64,000 nucleotides of DNA from an uncultured virus (IMG/VR IMGVR_UViG_3300006103_001171) (Duplodnaviria > Heunggongvirae > Uroviricota > Caudoviricetes): IMG/VR virus record IMGVR_UViG_3300006103_001171. One strand, written 5' to 3'. The first letter of the stretch is position 1; every line of letters begins with the position of its first letter. Below are positions 1-64,000 of this stretch, piece by piece. The position numbers and the translations under genes were made by a program. A model generated the notes under the pieces. That model did no database searches, was not told the DNA's origin, and worked only from the letters and a program-made list of their open reading frames with translations.

Positions 1-528
1 CTTACAACAAATTCAATATCAGCAACCACTTATCAAAATTTGCCTTTAGATATAAGAGTAACTGGTGGTACCTATTCTACTGGTACAGCTACTTTCACTA
101 ACAATACTGGGGGTACTTTTACTGTAACTGGGTTCAGTACGAGTAATGCTACTCAGTTTACTGGTGGTACTGTTACAGGTTCAACCCAATTTACTAATGG
201 ACTTTCGGCTAATACTATATCGGCTACAACAATAACTGGTGGTTCTTTAACATTAACAAATTTAATTAATTTAACTGGTACAACTAGTAGAATGGTTGAG
301 GTTAATACTGGTGGTACTGTAACCGCTACTACAAGTATAATTTCGGCATACTTAACATCTGGTGGTACAATAGCTAATTTGTTAGAAAATACTAGTAATT
401 GGGATATTGATGGTAACTATACTGGAAGCTCTATTACTGGAACATATCAAGGTCAAAAACACTATAATGGTAATTATCTTTTTGAGGCGGTTGCTGATAA
501 CTTATTTATAAGATTAATTAGAGGATAA
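1..528 (+). CDS. Fibre/virion-decoration protein, 5'-truncated by the window
   Basis: Frame is open from base 1 (LTTNSISATTYQNLPLDIRVTGG...), so the track's start at 40 is not the true start. Thr/Gly-rich; shares a ~67-aa module with the 1280..4165 protein. Confidence 0.65.
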   Translation, partial: LTTNSISATTYQNLPLDIRVTGGTYSTGTATFTNNTGGTFTVTGFSTSNATQFTGGTVTGSTQFTNGLSANTISATTITGGSLTLTNLINLTGTTSRMVEVNTGGTVTATTSIISAYLTSGGTIANLLENTSNWDIDGNYTGSSITGTYQGQKHYNGNYLFEAVADNLFIRLIRG

Positions 529-1265
529 TGATATTAAAATTTAATACTAGTGTATTATCGTATAATGGTAGAATTTTAAATTTTGTAACCCCATCTACAG
601 GTACAACTGGAAATTTGGTTACAACAGCTACGTTATCTAATGCGAGTATTGTATCTCAAAGTCCATTTACTGGTGCATCATCTGGTAATTCATATTCAGT
701 TACAGCATCTACAACATCCTATTTAAGTGTTTCTGGTCAAACAGGTTTTGCGATGGGTACTGGTGATTATACAATTGAATGGTTCCAATATGAAACCGAT
801 TCAAATTCATTCCCAAGGATATATTGGTATGGTAGTTCACCTAGTTTGGGTATGAGTTTAGAGGGTAGTTATTATTCTTGGGTTGGTGCTTCTGGAACAG
901 CATTAGGTACAAAGGGTGCTATAACAAATGCTTGGCAACACTTTGCTTTAGTTAGAATAAGTAGTAAACTTTACTTTTATAAGAATGGAACGTTAGTTTC
1001 TAGTGCTGGTGGGGTTAGTGATGCAAGTAATATTACTGATACAACATCAAATTTTATAATTGGTGCTAAAATAGGCGGTTTAACTAGTGAACAATTTGGT
1101 GGTTACATAACTAATTTTAGGGTTGTAAAGGGTCTAGGGGTTTATACTGGTAATTTTACAAGACCAACAAGTGTTTTAACAGCTGTAGCAGCTGCAAATC
1201 CTTACGGTGGAAGTAATACCGTAGAAATACCTAATGGTTACACAAAATTATTGTTAACACCTTAA
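528..1265 (+). CDS. LamG/concanavalin A-like lectin domain protein (putative fibre tip or adsorption protein)
   Basis: Motifs GDYTIEWF, WQHFALVR...LYFYKNG and FGGYITNFRVVKG are typical of phage LamG-like domains. Confidence 0.75.
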   Translation: MILKFNTSVLSYNGRILNFVTPSTGTTGNLVTTATLSNASIVSQSPFTGASSGNSYSVTASTTSYLSVSGQTGFAMGTGDYTIEWFQYETDSNSFPRIYWYGSSPSLGMSLEGSYYSWVGASGTALGTKGAITNAWQHFALVRISSKLYFYKNGTLVSSAGGVSDASNITDTTSNFIIGAKIGGLTSEQFGGYITNFRVVKGLGVYTGNFTRPTSVLTAVAAANPYGGSNTVEIPNGYTKLLLTP

Positions 1266-1279
1266 TATTTATTATATAT

Positions 1280-4165
1280 ATGGCAACTAAAAATATAAAT
1301 GCGGAAAAAATACAAGGTAATTTATCAATTACTTCTGTATCAGCTACAACATATCAAAATTTACCTTTAGACATAAGGGTTACTGGTGGTACTTATTCAG
1401 CTGGTACAGCCACCTTTACCAATAATACTGGTGGAACATTCACCGTTACTGGTTTTAGTACAAGTAATGCAACGCAGTTTACTGGTGGTACTGTTACTGG
1501 TGCGACCCAATTTACTAATGGACTTTCGGCTAATACTATATCAGCAACAACATATTATAATCTACCTTTAGACATAAGGGTTACTGGTGGTACTTATTCA
1601 GCTGGTACAGCAACTTTCACAAATAATACTGGTGGTACATTTACCGTTACTGGGCTTACAACACCATTTAATGGTGGGGTAGTATCTGGTGCGACTCAAT
1701 TTACTGGTGGCCTAACAGCTAATACAATAACAAAATCTGGTGGTACAGCAACACAAATTCTTGTGGCTAATGGTGGTGTTATAAGTGGTGGTACTGGTAT
1801 AAATATATCCGCTGGTACAATATCTGTTACGGGTGTAACTTCTGTTATTGTTCAAGACACTGGTACTGGTAGTACTGTAAGATGTGGTAATAATAACTTA
1901 GCTAGTGGTCTTTGTTCTGGTGCTCTTGCTGGTACTTATAACTGTGCAACAAATGCTAATTCTTTTGTTGGTGGTGGTACACATAATGTTGCTAGTGGTA
2001 CGGCAAGTGCTGTAAATGGTGGTATCTCTAATACATCATCTAATCAGTATTCAACAATAGGTGGTGGTAATACTAATTCGTCATCAGGTTACGCATCAAC
2101 AGTAGGTGGTGGTCATACCAATTCATCATCAGGTTATGCATCAACAGTAAGTGGTGGTTATGGTAATGCATCTGTTGCTTATTATTCAACAGTAGGTGGT
2201 GGGTTAAGTAATACCGCTTCTGGTTATTGTTCATTTATTGGTGGTGGTACTTATAATAGTAGTAAGTGTTTTAATTCAGCACTAATTGGTGGACAAAATA
2301 ATTCATCATCGGGTTATTTTTCAACAGTTGGTGGTGGTAGATTTGTTAAGGCAATAAATGCTTATTCAACAGTTGTTGGTGGGTTAAGTAATTCGGCTTA
2401 CTGTAATTATTCATTTATAGGTGGTGGTAGACACAATAAAATAAGAAAAGATATAAATGGTACTGTATCTTCACCTCTTTGCGGTAGCGGTGCTAGTGTT
2501 ATTGCTGGTGGTCAAGGTAACGCTTTAGTCGGTTATAATAATTTTATTGGGGGTGGTGTGATGAATACTATAGGTTGTGGATTACAAACTTATAATATTA
2601 TTAGTAATTGTAATAATTCAATTTGTGTTCAAGGAAATCAACCACAATTAAATGAACATTATGTTGAATATTATAATAACAGTGATTGTTTAGTATATGG
2701 TGGACGTATAATATATTCATCGTATTATGGAGGTTATTCAATTTTTTCAACAACTTTTTATGCGGGAAACAATGCTGGTGGTAATAAATTATATGATTTA
2801 ACTTCATTAACTAATACCAATAAATGTTATCATCATTCAATAATTGTTGGTGGTAAAATGAATACAATTTCTGGTAAATATAGTCCGAGTTCATTCATTG
2901 GTGGTGGATATAGAAATACCGCTTCTGGTTATTGTTCAATAGTTGTTGGTGGTGGTTATAATTGTTCAAATGGTTCGGGTTCATTTATTGGTGGTGGTGG
3001 TGGTAATAGTATAAGTGGTACGTATAATTGTCAATCGTCAATAGTTGGTGGCCGTAATAATAGTGTTTCTAGTAGTTCTAGTGGGTTTTCATTCATTGGT
3101 GGTGGGACTTGTAATTCAATAAGTGGTTATGATTCTGCTAATTCATTCATTGGTGGTGGTGCTTTTAATAGTATTTCTGGTTGGTACGCCTATTGGTCTA
3201 CAATTAGTGGTGGTTATGGTAATCAGATTACTGGATATAATTCATGTTATTCAACGATAAGTGGTGGTAGGAATAATAGTATTTCTGGATATAATTCAGG
3301 TTGGTCAACGATAAGTGGTGGTAGATTTAATACAATTTCTGGTTGTTATACTCTTTATTCAACAATAGGTGGTGGTCATGGTAATCAGATTACTGGTACA
3401 AATTCACAGTATTCAACAATAAGTGGTGGATATAATAATTATATTAATGGAACAAATTCACAGTATTCAACAATAGGTGGTGGTGTTGGTAATCAAATTT
3501 CTGGACAATATTCATATTATTCAACAATAGGTGGTGGTCATGGTAATCAGATTACTGGTACAAATTCATGTTATTCAACAATATCTGGTGGTAGGGTAAA
3601 TTACATTTCTGGAACTAATTCATGTTATTCAACAATAGGTGGTGGTTACGATAATCAGATTTCTGGAGATAATTCATACCTCTCAACAATAGGTGGTGGT
3701 ATAATTAATACAATTTCTGGTTGTTATACTCTTTATTCAACGATAAGTGGTGGTTATAATAATCAGATTACTGGAACTAATTCACGATATTCAACAATAA
3801 GTGGTGGGATACATAATTATATTAATGGTATAAATTCATTGGGTTCAACGATAAATGGAGGTGTAGGTAATTGTATATGTGGTACATACTCACAATATTC
3901 TACAATAGCTGGTGGTTATAGTAATTGTATTTCTGGGCAATATTCATTTGCTGCTGGATATGGTAATACAGTATCAGGTAGTTACTCAGCAGCTATAGGA
4001 TTTGGGTTAAATGCAACTAGTTGGTGCACTTTATATATAAATAATTTAGTATCACCAACAATACAAACTAAAAATTATACAAATGACACAACAGCCGCTA
4101 CTGGTGGAATACCAGTAGGTGGGGTATATCATACCGCAGGTGTATTAAAAATAAGATTAACATAA
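1280..4165 (+). CDS. Long fibre protein with GGxxN-type beta-helix/beta-roll repeats
   Basis: Two N-terminal LPLDIRVTGGTY modules, then many 15-18-aa repeats (STIGGGxxNxISG). C-terminal motif GGIPVGGVYHTAGVLKIR. Confidence 0.75.
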   Translation: MATKNINAEKIQGNLSITSVSATTYQNLPLDIRVTGGTYSAGTATFTNNTGGTFTVTGFSTSNATQFTGGTVTGATQFTNGLSANTISATTYYNLPLDIRVTGGTYSAGTATFTNNTGGTFTVTGLTTPFNGGVVSGATQFTGGLTANTITKSGGTATQILVANGGVISGGTGINISAGTISVTGVTSVIVQDTGTGSTVRCGNNNLASGLCSGALAGTYNCATNANSFVGGGTHNVASGTASAVNGGISNTSSNQYSTIGGGNTNSSSGYASTVGGGHTNSSSGYASTVSGGYGNASVAYYSTVGGGLSNTASGYCSFIGGGTYNSSKCFNSALIGGQNNSSSGYFSTVGGGRFVKAINAYSTVVGGLSNSAYCNYSFIGGGRHNKIRKDINGTVSSPLCGSGASVIAGGQGNALVGYNNFIGGGVMNTIGCGLQTYNIISNCNNSICVQGNQPQLNEHYVEYYNNSDCLVYGGRIIYSSYYGGYSIFSTTFYAGNNAGGNKLYDLTSLTNTNKCYHHSIIVGGKMNTISGKYSPSSFIGGGYRNTASGYCSIVVGGGYNCSNGSGSFIGGGGGNSISGTYNCQSSIVGGRNNSVSSSSSGFSFIGGGTCNSISGYDSANSFIGGGAFNSISGWYAYWSTISGGYGNQITGYNSCYSTISGGRNNSISGYNSGWSTISGGRFNTISGCYTLYSTIGGGHGNQITGTNSQYSTISGGYNNYINGTNSQYSTIGGGVGNQISGQYSYYSTIGGGHGNQITGTNSCYSTISGGRVNYISGTNSCYSTIGGGYDNQISGDNSYLSTIGGGIINTISGCYTLYSTISGGYNNQITGTNSRYSTISGGIHNYINGINSLGSTINGGVGNCICGTYSQYSTIAGGYSNCISGQYSFAAGYGNTVSGSYSAAIGFGLNATSWCTLYINNLVSPTIQTKNYTNDTTAATGGIPVGGVYHTAGVLKIRLT

Positions 4166-4219
4166 TAAATGTGTTTAATAACATATTTATAATAATAAAA
4201 ATAAAAAAAAATAAAAAAA

Positions 4220-4558
4220 ATGATTTACGCTAAAATTAATCCAGTTGCTACAAAGGTAGAACAAATTACACCATTTTCAAGTACGACAATAACAGCAGAT
4301 ACAATAACTGCAATTGCTCGTCCATATATTTTAGGTTCAGATAAAACTAGATTTGAAGTTAAATATGGTAACGTAACTTTAGATGAAAATAACATTGTAA
4401 TTAAATTTAATAATATATTATCAAGTGAATCAATATTAACTTCTGAACAATTATCTACTTGGGGTTCTGATGATTCAGTAGTACTTAATATTATTGCAAC
4501 AAGTTTAGGAACATCAGTTACAGAAATTTTAAGTGGTGCCACTAGAAATATGTTCTAA
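4220..4558 (+). CDS. Hypothetical protein, possibly fibre-associated
   Basis: 112-aa ORF with an ATATTTAT motif and A-rich leader, directly after the fibre gene. Confidence 0.6.
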   Translation: MIYAKINPVATKVEQITPFSSTTITADTITAIARPYILGSDKTRFEVKYGNVTLDENNIVIKFNNILSSESILTSEQLSTWGSDDSVVLNIIATSLGTSVTEILSGATRNMF

Positions 4559-4562
4559 AGTA

Positions 4563-4593
4563 TTGACAAATAGGATTTATATTCATAAATTTA
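4563..4593 (+). promoter_or_regulatory. Putative host-type promoter for the glycosyl/sulfo cassette
   Basis: TTGACA-N17-TAAATT (equivalently TTG-N20-TAAATTTA), ending 4 nt before the ATG at 4598. Confidence 0.55.
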
Positions 4594-4597
4594 CCCT

Positions 4598-5473
4598 ATG
4601 AATATAATTTTTCAAATTAATGGTGGTATGGGTAAGTGTATCATGGCCACCGCAGTATGTGAAGCTATAAAAAAACAATACCCAGATGATACTTTAATTG
4701 TAGTATCTGGCTACCCAGACGTGTTTTTAAATAACCCAAATATTGATAGAACATACGCATTTAATGGGTTTTCTTATTTCTATGAAGATTACATAGAAAA
4801 TAAAAAATTTAAAGTTTTAGCTCACGACCCGTACTTAGAAACAACTCATTTGTTACAAAATGAACACCTTATTATTACATGGTGTAATATGTTTGGTATT
4901 ACTTATAATGGTGAACAACCTAAAATTTATCTTAGTGATAGAGAGAAGAAGTTTTACGGGAATAAGTATGTTTTTGAAAAACCAATCTTATTACTACAAA
5001 CAAATGGTGGTGCAAGTACTGATATGAAATATTCTTGGGCTAGGGATATTCCAGTTGTAGTTGCAGCCTCAGTAATTGATGAATTTAAAGATGCTTATAC
5101 AATTTTACACATAAGAAGAGATGACCAATTCATCTTAGAAAACACAATACCAGTTACAGATAATTTTAGGGCATTGGCAGTATTAATTAGTATTAGTAGA
5201 AAAAGATTATTCTTAGATAGCTTCGCACAACATACAGCAGCTGCTTTAAATATGAATTCAACCGTTTGTTGGATTGCTAATAAGCCAGAAGTATTCGGTT
5301 ATGAATTACACGATAATATCATAGCAAATCATTTTACCGTTAAACCAGAACTTAAGGGTTCATATTTACAAAAATTTAATATTAGTGGCGATTTATTAGA
5401 ATTTCCTTTTAATAGTGAAAAGGAAATCTTTAATATCGAACAAATAATTAATTCAATTAAAAAGCAAAAGTAA
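4598..5473 (+). CDS. GT-B fold glycosyltransferase (GT9/heptosyltransferase-like)
   Basis: N-terminal GGMGKCIMATAVCEAIKKQYP, FLNNPNID and C-terminal FLDSFAQHTAAAL match the GT9 family pattern. Confidence 0.75.
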   Translation: MNIIFQINGGMGKCIMATAVCEAIKKQYPDDTLIVVSGYPDVFLNNPNIDRTYAFNGFSYFYEDYIENKKFKVLAHDPYLETTHLLQNEHLIITWCNMFGITYNGEQPKIYLSDREKKFYGNKYVFEKPILLLQTNGGASTDMKYSWARDIPVVVAASVIDEFKDAYTILHIRRDDQFILENTIPVTDNFRALAVLISISRKRLFLDSFAQHTAAALNMNSTVCWIANKPEVFGYELHDNIIANHFTVKPELKGSYLQKFNISGDLLEFPFNSEKEIFNIEQIINSIKKQK

Positions 5474-6382
5474 TTGCAAAACCCTTTTAAAAATATAAAA
5501 TCATATACCAAACCCAAAAGTAACAATATTGCGGTATGTTCTGTTTTTTTTAATGCTGGTAATTTTACTAAAACAATAATGAATAATCTATATGTGGATA
5601 ATCTTCTTAAAAAAAGTGAAATACCTCATTATATGATTGAATTAATTTATCCAAATCAAAAACCAACATTTATTGAAAGTGAATTTGTATTTCACGTTAA
5701 ATCTAATTCATACATGTTTCATAAAGAAAATTTATTTAACATTTTAGTAAATAATTTACCTAAGCACATAAACAAGATTGTTTGTTTGGATGGTGATGTT
5801 ATTTTTGAGAATAAAGATTGGATAAATGATGTTGATAGCGAATTAGATAAATATGATGTTGTAGTACCGTATCATGATGGTTGTAATTTAGACCCTTATT
5901 TTGATAAGGTCTTATTTCATGCTAAAACGCTTTTAGATATTAGATATGATACTGATGATGGTCCATTTTGTTCTGGTTATGCAATAGCATTCAGACGTAG
6001 TTTTTTTGAAACTATAGGTATGTATGAATATGCTATTTTCGGTGGTGGGGATAAGATGAACTTAGTTAATTATATAAGACGACCAATAATGATTAATTCA
6101 TTTAATTCAACAAAAAAAGATGATTATATTCAAAAACTAAAGTCCTTAAATTTAACATATTCTTATTTAGGTGGTATAGTCTATCATTTATATCATGGTA
6201 ACGCTTTAGATAGAAAGTATTTAGATAGACATGTACTTTTACAAGGTTTACAATTAGACACTGAAATTACAAAAAATGCTGATGGTGTTTTAGAATTTGT
6301 AAACCCACAGAAATATAATAAAATAATGTATGATTATTTCATTGGAAGAAATGAAGATTATATAGACCCAAATTTACTTTAA
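5474..6382 (+). CDS. GT-A fold glycosyltransferase (GT2/GT7-like), TTG start
   Basis: DxD motif (LDGDVIF), FFETIGMYEYAIFGGGD and YHLYHG. Confidence 0.7.
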   Translation: MQNPFKNIKSYTKPKSNNIAVCSVFFNAGNFTKTIMNNLYVDNLLKKSEIPHYMIELIYPNQKPTFIESEFVFHVKSNSYMFHKENLFNILVNNLPKHINKIVCLDGDVIFENKDWINDVDSELDKYDVVVPYHDGCNLDPYFDKVLFHAKTLLDIRYDTDDGPFCSGYAIAFRRSFFETIGMYEYAIFGGGDKMNLVNYIRRPIMINSFNSTKKDDYIQKLKSLNLTYSYLGGIVYHLYHGNALDRKYLDRHVLLQGLQLDTEITKNADGVLEFVNPQKYNKIMYDYFIGRNEDYIDPNLL

Positions 6383-6383
6383 T

Positions 6384-7202
6384 ATGATAGAACAAATATT
6401 TTATCAGAGTTCAATGCCTCGTGCGGGTTCAACTCTATTACAAAACATTTTAGCACAAAATCCAGATATATACGCGACACCAACATCTGGTGTTCTTGAA
6501 TTAATTTTTGCTGCTAGAGGTAATTACACCTCATCACCTGAGTTTAAAGCACAAGACCCTGAATTGATGAAATCAGGATTCCTTAACTTTTGTAAAGAAG
6601 GTATGTATGGATTTTATAATGGGATTACGGATAAAAAGTATGTTATCGATAAGAGTAGAGGGTGGGGAATTCATTATGATTTTTTAAACCTTATACATGG
6701 TAACCCAAAGATTATATGTATGGTTAGGGACCCTAGGGATATATTTACATCAATGGAAAAAAACTTTAGAAAAGCTAGTGATAAAGCAAGTCCGTTGGTT
6801 GATTGGAGTAAAATGCAAGGAACAACGACACCTAAGCGTATTGATATGTGGGTTCAAAATCCACCAGTTGGTATGGCATTTGAACGTTTAGGTGAAATGA
6901 TTAGAATGGGTATTGATAGTAAAATTCATTTTGTAAGATTTGAAGACTTGTGTCTTTATCCAGAACAAACTCTAGGTAAGATATATGCTTATTTAGATAT
7001 TCCATATTTTAAACATGATTTTGATAATATCGAACAAATAACAAAAGAAGATGATGAAGTTTATGGTGTGTATGGTGACCATACTATCAGAACAACACTT
7101 GAACCAGTTACATCTAAAGCTAAGGAAATTCTAGGTAAGGATGTTTGTGATTGGATAATGAATAATTATAAATGGTATAACGATAAATTTAGATACAAAT
7201 GA
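6384..7202 (+). CDS. PAPS-dependent sulfotransferase (Sulfotransfer_3 / TPST-like)
   Basis: 5'-PSB loop SMPRAGSTLL, 3'-PB motif KIICMVRDPRD and VRFEDL. Confidence 0.85.
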   Translation: MIEQIFYQSSMPRAGSTLLQNILAQNPDIYATPTSGVLELIFAARGNYTSSPEFKAQDPELMKSGFLNFCKEGMYGFYNGITDKKYVIDKSRGWGIHYDFLNLIHGNPKIICMVRDPRDIFTSMEKNFRKASDKASPLVDWSKMQGTTTPKRIDMWVQNPPVGMAFERLGEMIRMGIDSKIHFVRFEDLCLYPEQTLGKIYAYLDIPYFKHDFDNIEQITKEDDEVYGVYGDHTIRTTLEPVTSKAKEILGKDVCDWIMNNYKWYNDKFRYK

Positions 7203-7627
7203 TAATTTGGTTAACTGGCCAGCCAAGTTCTGGTAAAACAACAATAGGAAAGGAGTTATTAAAAAGAAAAGAATTTAGTAACGCATTTTTAATTGATGGT
7301 GATAAATTAAGGGAATTATTCAATAATCAAGACTATTCTGAAAAAGGTAGAAGAGAAAATATTGAATTAGCTCAGAATTTAGCTTACTACATTAATGATA
7401 ATTTTAAAACGGTTATCGTTGCAATGGTATCCCCATACAGGGACCAAAGAGAACGTTTTAAGGAAAAAATGGGTGAAGATATTAAAGAATATTATATACA
7501 TACAAGTGAAATTAGAGGTAGGGAAAACTTCCATGTAAGTGATTATGAACCACCATTATTTAATTTTATAGATATCGATACAACAGCAAAAACACCTGAA
7601 GAGTCATCAAAATTAATATCAATTTAA
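7199..7627 (+). CDS. cysC: Adenylylsulfate (APS) kinase, short phage type
   Basis: IWLTGQPSSGKTT P-loop, LIDGDKLR, YSEKGRRENI and VSPYRDQR. Overlaps the sulfotransferase stop (ATGA). Confidence 0.85.
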   Translation: MIIWLTGQPSSGKTTIGKELLKRKEFSNAFLIDGDKLRELFNNQDYSEKGRRENIELAQNLAYYINDNFKTVIVAMVSPYRDQRERFKEKMGEDIKEYYIHTSEIRGRENFHVSDYEPPLFNFIDIDTTAKTPEESSKLISI

Positions 7628-7716
7628 AGATATTTTAAACATTTCTAAGAATAACTTATTTTTCTGTTTTTTTTGAATATTTATTAATAACAATAATTAA
7701 ATTAAAAAAAAACAAT

Positions 7717-10700
7717 ATGGCAAATCAAGTATTCGTTAGTCCAGGTGTTTACACTTCAGAATTAGACCTAACATATGTAACCCGTCAAGTAGGTGTTACA
7801 ACATTAGGGTTGGTCGGTGAAACAACAAAAGGACCAGCTTTTCAACCAATTTTCATTAGTGATTATGGTGGCTTCCAAACATTTTTTGGGGGGTTAGATA
7901 ATACATTAGTAAATGGACCAGATGGTAATGGTGCTCCATTGTATGAGTTACCATACATTGCAAAATCTTACTTATCTCAATCAAATCAGTTATTCGTAAC
8001 AAGGATATTGGGTCTTTCTGGATACCATGCTGGTTTAGCTTGGGGTATCACGCTTAGTGCGGCATTAGACCCGACAACAACTGGTACATCATATGTTTCA
8101 ACTTATACAGCAAATTATACAGTTACTACTGGTGATACTCTTTATAGTATCCAAACAACTGATAGTAATTTAAATGCTTATTATCAACAAAACCCATCAG
8201 CATTTAGCTTTTTGGCTGGTGCAACTACTGGGCAAAGCTATACAATATACATACCACAAGTTAAAAATGGTCTTATATTTAGTGGTGGTTATATTACATT
8301 TAATATTATTTCTGCCAGTGTTACACCATTTATTACTGCTGGTACAGTAACAAATATTTACCCAAATTCTGGTTCATCAACTTTATTAACTTATAAACTT
8401 ACAACAGGTGGTACTCTTACTTCAATTGTATCTACTGATTCATTTGTTAATCAAGTTTATACCGCAACACCTAGTTATTTTAATTTATTTATTACAGCAG
8501 CAACTGGTACAGCACAAAATATACTAATACCACAAACATCAGATGGTACAACATTCTATGGTGGTAATATTAATTCAAAAGTTCTTTCAACTGGTTATAC
8601 AGATGCATCAATACCTGTTTCAGCAAGTTCACCAACTAATTTTACATATACTGCGTCATCAAATAGTAATGTTCTTTATGGTATAACATCTACTGATTCA
8701 TTTGTTAATCAAATTTATGCTGCTAGTGCAAGTAGTTTTAATTTCTTAACTGGTGCTACAATTGGTACACAACAAATTTTAACTGAACCAACATTATTAT
8801 ATGGTGGTAATAACTATAGTGGTGGTTATATAACAATTAATGTTGCTACAACTGGTTACTCTAGTAGCATATTAACTGGTAATTCTATATCACAATTTTT
8901 TGGTACATATTCAGCAAGTACTGGAAATACACTTTATTCAACAACAGCAACTGCTGGTGGTGGTGCTAACGCATATAATCAATATTATCAACAAAATCCA
9001 TCAGCATTTACCTTTATAGCTAGTGGTGTTAGTCAAACAATACAAACCCCAAATGTTTATAACGGTATTCTTTATAGTTACAATACATTAGCTATTACAC
9101 CATATGCAACTGGTTATACAAATGGTGGTAATATAACAGCTGTTGGTAATGCAAATATATACCCAGATACTAGTGGTAATGCTCTATTCTCATATACAGC
9201 TTCAACCACAGCAAATACACTTAGTAGTTTTGTATCAACGGATGCAATAACAAATCAAATTTATGCTGCTAGTGCAAGTAACTTTAACTTCTTAACTGGT
9301 GCTACATTAAATTCAACTGGTTCTTTAGCTACAGCTTATGCTCCAAACGGAATTAATTTTAATTATAGTGGTATTAATTATAATATTAATGTATTAAATT
9401 ATACAACACCAGTAACAAGTGCTATAACTTCTGGATATACCGCTGTATATTCAGCTAGTACTAATGGTATACTTTATTCTACATATAGTCTTAATAATTC
9501 AATATATAACTTAGTTTACGCTGCTAATCCAGTTCCTTTTTACTTCTTAGCAACAGCTAATACTGGTGCAACAAGTAATATTGCTATAACACGCACACAA
9601 ATTGGTGCTTACTTTAGTGGTGGTAATGTAAGTGTAAATGTACTTTCAACTGGTTTTACAAGTCCATCTAGTGTAAATACAGCTGGAACAGTTGGTGTTG
9701 GAAGTAATTACATAACAAATTTAAATGGTGTTGTATCTTCTTACGCATTGACTAATGTATATGGTAACCCAAATTATGTTACTTATTTTAGTGGTTCAGT
9801 ATCACCTTCAGCGTTTACTTTCTTAAATACTGCTAGTACTGGTACTATAACTGGTCCAACATCAAATAACGGTGCTTACTTTACTGGTGGTAGTATTGCA
9901 GTAAGTGTACTTTCAACAGGTTATACAAACCCATCTAGTTTAACAGCATCTACTTCAGTATTTAATGGTACATTCTCTGCAACAACTGGTGGTACACTTA
10001 ATACAACAAGTGCAACTGGTGGTGCTGGTTCAGGTTTATATAACTCAGCTTATGCGGCTACACCAAGTGCATTTAACTTCTTAGCAACTGGTGGTACTTA
10101 TTCAGTTGTAAATGCGCCATCATCGTCTAACGGTGCTAATTTTACTAGTGCAAATACTGTAACAATAGTTGCTTTTGCAACTGGTTATACAAACCCATCT
10201 AGTGCAACAACAGCAACTACACAGTTTACTGGTGTATACTCAGCAAGTACTGGTAATACTCTTTATTCAACAAGTGCAGTTGGTGCTGGTTCAGGTTTAT
10301 ATAACTCAACTTATGCAACTACACCAAGTGCGTTTAACTTCTTAACTGGTGGTACAGGTGGAATTGTAACAATAGGTCAATCATCAAATGGTATTAACTA
10401 TAGTAGTGGTACACTTAATTTAAGTGTTCTTTCAACTGGTTATACAAACCCATCAAGTGGTACAACTGTTAGTACATCAGCTTATACAGCAACGTTCTCG
10501 GCTAATTCAAGTAATTTACTTTACACAACTAGTGGTTCAACACCATTGTATAATAGTACATATAGTGTAAATCCTAATATATTTAACGTAATATCTTCAA
10601 CAGCTACAGGTACAACAGTTAACTTAGCAACAACTTACACACCAAATGGTATTAATTATAGTGGTGCAAATATTAGCGCATATATAGTTTCGACTGGTTA

Positions 10701-13700
10701 TACAAGTCCATCTAGTGCAACTACAATTAGTTCATTTACTGGTACTTACGCAGTTAATTTAGGAAACCACACAATTATTAGTACACCAACATTTAGTACA
10801 CCAATTGCTAATCAAATATATTCAACATACTCAGCTAGTAGCTTTGGTTTTATATATTCAGCAAATAACAATTCTAGTTATGTTGTAAATGTACCTCAAA
10901 CACAAGTTGGTGCGGTTGCTACTAGTGGAAATATGTTAACAACAATTAATAGTATAACACCATCTGGTTCATTTACAAACCCATTATTTAATTATACTGG
11001 TAATACGTTTACGTATACGGCTAACTCAAGTAATGGTAATATTGTTGCTATAAATATTCCAGCGTCTAATTCTGGTACAACATTTTTCTACAATTATGGT
11101 CCTTACTATTTTAATGGTTTTGGTCTTTTATCTCCAGGTCAATCATTAACACTTAATTATAATATTGATTGGTTACAATATAGCCCTAACTATACTAGTT
11201 ACATGGACATTTATATGCTTTCACAAAACTATGTGGTAACGCAAACTGGTACAACTGGTCAATATATTACAGGTACAACAAGTGGTTTCACTAATGGTTA
11301 TGCGATTGCTTATAATAACATTACTGTTGGTGTTGGTGGGAATACGACTATAAATACTACATTATATAATATTACTGGTACAACAACTGGTTTAACTGTA
11401 AGTACTACAGGTTATTATCAATCTGTAACTGGTTCTACTAGTGGTTTAACAACAGTTAACTCTGGTATTTACCAATCAATTACTGGTTCAACAAGTGGTA
11501 CAAGTAGAACTAATTCTGGTTCATATCAAAGTATTCAATATAATATGACTGGTACTAGTAGTGTTAACACTGGTATTTACCAATCAATTACTGGTTCAAC
11601 AAGTGGTACAACTATAATTAGTGGTGGTGTTTATACTTTACTAATTGGTTCAACAAGTGGTACAAGTCAATCATACACTGGTAATTACCAATCAATTACT
11701 GGTTCTACAAGTGGTATTACAACACAATATAGTGGTTATTATCAAAACTTAACTGGTACAACAAATAATGTCACATTAACATATAATGGTTTCTATAGTA
11801 GTATTACTGGTTCTACAAGTGGTAGTAGCTATACTTACTATGGTGATAATGCTGGTGATTTAACTGGTTTAACAACTGGTATAAGTTACGCTTATACTGG
11901 TAGTGGTTATTCGGATGTTGAAGGAAAGATAATAGCACTTTTACGTTCTAGGGCTACGGTTGACGTATCAACTCAATTACCAACATTCCAAATTGCTAAT
12001 GTAACTGATATTAACTTTAGTTCAACTGCAACTGGTGCAACAAAAAATCCTTTAGGTATATTTAATTTGACTGGTACATCTGTAACGCAAGGTATATTTA
12101 ATTATGAACTTTCATTTGATGTTACTAAAAAAGATTACGTTCCTAGAGCATTAGGTAGAATGGCTTTTGATAAAAAGACATCAGTATTCGTTGAGGAATT
12201 TTACGGTAATGTATTTACTAATGACTTTAATGAAGGTAAAATTTATGGTATTAACCAAAGTTTAATTAATTACTCTTCACCAGGTGAATTTGGTCCATTT
12301 GATAACTATTTACAACAATATCAATCTGCTGTTACCCCATATGTGGTATCGGAAGTTAAGGGTAACCAAGTTATTAGATTATTTAGATTCTGGACAATAT
12401 CAGATGGTAATATGGCTAATATGGAAATTAAAGTTTCAATTGCTAATATTAGACCTGATACTCAAGAATTTGATGTACAAATTAGAGATTATAACGATAC
12501 AGATGCTAGACCTAAAATCCTAGAAGCTTATAGTCGTTGTAATTTAGACCCAACTTCAAATAATTACATTGGTCAATTAATTGGTACATATGATGGTGCT
12601 TATGCGTCAAAATCTTCTTACGTACTTGTTGAATTAGATGTGAACTCAGATACAACTGATGCTTTCCCAGCTGGTTTTGTTGGGTACCCAGTAAGAGATT
12701 ACCAAACTAGTGGTAATGATAGTGTATTAACACCAGATATTATGTATTATAAGGCTTACGGTACATATGATAACCCACGTAAATTCTATTTAGGTTTAAA
12801 TGATACTGTTGGTATCGATACAGACTTCTTTGATTACAAAGGTTTACCAATAAAAGGTTTAGAATATAGCGAATGGACTGGACTTACACCAGGTTATCAC
12901 ATGGATATTAATGCTAGTGCGGTAACAATTGCTGATATTGCTGAATACATAAATGGTGGTTCTGGAGCGACTTATAACCCAATATTTAAATTTGATACTG
13001 GTGACGCACCATTCCAAAGTGAAGCTGGTGTTCAAGGTACGCCATACGCAAACTTATATGCTCGTAAATTTACACTTGTACCTTATGGTGGTTTCGATGG
13101 TTGGGACATTTATAGAACAAGAAGAACGAACTTGGACACTTACGATATTAAGGGTAAGGGTGGTCAAACTGGTTTAAGTTATGGAGCATTTTCTAAGTAT
13201 CCTCTTCAAGATGGTTCAGAAGGTCTTACATCAGATTACTACGCATATTTAGAAGGTATTTGGACATTTATAAATCCTGAAGCTGTTAATATAAATGTGT
13301 TTGCAACACCAGGTATTGATACTTTCGATAACCAATCATTGGTTAACCAAACTATTGAAATGGTTGAGAATAACAGAGCTGACTCATTGTACATAGTTAC
13401 AACACCAGATTCTGATTCTACTGGTACTCCATTGACGGTTTCAAATGTGGTTGATGAGCTTAATGGTAATTTTGATAGTAACTATACAGCAACGTATTGG
13501 CCTTGGGTTCAAATATTTGATTCTGAAAACACAACATACATATATGTTCCACCAACAAGAGATGTTGTAAGAAATATCGCTTTAACTGATAACATTTCAT
13601 TCCCATGGTTTGCTGTGGCTGGTGTTAACAGAGGTTCGGTAGATTGTATTAAAGCTAGAGTTAAATTAACGCAAACAGATAGGGATACACTTTATGAAAA

Positions 13701-14097
13701 TAGAATTAATCCTATCGCAACATTTGCTTCAAATGGTGTTAATATCTGGGGTAATAAAACACTTCAAGTTGCTGATACTTATCTTAATAGAATCAACATT
13801 AGAAGACTTTTATTACAAGCAAGAAAACTTATTTCTGCTGTTTCAATCAGATTGTTGTTCGAACAAAATGATGCTGTGGTTAGAAATCAATTCTTATCAC
13901 TTGTTAACCCAATATTGGATAACATTAGAAGCGAAAGAGGTCTTTCTGATTTTAGAGTTGTGTTAAATAATAGCCCAGAAGATTTTGATAATAATCAATT
14001 AACTGGTCAAATATTCCTTAAACCAACAACAGCGTTAGAATTCATTCAAATTCAATTTGTTATACTTCCATCAGGTGCATCATTTGATAACATTTAA
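7717..14097 (+). CDS. Contractile tail sheath protein with a ~1275-aa repetitive insertion
   Basis: N-terminal FVSPGVYTSELD and GETTKGPAF. C-terminal sheath motifs YWPWV, PWFAVAGVNRG, LYENRINPI, IWGNKTL, RINIRRLL, FEQND and PTTALEFI. Confidence 0.95.
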   Translation: MANQVFVSPGVYTSELDLTYVTRQVGVTTLGLVGETTKGPAFQPIFISDYGGFQTFFGGLDNTLVNGPDGNGAPLYELPYIAKSYLSQSNQLFVTRILGLSGYHAGLAWGITLSAALDPTTTGTSYVSTYTANYTVTTGDTLYSIQTTDSNLNAYYQQNPSAFSFLAGATTGQSYTIYIPQVKNGLIFSGGYITFNIISASVTPFITAGTVTNIYPNSGSSTLLTYKLTTGGTLTSIVSTDSFVNQVYTATPSYFNLFITAATGTAQNILIPQTSDGTTFYGGNINSKVLSTGYTDASIPVSASSPTNFTYTASSNSNVLYGITSTDSFVNQIYAASASSFNFLTGATIGTQQILTEPTLLYGGNNYSGGYITINVATTGYSSSILTGNSISQFFGTYSASTGNTLYSTTATAGGGANAYNQYYQQNPSAFTFIASGVSQTIQTPNVYNGILYSYNTLAITPYATGYTNGGNITAVGNANIYPDTSGNALFSYTASTTANTLSSFVSTDAITNQIYAASASNFNFLTGATLNSTGSLATAYAPNGINFNYSGINYNINVLNYTTPVTSAITSGYTAVYSASTNGILYSTYSLNNSIYNLVYAANPVPFYFLATANTGATSNIAITRTQIGAYFSGGNVSVNVLSTGFTSPSSVNTAGTVGVGSNYITNLNGVVSSYALTNVYGNPNYVTYFSGSVSPSAFTFLNTASTGTITGPTSNNGAYFTGGSIAVSVLSTGYTNPSSLTASTSVFNGTFSATTGGTLNTTSATGGAGSGLYNSAYAATPSAFNFLATGGTYSVVNAPSSSNGANFTSANTVTIVAFATGYTNPSSATTATTQFTGVYSASTGNTLYSTSAVGAGSGLYNSTYATTPSAFNFLTGGTGGIVTIGQSSNGINYSSGTLNLSVLSTGYTNPSSGTTVSTSAYTATFSANSSNLLYTTSGSTPLYNSTYSVNPNIFNVISSTATGTTVNLATTYTPNGINYSGANISAYIVSTGYTSPSSATTISSFTGTYAVNLGNHTIISTPTFSTPIANQIYSTYSASSFGFIYSANNNSSYVVNVPQTQVGAVATSGNMLTTINSITPSGSFTNPLFNYTGNTFTYTANSSNGNIVAINIPASNSGTTFFYNYGPYYFNGFGLLSPGQSLTLNYNIDWLQYSPNYTSYMDIYMLSQNYVVTQTGTTGQYITGTTSGFTNGYAIAYNNITVGVGGNTTINTTLYNITGTTTGLTVSTTGYYQSVTGSTSGLTTVNSGIYQSITGSTSGTSRTNSGSYQSIQYNMTGTSSVNTGIYQSITGSTSGTTIISGGVYTLLIGSTSGTSQSYTGNYQSITGSTSGITTQYSGYYQNLTGTTNNVTLTYNGFYSSITGSTSGSSYTYYGDNAGDLTGLTTGISYAYTGSGYSDVEGKIIALLRSRATVDVSTQLPTFQIANVTDINFSSTATGATKNPLGIFNLTGTSVTQGIFNYELSFDVTKKDYVPRALGRMAFDKKTSVFVEEFYGNVFTNDFNEGKIYGINQSLINYSSPGEFGPFDNYLQQYQSAVTPYVVSEVKGNQVIRLFRFWTISDGNMANMEIKVSIANIRPDTQEFDVQIRDYNDTDARPKILEAYSRCNLDPTSNNYIGQLIGTYDGAYASKSSYVLVELDVNSDTTDAFPAGFVGYPVRDYQTSGNDSVLTPDIMYYKAYGTYDNPRKFYLGLNDTVGIDTDFFDYKGLPIKGLEYSEWTGLTPGYHMDINASAVTIADIAEYINGGSGATYNPIFKFDTGDAPFQSEAGVQGTPYANLYARKFTLVPYGGFDGWDIYRTRRTNLDTYDIKGKGGQTGLSYGAFSKYPLQDGSEGLTSDYYAYLEGIWTFINPEAVNINVFATPGIDTFDNQSLVNQTIEMVENNRADSLYIVTTPDSDSTGTPLTVSNVVDELNGNFDSNYTATYWPWVQIFDSENTTYIYVPPTRDVVRNIALTDNISFPWFAVAGVNRGSVDCIKARVKLTQTDRDTLYENRINPIATFASNGVNIWGNKTLQVADTYLNRINIRRLLLQARKLISAVSIRLLFEQNDAVVRNQFLSLVNPILDNIRSERGLSDFRVVLNNSPEDFDNNQLTGQIFLKPTTALEFIQIQFVILPSGASFDNI
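8071..11259 (+). repeat. Twelve diverged ~85-95-aa Thr/Ser/Gly/Tyr-rich units inside the sheath
   Basis: Units carry Y..xPSAFxFL-like cores and most end in TG(Y/F)(T/S), at 8590, 8851, 9109, 9649, 9916, 10180, 10435 and 10693. Confidence 0.8.
11260..11901 (+). repeat. Twelve ~18-aa units (YQSITGSTSG-type) inside the sheath
   Basis: Exact 54-bp period for the Tyr codons at 11416, 11470, 11524, 11578, 11632, 11686, 11740 and 11794, with more diverged units on both sides. Confidence 0.85.
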
Positions 14098-14110
14098 TTA
14101 GCACAATAAA
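14048..14110 (+). repeat. Direct repeat copy 1: current sheath 3' end plus flank
   Basis: 53/63 nt identical to 15735..15797. Confidence 0.9.
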
Positions 14111-14120
14111 TTAATTTTAA

Positions 14121-14158
14121 AAAAAGGAGACAAATATTTGTCTCCTTTTTGTTTTTTT
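14121..14158 (+). terminator. Intrinsic terminator after the sheath gene
   Basis: Perfect 30-bp palindrome AAAAAGGAGACAAAT/ATTTGTCTCCTTTTT followed by a T tract. Confidence 0.8.
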
Positions 14159-14168
14159 AGTATATTTG
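14137..14168 (+). promoter_or_regulatory. Bacteroidota-type -33/-7 promoter for endonuclease 1
   Basis: TTTG-N20-TATATTTG; the -33 box lies inside the terminator hairpin. Confidence 0.65.
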
Positions 14169-14217
14169 TAATATTTATTTGTAGATAAACATTTGTTAGT
14201 ATAAAAAATATATAACC

Positions 14218-15774
14218 ATGAAAATAAAGTTAAATTGTATAAACTGTAATAATGATTTTGAAACGGAGTTTAAATATAGAAGTAAGAAGTTTTGTGGTAG
14301 GAAGTGTTTTTTTGAATATTCTAAAGAGCATAAAACTATTGGTAGAAAAATAGATGAAGAAATAAGGGAAAAAAGAATTTGTTTAATTTGTAATAAAGAA
14401 TTTGAGTGTAAGAAAAAACAAGAAAATAAAATGTGTTCTAATGAGTGTAGAAAAGAATGGAACTCTATAGAAGAAAATAAGTCTAATAGAATAAAATTAA
14501 GTAAAGATACATTATTAATAAATCATGGTGTTGATTCAATGTTTAAGAAAATTGAATATAAAGCTAACCGTAATCAAATTTTCTTAGATAAAATAGGTGT
14601 TATAAATCCGATGAAAGATAAGTTAATTGTAAATAAACTACAAAAAACTCTGAATGAAAAACAAATTAAAAACTTACTACCAAAACTTAATGAACATAAT
14701 ATAATATTACTTGATGAATACAGTGTAAATAAAAGTGGTTCAACATCAATGTCTTATAATTTTAAATGTAAAAAGTGTGAAAATATATTTTCAAGTACCG
14801 TGCTTGGTTCTGGTAAGATACCAATTTGTAGAAAATGTACACCGTTAGAAAAAAATTCAAAAATTGAAGAAGTAATAAAGGATTTTTTAAATTTAAAAAA
14901 TATTAAACACTTAGATAACAGTAGAAAAATACTTAACGGTAAAGAGATTGATATATTCTTGAGCGATTTTAATTTAGGTATAGAGGTAGACGGCAATTAT
15001 TTTCATAGTGAAATAAGTGGTGAAAAAGATAGTAAATATCATTTAAGTAAAACAAAATTAGCACATGAAAAAAATATAAAATTAATACACATATTTGAAG
15101 ACGAAATACTATATAAAAAAGACATAGTATTATCTAGATTGAGTAATCAGTTAAATTTAAATAATATAAGATACTTTGCAAGAAATTGTGAAATTAGAAT
15201 TGTAAGTAAAAAAGAATCTACTTTATTTTTAGATAATAATCATATTCAAGGAAATTCTATTGATTTAATAAGATTAGGGTTATATTATAATAATATATTA
15301 ATTTCATTAATGACATTTGGTAAAGAGCGAAAAGCTTTAGGTAATATAGAAACTGAGGATACTTATGAATTGGTTAGATTTTGTAATTTAATAAATTCTA
15401 ATGTTGTTGGTGGGTTTTCTAAACTTTTAAAACATTTTATTGTAACATATAAACCTAAAAAAATTGTAACTTACGCTGATATTAGATGGTCTGGATTAAA
15501 TGAATTAGATACTGTTTATATAAAAAATGGTTTTAAGTATATTAAAAATACATCACCAAATTATTGGTACTTAAAAGTTGGACAATATAATCATAGATAT
15601 CATAGATATAATTTTAGAAAAGATATTCTAGTTAAAGAAGGTTTTGATAAAAACATGTCTGAATTTGAGATTATGAAATTAAAGGAATTTGATAGAATAT
15701 GGGACTGTGGAAATATGAAATTTGAATGGACTAGAAATTCAATTTGTAATCATGAACTCAGGTGCATCATTTGA
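14218..15774 (+). CDS. Free-standing Hef-like homing endonuclease (Zn-finger repeats, PD-(D/E)XK/EDxHD-like nuclease, C-terminal GNAT/Mom-like region)
   Basis: CxxC...KFCGRKC repeats; EIDIF...GIEVDGNYFH...IHIFEDE; YELVRFC...GGFSKLL...TYADIRWS...IWDCG. Confidence 0.75.
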   Translation: MKIKLNCINCNNDFETEFKYRSKKFCGRKCFFEYSKEHKTIGRKIDEEIREKRICLICNKEFECKKKQENKMCSNECRKEWNSIEENKSNRIKLSKDTLLINHGVDSMFKKIEYKANRNQIFLDKIGVINPMKDKLIVNKLQKTLNEKQIKNLLPKLNEHNIILLDEYSVNKSGSTSMSYNFKCKKCENIFSSTVLGSGKIPICRKCTPLEKNSKIEEVIKDFLNLKNIKHLDNSRKILNGKEIDIFLSDFNLGIEVDGNYFHSEISGEKDSKYHLSKTKLAHEKNIKLIHIFEDEILYKKDIVLSRLSNQLNLNNIRYFARNCEIRIVSKKESTLFLDNNHIQGNSIDLIRLGLYYNNILISLMTFGKERKALGNIETEDTYELVRFCNLINSNVVGGFSKLLKHFIVTYKPKKIVTYADIRWSGLNELDTVYIKNGFKYIKNTSPNYWYLKVGQYNHRYHRYNFRKDILVKEGFDKNMSEFEIMKLKEFDRIWDCGNMKFEWTRNSICNHELRCII

Positions 15775-15797
15775 CAATGTTTAATTAGCACAATAAA
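15735..15797 (+). repeat. Direct repeat copy 2: orphan sheath C-terminus remnant
   Basis: Reads (E)IQFVIMNSGASFDNV* versus the sheath's (Q)IQFVILPSGASFDNI*; overlaps the endonuclease 3' end in another frame. Confidence 0.9.
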
Positions 15798-15803
15798 ATA
15801 AGT

Positions 15804-15836
15804 AAAAAGCCTCTAGCAATAGGGGCTTTTTATTTT
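15804..15836 (+). terminator. Intrinsic terminator
   Basis: AAAAAGCCTCTA-GCAA-TAGGGGCTTTTT hairpin with T tract. Confidence 0.8.
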
Positions 15837-15855
15837 ATATGAAATATTTATTGAT

Positions 15856-16293
15856 ATGAAAAGACTCATAATAAAAGAAAGTCAATTAAAGATTATTGAA
15901 AACCACATATTAGAAACAATTGACCCTGAAGAAGCTAATAACCATGAAAAATCACTACTAATGGTAATTAATAAAAAAAGAAATATTGGATTTTACGGTG
16001 GTGCAAGTGAGAAGGATATTAATGATTTAAAAAAAAGTGGTTTAAAATACATACCAATTAACATGAATAACGCTTATGTATTTTATAACGATGGTTATGA
16101 GATTGAAGCTCAAGAGTTAGCTAATATTGCTAGAAAATTTAGTGGTTTCTTACCATCAACAGGTAAAACTAATTTTAATGGTTTATTCGCAAAACCAGAA
16201 GAAGTTTATAGGATAGGAATATTACTTGGTTATGATGAAAAATCAGTAAGAGAATTCGTTTTAGAAAAATTCAAAGACTTTAAATTTTACTAA
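15856..16293 (+). CDS. Hypothetical protein
   Basis: 145-aa ORF with ATATTTAT motif at 15844; N-terminal LIIKESQL and C-terminal GILLGY. Confidence 0.65.
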   Translation: MKRLIIKESQLKIIENHILETIDPEEANNHEKSLLMVINKKRNIGFYGGASEKDINDLKKSGLKYIPINMNNAYVFYNDGYEIEAQELANIARKFSGFLPSTGKTNFNGLFAKPEEVYRIGILLGYDEKSVREFVLEKFKDFKFY

Positions 16294-16320
16294 AAAATCA
16301 GATATTTATAAATAAAGTAT

Positions 16321-19300
16321 ATGGCAACAAAAATATTGTTAACAACTGAACAACATGAAAAATTAATGAATCATCTTGTATCAGAAATGGTTACAAACAC
16401 CAATGAATTAATTAATGAAAATGGTACCATAAATGAAAGTGTATGGGAAAAAGTTAAATATGGTCTTTCAAAATTAGGTAGATATAAAGCTAATGGTAAA
16501 ATTTTTGGAAAGGGAAAAATAGACAAAGAAGCTGGTGCTAAAATTCAAGCAATTATTGATAAAGAAGGTAATGAACTTATCAAGAATTTAAATGCTAGTA
16601 TTAAAGAAACTAATCCAGAATTCCCTAATAACGAAAAAGGTGACCAATTCTTAAATACTATAATGGAAATTGCAGCTGTTTATGATTCTGTAATCGATGG
16701 TGCTAAGAAAGGTACAATACCAGCAGACGCTGCTAATGGTATTATTAATGACCTTAGAGATTATGTTAAGAAATTTTTAGATATTGATTTAAAGGCAGCT
16801 TATTCAGTTGTTGATGAGATTCAAGGTAATACTCTTGAATTAACAGAAGAAGAAGCTATGAGCTTAGATGAAGCTTGGGGCCTAGATGAAGAAGATGGTC
16901 CAAGTGGTATAAGAAAAAAACCAAATCCAGAAGATATATATGCTAAAGGTGAACCTGAAGACATATCAAAACCAATTGATTTAAATCCAAATGATACCAG
17001 ACCAGTTAAAGCAAATTCACAAGTTGCCACAACCAATCAAAATACTGGCGTTGCCAACACTAATCAAAATACTGGCGTTGCTACAACTAATCAAAATACT
17101 GGCGTTGCCAACACTAATCAAAATACTGGCGTTGCTACAACTAATCAAAATACTGGTGTTGCCAACACTAATAATAGTAATATTATAGATAAAGGTACTG
17201 GTAAGGCTAGTACTAGAAATAAAGATATAACAGATATTGATTACGAGGATATACCAAATAATCAAGCATCAAATGGTGGTGCTGCTAGTTCTGCTGGTGG
17301 TATTGGGAATGGTGCAGCTGCTAGTTCTGCTGGTGGTATTGGGAATGGTGCAGCTGCTAGTTCTGCTGGTGGTGGTGCAGCTGGTGGTGGAAAACAAGGT
17401 TTAAACGCTAAGGATGTTAGAGCTGGCTTACAAGCTAAAAGAGGTGCTGGTGATGATTTTGCTAGTACTAGAATGAATACACTTAAATCAAATAAATTAC
17501 CAATGACACTTGCTGGTATTGGTGCTAGTTTGGGTGCTTTTAGTTGGCTTGTTAATACAGATTGGTTTAAACACTTATTTGATGTCGTTAGTAAAAATCC
17601 ATCTATTGAAATGGTTAACAAACAGGTTGCTAGTAATTCAGATATTATTGGTAATATAAAACCAGGTCAAGGTCTTACTCAACTTATGAATGCGATGAAC
17701 CATGCTGGTATAACACCTAAAACAACACCAGAACAATTTTTAGAACAAGTTAAAATACTAGGTGGTGGTGACGTAAATGCTGGTATTAATGCTTTAGCAG
17801 CTAAAGGTGGTATATTTGTTAATCCAGATGCCGCTAAATCAGTATTGACTGATATAGCAAAAAATCCACATGGTCATGGTGATACTCTAGGTCAAATATT
17901 TAAAGGAAAATGGGCTGGTACTGGTAAATCAGTGGGTGATATGCTTACTTGTAAGGACATGGGCCAAGTAAAAGGACTTATATCTACTACAATTACTAAA
18001 GCAGTACCAACACTAGTTATGAAAACAGCTATTAAGACTGGTGCTGGATATGCTGCTGCGAAGGGATTAGGAGCCATTCTAGGCCCTATTGGTTTAGCTG
18101 CTGTGGGTACGGGTGCATTAGTTAAAATAATGCGTATGAAAGGCCAAAAACAGTCAAGGGCTAAAACTCTTAACGACTTGTATCAATCATTAAGAAACAT
18201 AGATGGTGGTGTTGGTTTAGTTGAACCAGAAACAGAAACAGTAAGTGTTGATGCTGTATCAAATCCACAAGAATTAAGTAATATAGCTAGTAGTGATAAT
18301 GGTGGTGATAAAGGTGGTGATAAAGGTGCTAACGTAGCTAATGCTGATACGCAAAAGGGTGGTGACAATAAGATGTCACAAGTTAATGATGACCTTTATA
18401 ATTCTATTAAAAATTTATTTAAATTTGTTGTTAATAATAGAAAAAATTTAGGTGTTCGTTCTGCTAATAATGTTGGTACAGCTAATGCTGATAAACTTGT
18501 GAAGGGTCAAAAGGTTAGTTGGACCAAAAAGGATGGTTCTAATACTACTGGAACAATTGTTGGACCAAGTCAAAACCCAAATGAAACAATTGTTAAAACT
18601 CAAAATGGTAATCAAATTTCTATTAAGACAATAAAACTAACACCAAGTACAAGTCTTAATGAAGGTAAGTACATAAAAGATAAGAGACTTATTCAATTTT
18701 TACAGAAAAGCCTATCATACGATAAATTAAAATCGTTTGAAGACTTTATGAATAGAGTTGAAATAATCAGGAATAAAATTAAAAAGATTGACCCAATGGG
18801 TGATAAGGCTATTCAAAATTTTATGTCTGAATATAGTTCAAACCCAATTATGTCAACTGATTTTCAAAAATTATTCTCAATAGACCCTAATAATCCACAA
18901 GCTGTAAATGCGCTTAAGGCTTTTATTGATGATATTTTTATTACGGTTTATTCTGGTAAATTCAAATATGGTAACATGATTGATAAGATGGCTGGAATCG
19001 GTGGAAGTATAAATTCATTGGAAGAAGAAGCTGGGTATAATTTTAAAGAACCAAATAAATCATTTAAAAAAGATGCTCAAAATAGAGGTTCATTTAAAAA
19101 TAATTTGGTTAAGTTCTTATCAACAACAATTAATTTGTTCCAATATATGAATAAATTAAAGGATAGTGGTAAATTAAATTCTGGTAAAAAAACAAGTAAT
19201 TCTGGTTCACAAAAACCACAAGCACAACCACAACAAAATAAAGAACCACAAGCACAACAAAATAAAGAACCACAAGCACAACAAAATAAAGAACCACAAC

Positions 19301-19446
19301 AAGTACAACAAGCTAAACCAGCTGGTCAAGCAAATCCGAATAGAAATCCAGAAAAATCAGAAATATCAAATGATATAGAATGGATGGAAGAAAATAAGAG
19401 TGTGAAAGAAAATATAGAAAGAATTAAAAAAATAATGTTTAGTTAA
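16321..19446 (+). CDS. Large low-complexity protein, possibly internal/ejection virion protein
   Basis: 1041 aa, three tandem-repeat tracts, two Gly/Ala hydrophobic stretches and a small SH3/Tudor-like segment (LVKGQKVSW...GTIVG). Function is inferred. Confidence 0.6.
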   Translation: MATKILLTTEQHEKLMNHLVSEMVTNTNELINENGTINESVWEKVKYGLSKLGRYKANGKIFGKGKIDKEAGAKIQAIIDKEGNELIKNLNASIKETNPEFPNNEKGDQFLNTIMEIAAVYDSVIDGAKKGTIPADAANGIINDLRDYVKKFLDIDLKAAYSVVDEIQGNTLELTEEEAMSLDEAWGLDEEDGPSGIRKKPNPEDIYAKGEPEDISKPIDLNPNDTRPVKANSQVATTNQNTGVANTNQNTGVATTNQNTGVANTNQNTGVATTNQNTGVANTNNSNIIDKGTGKASTRNKDITDIDYEDIPNNQASNGGAASSAGGIGNGAAASSAGGIGNGAAASSAGGGAAGGGKQGLNAKDVRAGLQAKRGAGDDFASTRMNTLKSNKLPMTLAGIGASLGAFSWLVNTDWFKHLFDVVSKNPSIEMVNKQVASNSDIIGNIKPGQGLTQLMNAMNHAGITPKTTPEQFLEQVKILGGGDVNAGINALAAKGGIFVNPDAAKSVLTDIAKNPHGHGDTLGQIFKGKWAGTGKSVGDMLTCKDMGQVKGLISTTITKAVPTLVMKTAIKTGAGYAAAKGLGAILGPIGLAAVGTGALVKIMRMKGQKQSRAKTLNDLYQSLRNIDGGVGLVEPETETVSVDAVSNPQELSNIASSDNGGDKGGDKGANVANADTQKGGDNKMSQVNDDLYNSIKNLFKFVVNNRKNLGVRSANNVGTANADKLVKGQKVSWTKKDGSNTTGTIVGPSQNPNETIVKTQNGNQISIKTIKLTPSTSLNEGKYIKDKRLIQFLQKSLSYDKLKSFEDFMNRVEIIRNKIKKIDPMGDKAIQNFMSEYSSNPIMSTDFQKLFSIDPNNPQAVNALKAFIDDIFITVYSGKFKYGNMIDKMAGIGGSINSLEEEAGYNFKEPNKSFKKDAQNRGSFKNNLVKFLSTTINLFQYMNKLKDSGKLNSGKKTSNSGSQKPQAQPQQNKEPQAQQNKEPQAQQNKEPQQVQQAKPAGQANPNRNPEKSEISNDIEWMEENKSVKENIERIKKIMFS
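17023..17172 (+). repeat. 24-bp in-frame tandem repeat (NQNTGVA(N/T)T, about 5-6 copies)
   Basis: aatcaaaatactggcgttgc recurs every 24 bp with alternating variants. Confidence 0.9.
17272..17385 (+). repeat. 36-bp in-frame tandem repeat (NGAAASSAGGIG, about 3 copies)
   Basis: gctgctagttctgctggtggt occurs three times at 36-bp spacing. Confidence 0.9.
19216..19305 (+). repeat. 24-bp in-frame tandem repeat (QQNKEPQA, 3 copies)
   Basis: caacaaaataaagaaccacaa occurs three times. Confidence 0.9.
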
Positions 19447-19448
19447 AT

Positions 19449-19478
19449 AAAAAACCCAAGTTAATCTTGGGTTTTTTT
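19449..19478 (+). terminator. Intrinsic terminator
   Basis: AAAAAACCCAAG-TTAAT-CTTGGGTTTTTTT. Confidence 0.8.
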
Positions 19479-19605
19479 ATGTGTATTATTTTTATTTATA
19501 AATTTTTATGATTTATCCATTTTTTTTTATTTTAATGATATTTATAATAAACAATAAACATTAGTATGCAAATATGCTAATAAATATTTTAAAAAAGAAA
19601 AAAAT

Positions 19606-20094
19606 ATGTCAGATTTATTAATGAAAATGCCCTTACCATACGAACCTAAAAGGAAAAATCGTTGGTTAATAACTTTCCCAGCTGATTTGGGTATTCAACA
19701 ATGGTGGTTAGAAAGTGCTTCTAGGCCTTCAATTACACAAAATGAAACAGAAATTCAATTTTTAAACACTTCAACATGGGTTATTGGTAGATTTACTTGG
19801 GAAGCAATTGACGTTACATTTAGAGACCCTATTGGTCCTTCTGCATCACAAGCACTTATGGAATGGGTTCGTCTTCATTCTGAATCAATTACTGGTCGTC
19901 AAGGTTATGCCGCTGGTTATAAGCGTCAAGTTAATCTTGAGATGCTTGACCCGACTGGTGTTGTTGTTGAAAACTGGCTTTTAGATGGTACTATGCTTAC
20001 AAACGTTAGCTTCGGTGACTTAGGTATGGATGATGATGGTATCGCTCAAATTACAGCAACTTTACGTTTTGATAGAGCTATACTTTTATTCTAG
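19606..20094 (+). CDS. Tail tube protein (T4 gp19-like)
   Basis: YEPKRKNRW, GRFTWEAIDVTFRDPI, LEMLDPTGVVVENW and ITATLRFD; 162 aa; lies between sheath and chaperone. Confidence 0.9.
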   Translation: MSDLLMKMPLPYEPKRKNRWLITFPADLGIQQWWLESASRPSITQNETEIQFLNTSTWVIGRFTWEAIDVTFRDPIGPSASQALMEWVRLHSESITGRQGYAAGYKRQVNLEMLDPTGVVVENWLLDGTMLTNVSFGDLGMDDDGIAQITATLRFDRAILLF

Positions 20095-20101
20095 TATCTT
20101 A

Positions 20102-20125
20102 TTCGACAAAGCTATATTATTATTT
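20102..20125 (+). repeat. Recoded second copy of the tail tube 3' end
   Basis: ttc gac aaa gct ata tta tta ttt (FDKAILLF) versus 20068..20091 ttt gat aga gct ata ctt tta ttc (FDRAILLF). Confidence 0.7.
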
Positions 20126-20136
20126 CCGTCAAATAC

Positions 20137-20167
20137 TTGACTTGTATTAATTCTTTTAGTATATTTG
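20137..20167 (+). promoter_or_regulatory. Bacteroidota-type promoter for endonuclease 2
   Basis: TTG-N20-TATATTTG; shares TTTTAGTATATTTGTA with the endonuclease 1 promoter. Confidence 0.65.
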
Positions 20168-20202
20168 TATAAATAACAAGTATATTAAAAGAATTTTTAT
20201 TT

Positions 20203-21093
20203 ATGGTAATTTGTAAAGAATGTAATAGAGAGTTTGAAACGTTAGATGCTTTAAGAAGACATCGTGTTCAAAAACATAAAGTATCCGCTGAACAAACATA
20301 TATTGATTATGTATTAGATGGAATTGAACCTAAATGTAAATGTGGTTGTAATGAAAAACCTAAATTTTTAGGTGTTGAAGTTGGTTTTAGGGATTATAAA
20401 TTAGGTCATGCTTCTAGGGTAAATAACAATTGGGGACATAATCCTAATGCTATAAAAAAATCACATGAAACTCAAAAAAAAATGCACGAGAATGGTGAGC
20501 TAACAATTTGGAATAAAGGGTTAACAATTGAAGACGATAGAGTTAGGGATAATATTACTAAAGTTATGTCAAACCCAGAACGTGGTAACAATATCTCAAA
20601 AAAATTAACTGGTGTTGCTAAGAGTCAGGAACATATTAAAAAAATAAAGGAACATTCAAAATTAAGATGGGAAAATCCAGAAGAACGTGAAAAACAATCT
20701 AATAGAAGAATGGAGTATATAATTAAAAATGGTTTTACACCAACTTCAAAATTAGAAGAAACATTTGAAAAAATATTAATTGATAATTTTAATTTTAAAC
20801 TTGATAAGGATTATTACTATCAATTTTATGTTAGAAAAATTAAAGCAATTTTTGATTTTAAAATTTCAGGTAAAAAAATATTAATTGAGGTTGATGGTGA
20901 TTATTGGCATTGTAACCCAAATTCAAGATATGCTGAACCAACTTCAGATGCACAAATAGGTAATTTAATTCAAGACAAAATTAAATCTGAATGGTGTATT
21001 GAGAATGGTTTTAAATTACTTAGATTTTGGGAATCAGATATTAAAAATGATTTAGAATCGGTTATTAAAAAATTAAAAGAAGAATTACTTTAA
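20203..21093 (+). CDS. Free-standing endonuclease (C2H2 finger, NUMOD3-like region, DUF559/Vsr-like nuclease)
   Basis: CKEC...HRVQKH, CKCGC, FDF...LIEVDGDYWH and GFKLLRFWESDI. Confidence 0.8.
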   Translation: MVICKECNREFETLDALRRHRVQKHKVSAEQTYIDYVLDGIEPKCKCGCNEKPKFLGVEVGFRDYKLGHASRVNNNWGHNPNAIKKSHETQKKMHENGELTIWNKGLTIEDDRVRDNITKVMSNPERGNNISKKLTGVAKSQEHIKKIKEHSKLRWENPEEREKQSNRRMEYIIKNGFTPTSKLEETFEKILIDNFNFKLDKDYYYQFYVRKIKAIFDFKISGKKILIEVDGDYWHCNPNSRYAEPTSDAQIGNLIQDKIKSEWCIENGFKLLRFWESDIKNDLESVIKKLKEELL

Positions 21094-21115
21094 ATTTACA
21101 AAATTTATTACAAAG

Positions 21116-21149
21116 AACCCTATGGATAATTCTATGGGGTTTTTTATTT
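21116..21149 (+). terminator. Intrinsic terminator
   Basis: AACCCTATGGA-TAAT-TCTATGGGGTT (with G-U pairs) and T tract. Confidence 0.7.
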
Positions 21150-21206
21150 GTGGTATTTACAAAAAAATTATATTATCTATATTTATTAGAATAAAGTTTT
21201 AAAAAT

Positions 21207-22370
21207 ATGAGTGATATAAAGCCTAATGTATTTCCAAAGGTACAACTAAAAACAACAAATCAAGAAACAACAAATCAAGAAACATTAATTCCAAAACCAG
21301 AAGATATTAAACAAATATCAAGTCAACCTGAGTATGAAGAAAAATTACCAGAACTTATTGATGAATTTTATAATGGTGGTAAAACAAACACGCCGTTAGA
21401 TGATGCTATTGAGCAAATGAGACTTAGAACTTTAGAACAATTAAGGCTTAGGAGTGAAGCTAAACAAAAAGAACAAGAAAAATCTAAGGATGAAGTACAA
21501 ACTGAAAAACCTAAAGAACAAATAAAAGAACAACCTAAAGTTATTGTACCAACAAAACAAACAATAACATCACCAATTAAAACAAATTTTAATATGAATT
21601 CACAAGATTCTTACATTGAACAATTAAGTCAACCTCAATATAATATGAGTTTTGATGTTATTCCTTTACCATCTGAGGGTAAACTTTATAAAAATAAAAA
21701 AGCTAATGTTAGAGTAGCTTATATGACAACGGCAGATGAGAATATTCTTACATCACCTAATTTATTAAAAAGTGGTGAATTTTTAGAGATTCTTATAAAT
21801 AGAAAACTTCTTGAGCATGATTTAAGATATCGTGATTTACATGTTGGGGATAGAAATGCGATTATGCTTTGGATTAGGGCGACTGGTTATGGTGAAATGT
21901 ATCCAGTAACACTTTTTGATGAAAATAATGACCCATTTGAAACGGAGGTTAACCTTAATACATTAAAAGTAAATAAATTAGGAGCTGAACCAGATGCTGA
22001 AGGGTTATTTAATTTTAAATTACCAGTATCTAAGTTTAATATTAAATTTAGACTATTAAACGTTGGTGACATTGATGATATACAAAAGATTGTTGATGAT
22101 GAAGAAAAAAATGGTATACCAATAAATAATACATCAACATATGCTTTAGAAAGACAATTGGTTGAAGTAGATGGTGAAAGAAATAAAACCCTTATAAAAG
22201 AATTTGTTCAAAATATGAGGGTTGGTGATGCTAAGGCTTTAAGGGACTATATAAGTAATATTGAAAGTGGTGTTGATTTAAATATTGAAGTTGGAACCCC
22301 TGGAGGTGGTTCCATTAAAACATTTCTTCCACTTAACTTCAAGTTTTTTTGGCCTAACATTTCAATATAA
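21207..22370 (+). CDS. Tail assembly chaperone / T4 gp26-like baseplate hub assembly protein
   Basis: IPLPSEGKLY, YMTTADENILTS, GDRNAIMLWIR, FKLPVS and C-terminal FFWP; located between tube and tape measure. Confidence 0.75.
   Translation: MSDIKPNVFPKVQLKTTNQETTNQETLIPKPEDIKQISSQPEYEEKLPELIDEFYNGGKTNTPLDDAIEQMRLRTLEQLRLRSEAKQKEQEKSKDEVQTEKPKEQIKEQPKVIVPTKQTITSPIKTNFNMNSQDSYIEQLSQPQYNMSFDVIPLPSEGKLYKNKKANVRVAYMTTADENILTSPNLLKSGEFLEILINRKLLEHDLRYRDLHVGDRNAIMLWIRATGYGEMYPVTLFDENNDPFETEVNLNTLKVNKLGAEPDAEGLFNFKLPVSKFNIKFRLLNVGDIDDIQKIVDDEEKNGIPINNTSTYALERQLVEVDGERNKTLIKEFVQNMRVGDAKALRDYISNIESGVDLNIEVGTPGGGSIKTFLPLNFKFFWPNISI
22341..22353 (+). promoter_or_regulatory. Candidate programmed frameshift site (+1 or -2), AAG TTT TTT TGG C
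   Basis: T7 run reading FFW in frame 0 and FFG in the +1 frame, in the overlap of two ORFs just upstream of the tape measure gene. Confidence 0.6.
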
Positions 22371-22614
22371 AGCTGAATTATGGGAAGAAATATTTCTTTG
22401 TACACAACATATGAATGTAACTTATGCTGATGTTATTATGATGCCAACTTGCGAAAGAAGATTTTATTTAGGTTTATTAGTTAAAAAGAAAAATAAAGAA
22501 AGAGAAATGGTTGATGGGCAAAAAAATTCAACTGGAAAGGGTAAAAGACAATCATCAATAAGTGGGAGTGCATTAAAAAGTAAAATAAAAACTGGTGAAA
22601 TACCATTAAATTAA
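22345..22614 (+). CDS. Frameshift extension of the tail chaperone (lambda T-like part)
   Basis: +1-frame ORF FFGLTFQYKAELWEEIF...MMPTCERRFYL; the track's TTG start at 22285 has no supporting signal. Confidence 0.6.
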   Translation, partial: FFGLTFQYKAELWEEIFLCTQHMNVTYADVIMMPTCERRFYLGLLVKKKNKEREMVDGQKNSTGKGKRQSSISGSALKSKIKTGEIPLN

Positions 22615-22618
22615 AAAG

Positions 22619-22640
22619 AACCCCATATGGGGTTTTTTTA
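22619..22640 (+). terminator. Intrinsic terminator
   Basis: AACCCC-ATAT-GGGGTT and T tract. Confidence 0.7.
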
Positions 22641-22669
22641 TTTTAAGATATTTATATAAAAATAAAGTA

Positions 22670-25324
22670 ATGGCAGTTAACGAAAAAAATAATAGTGGTG
22701 GTAATGATGGTGGTAAAATTGTACCAAATAGTAAAGATTTACAAAATTCGGAACAATTAAGTAAAATAATTGACGAATGGGGTTCTAGTGCAGCTAAGTA
22801 TGTTAGGATACTTAGAGAAACTCATGATGTTCAAGATTCAATTAAAAAAGATAGTTCAGAATACTTAGAGTATCTTAAAAAGTGGAAAAAAACACAAACT
22901 GAAATTAATTTTTTAGAAGAAAGATTATTAAAATTAAATAAAGAAAATAAAGAGGAAAACAATGAAAGGATTTCTCAGTTAATTAAACAAATAAATTATT
23001 TAAAGGAGCAAAATAATGAAATTAAAGAAGGTCTTGATTCTATTAATAAATGGAATTTAGGTCTTCAAATGTCAGGTAAAATACTTGCAAAAATACCAGA
23101 TTTAATGATGTCTGGTTTTGGTATGATTAAAAATAGTGGTGTTTTTGAAATAGATAAAGCTATTAAAAAATCAGCATTAAGTTTAGGTGTTTTTAATGAT
23201 AAAGCCAATGATTTTAGAGGTAATTTTTTCGATGCTGTTGACCAAACTTCACAAATTGGTGGTAACATTGAACAAATGTCCAAAATGCAAAATGAATTCA
23301 GTGATGAATTAGGTAGGTCTGTTGAACTTGGTTCAAAGGGGTTAGTGGCTATGACTCAAATGGCTCAAGGTACTGGTTTAGGTGAAGAAGCCGTAATAAA
23401 ATTGGCGGCTAGTTTTGATAAATTAGGTATGTCAGTTGAAGATGCTCGTGATTTTACCCAAGATACTTATCAAGAAGCTAGAAAATTAGGTCTTAAACCT
23501 AAAAAAATACTTAACGACATAACCAATAATATGGATATGTTAAATAAGTATGATTTTAAAAATGGTGCCAAAGGTTTAGCTAAAATGGCTGAAACAGCTA
23601 ATAAATTGGGAATTGAGATGAAAACAATTGAACCAATGGCTGATAAGGCTTTTGATATTGAAGGTGCTGTTGAAATGTCAGCCCAATTACAAGTATTGGG
23701 TGGTAGTTTATCAAGTTTGGCAGACCCATTCAAATTAATGTATAAAGCACGTAATGATGTTGAAGGATTAACTCAAGATTTTGCTGATGCCGCAAAATCT
23801 TCAATGCATTTTGGTAAGAATGGTATAGAAATGAACACATATGAGATGTCAAGACTTAGAGAGGCTGCTAAGGCTACTGGTGTTGAATATGATAAGATTG
23901 TTACTATGGGTAGAAACCAATTAAAATTAGACGAAATTAAAAAAAGAATTAGTCTTTCTGGTGAACCCGATAAAGATTTAGAAGAATTTTTAGCTAATAA
24001 AGCACAAATTAGTAAAAATGGTGTAATAACCTTAAATATTAATGGTGATACTAAAGATATTAAAAATTTAAATAAGCAACAACTTATTAATGAAATGAAT
24101 AGACAAAAAACTCTTTCGGAGTTGGCTGAAAATTCAAAAAGTTTTGATGAGAGTATTGATGGGATTATTAATAAATTTAAAGTTGATTTTGCTAAAGGAT
24201 TTTTAACAGATGAAAACATGAAACGTATTTCAAATGGGTTTAAAAAATTAACCGATACGTTAAGTGATAAAGGTTTTCAAGAAGCGATAATTGGTTTTGG
24301 TAAGGCAGTTGGAAAAGTATTTTCATTTGTTGTAGAGAATTGGAAATTAATTGCTGGTGTTTTTCTTGGTGGTAATATGGTAAAGGCTCTTTCAGATGTT
24401 GGACAATGGATTGAAAATGGAGTTTTACTTTCTGAAGGGTTTTTATTTGGAATGAAAAAAAATAATTTAATTAGCCTTACTGGTGGTGGTGGTGGTGGTG
24501 GTGGTGGCCCTACTGTAGGTGGTGGTTTAGGTGTTAGTGCCGCTAATGCAGCTACAACAGCTGAACAAGAAGGTATGATATTTGCTGAGGGTCAAGCTGC
24601 TAGAAATGTTACAAATATTAGTAACGATATAGGAGAAACTGGAACAAATACAATTAATAAAGTTGGTGGGGTTACAACACAAAGTGTTCAAAATGTTGAA
24701 AAAGCATCTACTAGTGTAATATCTAAAATTGGTAACGTTGCAAAAGGTACTTTAGGTGCTATTGGTGGTACTGTAACTGGTGGTCTTTTAGGTAGTGGTG
24801 CTTATGAGATGACTAGTGGAAAACAAGCTAATAAAGGTGGTACATTTGGTGCGATAGCTGGTGGTGCTTTAGGTACTATTGGTGCTCTTTTATTAGCACA
24901 ACCAGAATTAATCCCACTTTTTTCAACACTTGGTTCTTCAGCTGGTTCATATATTGGTAATAAAATTGGTGAGGTTAATGATGGGGTTGTATTTAATCCT
25001 AACGATAAATTTATGAAGGTTAATGATGGTACGATGATTGCTGGTACTAATGTTAATGGTAATAAAGATTTAGCTAGAGTATTGGGTTCACAACAAGTTA
25101 ACGCACCATCAACACCTATTAATTCATTACCAGGTAATTTAAATGTACAATTAGGTGATTTAAAAATAAATGGCTCAATTGAATTAAAATTAGGTAATAA
25201 TATAACTCAAGAATTGGGTACTCAATTGATAAATGACCCATCATTTATCAGAAATATATCAAGATTAGTTAACCAGGCTACTCAAACATCTGTTTCTGGT
25301 AAACCTGGTTTAGTTAAAAGCTAA
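22670..25324 (+). CDS. Tail tape measure protein
   Basis: Helical Ala/Lys/Met-rich sequence, Gly-rich hydrophobic C-terminal segments and canonical position after the chaperone pair. Confidence 0.8.
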   Translation: MAVNEKNNSGGNDGGKIVPNSKDLQNSEQLSKIIDEWGSSAAKYVRILRETHDVQDSIKKDSSEYLEYLKKWKKTQTEINFLEERLLKLNKENKEENNERISQLIKQINYLKEQNNEIKEGLDSINKWNLGLQMSGKILAKIPDLMMSGFGMIKNSGVFEIDKAIKKSALSLGVFNDKANDFRGNFFDAVDQTSQIGGNIEQMSKMQNEFSDELGRSVELGSKGLVAMTQMAQGTGLGEEAVIKLAASFDKLGMSVEDARDFTQDTYQEARKLGLKPKKILNDITNNMDMLNKYDFKNGAKGLAKMAETANKLGIEMKTIEPMADKAFDIEGAVEMSAQLQVLGGSLSSLADPFKLMYKARNDVEGLTQDFADAAKSSMHFGKNGIEMNTYEMSRLREAAKATGVEYDKIVTMGRNQLKLDEIKKRISLSGEPDKDLEEFLANKAQISKNGVITLNINGDTKDIKNLNKQQLINEMNRQKTLSELAENSKSFDESIDGIINKFKVDFAKGFLTDENMKRISNGFKKLTDTLSDKGFQEAIIGFGKAVGKVFSFVVENWKLIAGVFLGGNMVKALSDVGQWIENGVLLSEGFLFGMKKNNLISLTGGGGGGGGGPTVGGGLGVSAANAATTAEQEGMIFAEGQAARNVTNISNDIGETGTNTINKVGGVTTQSVQNVEKASTSVISKIGNVAKGTLGAIGGTVTGGLLGSGAYEMTSGKQANKGGTFGAIAGGALGTIGALLLAQPELIPLFSTLGSSAGSYIGNKIGEVNDGVVFNPNDKFMKVNDGTMIAGTNVNGNKDLARVLGSQQVNAPSTPINSLPGNLNVQLGDLKINGSIELKLGNNITQELGTQLINDPSFIRNISRLVNQATQTSVSGKPGLVKS

Positions 25325-25354
25325 TAAATATTTAAAAAAATAATTAAAAATAAG

Positions 25355-25385
25355 TTGATTTTATAATTTTTTTTACGTATATTTG
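25355..25385 (+). promoter_or_regulatory. Bacteroidota-type promoter with no ORF before the next terminator
   Basis: TTG-N20-TATATTTG. Confidence 0.55.
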
Positions 25386-25477
25386 CATATAATATATTAA
25401 ATAACAACTATTAAATAACTATATAATTATAGATTATAATTATTATTATAATTACAATAAAAAATATAAAATAAAAT

Positions 25478-25506
25478 ATAGGCCCTAAATGGGTCTATTT
25501 TATTTT
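25478..25506 (+). terminator. Intrinsic terminator
   Basis: ATAGGCCC-TAAAT-GGGTCTAT and T-rich tail. Confidence 0.7.
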
Positions 25507-25568
25507 ATACAACCTTTATTTTGTTAAATTTTTTTATATAATACTATTTATATAAAAAGATTTATACT

Positions 25569-28500
25569 ATGCCATTGTATTATAATACATCAATACCAAC
25601 AGATAGTACTCGTAATACTATAAATAGTGTTACTGTTGGTACAGTAACTGGTAATGATATTCGTGACTTCTTATTAAGTAAAAATATCATAAACCCTATT
25701 AAATATCCACAGAAAGCTATATTTCAAGGAACTGGACCACTTGGTGGTGAACCAGTATTAGATACATTTGCTAATAATGGTGATTCGGTAATTAATCAAT
25801 TACCAATCGAATCTGAGACTTTTCGTTATGAAAATAATGTTATTAATAATAGATTTGTTAATTCTGATGGGTTACCACCAACATTTGTTAAAATTGAATA
25901 CCAACTAATAGAATCTAATCCAGATTATCCAACATCACCAAATCCAGATAATGGTACAACTGATTATTATAAAGAAGATAGAAATAAATATGGTATTTTA
26001 CCTAAATCTAATTTATTATCGTATAGAGAAAAATCTACATTAAAGAATTTATATGTTGATAATACTAAACAAGTTGATGTATCAGATTATATTGTACTTC
26101 AACCAATTAATACTAATTCTCAAATAAGTGGTGGTTATTTAGATAAATATGGTGGGATAAACTTAGGTCAAGGTGTAGCAGTTCAAGCCGCTAATATTTT
26201 AGGTAGTGCAATTAATGGTCAAGGTATTGGTATTTCAAATCTTAATGGTGGATTATCAAATAGTTTTGATATTAGAAGTTCTTTAGCTGGTAGAGCTTTA
26301 ACAGCAGCTGGCATACTTAAAGATACTAAATTAGGTGTTATTGGTGGTCAACAATTAGCTTTAGCCTTAGCTAATAACGCAGCGTTTAATACACAAAAGC
26401 AAATATTAGGTTTATTTGATGTTAGTACAGATATTACTAATATTATTCAAGGTAAAGGTTTAAATGGTTTTAGAAAAAATTATACAATTACTGTTCCTTC
26501 TAATACTAAACCATTAACATATGTTGAAAAAGTATTAGGTTTTTATACACCGAATTCTTTTTTAAGTAGTGATGGTTCACCATTCTCAAATGAAAATGGT
26601 TATGTAACCGACATGCAATGGACTAACAGTATGCTTATTAATACTGGTGATGGACAAATTGATTCACTTACAGCTAATATTAAAGCTAATCTTGGTTTAG
26701 GTAAAAATGTTTCTAATGGATATAATCAAGACGATACACCATTTAGAAGTGGTTATTCACCAGGTTATACTGACCATAAACGTAAATTTATAGTAAACCC
26801 TAATGGTTACGCATTTATGACAACTAAGGGTGATTTATACCCATTTGTTAATGCTTTAACAACAACAACTGGTGGTACTACTACCACAAATAAAGTAATT
26901 CCAGATTTAAATTGGAATAGAGAGGCGATTGTTGTTGATTATGGTTTTGTTAGTCCAGAAGATGGTAATATCCATTATAATGTTGACGATGGTGCACCAT
27001 TCAAAACTAATTTTACTTGGATTACTAATAATGGTGATGCTTTAAATTCAAATAAAGGTGGAATCACGTTTCAAGGTGATTTAGCCACACCTTCAAATAA
27101 TAAAAAATCACTATTATGGAAAACCCAATTATTATTTAACGATAAAGGTATGAAAAATATCGTATCTGTTAAGGGTGATATGGGTATTAAAAAGAGTACA
27201 CAAATACAAACAGTATCTTCAGTTGGTGGTATATCTAAGGGTTCAGCTGTCTTAACTAATTGGATGTTTAATCCAAAAGATGGGTCAATAATGAAAAATG
27301 CTACTGGGCAAACTGCCGATAATACTTTTTGTAGGGCTTGGACACCATATAATAGATATGATTCATTAAGTAAATTAATAAGAAGTGCTGGTATCAATCA
27401 AGCTGAAACACCTGGTAATGGAAATACAATACAAAATAGGTGGAGGTTAAATTATCAAGGTTCTGTATTAGATGATAATGGTTTTGTTAAAATTGTTCCA
27501 TATAAGACTGATAAAGATATTGATAGAAGTGGAACTTATGGTGGTGGAATACCAACCTCACCTAAGAAATATATGTTTTCAATAGAAAATTTAGCTTGGG
27601 CTGGTCAAGCGGCATCTAACTTATTACCAATTGAACAAGGACCTGGTGACCTTTTAACGGGTAAGTTTGGTAGAATAATGTGGTTTCCACCTTATGATTT
27701 AACTTTTAGTGAAACAAGTAACGTTAGTCTTGAAACAACAAATTTTATTGGTAGAGGTGAGCCAATATATACATATAATAACACTGAAAGAACAGGTAAT
27801 TTATCGTTTAAAATATTTGCTGACCATTCTAGTATTATGAATACTTTTGCTGGTAAAAATGGGCCAAGTGAAGATTTTGTTCGTTCATTTTTATCTGGTT
27901 GTATTGATTTAGAAGCAAGTTGGGGAAATAAATTTACATATGATGAAATGCATCAAGTAAAAATTAAAACGGTGACTGAAGTACCAAAACAACAAGTCGT
28001 AAAACCACCAATATATATCTTTAGTTTTTATTTTCCAAATGATGTTTATGACATTAATTATACCCGTAATCTTAATGATGGTACCTTAGTTAAATTTTAT
28101 GAACATAATAGCAAACACGAAAATAAAAATGGTGATTCTGTTGATGGTATTGGTGTTTATGCTGGACAAGAGGGTAATAATTGGGTTGATAATACCAATT
28201 ATGATTTTAATCTTGGTGTTGAAGGTCCAACAGGTAAAAAATATGATTCAGTTTTTAGTCCAAATTTTATTTCTGATTTAAATACTTGGTTAAATACAGA
28301 AATAAAGGATGGTGGTTGTAAGGGTTGTACAGCTAGAATTAGTGGTAAGGCAAGTAGTCAGACTGTTGCTAATAATATTAATTCACAACTAGCACAAGAA
28401 AGAGCTAAAAGTTTAAACGAGTTTATTACTTCTAATTTTCCAAATGTAAAATGTAAAATAACAAAAACAAATGTTGGTACTGGTAACAATCCTTATGGTA

Positions 28501-30248
28501 CTTATTCAAAAGATGGTTCTACTGATTCTCAGGCTGCTAAATTTGACAGAATAGCTTCAGTTACCTTTACTATTGACCCAGAAAAAATACCAATTGAACA
28601 ACCAAAAATCACACCTATTAATGGTAGTATACCAAGTAGTTTTAGTAATGGGTTTTTAAAAAGATTTTATACTGAATTAGATTTTTTTGAAAAATTACAA
28701 AAAGGTGACCCAGCTAATGGGATTCCAGCAGATACATTTATTTTTGATAAATTTAGGGAAAAAATAAGATATTTTCACCCATCATTTCATTCTATTACAC
28801 CTGAAGGATTTAATTCTAGATTAACATTTTTATTACAGTGTACAAGACAAGGTGCAACACAAAATTCAACTGGTGACCCACAAAATTTAGCATTTGGTCA
28901 ACCACCAGTTTGTATTTTAAGAATTGGTGATTTTTATAACACAAAAATAATGATTGATAATGTTACCTTTAATTTTGATGATAACCTGTGGGATTTAAAT
29001 CCTGAGGGTATAGGTGTTCAACCGATGATTACAACTGTTAATATATCATTTAAATATATTGGTGGTTCAACGCTTTATGGACCTATTAATAAGCTTCAAA
29101 ATGCTTTATCTTTTAATTATTTTGCAAATGCTCAAGTTTATGACCCAAGAGCTGATTTTATCACTAAATCACCAGATATTGTTGTAAAAGGTGAGACTCC
29201 TTCTGACCCAGATACTAAAAATCAACAAACAGCTTTTGATGCTCAAAAGTATCAATTAAATACTGGTTTAAATCCTTTAACACAATCAATGGGTAAAATT
29301 ACAGATGCTGAAATTGAAAAATTATTTGGTCCATCACAAAGTGATATACAACCAATAAATGCTCAAATTGCTGCAAATCCTAATACTAGCTTAACTGATA
29401 TACAAAGACTAGAACTTTATAATTTATCGGCAGATACAACATCATGGTATTTCAATATTGGTAGGAAAGATTTAACCGATGATGGTTCGTTAAAACAAGA
29501 TTACCCTTTATCTGTTAATATTATTGATGGTACAAACACATATAATATTGATTTAACAACTTACTTAGCTGATGATACACCATTAAAAAGTAATGAAACA
29601 AGTCAAGATTTTTCATTTCCATTTACATACTTAATACCTAATTTTACTGGTATAACACCTAATATAAATTATACTTTTAATGTAAAAGTTGGTGATGCTG
29701 GTACTTTAACAGGAAATTATAGTGGTGATACACTAATCAATTCTTCAAGTGCATCATCATCTGATAAAGCACCAAAAATTGTTGGGTTTAAAAGTTATGA
29801 AATTCATTCAACTCTTTATGATTATGTTTATACATTTAATGTTAGTATAAATACAGAAAATATTTATATCATATGTGGCAATACTATTACTCAAATAATA
29901 AGTGATTCAGAATTACAAAGTTTTGTAAATAAAGGTATAAAAATAACACTCGAAAATTCTGTTAATCCAAGTGATTTTTCAGAATCGTTAATTATTAATT
30001 ATCCAGTATACACCCCAATTAATGGAGATATAAATAATGGTTCTATTTGTACAAAAAATTGTGATAACCCATTAGGTCAAGCTGTTGGTAGTATTGGCGT
30101 TTATCTTGGTTCACCAATAGGGTCTAACCCTACAGTTAAATTAGTTGATGGAACTTATGTGTTGAAATTATGGTATAATGGAACAATAATACAAAAATCA
30201 ATGGTTCAAATACCTTTTGATGGTTCTAGTCAAACTAAATATTTTTAA
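25569..30248 (+). CDS. Large baseplate/tube-initiator-type structural protein with an internal OmpA-like segment
   Basis: IGRGEPIYTYNNTERTGNLSF and PPVCILRIGDFYNTKI (tube-initiator-like); ISGKASS...NSQLAQERAKSL...DR (OmpA-like) at about 28020-28570. Confidence 0.65.
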   Translation: MPLYYNTSIPTDSTRNTINSVTVGTVTGNDIRDFLLSKNIINPIKYPQKAIFQGTGPLGGEPVLDTFANNGDSVINQLPIESETFRYENNVINNRFVNSDGLPPTFVKIEYQLIESNPDYPTSPNPDNGTTDYYKEDRNKYGILPKSNLLSYREKSTLKNLYVDNTKQVDVSDYIVLQPINTNSQISGGYLDKYGGINLGQGVAVQAANILGSAINGQGIGISNLNGGLSNSFDIRSSLAGRALTAAGILKDTKLGVIGGQQLALALANNAAFNTQKQILGLFDVSTDITNIIQGKGLNGFRKNYTITVPSNTKPLTYVEKVLGFYTPNSFLSSDGSPFSNENGYVTDMQWTNSMLINTGDGQIDSLTANIKANLGLGKNVSNGYNQDDTPFRSGYSPGYTDHKRKFIVNPNGYAFMTTKGDLYPFVNALTTTTGGTTTTNKVIPDLNWNREAIVVDYGFVSPEDGNIHYNVDDGAPFKTNFTWITNNGDALNSNKGGITFQGDLATPSNNKKSLLWKTQLLFNDKGMKNIVSVKGDMGIKKSTQIQTVSSVGGISKGSAVLTNWMFNPKDGSIMKNATGQTADNTFCRAWTPYNRYDSLSKLIRSAGINQAETPGNGNTIQNRWRLNYQGSVLDDNGFVKIVPYKTDKDIDRSGTYGGGIPTSPKKYMFSIENLAWAGQAASNLLPIEQGPGDLLTGKFGRIMWFPPYDLTFSETSNVSLETTNFIGRGEPIYTYNNTERTGNLSFKIFADHSSIMNTFAGKNGPSEDFVRSFLSGCIDLEASWGNKFTYDEMHQVKIKTVTEVPKQQVVKPPIYIFSFYFPNDVYDINYTRNLNDGTLVKFYEHNSKHENKNGDSVDGIGVYAGQEGNNWVDNTNYDFNLGVEGPTGKKYDSVFSPNFISDLNTWLNTEIKDGGCKGCTARISGKASSQTVANNINSQLAQERAKSLNEFITSNFPNVKCKITKTNVGTGNNPYGTYSKDGSTDSQAAKFDRIASVTFTIDPEKIPIEQPKITPINGSIPSSFSNGFLKRFYTELDFFEKLQKGDPANGIPADTFIFDKFREKIRYFHPSFHSITPEGFNSRLTFLLQCTRQGATQNSTGDPQNLAFGQPPVCILRIGDFYNTKIMIDNVTFNFDDNLWDLNPEGIGVQPMITTVNISFKYIGGSTLYGPINKLQNALSFNYFANAQVYDPRADFITKSPDIVVKGETPSDPDTKNQQTAFDAQKYQLNTGLNPLTQSMGKITDAEIEKLFGPSQSDIQPINAQIAANPNTSLTDIQRLELYNLSADTTSWYFNIGRKDLTDDGSLKQDYPLSVNIIDGTNTYNIDLTTYLADDTPLKSNETSQDFSFPFTYLIPNFTGITPNINYTFNVKVGDAGTLTGNYSGDTLINSSSASSSDKAPKIVGFKSYEIHSTLYDYVYTFNVSINTENIYIICGNTITQIISDSELQSFVNKGIKITLENSVNPSDFSESLIINYPVYTPINGDINNGSICTKNCDNPLGQAVGSIGVYLGSPIGSNPTVKLVDGTYVLKLWYNGTIIQKSMVQIPFDGSSQTKYF

Positions 30249-30251
30249 TAT

Positions 30252-30572
30252 ATGGCATATTTTGATAGATATAATAATTTTAGGGTTAATGGTGCAATGA
30301 AACCAATACCAGGTTTAATTTTACCACCACTTTCATCAGATAAACAAATTATTTATGAATTAGGTAAATCAAGACTTGACATTATAAGTAATCAATACTA
30401 TAATAGTCCTTATTATGGTTGGCTTATTTTATTGGCCAATCAAGAATTTGGTGGTTTAGAATTTAATATTAAAGACCAATCAATTTTAACAATCCCATTT
30501 CCATTTGAAAGTGCGATAGAAAGATATATAACATCGATTAATACATACAAGTCTTTATATGGCGAACAATAG
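30252..30572 (+). CDS. Small baseplate protein (gp53/tail X/LysM-like)
   Basis: RLDIISNQYYNSPYYGWLILLAN...LTIP. Confidence 0.75.
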   Translation: MAYFDRYNNFRVNGAMKPIPGLILPPLSSDKQIIYELGKSRLDIISNQYYNSPYYGWLILLANQEFGGLEFNIKDQSILTIPFPFESAIERYITSINTYKSLYGEQ

Positions 30573-33500
30573 TCAAAAAATAATTAAACCAATTGGTACT
30601 AGATTAAATTTAGTTGACCCAAATAATTTTGAGTATCAATATGCTGGTAATTCATTTGATGATAATAGTCAATTTAACATGTCTGTGCCAAACGAAGATT
30701 TGTGTATTATAGTTGAACTTAAAACAAATCAAACTAGCAGAACAGTTTTAAATAGTAATAATTCTAATTTTACAGTTAATAATACTAATGCTGGTAATTC
30801 AAAAATCTTAGTTAATTTTATCGGTGGTAAAAATGATTCAACAGTTACTAATGACCCAAAAAGTAGTTATTTAACGACAAGTTATACTGATGTATCAGAT
30901 ATATCAACCAATAATAATGCTGTTGATGAAGCATTGGGTATAACTAGTATTGACATTGAATTTAATTCACAATATGCACCCATGATTAATATCAACTTTA
31001 TTGATATTAGAGGTGCGGCTATATTTCAAAATGGCGCAAAATCAAAATATGGTGTTTTTTTTAAATTACCATATCCAATTTTTCAATTAAAAATTAAGGG
31101 GTATTATGGTAAACCAGTTGTATATTGCTTACATATGATTAAATGTACAACTAAATTTAATTCTCAAACTGGTAATTTTGAAATAGCGGCACAATTTGTT
31201 GGTTATACATACGCAATGCTATCTGATATGATTTTAGGTTATATGAGAGCAGCTGAAGAAACTACTAGGGGTAAAGAATTATTATCATCAAATTATAGTG
31301 GTATACCATCAATTAATAAATTATTATCAGATATTGGAAATATTGATAGGGGTGGTAGTGGTACTGATATACCACCAGAATTAGATAAAAAGATTAAGGC
31401 TTTACCAACTATTCAATCAGATGTTAGTTCAATAAAAACTTTAATAACTTCAACAATTAATTCTTTTAATACGTCAAATACAAGTTTATTAAATAGTGGT
31501 AATGCTAATGACCCTAGCAATAGCAATACTTATAATATTTCAATATTAAATGGTGCTGTTGATGATAAAACATTACAAACTTTTAGTACTGATTTTAATA
31601 AATTATTATTAACTTTTGATACTGACGTTAGAACAAATAAATTTTTGGATAATTTACAATATTCTGATACAACAAGTGATAAAAAACCAAATGTATTAAA
31701 TATTAAATTAAATGATTTAATAAACCCAACAAATAAAGTTGATTTATATAATACAATAAGTTCAGCATATAACGTTGATTCTAAATCAACCGATATTTTA
31801 GATGAAATAATAAAAAATTTAATTAACGTTTCCAATAGCATTTCAGATAAAAATTCAACCGTATTTTTTTATGATTTTAACTCTTTATTATCAATATATG
31901 TTAATAATAAAAATAGTGCTATTGATTCATTAAATAAAGATTTAAATCTTCAATTAGTTTCAGCCGCTGAAACAAATTTAAAAAGTTTAAACGTTGATAC
32001 CTCAATAAGAGGTATGCTAAGTGTTTTTACAACTGGTATTGAAATATTCTTACAACAATTAATCGAAACATCACAAAGATATCAAGAAAATAATAGAGTT
32101 AAAGAATTATTGGGTTTAGGTATAGAAAATTTAGATATATTAAATAATAAAAATAATAAAAATAATAATTCATCAAATAACCCAACTGTAATATATCCTT
32201 GGCCAGAATATGTTTTAAATGGTGAAGAAACATATATTGGTGGACCAAATGGTGTTAAAAATCCAGATAATGTACCAGAAATTCAATTAGTTAATGCATT
32301 ATATCAAGGTTTTAAAGAAAATGAATTAGTTAATAATTCAAGTGTTGGTGGACCAAATACAGCCAATTGGTTTGCCAGTAACCCAGTTGATTCATCAATA
32401 AATTTTATTGGTTTTAATGAAACCAATGAAACAAATCCATATAATAGATTAGGGAATAATGCAACAAATTTAGATATAATAAATTATATAGTTATTAGAG
32501 CTGTTACCTTTTTAGGGTTTTCAAATAGACTTATATCAGAAGCTGAAATAACTAACAGTAATGGTGATGGCTTTGCAGATAAAGAAGCGGCAAATTTCAT
32601 ATCCGCTTATCAAAATAATAATAATTTAATATCGGCAGTTAACTTACAATTAAATTCAATCATCTCAACAAATAGTATTTTAGATTTAAAAATAAATGAT
32701 GTACAAATATTTGATTCAAATAATAATTTTAGGGGTAGTTTTGTACCAATAAAGTCAAAACCAAAAACTACCTCAAATGTTAATACTTCAAATACTAGTC
32801 AAACAGTTACTGCGAATTTTTTTGAAGATTATCATTTAATAAGTAGTGATATTACCAATGAAGATATTAAAAAAAATGATTTTTATTTAAATAATCTATT
32901 TGGACCAGCATTATCAGCTGATAAACTTGATAAATCACCATTTGATGGTGGTATTGGTTATGACCCTAACACAATACCCAGATATTTAGATTTTATAGAT
33001 AAAAACCAATATGATACACAAACACCTAATGTAATAAAAGCAGCAAAACCAATTAATTTTAAAAAATTATCTGATTTAAAGTTAACACCAACACCAACAC
33101 CTGATAATTTAATTGATGTTGGTTTTTTAGCTAATGCTGGTAAATATGGTGTTCAAGAATTTACAACAATTGATTATTCTAATTCAATATATACTTTAAA
33201 AAATAATGCAACGACTTTATATTTTTATAGTTTATTTTTTGATAATGCAATTAACCCAAATACTAACATTGGTTACTTAACGTATCCAAGAAATTATGAT
33301 GGTGTTGGTTATACAACTGATTATGATATTAAAAATAATAATTTTAAAGAAATAACTTCTAGTTCACCTTATGTTACAATAGACGAATTAAATAGTATTT
33401 TCATTGCTGGACCAAATAAATCACAAAATACAACCCCTAATTATAATACTAGGCAAAATTTTGGTGCAAATATACAATTAATATCTGATTTAAATAATGC

Positions 33501-36500
33501 TGAATACCCATATGCTACATTCAGTACCGCATCAAACATACTGAATAATAATGAACCTGAAACTCAAGAAACATTGATTAGTTTATTTGGTTCTCGTTTG
33601 TATAATAAACAAAGCATAACTGGACAAACATTTTTATTTTTACATTCACTACCATGGAGAGGTTTAATTTATTCAAGTAAACCAGGCGCATTTAAATTTG
33701 GTATTTTTAATGATGATAAAATACGAAGTATTTTTAAATATAGGACTGGTTTTATTCAAGTACCTAAATTATTCCCAGCATTTATCGGTGGTTTATTACT
33801 TAGATATCAAGAAGGTTTACTTGGTAAAGATATAATAGATTGGGGACCAAGTAATGATAACTATATACCAGTTTTTAATAGTGATTCAAATGGTCACATT
33901 CCAAAAACCGATGAATATCTAAGAGTTGATATTAAAGATATTTTATCTTCAATGGCTTTTGGTGCTAAAGAATTTTCTAATTATGCTAAATTAGAAGACA
34001 CTTTACTAAATTTACCACAATCCGTTAAGGATTCGTTTATTCAAGAATTTTTAAATTTTTCTCTAACATATGATAATGATGTGAATCAATATTGTCAAAT
34101 AAAACCTAAATCTACTTGGGAAAATTCATTTAAAAATATTGTAAATGGAACTAAAAATGTTGATACAATTTTAAATAATTTTGACTTACCAAAAAATGGT
34201 AAAATAACTGATTATAAAGTTATCACATATGCAAATACTGTTAATGATGCTAATAATAATGTTGATTATTGGGTTGGCTATTCATTATTTTTAGAATATG
34301 CTGATGGCAGCTCACAATCAAAAATATTAAAAAATTTAATTTTTGATTATACGTATATATCAAATGATTCATATTTAATATGGAGCGATGATATTTTTAA
34401 TGATAATTATAATAATGGTGTTACTATTAATTATACAATTAATATACCTAGTTCTGTAATCATTAATTATTTAAAAGCATTTAAAGGTATTACTAATACT
34501 AATGTTACCAATACACAAAGTTCTTCAGTTTCACAAACACAAGAATTAGCAATTAAATTTGAAACTTATAGAACATTAAAAAAAATATATGAGAAGTGGA
34601 TTAACGTTTTAGAAAACAAATATACTAATGGTTCTAACGATGTAATATTTCAGTGCTGTACTCAAGGTACTTCAGTTGGTGATAGATTAAAAAAAGATAC
34701 TGATATAGCTAAAAATCTCGGTGGTTATAATACACCAAGATTAATAGATAGTTTCAGATTTTTAGATAAAAATTTTAATGATATTAGTAAATTATTTAAT
34801 ATTAATCCATTAAGTTTTTATAAAATGATTATAAATAGCCCTAATATAAATTTTTATGATATGGCTGGTCGAATACTTACAGATAATCATTTTAATTTTA
34901 TTGCATTACCATCATTTGTTGACTATAATAATCCAGATGAGGTTGTTAATATGTTTACACCCTATACATATTACGAGGCTTCAACTAGGACAGTACAAGG
35001 ACCATCATTTGTTTGCGTTTATGTTGGTCAAACATCAACTAAATTAGATTTTGATAATGACCAAGATTATGGTCATCCAAATGATGGGTTTGATTTAAAT
35101 GGTAAGAATTTACCACAAGATTTCTCAAATTTAGCTAAAGATTGGGAAGATGTACATGCTGCTTTTGTTGTTAGATATGGTCAACAAAATCAAAATATAT
35201 TTAAGGATGTAAAATTAGACCAAGCTGAGTTTAGTGAAACGGCCGAATCATTATTAGTTGTTGATAATATAGCAAATAGTCTTGGTAAAACAAATCTTAC
35301 ATATGCTGGTCAAAATCTTTATGACGTTTATTCAGTTAGAAGTTATAAAGCTGAAGTTGAAATGCTTGGTAATGCCATGATTCAACCAATGATGTATTTT
35401 CAATTAGAAAATATACCATTATTTCATGGTGCTTATTTAATTACAAAAGTTACACATTCGATTAAACCAAACCATATGTCAACAACATTTAATGGTACTA
35501 GGATAAAATCTGGAAAAACACCACTTCTTACACAATCAGAAATTGTTGCCGATTTATTAACTAGTTATGGTTATAGTGTTCAACCACAAAGCATAGACTT
35601 AACAAAAAATTATGTTGATAAGTATCACGCAATACTGTATAGAAATTTACCAAGTAATAATACTATTGTTCGTACAACTGGTACACCTATTTCAACAAAT
35701 TTAGAAACAAATGTACCAAAAACAGCTTTAGCTGAGTATAAAACATTTGGTAATGGTACATACACAACACCTAAAATGAATAATAGAATTAATGATTATT
35801 TTAATAAAATAGGTTCACCAGATTATACACAATGGAGTGCGGCTTTTATATCGTATGTAATGTATTCTGCTGATAATACTTTTCCAATAAATGAATCACA
35901 TTGTGGTTATGTAACACAGGCAATGAATGGTGAGAGTGGTTATGAGGTTTTTCCACTTAATTCTGGTTTAAAAATAAAAGCAGAGGTTGGTGACATTTTA
36001 ACTTTTTCTAGACCTGGTGGTTTTTATAAATCACATTCCAATGTGATATATGAAGTTAACGGTAATGTCGCTAAATTAATGGGTGGTAACGTTAGGGGTG
36101 TAAATGGTAATACTGTAAATATTAGTACAATTACATTGGATGATGGGTTTATCACAGATAATGTTAAATTTCCAGTTGGAAATGATTACAAATTATTAAC
36201 TAAAAATACTGGTGGTGTATATTACGACCATAAAACTAACTTATCTGATTACCCAATAGATTCAGTAAATCAAATTACATCAATTAATACAAAACAAACT
36301 AGTAAACAATTAAGTGCTAATCAATTAACTGTTAAAAATTTCTTTAAAGATTATTTTACGTCTTATGAAAATGGTAAATATTCTAGTAAAGCAAAAGAAA
36401 TTACAGCTGGTATTATGGGAAATATTCAAGCAGAATCTGATTTTAATCCGACTCAAATAACCGCAGATTCAAATCATCAATATGCTTTTGGTTTAATTCA

Positions 36501-36843
36501 ATGGAACGGTATTCAAGATATATTCAAACAAATTGGTAATGTTCCAACTAGTCGAGATAAAGCTACAGCAGCATCACAAATGGGTAGTATTGTTGGTAAT
36601 GATACTAGTTCTCAATTAAATTCTATTGTAAATAATAATGGTAAAAATCCAGACTTTAAAAATTATGTTAAACAACTTAGTATAATAAATTCAGCAAATG
36701 ATTCAGCATTTTTCTGGGCTAATAAAGTAGAAATATGTGATAATTGTAAAAGAAGAGATTCACCAGTTATAATAAAAAGACAAGGATTTGCTAATGATTT
36801 TTTCAATAGATTTAATAATCAAAGTGACCCACTAGCTTGGTAA
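30559..36843 (+). CDS. Baseplate hub/central spike protein with C-terminal peptidoglycan-hydrolase-like domains
   Basis: AEVEMLGNAMIQPMMYF...GAYLITKVTHSI (hub); WSAAFISYVM...GDIL...SH...GGNV (DUF2272/CHAP-like); AGIMGNIQAES...FGLIQW (phage tail lysozyme). Confidence 0.75.
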   Translation: MANNSQKIIKPIGTRLNLVDPNNFEYQYAGNSFDDNSQFNMSVPNEDLCIIVELKTNQTSRTVLNSNNSNFTVNNTNAGNSKILVNFIGGKNDSTVTNDPKSSYLTTSYTDVSDISTNNNAVDEALGITSIDIEFNSQYAPMININFIDIRGAAIFQNGAKSKYGVFFKLPYPIFQLKIKGYYGKPVVYCLHMIKCTTKFNSQTGNFEIAAQFVGYTYAMLSDMILGYMRAAEETTRGKELLSSNYSGIPSINKLLSDIGNIDRGGSGTDIPPELDKKIKALPTIQSDVSSIKTLITSTINSFNTSNTSLLNSGNANDPSNSNTYNISILNGAVDDKTLQTFSTDFNKLLLTFDTDVRTNKFLDNLQYSDTTSDKKPNVLNIKLNDLINPTNKVDLYNTISSAYNVDSKSTDILDEIIKNLINVSNSISDKNSTVFFYDFNSLLSIYVNNKNSAIDSLNKDLNLQLVSAAETNLKSLNVDTSIRGMLSVFTTGIEIFLQQLIETSQRYQENNRVKELLGLGIENLDILNNKNNKNNNSSNNPTVIYPWPEYVLNGEETYIGGPNGVKNPDNVPEIQLVNALYQGFKENELVNNSSVGGPNTANWFASNPVDSSINFIGFNETNETNPYNRLGNNATNLDIINYIVIRAVTFLGFSNRLISEAEITNSNGDGFADKEAANFISAYQNNNNLISAVNLQLNSIISTNSILDLKINDVQIFDSNNNFRGSFVPIKSKPKTTSNVNTSNTSQTVTANFFEDYHLISSDITNEDIKKNDFYLNNLFGPALSADKLDKSPFDGGIGYDPNTIPRYLDFIDKNQYDTQTPNVIKAAKPINFKKLSDLKLTPTPTPDNLIDVGFLANAGKYGVQEFTTIDYSNSIYTLKNNATTLYFYSLFFDNAINPNTNIGYLTYPRNYDGVGYTTDYDIKNNNFKEITSSSPYVTIDELNSIFIAGPNKSQNTTPNYNTRQNFGANIQLISDLNNAEYPYATFSTASNILNNNEPETQETLISLFGSRLYNKQSITGQTFLFLHSLPWRGLIYSSKPGAFKFGIFNDDKIRSIFKYRTGFIQVPKLFPAFIGGLLLRYQEGLLGKDIIDWGPSNDNYIPVFNSDSNGHIPKTDEYLRVDIKDILSSMAFGAKEFSNYAKLEDTLLNLPQSVKDSFIQEFLNFSLTYDNDVNQYCQIKPKSTWENSFKNIVNGTKNVDTILNNFDLPKNGKITDYKVITYANTVNDANNNVDYWVGYSLFLEYADGSSQSKILKNLIFDYTYISNDSYLIWSDDIFNDNYNNGVTINYTINIPSSVIINYLKAFKGITNTNVTNTQSSSVSQTQELAIKFETYRTLKKIYEKWINVLENKYTNGSNDVIFQCCTQGTSVGDRLKKDTDIAKNLGGYNTPRLIDSFRFLDKNFNDISKLFNINPLSFYKMIINSPNINFYDMAGRILTDNHFNFIALPSFVDYNNPDEVVNMFTPYTYYEASTRTVQGPSFVCVYVGQTSTKLDFDNDQDYGHPNDGFDLNGKNLPQDFSNLAKDWEDVHAAFVVRYGQQNQNIFKDVKLDQAEFSETAESLLVVDNIANSLGKTNLTYAGQNLYDVYSVRSYKAEVEMLGNAMIQPMMYFQLENIPLFHGAYLITKVTHSIKPNHMSTTFNGTRIKSGKTPLLTQSEIVADLLTSYGYSVQPQSIDLTKNYVDKYHAILYRNLPSNNTIVRTTGTPISTNLETNVPKTALAEYKTFGNGTYTTPKMNNRINDYFNKIGSPDYTQWSAAFISYVMYSADNTFPINESHCGYVTQAMNGESGYEVFPLNSGLKIKAEVGDILTFSRPGGFYKSHSNVIYEVNGNVAKLMGGNVRGVNGNTVNISTITLDDGFITDNVKFPVGNDYKLLTKNTGGVYYDHKTNLSDYPIDSVNQITSINTKQTSKQLSANQLTVKNFFKDYFTSYENGKYSSKAKEITAGIMGNIQAESDFNPTQITADSNHQYAFGLIQWNGIQDIFKQIGNVPTSRDKATAASQMGSIVGNDTSSQLNSIVNNNGKNPDFKNYVKQLSIINSANDSAFFWANKVEICDNCKRRDSPVIIKRQGFANDFFNRFNNQSDPLAW

Positions 36844-36866
36844 TTAAAAATTATTTCGTATATTTG
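36837..36866 (+). promoter_or_regulatory. Bacteroidota-type promoter
   Basis: TTG-N19-TATATTTG, ending 5 nt before the ATG at 36872. Confidence 0.6.
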
Positions 36867-36871
36867 CCGAC

Positions 36872-37465
36872 ATGAAGATTGGTAATATTGTTTCAACAAC
36901 AAATATAAGTGTTTCTGAAGATTTTAATGTGGTTCAATCCTTGGATAAAATTATTCAAGGATTACCTACATTAATTATTGGGTGGGATTACGTAAGACAA
37001 AACTACCCAGACTATGATATAATAGATAAAAAACTATCTGATAATCTTTTTTGGACATTTAAAAAAACAGAAAGAAGAAATGTTCACGAAGAAGATATTT
37101 ATTACTTCATACAAAATTGCTATAATAATCTTATTAAGGATATCGTCTATCATTTTATAGACCCATTCGCATTAACACCCAAATCAATAAAGAAATTACT
37201 TAAAAAAATAAGCTCAAGTAAATCAATAAGCTATCACCATGAAAATATGGTTTATATTTACATTGAAAATTTTATACTAGGTGTTGATATTTCCTTACTA
37301 GAATTTATGGGTTTTAGCCGTGAAAAAATATTATCAAAAATAAAAACAAAAACAAGTATCTTTTTGAATAAAGATATGATATTTATAGAATATAAACATA
37401 GGGTTGAAGTATTTGAAAATCAAATCAAGTACATACCTTTTTTATATTCGATAGAACATGGATAA
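36872..37465 (+). CDS. Hypothetical protein
   Basis: 197-aa ORF with its own promoter; LPTLIIGW motif. Confidence 0.65.
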   Translation: MKIGNIVSTTNISVSEDFNVVQSLDKIIQGLPTLIIGWDYVRQNYPDYDIIDKKLSDNLFWTFKKTERRNVHEEDIYYFIQNCYNNLIKDIVYHFIDPFALTPKSIKKLLKKISSSKSISYHHENMVYIYIENFILGVDISLLEFMGFSREKILSKIKTKTSIFLNKDMIFIEYKHRVEVFENQIKYIPFLYSIEHG

Positions 37466-37859
37466 AACATTATTATTAGCATCATTTATTTTCCCAGAAA
37501 GAGTTGATTGGTTCCTAAATTACCTAGAAAATAAATTTGAAATTCCAAGGAATAAAGTTTTTAGATACGATAACGTTGATGATGAATCTAAAGTCATCTT
37601 AACATTCAGATTGAATTTACCAGATGGTAAACGATTAGATTTAAAAGAATTATTTCCTAACGCTATAATTATCCATAAAAAGGGTGATGCGTTATATACA
37701 ATAAATGCTCTTAATAGTCTAATAGATTCCGAATACCCTGAGTCTAAGGGTAACATTGATTATAAATCAATTAAAATCAATTGGTCAAAATATCAAAACA
37801 AATTTATTCTCGTGGATAATAAAGAATTGGTTTTTTTAAACATAAAACGAATTTTTTAA
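37458..37859 (+). CDS. Hypothetical protein
   Basis: 133-aa ORF overlapping the previous stop; IHKKGDALYTINALN motif. Confidence 0.65.
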   Translation: MDKTLLLASFIFPERVDWFLNYLENKFEIPRNKVFRYDNVDDESKVILTFRLNLPDGKRLDLKELFPNAIIIHKKGDALYTINALNSLIDSEYPESKGNIDYKSIKINWSKYQNKFILVDNKELVFLNIKRIF

Positions 37860-37905
37860 TTAATTTAAGATATTTATATAGTATAATATAAATAAATTTT
37901 TCACC

Positions 37906-38097
37906 ATGAATACACAAACAAATGAAAAAAATGTTAAAAAAGCCATAGATGCTTTTTTAAATCAACCAACAACAAATGAACAAAATCAAGAAATGGATTG
38001 CAGTTCAGGTACTTGCATTATTAAAAATGATAAGAGTATTGTTGAAAGAATCAATAAAAAGATAATCGTTGAAGACGGTAGACAACTATTAATTTAA
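37906..38097 (+). CDS. Small hypothetical protein
   Basis: 63 aa, ATATTTAT motif upstream, abuts the next gene. Confidence 0.6.
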   Translation: MNTQTNEKNVKKAIDAFLNQPTTNEQNQEMDCSSGTCIIKNDKSIVERINKKIIVEDGRQLLI

Positions 38098-38099
38098 TT

Positions 38100-38897
38100 A
38101 TGGCAAAAAAAACAGACCCAAAAATGTTACAAGAAGCTTTAAAGAGATTTAGACTTCTTTCTGAATACAGTTTTTATACTGAAGAACCTAAAAATGATGA
38201 TAACCTTATCTTAGGTAATGTTGATGAAGCTGACGAAGAATCAAATGATGCTGATATAGATTTTGGTGGTGATGCAAATACTGTTCCACCAGCAGATGCT
38301 AAACCAGCCGATGATTCAAAGACAGCTAATCCAGAACCAGCACCACAAGATGCTGCCGCTGGACCTAACGCTACAGCTGATGATGAAAGTGGTGTTGACG
38401 ATATGGAAACAGCTGATACAAACGATATGGAAACAGCTGATACTGAAGCACCAGAAGAAGATGAGGTTGATGTTGACGTAACACAATTGGTTGATAACAC
38501 TAAAGATGCCAAAAAAGCTGCTGATGTAGCTGGTCATAAAGCTAGTAAGCTTATGAATAAGTTTAGCGAATTAGAAAGAAAAATCGATTCAATGGCTAGT
38601 ATTAGTCATAAAATTGATTCACTTGAAAAAGAAATCGCTAAAAGAAACCCAACACCTAATGAAAAATTAGAACTTAGGTCTTTAGATTCAGCACCATTTA
38701 ATATAAAACTAAAAGATTATTGGAAAGATGTTGATGGTTATGATACTGGTGTTACCGATAAAAAACACAAAGAATATATTCTAACTAAAAGCGATATTGA
38801 TGACGAATTTTTAGATAGTAATGTAAAGAATTCATTTAATGTTCCAGATGAAGAAGAAGATGAAAGAAACGATTACGAAGAAGAAGATATCTACTAA
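38100..38897 (+). CDS. Acidic coiled-coil hypothetical protein
   Basis: Asp/Glu-rich linker containing a 24-bp duplication (DMETADT twice), a heptad region, and a following terminator. Confidence 0.65.
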   Translation: MAKKTDPKMLQEALKRFRLLSEYSFYTEEPKNDDNLILGNVDEADEESNDADIDFGGDANTVPPADAKPADDSKTANPEPAPQDAAAGPNATADDESGVDDMETADTNDMETADTEAPEEDEVDVDVTQLVDNTKDAKKAADVAGHKASKLMNKFSELERKIDSMASISHKIDSLEKEIAKRNPTPNEKLELRSLDSAPFNIKLKDYWKDVDGYDTGVTDKKHKEYILTKSDIDDEFLDSNVKNSFNVPDEEEDERNDYEEEDIY

Positions 38898-38911
38898 TCA
38901 AAATAAAATAT

Positions 38912-38945
38912 AAAAAAGAGGTGCTTAATAGCACCTTTTTTATTT
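38912..38945 (+). terminator. Intrinsic terminator
   Basis: AGGTGCT-TAAT-AGCACCT and T tract. Confidence 0.8.
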
Positions 38946-38969
38946 AATATATTTTTTTTTTAATAAAGG

Positions 38970-39061
38970 TTGTGTTCTTAAATTTTATGGTGTATATTTG
39001 CATATATTTACTCGGAAAAACAAAAAAAATAGCTTGACTTTTTTAAAATTTTCCTTATATT
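38970..39061 (+). promoter_or_regulatory. Tandem promoters for the replication block
   Basis: TTG-N20-TATATTTG at 38970-39000 and TTGACT-N16-TATATT at 39034-39061. Confidence 0.6.
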
Positions 39062-39108
39062 AAAGATACAAAATAGTAAATAATACTTAAATATAAATTT
39101 AGAAAACA

Positions 39109-40008
39109 ATGAGTACAAACAGTGCACTTATGGCTATGTTAGGTCAGTATGAAAACAACGCTAACGGCTATGCAGAAAAAAAGGAAAACTCCTTTAACGA
39201 AAACAATTACTTCGGAACTTATCTTAAAGACAAAGAAAAGACTGGTACGAAGACAGTAAGAATCCTACCAACAAAAGATGGTTCAACACCATTCGTTGAG
39301 GTTTGGGCACACAGAATCCAAGTTGATGGTAATTGGCCAACATTCGTGTGTTTGAAGCATGCTAAGGGTGAAGATTGTCCGTTTTGTGAAGCACGCCAAG
39401 CTTTATTGGCTAGTGGTAATGAAACAGACAAAGACCTAGCTAAGAAGTATTCAGCTAGGAAAATGTATGTAGTTAAAGTTATCGATAGAGATAACGAAGA
39501 CCACGGTGTTAAATTTTGGAGATTTTATCATGATTTCCGTAAGACTGGTGTTTTTGATAAAATCTATGGTATCCTACAAACAATTAAGAAAGACATCACA
39601 GATGTTAACACTGGTCGTGATTTAGCTATCTCAATTGCTAGAGACCAAAATGGTAATCCAGTTGTTCAAACAATTACGCAATTAGACCCTACACCACTAT
39701 CAGAAGATTCTAGTCTTTCACAAGAATGGGCTAATGATAGCAGAACTTGGCAAGATGTTTATAGCCTAAAACCGTATGAATATCTTGAAATCATTGTAAA
39801 AGGTGGTGTTCCAGTTTATTCTAAGGAAGAAAAAAGATTTGTTGACAAGAATTTAGTTACAGCTAAAGAAGCTAACGCACCTTTAGATACTGAATTAAGT
39901 TTGGGTGTTGCTAATGTTAAGAGCAATGTTACAGCAGCTAAATCTACACCAGTGACTAGTTTAGTTACTTCTGATGATTCCGATGATTCCGATGATTTAC
40001 CATTTTAG
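39109..40008 (+). CDS. Single-stranded DNA-binding protein (T4 gp32-like)
   Basis: TVRILP, CLKH...CPFC Zn site, VIDRD...GVKFW, DVNTGRDL and acidic tail DDSDDSDDLPF. Confidence 0.85.
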   Translation: MSTNSALMAMLGQYENNANGYAEKKENSFNENNYFGTYLKDKEKTGTKTVRILPTKDGSTPFVEVWAHRIQVDGNWPTFVCLKHAKGEDCPFCEARQALLASGNETDKDLAKKYSARKMYVVKVIDRDNEDHGVKFWRFYHDFRKTGVFDKIYGILQTIKKDITDVNTGRDLAISIARDQNGNPVVQTITQLDPTPLSEDSSLSQEWANDSRTWQDVYSLKPYEYLEIIVKGGVPVYSKEEKRFVDKNLVTAKEANAPLDTELSLGVANVKSNVTAAKSTPVTSLVTSDDSDDSDDLPF

Positions 40009-40023
40009 AATGGTAAACTAAAT

Positions 40024-40058
40024 ATAAATGGGTAGTAATTACTACCCATTTATTTTTT
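40024..40058 (+). terminator. Intrinsic terminator
   Basis: Perfect 30-bp palindrome ATAAATGGGTAGTAA/TTACTACCCATTTAT and T tract. Confidence 0.8.
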
Positions 40059-40084
40059 ATCTTAAAAATACTAATAAAAAAAAT

Positions 40085-41185
40085 ATGGCAAAAAAACCAG
40101 AGAAGAAAATTATTCCTAAAAAGGAATTTAACTTAGATGACTTTATCACTACACAAGGGTTAGATGCTACTGTCACTGAAAAAGAATTAAAATGGATACC
40201 ATTATCTGAAGCATTTCATGATGCGGTAAAGGTACCAGGTATTCCTATGGGTTATTTTGTTAGTTTTAGGGGTTACTCAAACACTGGTAAATCAACAGCT
40301 ATTTATGAAGCTATAGCTGGTTGTCAAAAACTTGGTGTTTTGGCGGTAATCTTTGAAACTGAAGGTAACTGGAATTGGGAACACGCAAAAAACATTGGTG
40401 TTGAACTTAGAGAAGTTCCAGATGAAGAAACTGGTGAGCTTAAGTATAAGCCAAAGGACTTTATTTTATTACAAGGTCCAGACTTATTAAGACTCTACCA
40501 AAACTATGACCACCAACATAGTAAAATGGGTACCAAGGCCTTAAGGTACGAACCAGTTGTTGAAGATATATCAGCATTTATGAATGATATTTTGGATAAA
40601 CAACAAGAAGGTGTGATTCAACAAGATGTTGCTTTCTTTTGGGATTCAGTTGGTTCTATTAACTGCTTCAAGGGTGCGACATCTAAAACAACAAATAATC
40701 AATGGACGGCTGGTGCTTTAGCTACTTGCTTCAAGTCATTGATTAATTACCGAATTCCTTCATCAAGAAGAACCGATTGTGAATATACAGCAACATTTGC
40801 CGTAGTTCAACAAATTTGGTTGGATAATGAGAACAAGGTTATTAAGCACAAGGGTGGTGAAGCCTTTTTCTATTCACCAAGAATGATATTCCATTTCGGT
40901 GGTATATTAACACACAGTACTGAAAAGCTTAAAGCAACTTACAGAGGTGAAGAATATCAATTTGGTGTTACAACAAAAGTAAGATGTGAAAAGAATCAAG
41001 TTAACGGTATTGAACAAAAGGGTTCTATTGCCTCTACACCACATGGTTATTGGAATCCCGATAAGATTGACGAGTACAAAGAAAAGTACAAGGATTTTAT
41101 CAAAGAAAAACTTAACACAGAGTTTGATGATTTTATCATTGAAACTGAAGCAATGTCACTCAGCAGTGAGGACATGAGAATGTAA
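40085..41185 (+). CDS. recA: RecA/UvsX-like recombinase
   Basis: Walker A GYSNTGKST, FETEG, Walker B FFWDSVGS and KGGEAFFY. Start moved to the ATG at 40085 because 40028 lies inside the terminator. Confidence 0.85.
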   Translation: MAKKPEKKIIPKKEFNLDDFITTQGLDATVTEKELKWIPLSEAFHDAVKVPGIPMGYFVSFRGYSNTGKSTAIYEAIAGCQKLGVLAVIFETEGNWNWEHAKNIGVELREVPDEETGELKYKPKDFILLQGPDLLRLYQNYDHQHSKMGTKALRYEPVVEDISAFMNDILDKQQEGVIQQDVAFFWDSVGSINCFKGATSKTTNNQWTAGALATCFKSLINYRIPSSRRTDCEYTATFAVVQQIWLDNENKVIKHKGGEAFFYSPRMIFHFGGILTHSTEKLKATYRGEEYQFGVTTKVRCEKNQVNGIEQKGSIASTPHGYWNPDKIDEYKEKYKDFIKEKLNTEFDDFIIETEAMSLSSEDMRM

Positions 41186-41217
41186 ACATTTTTTTTTAAC
41201 TAGTAAATTCAAGTGAA

Positions 41218-42291
41218 TTGAATAAAAGACCACCAAAAAGCGGTGAAAGAATAAAGATTAAAAATACACTCTTGGTTGACGGAAATGCCTTATTTAAATT
41301 AGGTTATTTGGGTGCCAAGAGTGAGTTTAATCATCGGGGTGAACACATCGGTGGGATTTATCAATTCCTAACGATTCTACGCAAACTATTAACTGAGGAC
41401 TTATATCATAGAGTCTACGTATTCTGGGATGGCAAATTAAGCGGCCAATTAAGATTTAAAATTTACGAAGCTTATAAGGGTAATCGAAATAAGGATTATA
41501 TCAACGGGACTCATCCTATTGATGAATCTGAGTTGAAACAAAAGATGATGATTTGGAATTATCTCGATAACCTTTGTATTCGACAATTACAAGATGAAGT
41601 TGTGGAAAGTGATGATTTCATTGCTTATTATACCAATAATAAGGATGAGAATGAAAAGATAACTATCTGCACTACTGACCGAGATATGGCCCAACTTATC
41701 AAGGATAATGTAAGAATTTATTTTTGTGATTTACGAACTTATATCGATACAACAAATTATTCAAATTATTTCTCACATTACCACGAGAATGCAGCACTAA
41801 TCAAAACAATCATAGGTGATAACAGTGACTGTATTAAGGGTGTTAAGGGTGTTAAAGAACCTACATTATTGTCATTTTTCCCAGAGTTAAAAGAACGTAA
41901 GGTTACACTTGATGAAATAATTAAAAAAGCAGGTGAATTACAAAATGAAAGACTTTCAGCTAAAAAACCACCACTAAAGAGCCTTACAAATATCATCAAT
42001 GGTGTTACAGATGGTATTCAAGGTGATAAACTATACGAAATAAATTCTAAATTGGTTAACCTTAAAGAACCTATGTTAACCGAAAATGCTGTTGAAGAAT
42101 TAAACTTCATTATTGAAGCTGAATTTGATACAACTGATAGAAGCGTTAAAAATGTTTATTCTAAGATGAAAATTGATGGAATAGACAGAACAATTGGTGC
42201 GAATAGATATCCAGATTACTTAGTACCTTTTAAACAACTAATGGAAAGAGAATTAAAACAAACAAAATTAAACGATGAGTACAACAATTAA
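41218..42291 (+). CDS. 5'-3' exonuclease / flap endonuclease (Pol I N-terminal, T4 RNase H-like), TTG start
   Basis: LLVDGNAL, VFWDG, YKGNR, ESDDFIA, TTDRDMAQL and GDNSDCIKGVKGV. Confidence 0.9.
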   Translation: MNKRPPKSGERIKIKNTLLVDGNALFKLGYLGAKSEFNHRGEHIGGIYQFLTILRKLLTEDLYHRVYVFWDGKLSGQLRFKIYEAYKGNRNKDYINGTHPIDESELKQKMMIWNYLDNLCIRQLQDEVVESDDFIAYYTNNKDENEKITICTTDRDMAQLIKDNVRIYFCDLRTYIDTTNYSNYFSHYHENAALIKTIIGDNSDCIKGVKGVKEPTLLSFFPELKERKVTLDEIIKKAGELQNERLSAKKPPLKSLTNIINGVTDGIQGDKLYEINSKLVNLKEPMLTENAVEELNFIIEAEFDTTDRSVKNVYSKMKIDGIDRTIGANRYPDYLVPFKQLMERELKQTKLNDEYNN

Positions 42292-42760
42292 AAAAATCGA
42301 AGAACAACGTTTTGAATTCTTGTTATATATTAACAAGAATATCATTTGTCAAAGATACTTTAGTATCAAAGACTTTAACCTAGATTCAATTTATTCAATT
42401 GAATTGAAAGAATTAATGGATAGACTAGTAGGTATGAACAATGGTAATTTTGGTTCATTAGGTCTTATTACAAGAAATTTAAAGAATAAGGCTGTAGATT
42501 ATCTTTGGAGAAATTATAACCCACATCAATTTAAAAATGATGAACCAAAGAACAATTATGAAAAGGAAGATATCTTTGAATTTGAAATCAGAGTTGATAA
42601 AAATATAATTGCTAAGAGTTATTTCTCTGGTAATCATTTTCCTCAACAAGTTAGATATCAAGTTGATATTAAGGATATTATACCTAAGATTATAACAGAT
42701 ATCAAAGACACATTAAGTCAAAAAATATATAATCACTATTACGGTGATTTGGCACTTTAA
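42275..42760 (+). CDS. Hypothetical protein
   Basis: 161-aa ORF overlapping the exonuclease end. Confidence 0.65.
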   Translation: MSTTIKKIEEQRFEFLLYINKNIICQRYFSIKDFNLDSIYSIELKELMDRLVGMNNGNFGSLGLITRNLKNKAVDYLWRNYNPHQFKNDEPKNNYEKEDIFEFEIRVDKNIIAKSYFSGNHFPQQVRYQVDIKDIIPKIITDIKDTLSQKIYNHYYGDLAL

Positions 42761-42801
42761 GGATATTTATTATAATTAACACTTTTCAACAAAAATTAAA
42801 A

Positions 42802-44232
42802 ATGACAAAAATAAAAAGAAATGATTTCAGTTATTTGGGTGCAGACTTTCAAGTTAGGTTAGTAGCACAAATTATAATTGATAATAAATTTGGTGAGTCC
42901 ATTATTGATATTTTAGACCCGAATTATTTTAGTGCTGAGAATAGTTTAAAAATTATTGTTTCAACAATTATTGACGCTTATAATGATTATAATATCATTC
43001 CAGATATGGGTAGTCTTGAATTTAGATTACTTGATAAAGTTAAGCTTGATATTGATAGACAATATACGATTAAGCAATTAAAGTTAATAAAAGAGGCTAA
43101 CTTAAATGATGGTCTCGAAGTACAAGAAAAAGCCATGTTGTTTTGTAAACAACAAGAGCTACAAAAATCAATAAAGGAAATTCAATCAATTATTGATAAG
43201 GGTGATTTTGATAGGTACGAAGAATGTGAAGAAATACTTAAAAAAGCATTAGACCATGGTAATCCTAAGGATAATGGTATTGATGTTTTTGAAAACATAG
43301 AATCTGTATTAGTTGACGACTTTAGAAACCCAATACCTACTGGTATTAAGGGTCTTGATGAGGTTATGGATGGTGGGCTTGCACCAAGTGAATTGGGTAT
43401 TATACTAGCACCATATGGTGTTGGTAAAACAACAATGATTACCAAAATAGCTAATACAGCTAAGAATTTAGGTAAGAATGTTTTACAAGTCTTTTTTGAA
43501 GATATGCCAAAGGTTATTCAAAGAAAACATTTAGCATGTTGGTCTGGATATGCTCTAAATGACTTATCTTTGCATAGGGAAGAATTAATTGAGTTGGCAA
43601 ACGTTAAAAACAATGAACAAGGATATTTAAAATTAAAGAAATTTCCTAGTGATGGTACCACAATACCAATCATTAAACAATATGTTAAAAAGTTGATAGC
43701 GCAAGGACTAAAACCTGATGTTATACTATTGGATTACATCGATTGTGTTCAACCTACAAGACAATTTGACGATTCATATGCTGGTGAAGGACAAGTAATG
43801 AGGCAATTTGAAACCCTATTATCTGAGTTTAATATAGCTGGATGGACAGCCGTACAAGGTAATAGAAGTTCAATAGGTGCCGCGGTAGTACAATCCGACC
43901 AGATGGGTGGTTCAATTAAGAAAGGTCAAATAGGTCACTTCGTTGTATCAATAGCTAAAACCCTTGAACAAAAAGAAAATGGAACAGCTAATATGGCCAT
44001 TCTAAAATCTAGATTTGGGAAGGACGGTATCGTATTCGAAAATATTACATTTGATAACGGCAGAATTCAAATCGATATGTCGGCCGCAATGGTTGGTAAG
44101 AGTCAAGGTGAATACAAGAAAGAACAAGAAGTTTCAAATGTTCAACGTGTTGCTAAAGCATTAGAAGAACAGCAAAAATATAAGAGATTGATTAGTGGTT
44201 TTGCGCAAGAAAATAGCGCAATTAACACATAG
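42802..44232 (+). CDS. dnaB: Replicative DnaB-like (T4 gp41-like) helicase
   Basis: IPTGIKGLD, Walker A APYGVGKT, Walker B ILLDYID, WTAVQGNR and KSRFG. Confidence 0.9.
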   Translation: MTKIKRNDFSYLGADFQVRLVAQIIIDNKFGESIIDILDPNYFSAENSLKIIVSTIIDAYNDYNIIPDMGSLEFRLLDKVKLDIDRQYTIKQLKLIKEANLNDGLEVQEKAMLFCKQQELQKSIKEIQSIIDKGDFDRYEECEEILKKALDHGNPKDNGIDVFENIESVLVDDFRNPIPTGIKGLDEVMDGGLAPSELGIILAPYGVGKTTMITKIANTAKNLGKNVLQVFFEDMPKVIQRKHLACWSGYALNDLSLHREELIELANVKNNEQGYLKLKKFPSDGTTIPIIKQYVKKLIAQGLKPDVILLDYIDCVQPTRQFDDSYAGEGQVMRQFETLLSEFNIAGWTAVQGNRSSIGAAVVQSDQMGGSIKKGQIGHFVVSIAKTLEQKENGTANMAILKSRFGKDGIVFENITFDNGRIQIDMSAAMVGKSQGEYKKEQEVSNVQRVAKALEEQQKYKRLISGFAQENSAINT

Positions 44233-44267
44233 GAAAAATAATAATAAATAATAAAAAACAATAAAAA

Positions 44268-45242
44268 ATGGGGGTCTTTGATAAAAGAACAAATTTTAAA
44301 CCTTTTGAGTATCCAGAATTATATGATTTTGTTGATGCAATCAATCATAGTTACTGGATACATACAGAATTTTCGTATGATGGTGACATTCAAGATTATC
44401 ATGTTAATCTTAATAAAACACATCAGAATGCTGTTAAACGTGCGATGCTTGCAATTTCTCAAATTGAAATTAATGTAAAAAGGTTTTGGTCAAACTTATA
44501 CAATCAGTTTCCTAAGCCAGAGTTTGATGCTTTAGGTAGTACATTTGGTGAAAGTGAAGTTAGACATAGCAGAAGTTATGCTCATGTCCTAGAATTACTA
44601 GGTTTAAACGAAGAGTTTAATGAACTAGTTAATAATCCAGTAATACAAGGTAGAATCGATTACTTAAATAAATATTTAAAGAATGCTGGTAGTAATAATA
44701 AGGAATTATATACACTCACATTAGCGTTATTTAGCTTATTTATTGAGAATTGTAGTCTATTCAGTCAATTTTTAATTATTAAGTCGTTTAATAAGTATCA
44801 AAACTACTTTAAGGGTATCGATAATGTTATTCAAGCAACAATGAAAGAAGAAACTCTTCATGGAATGGCTGGTGCTTATATTATTAACTTAGTTAAAAAT
44901 GAAAATCCAGAATGGTTTAATGAAGAATTTTATAAAACAATTGAAAGAGCTTGTAAAAAAGCCTATCTTGCTGAAGAAAAAATCATTGATTGGATATTTG
45001 AAGGTGGTGAACTAGATTTCTTAGATAAAGCAACTGTATTAGAATTCACAAAAAATAGATTTAATAAATCTATGGATATGATTGGTTGTGAAAAAATATT
45101 TGAAGTGGATAAAGAACTATTGAAAAAAACAAATTGGTTTGATGTTGAGGTATCTTCAGAAACTCACACCGATTTTTTCAATAAAACTCCAACTAATTAC
45201 AGTAAAAAAACACAATCAATAACAGCTGACGATTTATTTTAA
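44268..45242 (+). CDS. nrdB: Ribonucleotide reductase class Ia beta subunit
   Basis: KPFEYP, ESEVRHSRSY, IENCSLFSQF, EETLH and DFF. Confidence 0.93.
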   Translation: MGVFDKRTNFKPFEYPELYDFVDAINHSYWIHTEFSYDGDIQDYHVNLNKTHQNAVKRAMLAISQIEINVKRFWSNLYNQFPKPEFDALGSTFGESEVRHSRSYAHVLELLGLNEEFNELVNNPVIQGRIDYLNKYLKNAGSNNKELYTLTLALFSLFIENCSLFSQFLIIKSFNKYQNYFKGIDNVIQATMKEETLHGMAGAYIINLVKNENPEWFNEEFYKTIERACKKAYLAEEKIIDWIFEGGELDFLDKATVLEFTKNRFNKSMDMIGCEKIFEVDKELLKKTNWFDVEVSSETHTDFFNKTPTNYSKKTQSITADDLF

Positions 45243-45261
45243 ATATATAAAAAAACACAAT

Positions 45262-48033
45262 ATGGGTATAAGATGGTTAAATAAAAATAGTGAGTCCTTT
45301 TTAAAAAAGGATTATCTATTATTGGGTCAAACGGTTGAGGAAAGAATTAAAATTATTGCGGATAACGCTGAAAGAATACTTACTGAGACTAAGAAGAATA
45401 ATGATTACGATTTTACTGGTTTTTCAAATAAATTAGTTGATTACGTGTCTAAGGGTTGGATTAGTTTCTCAACACCAATATGGACAAATTTTGGTACAGA
45501 AAGAGGGTTACCAATTAGTTGTTTCAATAGTCATTTTTCTGATAGTGTATCTTCAATATTATACACAAATGCTGAAATTGGTATGATGACCAAATTAGGT
45601 GGTGGTACCAGTGGCTACTTTGGTAGTATTAGAGGTAGAGGTTCATTAATAAAGGATAATGGGTTCAGTAACGGTACTTATCCGTTTCTAGCATACACAC
45701 AGTCCACAACCTCTGTAATAAGTCAAGGAAGCACTAGGAGAGGCTATTTTGCTGGGTATATAGATATCTATCACCAAGACATAGAAGAGTGGCTAAATAT
45801 AAGAAAAGAAGGTGATGCAATACAACATGTTACTTGGGGTGTTTGTGTTCCTTCTAATTGGATAGAAGAAATGAAAAATGGTGATGCTAAGAAAAGAGAA
45901 TTATGGGCTAGAGTGGTAACAAAGAGATTTGAAACTGGTTTACCATATATATTCTTTACAGATAATGCAAATTATGGAGAAAGTGTTCCAGAGATTTATA
46001 AAGGAAGAATTAAATCTAGTAATTTGTGTGTTATTGGTTCCGATATGGCTGTTACATCCAATGGTTTAGTTAAAGTAAGTGAACTTTATGATTTGGGTGA
46101 AAATCTTGTTTTATTTGACAACGAAAAAACAGTAAACGCATCACCAATGAGACTTGTTGAGAAAGATGTTGATGTCTATAAAGTAACATTAGAAAATGGT
46201 ATGTCTCACACAATTACTGATTATCATAAGTTAAAAATATATGATAATGAATCATATACTATGAAAGAGTGTAAAGACTTAGTTATTGGTGATAAAGTAT
46301 GTGTTCAAACTAATAAGGGTTTATTTGGTAAAATTGAAATGGAAGATGAGGCTTACTTATTAGGTTTATATCAATCTGATGGTACACAATATGAAGATAC
46401 AATAATGATTGATTTATGGGAAAATGACTTTGATTTAATTGACGATATAGAAAATAAATTTAACAATATTCACTATAAATATAATTGTGATACAATTACT
46501 GTTAAAAATCAATTTGGTACGTTTGGTACTAAAAAATCTCCACCAGCTAAATTTAGTGACTGCCAAGTTGCTCAATCATTGGTTAAAAAGAAAAGGTTAT
46601 CATCTAAAACTTTAGATAAAGCTTTAAATTTTAAAAAAGGTTTTGTACCTGAATGGATTTTTAAGGGTAGTGAAAAAACACAATGGGCTTATATTAAGGG
46701 TTTATTGGAAGCTGATGGTACTGTTTTCTTAGGCGATAAAAATAATATTCAGTTATCGTATAGTGATATAAATAAAGAGTTTCTTGAACAATTACAGTTA
46801 GTGTTTAATAATTTAGGTTTAAATTCAAAAATAAAAATTCTTAGATACGCTGGTGAAACTAATTTACCTGATGGTAAGGGTGGGCACAAGATGTATCTAA
46901 CAAAAGATTGTTGGAGGCTATATGTATCAAACATGCCAGATTGTTTAGAAGTAGAAAGAAATACAGGGTTCCTGTCTAGAAAAGGTGTTATATTGGAAAA
47001 TAGGGATTATAGAGATAATACAAAAAAATCTTTTAAAATAGAATCAATTGAACATGTTGGTAAAGAAGATGTTTATTGTACAACTGTTAACAGCAATGAA
47101 CATTTATGGGTTTGTAATGGTTTTATAACATCAAACTGTACAGAAATCATGGAACCATCTGACGAGAACGAATCATTTGTTTGTGATTTATCATCAATAA
47201 ATGATTTATATTATGATGAGTGGAAAGATACAGATTGTGTAGAAGTGGTAACATTTTTATTGGATGCTGTAACAACTGAATTTATTGAGAAAGCTTCTAA
47301 GTATGAATTTATGGAAAGGTCTATTAGATTTGCCACAAGACACAGAGCTTTAGGTATAGGTAGACTTGGTTATCATTCTTTGTTAAAAAGCAAAATGATA
47401 GCGTTTGAATCACTAGCAGCTAGAAATATAAACATTCAAATTCAAAAACACATTCAGCAAGAGTCAATAAAAGCTAGTGAAAAATTAGCACATATATTTG
47501 GTGAATGTGAAGAAACTAAAGGCTTAGGAAGAAGAAATGCGGTACTACAAGCTATCGCCCCAACAACTTCTAGCGCATTTATTATGCAAGTATCTCAAAG
47601 CATTGAACCAGATATGTCTAACTTGATGGTAAAGGATTTAGCTAAGGGTAAATTCACTATTAAAGATAAGTATTTAACTGCTTTATTAGAGAGTAAAGGA
47701 CAGAATACAGATGATGTATGGGATGATATCTTAAAGCATGGTGGTAGTGTATTACACTTGGATATACTAACAGATGATGAAAAATCTGTATTTAAAACTT
47801 CAAGAGAAATTTCACAAGAAGAAATAATAGTTCAAGCTGGCCATAGACAAAAATACATTGACCAAGGTCAATCTTTAAATTTGTTTATTACAGCAGATAC
47901 TAAAGCTAAGGATGTTAATAAGTTATTATTAATGGCTAACGATTTAGGCCTTAAATCACTTTATTACCAACACAATGTTTCAGCAGCATCTGAATTTGCT
48001 AAAAAATTCCAGAATTGTATGAGTTGCGAGTAA
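45262..48033 (+). CDS. nrdA: Ribonucleotide reductase class Ia alpha subunit (no evident ATP cone), containing an intein
   Basis: PISCF, GGGTS, SNL|C-TEI, IAPTTSS, YIDQGQSLN, KSLYY and C-terminal CMSCE. Confidence 0.95.
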   Translation: MGIRWLNKNSESFLKKDYLLLGQTVEERIKIIADNAERILTETKKNNDYDFTGFSNKLVDYVSKGWISFSTPIWTNFGTERGLPISCFNSHFSDSVSSILYTNAEIGMMTKLGGGTSGYFGSIRGRGSLIKDNGFSNGTYPFLAYTQSTTSVISQGSTRRGYFAGYIDIYHQDIEEWLNIRKEGDAIQHVTWGVCVPSNWIEEMKNGDAKKRELWARVVTKRFETGLPYIFFTDNANYGESVPEIYKGRIKSSNLCVIGSDMAVTSNGLVKVSELYDLGENLVLFDNEKTVNASPMRLVEKDVDVYKVTLENGMSHTITDYHKLKIYDNESYTMKECKDLVIGDKVCVQTNKGLFGKIEMEDEAYLLGLYQSDGTQYEDTIMIDLWENDFDLIDDIENKFNNIHYKYNCDTITVKNQFGTFGTKKSPPAKFSDCQVAQSLVKKKRLSSKTLDKALNFKKGFVPEWIFKGSEKTQWAYIKGLLEADGTVFLGDKNNIQLSYSDINKEFLEQLQLVFNNLGLNSKIKILRYAGETNLPDGKGGHKMYLTKDCWRLYVSNMPDCLEVERNTGFLSRKGVILENRDYRDNTKKSFKIESIEHVGKEDVYCTTVNSNEHLWVCNGFITSNCTEIMEPSDENESFVCDLSSINDLYYDEWKDTDCVEVVTFLLDAVTTEFIEKASKYEFMERSIRFATRHRALGIGRLGYHSLLKSKMIAFESLAARNINIQIQKHIQQESIKASEKLAHIFGECEETKGLGRRNAVLQAIAPTTSSAFIMQVSQSIEPDMSNLMVKDLAKGKFTIKDKYLTALLESKGQNTDDVWDDILKHGGSVLHLDILTDDEKSVFKTSREISQEEIIVQAGHRQKYIDQGQSLNLFITADTKAKDVNKLLLMANDLGLKSLYYQHNVSAASEFAKKFQNCMSCE
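46027..47136 (+). mobile_element. 370-aa intein with LAGLIDADG homing endonuclease
   Basis: Starts CVIGSD, block B TDYHKL, LAGLIDADG motifs YLLGLYQSDG and YIKGLLEADG, ends NGFITSN before an extein Cys. Removing it restores SNLCTEI. Confidence 0.93.
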
Positions 48034-48063
48034 TAAGTTAATTACCCAATAAAAACCAAAAAT

Positions 48064-48091
48064 AAAAAGCACCTTAATTGGTGCTTTTTTT
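48064..48091 (+). terminator. Intrinsic terminator
   Basis: AAAAAGCACC-TTAATT-GGTGCTTTTTT. Confidence 0.8.
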
Positions 48092-48146
48092 ATTTGTTTA
48101 CTTATAAAAAATGATTATTATAATATTTATGTAAAAATAAGTTATT

Positions 48147-48533
48147 ATGCCAGTTAAAAAATACATAAATATTGATTTTCCATTTAAAGATAGTCCAGAT
48201 GGTTTTTTATTAAATTTAAATTCTGATACACAACGTGCCATAAAAGCTGATTTAATGCACTTATTATTGACTAGAAAGGGTCAAAGACTTTATAATCCAA
48301 ATTTTGGTACGGATTTATTAAAGTTTATTTTTGAACCAAATGATGGTATTTCACTTAATGAAATTAGAGAAGAAATAGCTGCAAGTATAAAAAAATACTT
48401 ACCAAATTTACAAATAAATAGTTTAACCGTAAACCCAGACCCAAACACTGAATATCTAGCTGTAGTAAATTTAAGTTATACGATTACAGAAGGTGTCTTT
48501 GCGATAGATGATTCAATTACTATAAATATATAA
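48147..48533 (+). CDS. Baseplate wedge protein, T4 gp25-like
   Basis: LLLTRKGQRLYNPNFGTDL..FIFEP. Confidence 0.9.
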   Translation: MPVKKYINIDFPFKDSPDGFLLNLNSDTQRAIKADLMHLLLTRKGQRLYNPNFGTDLLKFIFEPNDGISLNEIREEIAASIKKYLPNLQINSLTVNPDPNTEYLAVVNLSYTITEGVFAIDDSITINI

Positions 48534-48637
48534 AGATTAATATAGTTTTTATAAAAGAATAAATATTTGAAAATATGTTAGAAATAATGTAATTTACAAT
48601 TTTTTCTTTATGTTTATATTTATAATAAAATATATTC

Positions 48638-50467
48638 ATGGCACAAGCAAATATTTCACAAAGAGTTAATTATACTAGTAGGAATTTCTCAGATATAAGA
48701 ACTGATTTAGTTAATATGGTTAAACAATACTACCCAAGTATTTTTAATGATTTTAACGATGCTTCAATCGGTATGATGCTTTTAGAACTTAATGCTGCCG
48801 TAGGAGACATGTTATCTTTTAATACGGATAGAATGTTTCAAGAAGCACAAATTGACTATGCACAACAAAAAAGTTCAGTACTTTCTATGGCTAGGACATT
48901 TGGTTTAAAAATTCCAAATACACGTCCATCAGCAACAATTGTAGATTTTACCGTAACGTTACCAGTATTCGGAACAACTTTTGACGTTTCATACGCACCA
49001 ATTATTCAAGCTGGTGCACAAGTTAATGGTGCTGGTAAAACATTTGAGACTCAGTATGATATTGATTTCTCATCACCATTTAATCTTAGTGGTGTACCTA
49101 ATAGAACAATTATCCCAAATTATGATTCTAATAATAATCTAATAAATTATTCCGTAACAAAAAGAGAAATTGTTATTAATGGTTACACAAAAATATATAG
49201 ACAAGTTATTACACCAAGCAATGTCGTTCCATTTTTTGAAGTTTTTTTACCAGATAATAATGTTTTATCTGTAACCTCAGTTATTACTCTTAATGGTACT
49301 AATTACACTTCAGACCCGACACCACAACAATTTCTAAATGAAAATAATACTTGGTATGAGGTTGATGCGTTAGCTGAAGATACTCTTTTTGTTCCAGACT
49401 ATAATAAAATTAGTGATAACCCATCAATTATACCTGGTAAATACATTACAACAAATAAAAAATTTATTACTGAATATACAGATTTAGGATTTATGAAAAT
49501 GATATTTGGTGGTGGTAATCAAGACACAAGCTCATTATATAGTTTTGGTATTAGTGCTGACATCATCAACCAAATTGGTGACTTTATAAATAATTTATCT
49601 TTAGGTACAACACTTAGTCCAAATACCACATTATTTGTTAAATATAGAGTTGGTGGTGGTGCTGATACAAATATTGGTCAAGGTATAATAAATAACGTTG
49701 GTTTAATTAATATGACAGTCAATGGTGCTAATCAAACGACCAATAATGCTGTTAAATCATCATTAAAAGTAAACAATCCTATTCCAGCTTTAGGTGGTCG
49801 TGATACCCCATCTGTTGAAGAAATAAGGAACTTAGTTAGATATAATTTTTCTGCCCAAAATAGAGCTGTAACCATTAAAGACTATCAATCAAGAATAGCA
49901 CTTATGAATGGTCAATTTGGTGCACCATTTAGAACTGGTGTTGTTGAATTACAAAATAAGATTCAAATTTATATCTTAGGTCTTAATGCTAACGGTAACC
50001 TTGATAATTCATCAACTAGTACACTTTTAAAGAATATAGCGACATATCTTTCTGACTATAGAATGATGAATGATTATATTGAAGTAACCAATGCTAGGAT
50101 TATTAACCTGAAATTTCAAGTTAATATTTATATTGATAAAACATATCCACAATCACAAATAATTGCAAATGTAGTTAATGATATTAAAACTTATATGGAT
50201 ATTAATAATTTTCAAATGGGTGAAAATATTTATTTATCTAATTTAATACAAACTATAAATAGTGTTGCTGGTGTTTTAAATGTTATTAATTTAAATGTTT
50301 ATAATTTAGTTGGTGGGGATTATTCATCAAATCAAATTTCACAACCACTTTTAGATGCAACAACTGGTCAAATTGATATAAGTCAACAATACACTCTTTT
50401 TGGTGAACCTGACTGTATGTATGAAATTAAATATCCTAATAAGGATATAACTGTAAGTGTTTCATAA
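48638..50467 (+). CDS. Baseplate wedge protein, T4 gp6/baseplate J-like
   Basis: YTSRNFSDIR, YRVGGG and GGRD...QNRAVTIKDY. Confidence 0.9.
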   Translation: MAQANISQRVNYTSRNFSDIRTDLVNMVKQYYPSIFNDFNDASIGMMLLELNAAVGDMLSFNTDRMFQEAQIDYAQQKSSVLSMARTFGLKIPNTRPSATIVDFTVTLPVFGTTFDVSYAPIIQAGAQVNGAGKTFETQYDIDFSSPFNLSGVPNRTIIPNYDSNNNLINYSVTKREIVINGYTKIYRQVITPSNVVPFFEVFLPDNNVLSVTSVITLNGTNYTSDPTPQQFLNENNTWYEVDALAEDTLFVPDYNKISDNPSIIPGKYITTNKKFITEYTDLGFMKMIFGGGNQDTSSLYSFGISADIINQIGDFINNLSLGTTLSPNTTLFVKYRVGGGADTNIGQGIINNVGLINMTVNGANQTTNNAVKSSLKVNNPIPALGGRDTPSVEEIRNLVRYNFSAQNRAVTIKDYQSRIALMNGQFGAPFRTGVVELQNKIQIYILGLNANGNLDNSSTSTLLKNIATYLSDYRMMNDYIEVTNARIINLKFQVNIYIDKTYPQSQIIANVVNDIKTYMDINNFQMGENIYLSNLIQTINSVAGVLNVINLNVYNLVGGDYSSNQISQPLLDATTGQIDISQQYTLFGEPDCMYEIKYPNKDITVSVS

Positions 50468-50515
50468 ATTATTATTTTCTTTTAATATAAAGTTAATATA
50501 TTGTTATAAAAAAAT

Positions 50516-50827
50516 ATGGGTTGTAATTGTAAAAATACTGGTACTATAGAATTACCAGAAAATGAAAAATTATCATTAACGTCAATAATTCTTGATTATA
50601 CAATTAGATTTATTTTATATTTAATTTTATTACCATTTATTATACCAATAACAATTATTGTTTTATTTTATACAATAGTTATAAATAAGGGTAATTTAAA
50701 CGGTTCTGGTATGATGAAAATTGTTGGTAAGTTATTAAAAAATGCTTATAAAGAAGAGGAAGAAGATGAATTTCTTGATGAAGAATTTAATGATGAAGAT
50801 TACGAATTAGATGAAATAATAAATTAA
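50516..50827 (+). CDS. Small membrane protein
   Basis: MGCNCK start, long hydrophobic segment and highly acidic C-terminus. Confidence 0.6.
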   Translation: MGCNCKNTGTIELPENEKLSLTSIILDYTIRFILYLILLPFIIPITIIVLFYTIVINKGNLNGSGMMKIVGKLLKNAYKEEEEDEFLDEEFNDEDYELDEIIN

Positions 50828-50828
50828 A

Positions 50829-53800
50829 ATGTCAGATACAATAAGAATTAAAACAACACCAAATGGTTCAGATAAGTATTTAAATGTTAAAATTGAGCAA
50901 GATTTTGATTTTATTCAAGTACTTTCTTTAAAAATAACACAAGATAATGTTTATCAAAATTTTTGTGCCGATTATGGTGTTGTTGTTGGTAGAGTTGTAA
51001 TTAATTCTGGATTTGGTGTTCCAAATGTTAAGGTTTCTATTTTTATACCCTTAGATGACACAGATAGTACAGACCCAATAATTAGTGGGTTATACCCATA
51101 TACAACGGTTAATGATAAAAATAGTGATGGTATTAGGTATAATTTATTGCCTAGTATTTCAGATAGTCAAGACCCTTGTTATACAACAGTAGGTACCTTC
51201 CCAACTAAAAGAGAAATCTTAGATAACGATGATATGCTTTATGTTTATAAAAAGTATTATCAATTTACAAGCATAACAAATTATGCTGGTGATTTTATGA
51301 TTTTTGGTGTTCCATTAGGTAACCATACCGTACATGTCGATATGGATATATCAAACATTGGAATTGCATCACAAAGACCTTATGACCTTATTAGTCAAGG
51401 AGCACCACCATCAATGTTTTATAGTCCAACTAAATTTAAAGCAAACACAAATTTAAATTCATTACCACAAATAAAAACAGCTAATGCTTCAGTTAATGTT
51501 CAACCATTTTGGGGTGACCAAAATAATTGTCAAATTGGTATAAATCGTTTAGATTTTGACATGAATTATAACATAACCCCAGCAGCTATCTTTATGGGTG
51601 GTATCTTTGGTGACCATGAAAAAAACAGTGTTGATAAACGTTGTATACCTAGAAAAAAAATGGGTATAATGTGCCAACAAGAGACTGGGCCTGGGATGAT
51701 TGAAATGATTAGAAAAACACAAGAAAATCAAATTGAATCATTCGATGTTAATGGTGGACAAGTTATTGATAATAATGGTGCTTGGGCGTATCAAATACCG
51801 ATGAATTTAGATTATGTTGTTACAGCTGAAGATGGTAGTCTTATTCCATCATCTGACCCAAATATTGGTATCCCAACAAGAAGTAGAGTTAGGTTTAGAA
51901 TAAGTATGAATGAAAGTGGTGATTTAGGTCGTTTAAGGACTAGAGCTAATTACTTAGTACCTAATAATCCAGCTAGTTATAATGAGTTAGATTTAAATTT
52001 TGACCAAACAACTAAGGATTCTAGCTTTACTGATTTATATTGGAATAAAATATACACAGTAAAGAATTTTATACCTAAATACTATAGAAATAATGAAAAT
52101 AGATTTTTAGGTATAAAAGATACTGATAAATGTGAATCAAATAATCTTTTCCCATATAATAACTATTCAACATATAAAATTGGTTTTAATTTTATATTGT
52201 TTAGTATAATATGTTTAATTTCTAAATATGTAACATTTTTAGTTGCAACAGTTAACTCTAGCCTTGGTATTTTTTTAGTTATTCAAAATATTTTTAATAC
52301 TATTTTATGCCCTCATTTTTTAGGTATTACGCCTTGGTGTTTAACTAATATAGATATAGTTCCTGTTATAAAATTAAAATGTGATATTGATGATAATTCT
52401 AGTGGATACGCCCCAACATTATTTGACTATGTAAATGGTAAAGCCAACGATTGGTCAAATTGTATTGCTGTTGGTATGGCAACTAATTTTGATGTTTATC
52501 AAATGGATTTTTATAATGATTGGATTAATGGTGCATTGTATAGTTACTTATTAAAATATAAACATAAAAATAACGGTAGAAATAAGTATTGTGATGCTAA
52601 TTGCGTTAACGATAGTAATCCATGTGTTGATGGTACTATTTCATATTCAATACCAAATGGAACTTCAGAACCAATTAATAGTTCAGAAATAATAAATCAA
52701 GGATTAATTATTGCTGATACTAATAATACTTTATATTATAGTCCTATTACAACAACTGGTAGAAAACTATTTGCTACTGATATGACAAATTTAGGTGCAA
52801 TATTTAATTGTGATTGGCAATCATTTCCAAAAATAATTAATTATTTATCACCAACTAGTTATAAAATTCCACCAATTATTGTTGATAGTAATTTTGATTA
52901 TGTAAACATTGTAAAAACTTATACGAGTGGTATGTTTAGCACAGATTCTGGTACTGGTTTATTTTTTAAAGTTGATTGTGGTGGTGTTTCCCCAATAGAT
53001 GATTTTTCCCAAATTAATATGAAGAGGATTTCAGAATTTGGTGTTGATATACCAGAATCAACAGCAACAACAATTACACAACTTTCCATAAATCAAATAT
53101 ATGACTTAACAGAACCACCACAAGCTAGTATACATAAGTATATTAGGGATTCATACACTCTTTTAAATATTAACGGTTCTGGTATAAGCACATTCCCAAC
53201 AAATTTAATATCTAGTTTATCAGCACCAAGTGATGGTACTTCATTTGGCGTTGACGCAAATCCATATATAAACGGTGGTTTATATTCCAAATATGCAAAT
53301 TATAATAATTTGCTTGGTGGTTCATATTATATGTATTTCGGTCTTGTTAAGGGTAAAACAGCTTATGATAAGCTTAAAAGTAATTTCTTAACAGCTTGTC
53401 CACCAAATATAAATGATAATTTTGATATTAGAGTTGATATTTATCCGTCATCCACACCTACAGCATCTGACGGTGGGTTCAATTTTAGTTTTGTTGGTGG
53501 TACCCCACCATTCAGTACAATTATAGTTGGTCCTAATGTTCCAAACAATACATATATAAGTACAACACAAAGTCAAACACAAAGTGTTTCTGGTTTAATA
53601 GATGGTCAATATGAAATAGTTGCAACAGATAGTCTTGGAACCGTAGTAACTAGAAAAGTTATTATTTCTGGCCCACAAAGACTTACGATGTATTATAGTG
53701 TGTTTAATAACCCATCAACTAGTACTTCAAATGATGGTATTGTATTAATCGATTATTTAAGTGGTGGTACCGAACCATATACTATTTCTTTAACAAATAC

Positions 53801-54500
53801 AAAAACTAATCAATCATTTACACCAACAACAAATTTACAAGGTGGTAAATTTACAAATTTAAATGTTGGTACATATGTATTAAAAGTTGTTGATAAGAGT
53901 TCACCAAAACAAAGTGAAACGGTTAATTTTGAATTAACCGCACCACCACCATTAACTGTTATATTATCTAAAACAGATAGTAGTGCAACTAGTTGTGTAC
54001 CTAGTGGTTCAATTGTACCAAACATTAACGGTGGTAAGGCACCTTATATACTTAGTGCTACAAGTACCGATGGTTATTTGAGTGGCGGTAGTTCCGATGT
54101 AATATATTCATTTAATGATTTATATGCTGGGGATTATACGGTTACAGTTAAAGACTCCGTTGGTACGATAGTTACAGAAAATATAACAATTAATGGTTCT
54201 AAACAAATGAAATTTATCGGTGATGTACAAACAAAAACAATTGGTGGTAATAAAACTAATGCACAAATAACAGTAATAAAATATATTGCCGAAAATAATT
54301 TAGTAACTGGTGGGGTACCTAATTATATTTTATCAGCTAAAGGTGAAACGAGAACACCAACTTATACGTGGAATATATCACCATATGCCTTAAATAACCT
54401 TAACGGTATTTTTGGTTGGGAAAATATACCAACTGATGGTTCGTTTACGTTAACAGCAACTGATACAAATGGTTGTACCGTAACAAAAACATTTTATTAA
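50829..54500 (+). CDS. Large structural protein with C-terminal SprB-like repeats
   Basis: N-terminal YGVVVGRV...GVPNVKVS and TNYAGDFMIFGVPLG; C-terminal GGxxPY...L.xG.Y.x.V.D repeats ending ATDTNGC. Confidence 0.65.
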   Translation: MSDTIRIKTTPNGSDKYLNVKIEQDFDFIQVLSLKITQDNVYQNFCADYGVVVGRVVINSGFGVPNVKVSIFIPLDDTDSTDPIISGLYPYTTVNDKNSDGIRYNLLPSISDSQDPCYTTVGTFPTKREILDNDDMLYVYKKYYQFTSITNYAGDFMIFGVPLGNHTVHVDMDISNIGIASQRPYDLISQGAPPSMFYSPTKFKANTNLNSLPQIKTANASVNVQPFWGDQNNCQIGINRLDFDMNYNITPAAIFMGGIFGDHEKNSVDKRCIPRKKMGIMCQQETGPGMIEMIRKTQENQIESFDVNGGQVIDNNGAWAYQIPMNLDYVVTAEDGSLIPSSDPNIGIPTRSRVRFRISMNESGDLGRLRTRANYLVPNNPASYNELDLNFDQTTKDSSFTDLYWNKIYTVKNFIPKYYRNNENRFLGIKDTDKCESNNLFPYNNYSTYKIGFNFILFSIICLISKYVTFLVATVNSSLGIFLVIQNIFNTILCPHFLGITPWCLTNIDIVPVIKLKCDIDDNSSGYAPTLFDYVNGKANDWSNCIAVGMATNFDVYQMDFYNDWINGALYSYLLKYKHKNNGRNKYCDANCVNDSNPCVDGTISYSIPNGTSEPINSSEIINQGLIIADTNNTLYYSPITTTGRKLFATDMTNLGAIFNCDWQSFPKIINYLSPTSYKIPPIIVDSNFDYVNIVKTYTSGMFSTDSGTGLFFKVDCGGVSPIDDFSQINMKRISEFGVDIPESTATTITQLSINQIYDLTEPPQASIHKYIRDSYTLLNINGSGISTFPTNLISSLSAPSDGTSFGVDANPYINGGLYSKYANYNNLLGGSYYMYFGLVKGKTAYDKLKSNFLTACPPNINDNFDIRVDIYPSSTPTASDGGFNFSFVGGTPPFSTIIVGPNVPNNTYISTTQSQTQSVSGLIDGQYEIVATDSLGTVVTRKVIISGPQRLTMYYSVFNNPSTSTSNDGIVLIDYLSGGTEPYTISLTNTKTNQSFTPTTNLQGGKFTNLNVGTYVLKVVDKSSPKQSETVNFELTAPPPLTVILSKTDSSATSCVPSGSIVPNINGGKAPYILSATSTDGYLSGGSSDVIYSFNDLYAGDYTVTVKDSVGTIVTENITINGSKQMKFIGDVQTKTIGGNKTNAQITVIKYIAENNLVTGGVPNYILSAKGETRTPTYTWNISPYALNNLNGIFGWENIPTDGSFTLTATDTNGCTVTKTFY

Positions 54501-54502
54501 TT

Positions 54503-56176
54503 ATGGATAATAGGATTTCTCAATTATTAGGTTCTAGTGAATCTAAAACATCTGTTAATACAGATGTATATACCAATATTGAAATTAATGGTAGTGGAAA
54601 ACTTATACCTGATAATGATATAAATAGTGTTTTAGACCTTACAACTCAGTTTAATACTGAAAGACAAGCATGTACCTATTATAGACTTTTAGGTAAAATA
54701 AACCCAATAATATCAAATGTTTTATTTAATATTACTGGCCCAGATTCATGGGAAATATTTAATTCACCAGTATTTATTGATATTAATTTAGCTGTAAGTG
54801 ATACAAATTTGACATATCCAGAATCATTAAGTAATAATTTAAAAGAAATTGAGGGTTGGTATGGTTATTATAATACTGGTTTTACAAGTGCTTCTTTATG
54901 TCAATTTATTGATATGGAACCTAAACGTGAAAGATTTTCATTCTTACCAGACATGACAAATCATGGTATTAATAATTGGTATTTAACAATAACCTATCCA
55001 TATTCAGCTGACACAACACATTATTTAATTAATGGTGGTTTATTGATTGTTACGGCAACAAATGTAATTGTAGGTGGTAAGCCAATGACAGCACTTTATG
55101 TACCAGTTTCACATAACTTATCAGTTGGTGATTCTGTTCAATTATCTGGTACAACCAATGATGGAATTTATGATATTAAAAGAGTTGGTTTAGATGACGG
55201 TTCATATAAAAATAATTTTTTCTGTATTGATATAATTGATATTTCTGTTGGTCAAAATAGCAGAATGTCAAAAATTTATAATGATGTTCCATCAACTTAT
55301 TATTTTAGGAAATTTAAAAAAGTTAATACGAAAGCTGGTAAACAAGTTGAATTCGGTGATTACGACATTTATAAATTAGGATTTTCTGAAACCATATTTA
55401 CTGATGAAATTACACAATTTATTTTTAATGAAGAAATTGATGTAAATGGCCTTAATGATAATTTAGGTAGACCATTAAGTCAATTATACTTAACAACTAT
55501 TAAAACGGATTCAAACGGTATTTTTTCTAATATTTCATCAGGACTTGAGGTACCATTTATTGACGTTTTTAATAGTGTTATACCATATCTATCAGCTGTT
55601 ACTGTTGTACAAAAAATACATAATGTAAGTGATTGGAAAGTATCATCATCAGCGTCATTAGAATCAAATGTATTAATATCAAATTCAGATTTTTATGGTG
55701 ATGTTGTTGAATATAATACAACGACCATTCAAGAAGTAATTTTAAGCGATGTTCAATATAGATTTAATACAATAAATAGAGAAACAACAAATGGGATTAT
55801 TGCTGGTGGTCCAAGACCAGAAGGTTATTATTATAAGGCGCATAACATAATTAATATAAGACAATTTAGTAGTTATGTTGAACAAGGTAATTCTGGTTCA
55901 ACAACTGGTATTCCAATTTATGCTGAAAGTTTAAGTGATGGTAGATACATTTGGCGAGACTTTTTAGACATCGGTTATATTGATATTAATCAACCAGTAT
56001 TAAATTATCCGTTTTTAAATGGTAATCATTATATATATCAAAATTATGAATTTATTATAAGAAGACAAGATGCTTTTGATGAATGGGGTTTATTTTATTC
56101 TACATTTCCAGCAGACCCAATAGGTAAAGCAACACCACCACATTTTAAAATAAAATCAGCAGAAACAATATGTTAA
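54503..56176 (+). CDS. Putative structural protein
   Basis: ATG at 54503 just after the upstream stop is preferred to the track's 54473; tightly packed in the baseplate operon. Confidence 0.6.
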   Translation: MDNRISQLLGSSESKTSVNTDVYTNIEINGSGKLIPDNDINSVLDLTTQFNTERQACTYYRLLGKINPIISNVLFNITGPDSWEIFNSPVFIDINLAVSDTNLTYPESLSNNLKEIEGWYGYYNTGFTSASLCQFIDMEPKRERFSFLPDMTNHGINNWYLTITYPYSADTTHYLINGGLLIVTATNVIVGGKPMTALYVPVSHNLSVGDSVQLSGTTNDGIYDIKRVGLDDGSYKNNFFCIDIIDISVGQNSRMSKIYNDVPSTYYFRKFKKVNTKAGKQVEFGDYDIYKLGFSETIFTDEITQFIFNEEIDVNGLNDNLGRPLSQLYLTTIKTDSNGIFSNISSGLEVPFIDVFNSVIPYLSAVTVVQKIHNVSDWKVSSSASLESNVLISNSDFYGDVVEYNTTTIQEVILSDVQYRFNTINRETTNGIIAGGPRPEGYYYKAHNIINIRQFSSYVEQGNSGSTTGIPIYAESLSDGRYIWRDFLDIGYIDINQPVLNYPFLNGNHYIYQNYEFIIRRQDAFDEWGLFYSTFPADPIGKATPPHFKIKSAETIC

Positions 56177-57039
56177 AATATCAAATAAATCCAAGTATAT
56201 TTGCTAGTGGTACGACAGCAAGTACGATTAATATACCAATTACATTAAAATTTGAACCTATTGATAATAGTGAAGCTATTCAAAATAATTTTGTTAATGA
56301 ACAAGTTCAAGAATCAATTAATCCAATTTTAGATTATGAAAAGATTAAATTTAAACCATTTTCAAATGTTCAAAATAATACTGGACCTGTTAATCAAATA
56401 ACATATACGGTAAATTTTTTAACTGGTAATACAATATTATCACCAACATATTATTCAAATATTGACTTCACTGATGATGATATTAAATACGAAAGAAATT
56501 ACTTTTTACAAAGTTATTTGTATTTAGGTTTTTATGATAGTGATAATACGTTAACACAAAATTTAGTTACTGAAATTGAAATGTATTGTGGTTTAAATAA
56601 AGGAAATAATGGTGATTTTTTAGATTCAACAGCTGCTCAGTCAATTAATTATTCAGTTGGTCATCCAAAATTAGCTTCAGCAATTCCAGTAAGATTAATA
56701 GTTTCTAACCCTTTAAAAATAAATAATGGATTTTATGAAGGTTATAATATTTATGATTATAAGAGTGATTATTATTTAACACCATCAAAATACTTGTATA
56801 TGAAAGCTAGTTTTTTTAACGCTAAAAATGGTAAAACAATTAACTTAATGACTGAAAAAAAGCCATATACAATTGATGAGTTGGTTAATAAATTATACAC
56901 TAGATATAAGCTTTATAAAAACGAATTTGGTTATTATTATGAAATTGATAATACTTACTCAAGTAATGTATTTATTAACAATAATATACCTAATTTACCA
57001 AATATTACTGTAAATCTTTATCAAATACAATCGTTGTAA
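56170..57039 (+). CDS. Putative structural protein
   Basis: 289-aa ORF overlapping both neighbours. Confidence 0.6.
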   Translation: MLKYQINPSIFASGTTASTINIPITLKFEPIDNSEAIQNNFVNEQVQESINPILDYEKIKFKPFSNVQNNTGPVNQITYTVNFLTGNTILSPTYYSNIDFTDDDIKYERNYFLQSYLYLGFYDSDNTLTQNLVTEIEMYCGLNKGNNGDFLDSTAAQSINYSVGHPKLASAIPVRLIVSNPLKINNGFYEGYNIYDYKSDYYLTPSKYLYMKASFFNAKNGKTINLMTEKKPYTIDELVNKLYTRYKLYKNEFGYYYEIDNTYSSNVFINNNIPNLPNITVNLYQIQSL

Positions 57040-57782
57040 TGGAATTAATAAAAAGACAAATATCGTTAGAAGAATCGACAGATAGAAATTATAATAGTCC
57101 AACCTATGGAACTATTACAGCAACTTCTTTCTATATTAATGTAATGTTAACTCAAGACATTGAAAATTTAGGTATTTTTACAGATATTGATTATATTTCT
57201 AGTAGTTCATATACACAAAACATAAACGACTATAATGTAAAAAAAGTTGGTGTTAAAGTTTATGATTTTTATACAACAAATAATAAATTAGTTACTGGTC
57301 GTACAGAATCACATTTAACAGATGTTAGAACATATAGTTCAAAATCCCCATATCAGGTTGGTTTTAATGTAAATTCTGAGACATATATTGATTTTAAGGG
57401 TAATACAATTAACGGTGTTGATAGGGTAACGTCCATTTCGGACCCAATAACATATGTATTTGGTACCGATAAAGATGACCCAAATATTGGTAATACTAAT
57501 CAAAAAAGTGGTCTTTTATATCAAGACTATAGTGCCACAAATTTAACACATATATCATATATTGGACAAGGATGGAATGAAACAAATATATCATTATCAG
57601 CATTAACAAAAATAAATGATTACACATTTGGAATAACTTCTGTACCAGTAGTTAATAGTGATGTTTTTATTGACAGAGGAATAACAAACGTATTTGAACC
57701 ACACTTAAAATTATCTGAAGTAACTAATTTAGGCGAATTGGAAAGGTATGGTAACGGATATTTTAATTTAACAACAACATAA
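57039..57782 (+). CDS. Putative structural protein
   Basis: 247 aa, TAATG coupling; C-terminal DVFIDRG...YGNGYF. Confidence 0.6.
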   Translation: MELIKRQISLEESTDRNYNSPTYGTITATSFYINVMLTQDIENLGIFTDIDYISSSSYTQNINDYNVKKVGVKVYDFYTTNNKLVTGRTESHLTDVRTYSSKSPYQVGFNVNSETYIDFKGNTINGVDRVTSISDPITYVFGTDKDDPNIGNTNQKSGLLYQDYSATNLTHISYIGQGWNETNISLSALTKINDYTFGITSVPVVNSDVFIDRGITNVFEPHLKLSEVTNLGELERYGNGYFNLTTT

Positions 57783-57802
57783 AAAAATAAAAAAAATAAA
57801 AT

Positions 57803-58711
57803 ATGGCAACAGGAACTTATGGCATAGTTAGACCATCGGATGTATCAACAGATGATATCGAAGTCTTTTATACTTATACCCCTTCAAGGGACAAACAAAG
57901 CAATGGATTAACTAAAATAGCTAATTCAAGTGATGTTTTAATAAAGGTTAATAATCCAAATAATACAAATGGTGGGTTTGAAATGTTTGGTGGGTTATAT
58001 ACACTTAAATTACCAGTATCAATATTTAATACTGCTGGTATTTATACGGTTATAATTAAACCAATTGAAATTAGAACAACAATCACGGATGTTGGTGTTT
58101 TGTCAGCATATCCAGATGTTAGAGGTTTAGTATTTGATTCATCAATTATACCAACAAATTTAGCTAATAGATTTGCAAATAATGGTCTTATTGGTTATAG
58201 AATTGAATATTTAGATACAACAAAATCTGATAGTAAAGTTAATAATACCTTTACGATTATAACATCTAATAATCGTGCTGAAGTTGTAAATCAAAACTTA
58301 ACTAATTCAAACCAAAAGGCTGTTAGATATCGTTTTAATGATAATTCAACATTAGTTTTTTGTACTATTACCCCAAATTCAGCATCAAGTGTAAATCCGA
58401 ATGTATTTCCATTTATTGGACAACCAAATCAAAATGTAATTATTACTAATACATTTTTTAACCCTATTATGGTTGAAATTGAATTAGTTAATTATGATAT
58501 TGAAACACTTGCCTACGGTATATTTGGTAATCAAAGTAAATCCACAGAAGATGGAATTTATACAATATATAACTTTAATAATCAAATCTTTGCACAATAT
58601 GACCTATATGAAATTAAAGATGCTTTCACTGGTGTACCTTTATTTGATATTAGAGAACAAAGAAATAATATAGATTTCACAAAGAATTTTAATTCGGTAA
58701 CAAAAGTTTAA
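57803..58711 (+). CDS. Putative structural protein
   Basis: 302-aa ORF with A-rich leader in the baseplate operon. Confidence 0.6.
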   Translation: MATGTYGIVRPSDVSTDDIEVFYTYTPSRDKQSNGLTKIANSSDVLIKVNNPNNTNGGFEMFGGLYTLKLPVSIFNTAGIYTVIIKPIEIRTTITDVGVLSAYPDVRGLVFDSSIIPTNLANRFANNGLIGYRIEYLDTTKSDSKVNNTFTIITSNNRAEVVNQNLTNSNQKAVRYRFNDNSTLVFCTITPNSASSVNPNVFPFIGQPNQNVIITNTFFNPIMVEIELVNYDIETLAYGIFGNQSKSTEDGIYTIYNFNNQIFAQYDLYEIKDAFTGVPLFDIREQRNNIDFTKNFNSVTKV

Positions 58712-58713
58712 TT

Positions 58714-60768
58714 ATGGCTAGTAATAGAATAAAAGTTTTAGGTTATGCTCAAAAAGTAGTATATGAGGACCAAGTCCAATATACACCATACACCCCAGAT
58801 TTAGTTGGTTTTCAATTAGCTAGTAATGGTGGTACCCCTCTATTTACGATGGGTAACTTTTATGTTACAACAAACCTTGAGCCAAAAGTTAATAAAGTAT
58901 TTGTAACCAATAATCAATCTAATTATAAGTCATTAAATGATATTAATTCTACTGGACAAGATATTCAAGTATTATTAGATAATAATAATATTGTTGTTTT
59001 AAATCTTGATAAAACAAATTTATCTAATTATGCATTATTTAATTCACTTTCTGAATATGTTAGGGTTGCATTAGAAAATATTATCACAAATTGGCCAGCT
59101 GCTTTATATGTTAAACCATTATATGCGTTACCACCAAATTATTCAACTCAAAGTGGTGTTACATTTCAAAATTATTCATTCAATAATCTTACAAGTGTTT
59201 CCACTTTTGCCATTAATACAAATGTAATAGTTAATAATTTTCAAATAAACTATTTAGCTAGTGGTTCATTAGAAAAAACTTTTAACTCAACTAATTCATT
59301 AAGAAATATTGCGTTAAATTATTCACAATATTCAATTTTACTTAATGGGGTAGAGTACCCTATTTTAGGTTTTACTGGTTCCACACAAATATCTAATGAT
59401 TATATATATCTTTCAGTTAGTGGTGATGTATTTTCTGGTGCTGTTAGTGGATATAATACGTATCACATTAAACCAAATACTACACAAGAAAATTTATTTT
59501 ATAATTCATTACCAAATTTTGAATATTATTTATTAAATAGATTATCAAATCCTTTATTTACAGCAACTTTTAGTTTTTCAGTTAAAACCGATTCTGGTGG
59601 TATAGCTTATACAACAAATAGTGTTACTTGGCCAACTAGTGATGGGTACAATATTGATTTTGATTCAGATGCTTATACAGATTATGCAACCAATTTATTA
59701 AATATTTCAACAAGTTATGATGATACAACTGGTAATTTAATGGTTAGATTCCTTGTAACAGAATCAATAACTGAATTTGATACATCAAGTGTTTATTTAG
59801 GTGATTTAGACCAAGATTCTACCGACCAAAAAATGAATAAGACACTAACCATCTATGGTGTTGAATACGATGAAATAAATAATTACATACAAGGTATTAG
59901 ATTTGTTAATACTGTATCATATGATAAAAATAATAATACACCAGATATCTATTTAAAAAGTATTGCGAATATTTTAGGTTGGGACTTAGTTTCATCTATT
60001 TTAGAGAATGACTTATTAAGAAGTTATGTAACCCCTAACAAATCAACATATGCTGGGCATGGTGTTGGTTTAACGTTACAAGAAGCTGATACTGAACTAT
60101 GGAGAAGAATTATATTAAATTCACCTTGGATATGGAAATCAAAGGGTACTAGAAAAGCTATTGAATTTTTATTTAAGTTTATAGGTACACCTTCTGGTCT
60201 AATCACATTTAATGAATACGTTTATGCCGCTGAAGAATCAATTGATGTTGATTTATTTAAAAGTGTTTTAGCTTTAAATAAATTAAGTACTGATATATCA
60301 AATTATCCTATAGATTTAAACGGAAACCCTAAACCATTAATTAACACATCATCAATTTACTTTCAAAGTAATGGGTTATGGTATAGGGAAACTGGGGGTG
60401 CCAATTCAATGTTAGATATAACAACAGGTAACAATCCACATATTGGACCATATGACGGTGGTTCAACATATTTAAATCAATTTAAAACACTTATACCTAA
60501 TTTTAGTGCTGTAACCGTAAGTTCACAAACTGTTACAACAGTCACTCTTAATATGTTTACAAATTATAATTCTGGTACGTTTGACTTTTATAGTGGTGAT
60601 ACTTATATTAAGGTAATTGATTCAAAAAATATTGATATAACAGCATCTGGTACTACTATATCAATAATTGATGACCCATATAATCGTTTAGAATTTAACT
60701 GTAACGAGTGTCCAATACCTAATGATACAAAATCATTAAGTATTCTAATAAAAGGTAATAAAAGGTAA
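58714..60768 (+). CDS. Putative baseplate wedge protein (P2 gpI / T4 gp7-like region)
   Basis: PDIYLKSIANILGW and WIWKSKGTRKAIEFLFKFIG resemble the K.KGT..AI motif of this family. Confidence 0.6.
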   Translation: MASNRIKVLGYAQKVVYEDQVQYTPYTPDLVGFQLASNGGTPLFTMGNFYVTTNLEPKVNKVFVTNNQSNYKSLNDINSTGQDIQVLLDNNNIVVLNLDKTNLSNYALFNSLSEYVRVALENIITNWPAALYVKPLYALPPNYSTQSGVTFQNYSFNNLTSVSTFAINTNVIVNNFQINYLASGSLEKTFNSTNSLRNIALNYSQYSILLNGVEYPILGFTGSTQISNDYIYLSVSGDVFSGAVSGYNTYHIKPNTTQENLFYNSLPNFEYYLLNRLSNPLFTATFSFSVKTDSGGIAYTTNSVTWPTSDGYNIDFDSDAYTDYATNLLNISTSYDDTTGNLMVRFLVTESITEFDTSSVYLGDLDQDSTDQKMNKTLTIYGVEYDEINNYIQGIRFVNTVSYDKNNNTPDIYLKSIANILGWDLVSSILENDLLRSYVTPNKSTYAGHGVGLTLQEADTELWRRIILNSPWIWKSKGTRKAIEFLFKFIGTPSGLITFNEYVYAAEESIDVDLFKSVLALNKLSTDISNYPIDLNGNPKPLINTSSIYFQSNGLWYRETGGANSMLDITTGNNPHIGPYDGGSTYLNQFKTLIPNFSAVTVSSQTVTTVTLNMFTNYNSGTFDFYSGDTYIKVIDSKNIDITASGTTISIIDDPYNRLEFNCNECPIPNDTKSLSILIKGNKR

Positions 60769-60776
60769 TAATTAAA

Positions 60777-63700
60777 ATGATAAATTTATATAATAACACA
60801 AACTTAAATTATAACCCACCATTTAATATCATTTTAAATCCAAATGGTAATAGTGGTGAAATGTTTATTGTTACACCAGATGAAACATGTACATTAAATA
60901 TTTCATTTGATTATCTTTTCAAATTTGATTGTGCTGATTTACTTAGTTATACCAGAACTGGCAATAATTTATTAAGTTTGTTTGAATCAATAGGTGCATC
61001 AGTATCACTTAATTTATTAACAACAAATGATAAAAAAGTTACATCAACATCAGTATATAATGAAACATTTTTTAAACCAATTGGTGTTGGAAATATGTTT
61101 AATTACCTTAATAATTTAAATGGTGCATCTTCTGGATTTTTCTTATGTGGTGAAATTGGTAATGACCCAACGTGCCATCCGTTAACTATTGATAATGCTA
61201 GTTCAACAACTTGTTCATTAGTTTTACCATCCATATATACAAGTTTACAAAATGAATATGGTTCTAAAATAACAAAAAGTTTTAACCCCTTAATTATTTC
61301 TGGTTTATCATCTACTTGGTCTAAATATAGTAAAGATATAACAGATTCAGCCATAATTAATAAAATTATTAATAAAAATATTAATATAAGTGTTGAAGTT
61401 AGTGGTACCGTTATTAATACATATGTTTTATTGGATAATATAGTAATTAAAAGAAATTGTACACATATTAGTGAAAATGATATTTTTGTATCTAAATCTC
61501 CAGGTTTTAATCTTAAAAAAGTTGTTGATAATAAAAAATCTTGGGTTTTAAATAAAAATGCTGAGGAAAGAGCGTTCAATGTTCCAAATATTACCAATTT
61601 ATTAACAAAAAGAGAAACTGATTATACAATAAATAATGGTTCACTTGTTCTTAATTCAAAAGAAATTGATTTAAATCTTGATATTTCTAAAGCTGTTGAA
61701 ACAGATGTTTGGACATATATTGTTAATAATCCATGTATTTTAACTGGGTATAATGTTGACACAAAAATTGTCACTAAACAAGTCAGCACACCAATTTATT
61801 CATCTGGAACTATTATATGTAGTGCACAATCGGTTAGTGTTTGTATTAGTGATGGTTGTGGTGATAAACCAATTAATATTAATGCGTTAACAACACAACC
61901 ATTAAGCTTGGTGAAAACGGTTGAAAATTTTGAAGCATATGTTGAATCAGAATTGGTTGACGGTAAAAATAGAAAAATAATTTCATCATATCCAACACTT
62001 AGATTACTCTATGATAGGTATATAAATAGTTTAGATTATTGCGGTACAAAATCAAATAATTTTGATTATTTTAAAATGATTAATTTCACTAATCTTATTG
62101 GTAATTATTGGGTTGACTTAATTGAACAAGTAATGCCAGCAACAACCATTTGGAATTCAACAAAGGTTTATGGTAATACAATATTTGATTCACAAAAATT
62201 TCAATATAAACCAAATACATTATTTTTTGGTACCGCTAGTACTTATAATCAAGTATTAAGTCCATGTACAGGTGTAACTTGTGGTGTTGATGTTAAAACA
62301 AGTGTAATCTTAAGTGGGTCAAGTAATATTTCAGAATTCTTAAGTCCAAAAACAAATAATGATTTTAGTAATGCTTATTTAATACAATATAATAGTGGTT
62401 CAGAATTTATTGGTTCTGTAACTAAAACAGTTAATTTCACATGTAATATTGAATTATCAACAAACACTACAAATGCTTTACCTAATAATACAGGTGGTAT
62501 TTGTAATACAATCCTAAGTAGTCCAAATGGTGCTGTTAACTATTCATTAAGTGCTAAATCATCAAATTCAATCATACAAAGTGGTCAGGGTGTAATGGTT
62601 CTTCCAATATTTAATAATTTATCAGCTGATACTTACACATTAACTGTTACGGATATTTATGGTTGTCACCAAAACTCAACATTTGTTATTTCATATAACC
62701 CTTGTGTATTAACATTTACATCGGTTAACACTAATTCATTTAAGGGTATGAATAATGGTTTCGTTACTATTTCAAATATTAACGATACTGGATTAGTAAC
62801 TGGTTATACATTAACAAGTGGTGCGACAACAATAAGTGCTGGTACATTTAATAACCAAAACAATAACCAACAATTATCTTTAACAATTGCTAATTTATCA
62901 GCTGGAACTTATTCACTAACACTAACTGATAATTATGGTTGTAACGTAACTAGTGGTGTAACAATTAATGAAAATCCTTGTATTTTAAGTACTACAGCAT
63001 TATCTGTACCATTTACACAATTTGATGATGGTACTGGAACTGGTTCCATAACTCTTAATGTTACTAATGCTTACGGTATACCTAGTTCAATACCAGCTGG
63101 TAACCCTCAACCAACATCAATCCAATCACCTAATTTAGGTGTATCATATACTGTAAGTGGTATAACAACAAATAAAACTGGGACAATTAATGATGTTAAT
63201 AATCATACCGAAGGTAATTTAAGTGCTGGTGCTTATAATGTTAAATTTATCGATAATTCAGCTATAGGTTGTTATTCTAGTACGACACTATCCATACCAA
63301 AAATAACATATAGTGGTTATGCTGGTTATTGTGAAATTGCAACCGCTGACTTTAAACTTAGGGAGTTTATAACTGGGTTTAGTTCACCAGTTTTATCATA
63401 TTGGTTTCCAACAACTAAAAATGGTGGTAAAAATAGAATTTATGTTTTATTTAACGTCAATTCTAATTCAACTAATACTATTACTTCTAATATTTATTAT
63501 CTTGACAATTCAAATGATTTTATTAAATCAACAACACCATACACACCATATTTTACTAGTTCAGATTTTAAACCAATTGGTACATATAATGGGAATACGG
63601 TTAATAATTTTTATAAAAACGCTATATTTGATGAAAATAATAACAATATATATTTTTGTGGCGAAAATAGCATAAATCCAAATAGTGGTGCTAATAGCAT

Positions 63701-64000
63701 AAATCCAAATAATGGTGGTTTGGATGTTTATGATATTGATACAGATACATGGGTTGGTACAATACCTTATGGTTCAAATGATACTAATGATAGACAAGTT
63801 TTATATTCATACTCAACAAATGTAAATAATAAAACAATTAAATTCATTGTTGTAAATAATTCAAAAATAGACCGTGGTGGTGGTGCTTATGGTGGTGGCT
63901 TTACCGTTTACCAAGCTAATACAATAAAACCTTATTTACAGAATCCAACAAAAAATAGTTTAGTATCATTTGATATTGTCTTAGATGCAGGTAATAATAT
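60777..64000 (+). CDS. Large structural protein with SprB-like repeats, 3'-truncated (missing from the ORF track)
   Basis: ATG at 60777; my manual translation (MINLYNNTNLNY...) found no stop before the window end. Contains NLSADTYTLTVTDIYGC, NLSAGTYSLTLTDNYGC and NLSAGAYNVKFID. Confidence 0.8.
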   Translation, partial: MINLYNNTNLNYNPPFNIILNPNGNSGEMFIVTPDETCTLNISFDYLFKFDCADLLSYTRTGNNLLSLFESIGASVSLNLLTTNDKKVTSTSVYNETFFKPIGVGNMFNYLNNLNGASSGFFLCGEIGNDPTCHPLTIDNASSTTCSLVLPSIYTSLQNEYGSKITKSFNPLIISGLSSTWSKYSKDITDSAIINKIINKNINISVEVSGTVINTYVLLDNIVIKRNCTHISENDIFVSKSPGFNLKKVVDNKKSWVLNKNAEERAFNVPNITNLLTKRETDYTINNGSLVLNSKEIDLNLDISKAVETDVWTYIVNNPCILTGYNVDTKIVTKQVSTPIYSSGTIICSAQSVSVCISDGCGDKPININALTTQPLSLVKTVENFEAYVESELVDGKNRKIISSYPTLRLLYDRYINSLDYCGTKSNNFDYFKMINFTNLIGNYWVDLIEQVMPATTIWNSTKVYGNTIFDSQKFQYKPNTLFFGTASTYNQVLSPCTGVTCGVDVKTSVILSGSSNISEFLSPKTNNDFSNAYLIQYNSGSEFIGSVTKTVNFTCNIELSTNTTNALPNNTGGICNTILSSPNGAVNYSLSAKSSNSIIQSGQGVMVLPIFNNLSADTYTLTVTDIYGCHQNSTFVISYNPCVLTFTSVNTNSFKGMNNGFVTISNINDTGLVTGYTLTSGATTISAGTFNNQNNNQQLSLTIANLSAGTYSLTLTDNYGCNVTSGVTINENPCILSTTALSVPFTQFDDGTGTGSITLNVTNAYGIPSSIPAGNPQPTSIQSPNLGVSYTVSGITTNKTGTINDVNNHTEGNLSAGAYNVKFIDNSAIGCYSSTTLSIPKITYSGYAGYCEIATADFKLREFITGFSSPVLSYWFPTTKNGGKNRIYVLFNVNSNSTNTITSNIYYLDNSNDFIKSTTPYTPYFTSSDFKPIGTYNGNTVNNFYKNAIFDENNNNIYFCGENSINPNSGANSINPNNGGLDVYDIDTDTWVGTIPYGSNDTNDRQVLYSYSTNVNNKTIKFIVVNNSKIDRGGGAYGGGFTVYQANTIKPYLQNPTKNSLVSFDIVLDAGNN

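What the first reader, a model, noticed from the sequence alone, without database searches (positions are those of the whole stretch)
8071..11901. Russian-doll tail sheath: 12 outward units followed by 12 return strands
Seen: between normal N- and C-terminal sheath regions lies a ~1275-aa insert. By my count it has 12 diverged ~86-aa units followed by 12 ~18-aa beta-strand-like units (YQSITGSTSG-type, 54-bp period). Pairing them in reverse order matches the odd ones: atypical unit 7 (GSNYITNLNG) pairs with atypical YQSIQYNMTG, and atypical unit 11 pairs with YNNITVGVGG. Inference: each domain is inserted into a loop of the previous one, so the chain runs out through 12 incomplete beta-domains and returns donating one strand to each. 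Each sheath subunit would then carry a long filament anchored at both ends, giving a 'hairy' tail encoded within the sheath gene. Growth would need paired duplications at two separate sites. I do not know of a described sheath with this architecture.
Basis: partly seen in the sequence, partly recalled or inferred. Interest (0 to 1): 0.9.

Follow-up and report, generated by a model that had tools for sequence, protein, structure and literature searches.

The report
Twelve-deep nested domains in tail sheath
The tail-sheath protein of a large uncultured phage carries twelve copies of one small domain, each most likely inserted inside the previous one like Russian dolls, which would give every sheath subunit a long out-and-back arm and make the tail bristly.

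Summary
Window 7717-14097 (+) is one intact 2126-aa tail-sheath gene. Between its N core (aa 1-120) and C core (aa 1398-2126) lie 12 diverged ~86-aa units, then 12 units on an 18-aa lattice.

The Russian-doll reading is supported, mainly by comparison. About 107 unique close relatives have exactly one long unit directly followed by one short unit, as a single contiguous ~105-aa domain. Rarer relatives read 2:2, 4:4, 5:5 and 7:7 by hand, always all long units first, then all short ones.

In the window, similarity among long units mirrors similarity among short units in reverse order (r=0.60, P=0.001). The same-order pairing does not (r=0.15).

An AlphaFold model of a 2:2 relative puts the last short unit, a beta-hairpin with pLDDT above 90, into the first long unit's domain.

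Weak points: direct folding of the window's inner four levels failed (pLDDT 33), a split-domain docking test gave only weak support, and automatic counts are exact in 12 of 21 multi-level relatives (the rest differ by 1).

Nested sheath domains are textbook (T4 gp18), so this is a new variant: one domain self-nested twelve deep. This scan's earlier notes report 6-8-level analogues on other DNA.

The parts
7717..14097 (+). tail sheath gene, 2126 aa, intact
   Evidence: ORF; Pfam PF04984 and PHROG 23; C-terminal 280 aa align to T4 gp18 chains, E 1e-29 to 1e-32
7717..8076 (+). N-terminal part of the conserved sheath core (aa 1-120), ending in the exit motif ..AWGITLSAALDPT
   Evidence: 85-87% identical to relatives of every insert size
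8077..8352 (+). long unit U1 (outermost); mirror partner s12
   Evidence: closest to the single unit of one-unit relative L018
8353..8640 (+). long unit U2; partner s11
8641..8895 (+). long unit U3; partner s10
8896..9183 (+). long unit U4 (canonical YSAST first strand); partner s9 (canonical YQSITGSTSG)
9184..9435 (+). long unit U5; partner s8
9436..9702 (+). long unit U6 (canonical first strand); partner s7 (canonical)
9703..9960 (+). long unit U7 (atypical first strand YITNLNG); partner s6 (atypical IQYNMTG)
9961..10224 (+). long unit U8 (canonical); partner s5 (canonical)
10225..10482 (+). long unit U9 (canonical; 61% identical to U8); partner s4 (canonical; 67% identical to s5)
10483..10734 (+). 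long unit U10; partner s3
10735..11007 (+). long unit U11 (atypical YAVNLGN); partner s2 (atypical ITVGVGG)
11008..11262 (+). long unit U12, the most diverged and most aromatic (20% F/W/Y): proposed tip domain, contiguous with s1
11263..11310 (+). short unit s1 (returns to U12)
11311..11361 (+). short unit s2
   Evidence: below the matrix threshold
11362..11415 (+). short unit s3
11416..11469 (+). short unit s4
11470..11523 (+). short unit s5
11524..11577 (+). short unit s6
   Evidence: below the matrix threshold
11578..11631 (+). short unit s7
11632..11685 (+). short unit s8
11686..11739 (+). short unit s9
11740..11793 (+). short unit s10
   Evidence: below the matrix threshold
11794..11847 (+). 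short unit s11
11848..11907 (+). short unit s12 (returns to U1), directly followed by the re-entry motif YSDVEGKIIALLRSR
   Evidence: weak-support docking with U1
11908..14097 (+). C-terminal part of the sheath core (aa 1398-2126) with stop codon
   Evidence: 48-76% identical to relatives; Pfam and PDB matches

Best explanation
The gene encodes a contractile-tail sheath subunit. At the outward-facing insertion point of its core it carries a twelve-level self-nested stack of one ~105-residue alpha/beta domain. Each domain consists of a long N-terminal part (U, ~86 aa) and a C-terminal beta-hairpin (s, 17-18 aa).

In most relatives the two parts are contiguous and form one domain. Here, every further copy sits between the U and the s of the copy before it. 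The chain therefore runs outward through U1 to U12 and turns in the only contiguous domain (U12+s1). That domain is a diverged, aromatic-rich tip. The chain then runs back through s1 to s12, and each hairpin completes the domain of U(13-i).

Shown: the unit counts, their order, the 1:1 rule across relatives, the mirror-order similarity, and a model in which s is an integral part of the domain.

Inferred: the stack forms a double-tethered arm a few tens of nm long on each of the six subunits of every sheath ring. It stays outside the contacts that drive contraction. It acts as a length-variable adhesive bristle (almost uncharged, 33% Ser+Thr) with a binding tip. Levels are gained or lost by separate unequal recombination in the U array and in the s array, with selection keeping the two numbers equal.
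For: Sheath identity and context:
- Pfam, PHROG and PDB matches; tube, baseplate and tape-measure genes lie downstream.

Base state:
- Of 133 unique full-length close relatives, 107 score one U and one s.
- In the printed inserts, s (..ITGTTTGVTVYYSG..) directly follows U and directly precedes the re-entry motif.

Graded series, always U^N then s^N, read by hand:
- 2:2 (L140, L162, L166), 4:4 (P0015, L155, L157), 5:5 (P0002), 7:7 (P0003, P0005, P0007 and their group), 12:12 (window).
- Automatic counts: 21 of 21 unique sequences over 1000 aa have |U-s| <= 1, 12 of 21 are equal, and the window scores 12/12.
- L162 and L166 belong to the window's own sub-lineage.

Mirror pairing in the window:
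- Mantel correlation between the U-similarity and s-similarity matrices is r=0.598 under the reverse-order map (P=0.001, 100,000 permutations). It is r=0.148 (P=0.28) under the same-order map.
- The reverse map shifted by +/-1 gives 0.39 and 0.04. With units 2-11 only, r=0.575, P=0.004.
- The four units with a [YF]SA[ST]T first strand (U4, U6, U8, U9) map exactly onto the four exact YQS[IV]TGSTSG hairpins (s9, s7, s5, s4). The hydrophobic variants U7 and U11 map onto s6 and s2. These motif classes were chosen after looking.

Structure:
- AlphaFold2 model of the insert of 2:2 relative L140, with 77 one-unit relatives as alignment. U1 has pLDDT 78-97 and the outer hairpin s2 has pLDDT 91-97 as strand 230-246. 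The 125 residues between them are below 50.
- All 50 of 50 listed structural matches are single small domains aligned over 60-91 residues, yet they span model residues ~20 to ~240. So U1 and s2 form one domain.

Split-domain docking of the window's U1 with s12:
- ipSAE 0.38 (runs 0.31-0.52) against a best control of 0.00, verdict 'weak support'.
- That mark was reached by 116 of 157 solved complexes and 2 of 215 mismatched pairs. At 0.60 or under it was reached by only 18 of those 157 and by both mismatches.
- The runs agree in at least 75% of contacts; partner pLDDT is at least 54.

Precedent:
- Sheath domains are organised as insertions of one another (PMC3004832 section 12; PMC6088184 section 12; passages read).
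Against: - The direct fold of the window's inner four levels (aa 837-1251, 13 homologue rows) failed: mean pLDDT 32.9. There is therefore no structural model of the window's own nesting.
- My first Mantel run, with s12 one residue out of register, was not significant for the mirror map (r 0.27-0.34, P about 0.1). It nominally favoured the same-order map (r 0.43-0.55, P 0.04-0.06). The result depends on unit registers, although it holds without s1 and s12.
- The same test in relatives is weak: mirror r 0.09, 0.85 and 0.57 (P 0.40, 0.049, 0.07) for three related 7:7 forms; 0.42 (P 0.12) for 5:5; 0.19 (P 0.33) for 4:4, where the same-order map scored higher.
- Automatic counts are exact in only 12 of 21 multi-level sequences. 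The innermost pair is often missed, so the exact 1:1 rule rests partly on reading by eye.
- In the L140 model the outer pairing is largely carried by the alignment, and the inner domain is unresolved.
- The docking pass is weak.
- Nothing here shows that the stack is extended rather than folded back on the sheath, nor what it binds.
Confidence: 0.85

Rival explanations
1. Beads plus solenoid: the 12 long units are self-sufficient tandem domains, and the 12 short units form a separate 18-residue-per-turn beta-solenoid or hairpin stack that merely links the array back to the core.
For: The short units are very regular, with an 18-aa period typical of solenoid coils. No confident model of the window's own array exists.
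Against: In the 107 unique relatives scored as one-unit forms, a lone short unit cannot be a solenoid, and in the model of a 2:2 relative aligned to 77 such forms the outer short unit is a high-confidence hairpin inside the domain. Unit numbers track each other from 1 to 12. Mirror-order similarity is present. Each 18-aa unit has only one aliphatic position, unlike hexapeptide coils, and Pfam lists no repeat family at E <= 0.1.
Confidence: 0.07
2. The nested topology is the same, but the stack is not a free bristle. The twelve domains lie along the sheath surface or bind arms of neighbouring subunits. They form an outer coat or mesh that stabilises the extended tail, or must be shed or rearranged on contraction.
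For: Extra sheath domains have been proposed to cement tails (PMC9230969 discussion, passages read). The arm is almost uncharged (1.4% D/E/K/R against 18% in the core) and could self-associate.
Against: Relatives do without it: one level is the norm, and 2, 4, 5, 7 and 12 occur in otherwise 64-87% identical cores. That fits an optional appendage better than a structural layer. One relative displays an ice-binding-like domain (PF11999, listed for P0014) at the same site. In T4 the outermost domain makes no subunit contacts (PMC3004832).
Confidence: 0.2
3. Artefact: a mis-assembled repeat or a decaying gene.
For: Repeats can be mis-assembled.
Against: The units are only 12-61% identical, so they are not collapsible repeats. 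The frame is open over 6378 nt. The gene is identical in L002 and L196 and differs by one codon in L001.
Confidence: 0.01

Closest known systems
'Russian doll' domain organisation of contractile sheath proteins (T4 gp18: domain I inside II inside III inside IV; diffocin CD1363) - PMC3004832 section 12 and PMC6088184 section 12, passages read
   Same: The N- and C-terminal parts form the core. Extra domains are insertions of one another and point outward. The window's C core aligns to gp18 residues 357-653.
   Different: There, two to four unrelated domains are nested. Here, one domain family is nested in itself twelve times, adding 1277 aa.
Type 3 multi-domain sheaths (Evseev et al. 2022, PMC9230969; passages read)
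   Same: The paper describes additional domains 'formed by ... two regions', one of them the returning part of the chain, with more domains in larger phages.
   Different: The highest number reported there is 'five and more' domains, mostly Ig-like. It describes no iterated self-nesting and no graded 1-12 series. The base domain here is alpha/beta with only weak fold matches (best Z 5.1; Foldseek has none at E <= 0.001).
Geovibrio thiophilus flagellin outer domains (PMC11532411; passage read)
   Same: [quoted passage not shown]
   Different: Two levels rather than twelve, in a different protein family and a different domain.
'Hairy' jumbo phages such as vB_PcaM_CBB, phAPEC6 and Atu_ph07 (search listing and abstracts only)
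   Same: Whisker-like structures along a contractile tail.
   Different: The abstracts I saw do not say that the sheath gene encodes the hairs. Here the proposed bristle is part of the sheath polypeptide. No micrograph exists for this phage.
This scan's own earlier notes on other genomes: 6-, 7- and 7-level self-nested sheath domains and an 8-level nested fibre tip
   Same: Same architecture rule: N incomplete units followed by N return pieces.
   Different: Other DNA and other domains. These are unchecked AI notes. The present case is deeper (12) and comes with a 1-2-4-5-7-12 family series.

Membership tests
Phage tail sheath protein (Pfam PF04984 / PF17482, PHROG 23) | C-terminal sheath domains match the family profiles | tested here: met
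   PF04984 scores 44.1 bits against a cut-off of 31.4. PF17482 scores 18.3 bits, below its cut-off of 26.9. PHROG 23 has E 1.3e-54. T4 gp18 chains have E ~1e-29 to 1e-32.
Phage tail sheath protein | Encoded beside the tail tube and other contractile-tail genes | tested here: met
   Tube (PHROG 4542, E 2.4e-27), baseplate hub and tape-measure matches lie downstream.
Russian-doll (nested-insertion) sheath architecture | The core is made of the N- and C-terminal segments, with the extra domains between them | tested here: met
   Aa 1-120 and aa 1398-2126 align collinearly with relatives of 922-1643 aa. All the length difference lies between them.
Russian-doll (nested-insertion) sheath architecture | An extra domain is built from an outgoing and a returning chain segment, with another domain between | tested here: inconclusive
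   Met in the model of 2:2 relative L140. For the window itself the fold failed, and only indirect evidence and a weak docking pass exist.
Tandem self-contained repeat domains (beads on a string) | Each repeat is a complete domain, and the repeat number is free of any second element | tested here: not met
   The long unit is always accompanied by an equal (+/-1 by automatic count) number of short units. In the model the short unit is part of the domain.
Beta-solenoid repeats for the 18-aa units | A repeat family profile match, or several regularly spaced aliphatic positions per coil | tested here: inconclusive
   No Pfam repeat family at E <= 0.1. One aliphatic position per unit by inspection. 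No structure of the block is available.

The most novel reading that the evidence does not exclude
This would be the deepest recursive self-insertion of a protein domain that I could find: a genetically encoded, double-tethered 12-domain filament on every sheath subunit. Its length is tuned in nature (1, 2, 4, 5, 7, 12 levels) by matched gain of units at two distant sites in the gene. It would turn the contractile tail into a bottle-brush whose almost charge-free bristles end in a specialised binding tip. If so, self-nesting is a general route by which loop insertions, which must return to their origin, can still build long fibres. 'Hairy' tails could then be encoded by the sheath gene itself.
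Probability: 0.55. Interest if true: 0.85.

Novelty: new variant of a known kind. Interest (0 to 1): 0.72.

Why it matters
Domain insertion into a loop normally limits what can be displayed, because the inserted chain must come back to where it left. Iterated self-nesting solves this: the chain goes out through N half-domains and comes back completing each one. That gives a rod with two covalent tethers at every joint.

A natural series from 1 to 12 levels in otherwise similar sheaths offers three things:
- a ready-made system to study how nested domains fold and how matched repeat numbers are kept at two sites;
- a way to ask what tail bristles do for large aquatic phages (adhesion, spacing, shielding);
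- a scaffold of adjustable length for displaying modules on phage tails. One relative already displays an ice-binding-like domain at this site.

Tried and rejected
1. A profile of the 12 long units (A1) was searched against 1.84 billion representative proteins. It gave 3 hits with E <= 0.001, all unrelated repetitive proteins, and did not recover the sheath family itself. This says nothing about where else the domain occurs.

2. A word-indexed search with the insert (aa 837-1251) among proteins shorter than 1169 aa gave no hit at E <= 0.001. The low-complexity composition is probably to blame.

3. Counting short units with hmmsearch was noisy and under-counted adjacent units. A walk along the lattice stopped at atypical units. 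I settled on first-to-last matrix hits divided by the median spacing.

4. The first Mantel test used a mis-registered s12 and was superseded. Both are reported.

5. AlphaFold2 on window aa 837-1251 failed, with pLDDT 32.9.

6. The complex prediction verdict was only 'weak support'. No contacts were given.

7. The fold of the base domain remains unplaced. VIA-align against 48,161 chains gave a best Z of 5.1 (longin, roadblock and PAS-like alpha/beta domains). Foldseek on the PDB gave nothing at E <= 0.001. These are weak, generic likenesses only.

8. The ESM Atlas search with the tip domain gave a best score of 0.81, which is chance level.

9. A pairwise global alignment to one-unit relative L018 put its hairpin on s11 rather than s12. 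It does not pin U1 to s12.

10. I looked for a two-unit super-repeat in the U array to match the 108-nt period of s5-s10. From the identity matrix, lag-1 and lag-2 identities of U3-U8 are alike (about 32% each), so it is not supported.

11. The phage collection (50,697 records) holds no record that covers 80% of the protein. Matches are to the C core only.

12. Literature searches that found no paper on an iterated self-nested sheath domain. Only the open-access full-text library was searched.


Full report
WHAT IS THERE

Window 7717-14097 (+) is a single open frame of 2126 codons. Its last ~290 residues match Pfam Phage_sheath_1 (E 2.6e-11) and PHROG 23 'tail sheath' (E 1.3e-54). They also match solved T4-type sheath chains (gp18 residues 357-653, E about 1e-29 to 1e-32).

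A tail tube gene and genes with baseplate-hub and tape-measure matches follow downstream, interspersed with two HNH/homing-endonuclease-like genes. The gene is letter-identical in two other fetched records (L002, and L196, which lies in a 343-kb contig). It differs by one codon in a third (L001). The array is therefore neither an assembly artefact nor a decaying gene.

THE REPEATS

Between a conserved N-terminal segment (aa 1-120) and a conserved C-terminal segment (aa 1398-2126) lie 1277 residues with a very different make-up. They are 33% Ser+Thr and 1.4% charged residues, against 18% charged in the core, and they contain no cysteine.

The first 1062 residues of the insert are twelve units of 84-96 aa that align with each other at 12-61% identity. 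U8 and U9 are the closest pair, and U12 is the most diverged. The last 215 are twelve units on a strict 18-aa lattice.

A position weight matrix trained only on the single short unit of one-unit relatives scores 9 of these 12 lattice sites above a threshold that no second site reaches in those relatives. It scores nothing above threshold elsewhere in the protein. The three sites it misses are s2, s6 and s10, the visibly atypical ones. Within the window the long-unit profile finds nothing significant outside this gene.

THE FAMILY SUPPLIES THE KEY

A search with the C core found 313 related proteins of 1169-3721 aa with E <= 0.001. Of these, 120 were listed, and 15 are at least 64% identical in the core. 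Scans of viral and metagenome contigs added 229 loci.

Of 133 unique full-length close relatives, 107 are scored as one long unit plus one short unit. In these ~945-aa sheaths the short unit (consensus ..ITGTTTGVTVYYSG..) directly follows the long unit. It directly precedes the re-entry motif Y[SA]DVE..L..LLRSR. The ancestral or common state is thus one contiguous ~105-aa domain, and the 'short unit' is simply its C-terminal end.

The rarer long forms keep the same two elements but sort them into two blocks. Reading the sequences by eye gives:
- 2:2 in L140, L162 and L166;
- 4:4 in P0015, L155 and L157;
- 5:5 in P0002;
- 7:7 in the P0003-P0013 group and its loci;
- 12:12 in the window.

One relative (P0014) has an ice-binding-like domain (PF11999, as listed for it) ahead of a 1:1 domain at the same site.

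Automatic counting used profile hits for U, and first-to-last matrix hits divided by the median spacing for s. It gives |U-s| <= 1 for 21 of 21 unique sequences over 1000 aa, equality for 12 of 21, and 12/12 for the window. Spearman rho over all 133 is 0.83.

The misses are mostly the innermost pair, which is the most diverged in every multi-level form. Seven one-level-sized sequences were mis-scored: five with the unit split into two hits, and two with a stray matrix hit. I found no form with clearly unequal numbers.

PAIRING ORDER IN THE WINDOW

If U(i) and s(13-i) belong to one domain, they should share history or co-evolve. I tested this with a Mantel test between the 12x12 similarity matrices:
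- reverse-order map: r=0.598, P=0.001 from 100,000 permutations;
- same-order map: r=0.148, P=0.28;
- reverse map shifted by one unit: r=0.39 or 0.04;
- leaving out the outermost and innermost pairs: r=0.575, P=0.004.

The signal is strongest for the first ~28 columns of U, which hold its first strands.

Concretely, the four units whose first strand reads [YF]SA[ST]T (U4, U6, U8, U9) are the mirror partners of the four exact YQS[IV]TGSTSG hairpins (s9, s7, s5, s4). The two units with hydrophobic substitutions there (U7, U11) mirror the two hairpins with hydrophobic substitutions (s6, s2). These motif classes were chosen after looking.

Caveats:
- My first run had s12 one residue out of register. 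It gave a non-significant mirror correlation (r 0.27-0.34) and a nominally better same-order one (r 0.43-0.55, P 0.04-0.06).
- In the smaller relatives the test has little power. Mirror r was 0.09, 0.85 and 0.57 for three related 7:7 forms, 0.42 for 5:5, and 0.19 for 4:4, where the same-order map scored higher.

STRUCTURE PREDICTION

Folding the window's inner four levels (aa 837-1251) with 13 homologue rows failed, with mean pLDDT 32.9.

I then folded the insert of the 2:2 relative L140 (261 aa) with 77 one-unit relatives as alignment. MAFFT aligned their U to U1 and their s to the outer hairpin s2, leaving a 125-residue gap over U2+s1. This gave:
- pLDDT 78-97 for U1;
- pLDDT 91-97 for s2, which forms strand 230-246;
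- pLDDT below 50 for the uncovered inner part.

In a structure search against 48,161 chains, all 50 listed matches are small single domains aligned over only 60-91 residues. Yet they span model residues ~20 to ~240. So in the model U1 and s2 make one compact alpha/beta domain with another ~125 residues inserted between them.

The fold likeness itself is weak and generic: best Z 5.1 to longin, roadblock and PAS-like domains, and nothing from Foldseek at E <= 0.001. The outer pairing in this model leans on the alignment, so it shows that s is an integral part of the domain rather than proving the order independently.

Docking the window's own U1 (aa 107-212) with s12 plus the re-entry segment (aa 1376-1412), each with its alignment, gave ipSAE 0.38 (0.31-0.52) against 0.00 for three controls. 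The verdict was 'weak support'. That mark was reached by 116 of 157 solved complexes and 2 of 215 mismatches. At 0.60 or under it was reached by only 18 of those 157 and by both mismatches. The runs agree in at least 75% of contacts, and partner pLDDT is at least 54.

HOW IT MOST LIKELY WORKS

Shown: the same domain occurs once, contiguous, in most relatives. In the long forms its N parts and C hairpins are separated into two equal-numbered blocks, and in the window their similarities are mirror-ordered.

The only simple topology that satisfies this, with no long return linker anywhere in the sequence, is recursive insertion of each copy between the U and s of the previous one. The chain goes out through U1-U12, turns in the contiguous tip domain U12+s1, and returns through s1-s12.

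Inferred: the following points are inference or recall, not tested here.
- With ~3 nm per ~105-aa domain (my estimate), the arm would be some 35-40 nm long, tethered by two strands at every joint.
- T4 has six subunits per 40.6-Å ring (PMC3004832). With an 884-aa tape-measure-like protein and the recalled rule of ~1.5 Å per residue, the tail would carry on the order of 200 such arms.
- In T4 the outermost nested domain protrudes and makes no subunit contacts (PMC3004832). An appendage here need not disturb contraction.
- Three observations suggest a sticky, length-variable bristle for surface or glycan adhesion: the near absence of charge, the Ser/Thr/Asn/Tyr-rich surface, and the aromatic-rich tip (20% F/W/Y in U12), which is diverged in every long relative. 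The display of an ice-binding-like module at the same site in P0014 points the same way. A stabilising outer mesh is the main functional rival.
- Growth cannot come from one tandem duplication, which would give U-s-U-s. Separate unequal recombination in the U and s arrays, with selection restoring equal numbers, is my inference. The U8/U9 (61%) and s5/s4 (67%) pairs look like the latest such gain.

COMPARISON WITH WHAT IS KNOWN

Nested 'Russian doll' domains are the textbook description of sheath proteins. In T4 gp18, domain I sits inside II inside III inside IV. Diffocin CD1363 and relatives are described the same way (PMC3004832 and PMC6088184, passages read).

A survey of 112 modelled sheaths describes extra domains made of an outgoing and a returning chain segment, with 'five and more' domains at most (PMC9230969, passages read). 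A flagellin has one outer domain duplicated into a loop of itself (PMC11532411, passage read). Whiskered jumbo-phage tails are known from micrographs (listing and abstracts only).

What I did not find in print is one domain nested in itself many times, or a graded series of such forms (searches; open-access full texts only).

This scan's own earlier, unchecked notes report 6-, 7- and 7-level self-nested sheath domains and an 8-level fibre tip in other genomes. The scan has therefore met the principle before on other DNA. The present case is the deepest and has the clearest family series.

VERDICT

It is a new variant of a known kind.

Noticed in passing
window 4598-7627: Four genes lie directly upstream of the sheath: two without family matches, a sulfotransferase (PF13469, E 3e-19) and an APS-kinase-like protein (PF01583, E 2e-17). 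Apart from the window's own copies, three of the four (not the 5474-6382 ORF) recur upstream of only one fetched locus, the 2:2 relative L162 of the same sub-lineage. They may modify the Ser/Thr-rich arm, for example by sulfation or glycosylation. This is untested.
   Followed up: partly
P0014 (1177-aa relative), residues ~120-355: The same insertion site carries an ice-binding-like domain (PF11999, as precomputed in the hit table). It is flanked by Thr-rich linkers and sits ahead of a normal 1:1 domain. The site therefore also displays foreign modules.
   Followed up: no
window 11008-11310 and the innermost units of P0002, P0003, P0015, L140: In every multi-level form the innermost (tip) domain is the most diverged and is rich in aromatic residues (20% F/W/Y in the window's U12). 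This suggests a specialised distal binding domain. The ESM Atlas search with it gave nothing above chance.
   Followed up: partly
window 8077-11907: The 1277-aa insert has only 1.4% charged residues (none at all in U7-U11) against 18% in the sheath core. It has 33% Ser+Thr and no cysteine.
   Followed up: yes
window 14218-15774 and 20203-21093: Two HNH/homing-endonuclease-like genes lie between the sheath and tube genes and after the tube gene. The first has homologues directly downstream of the sheath in many relatives (49 loci by tblastn).
   Followed up: partly
P0016-P0120 (44-48% identical sheaths of 1170-1375 aa): More distant members of the family carry other, non-repetitive inserts of roughly 350-530 aa at the same site, some of them cysteine-rich. 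These also end in a hairpin-like ..YSG....Y.Y.G.. element before the re-entry motif.
   Followed up: no
L196 (locus from a 343-kb contig): The identical sheath gene lies in a contig of 343 kb, so the phage is probably a jumbo phage. Large ORFs in the window without any family match: 1280-4165 (961 aa), 16321-19446 (1041 aa) and 25569-30248 (1559 aa).
   Followed up: no
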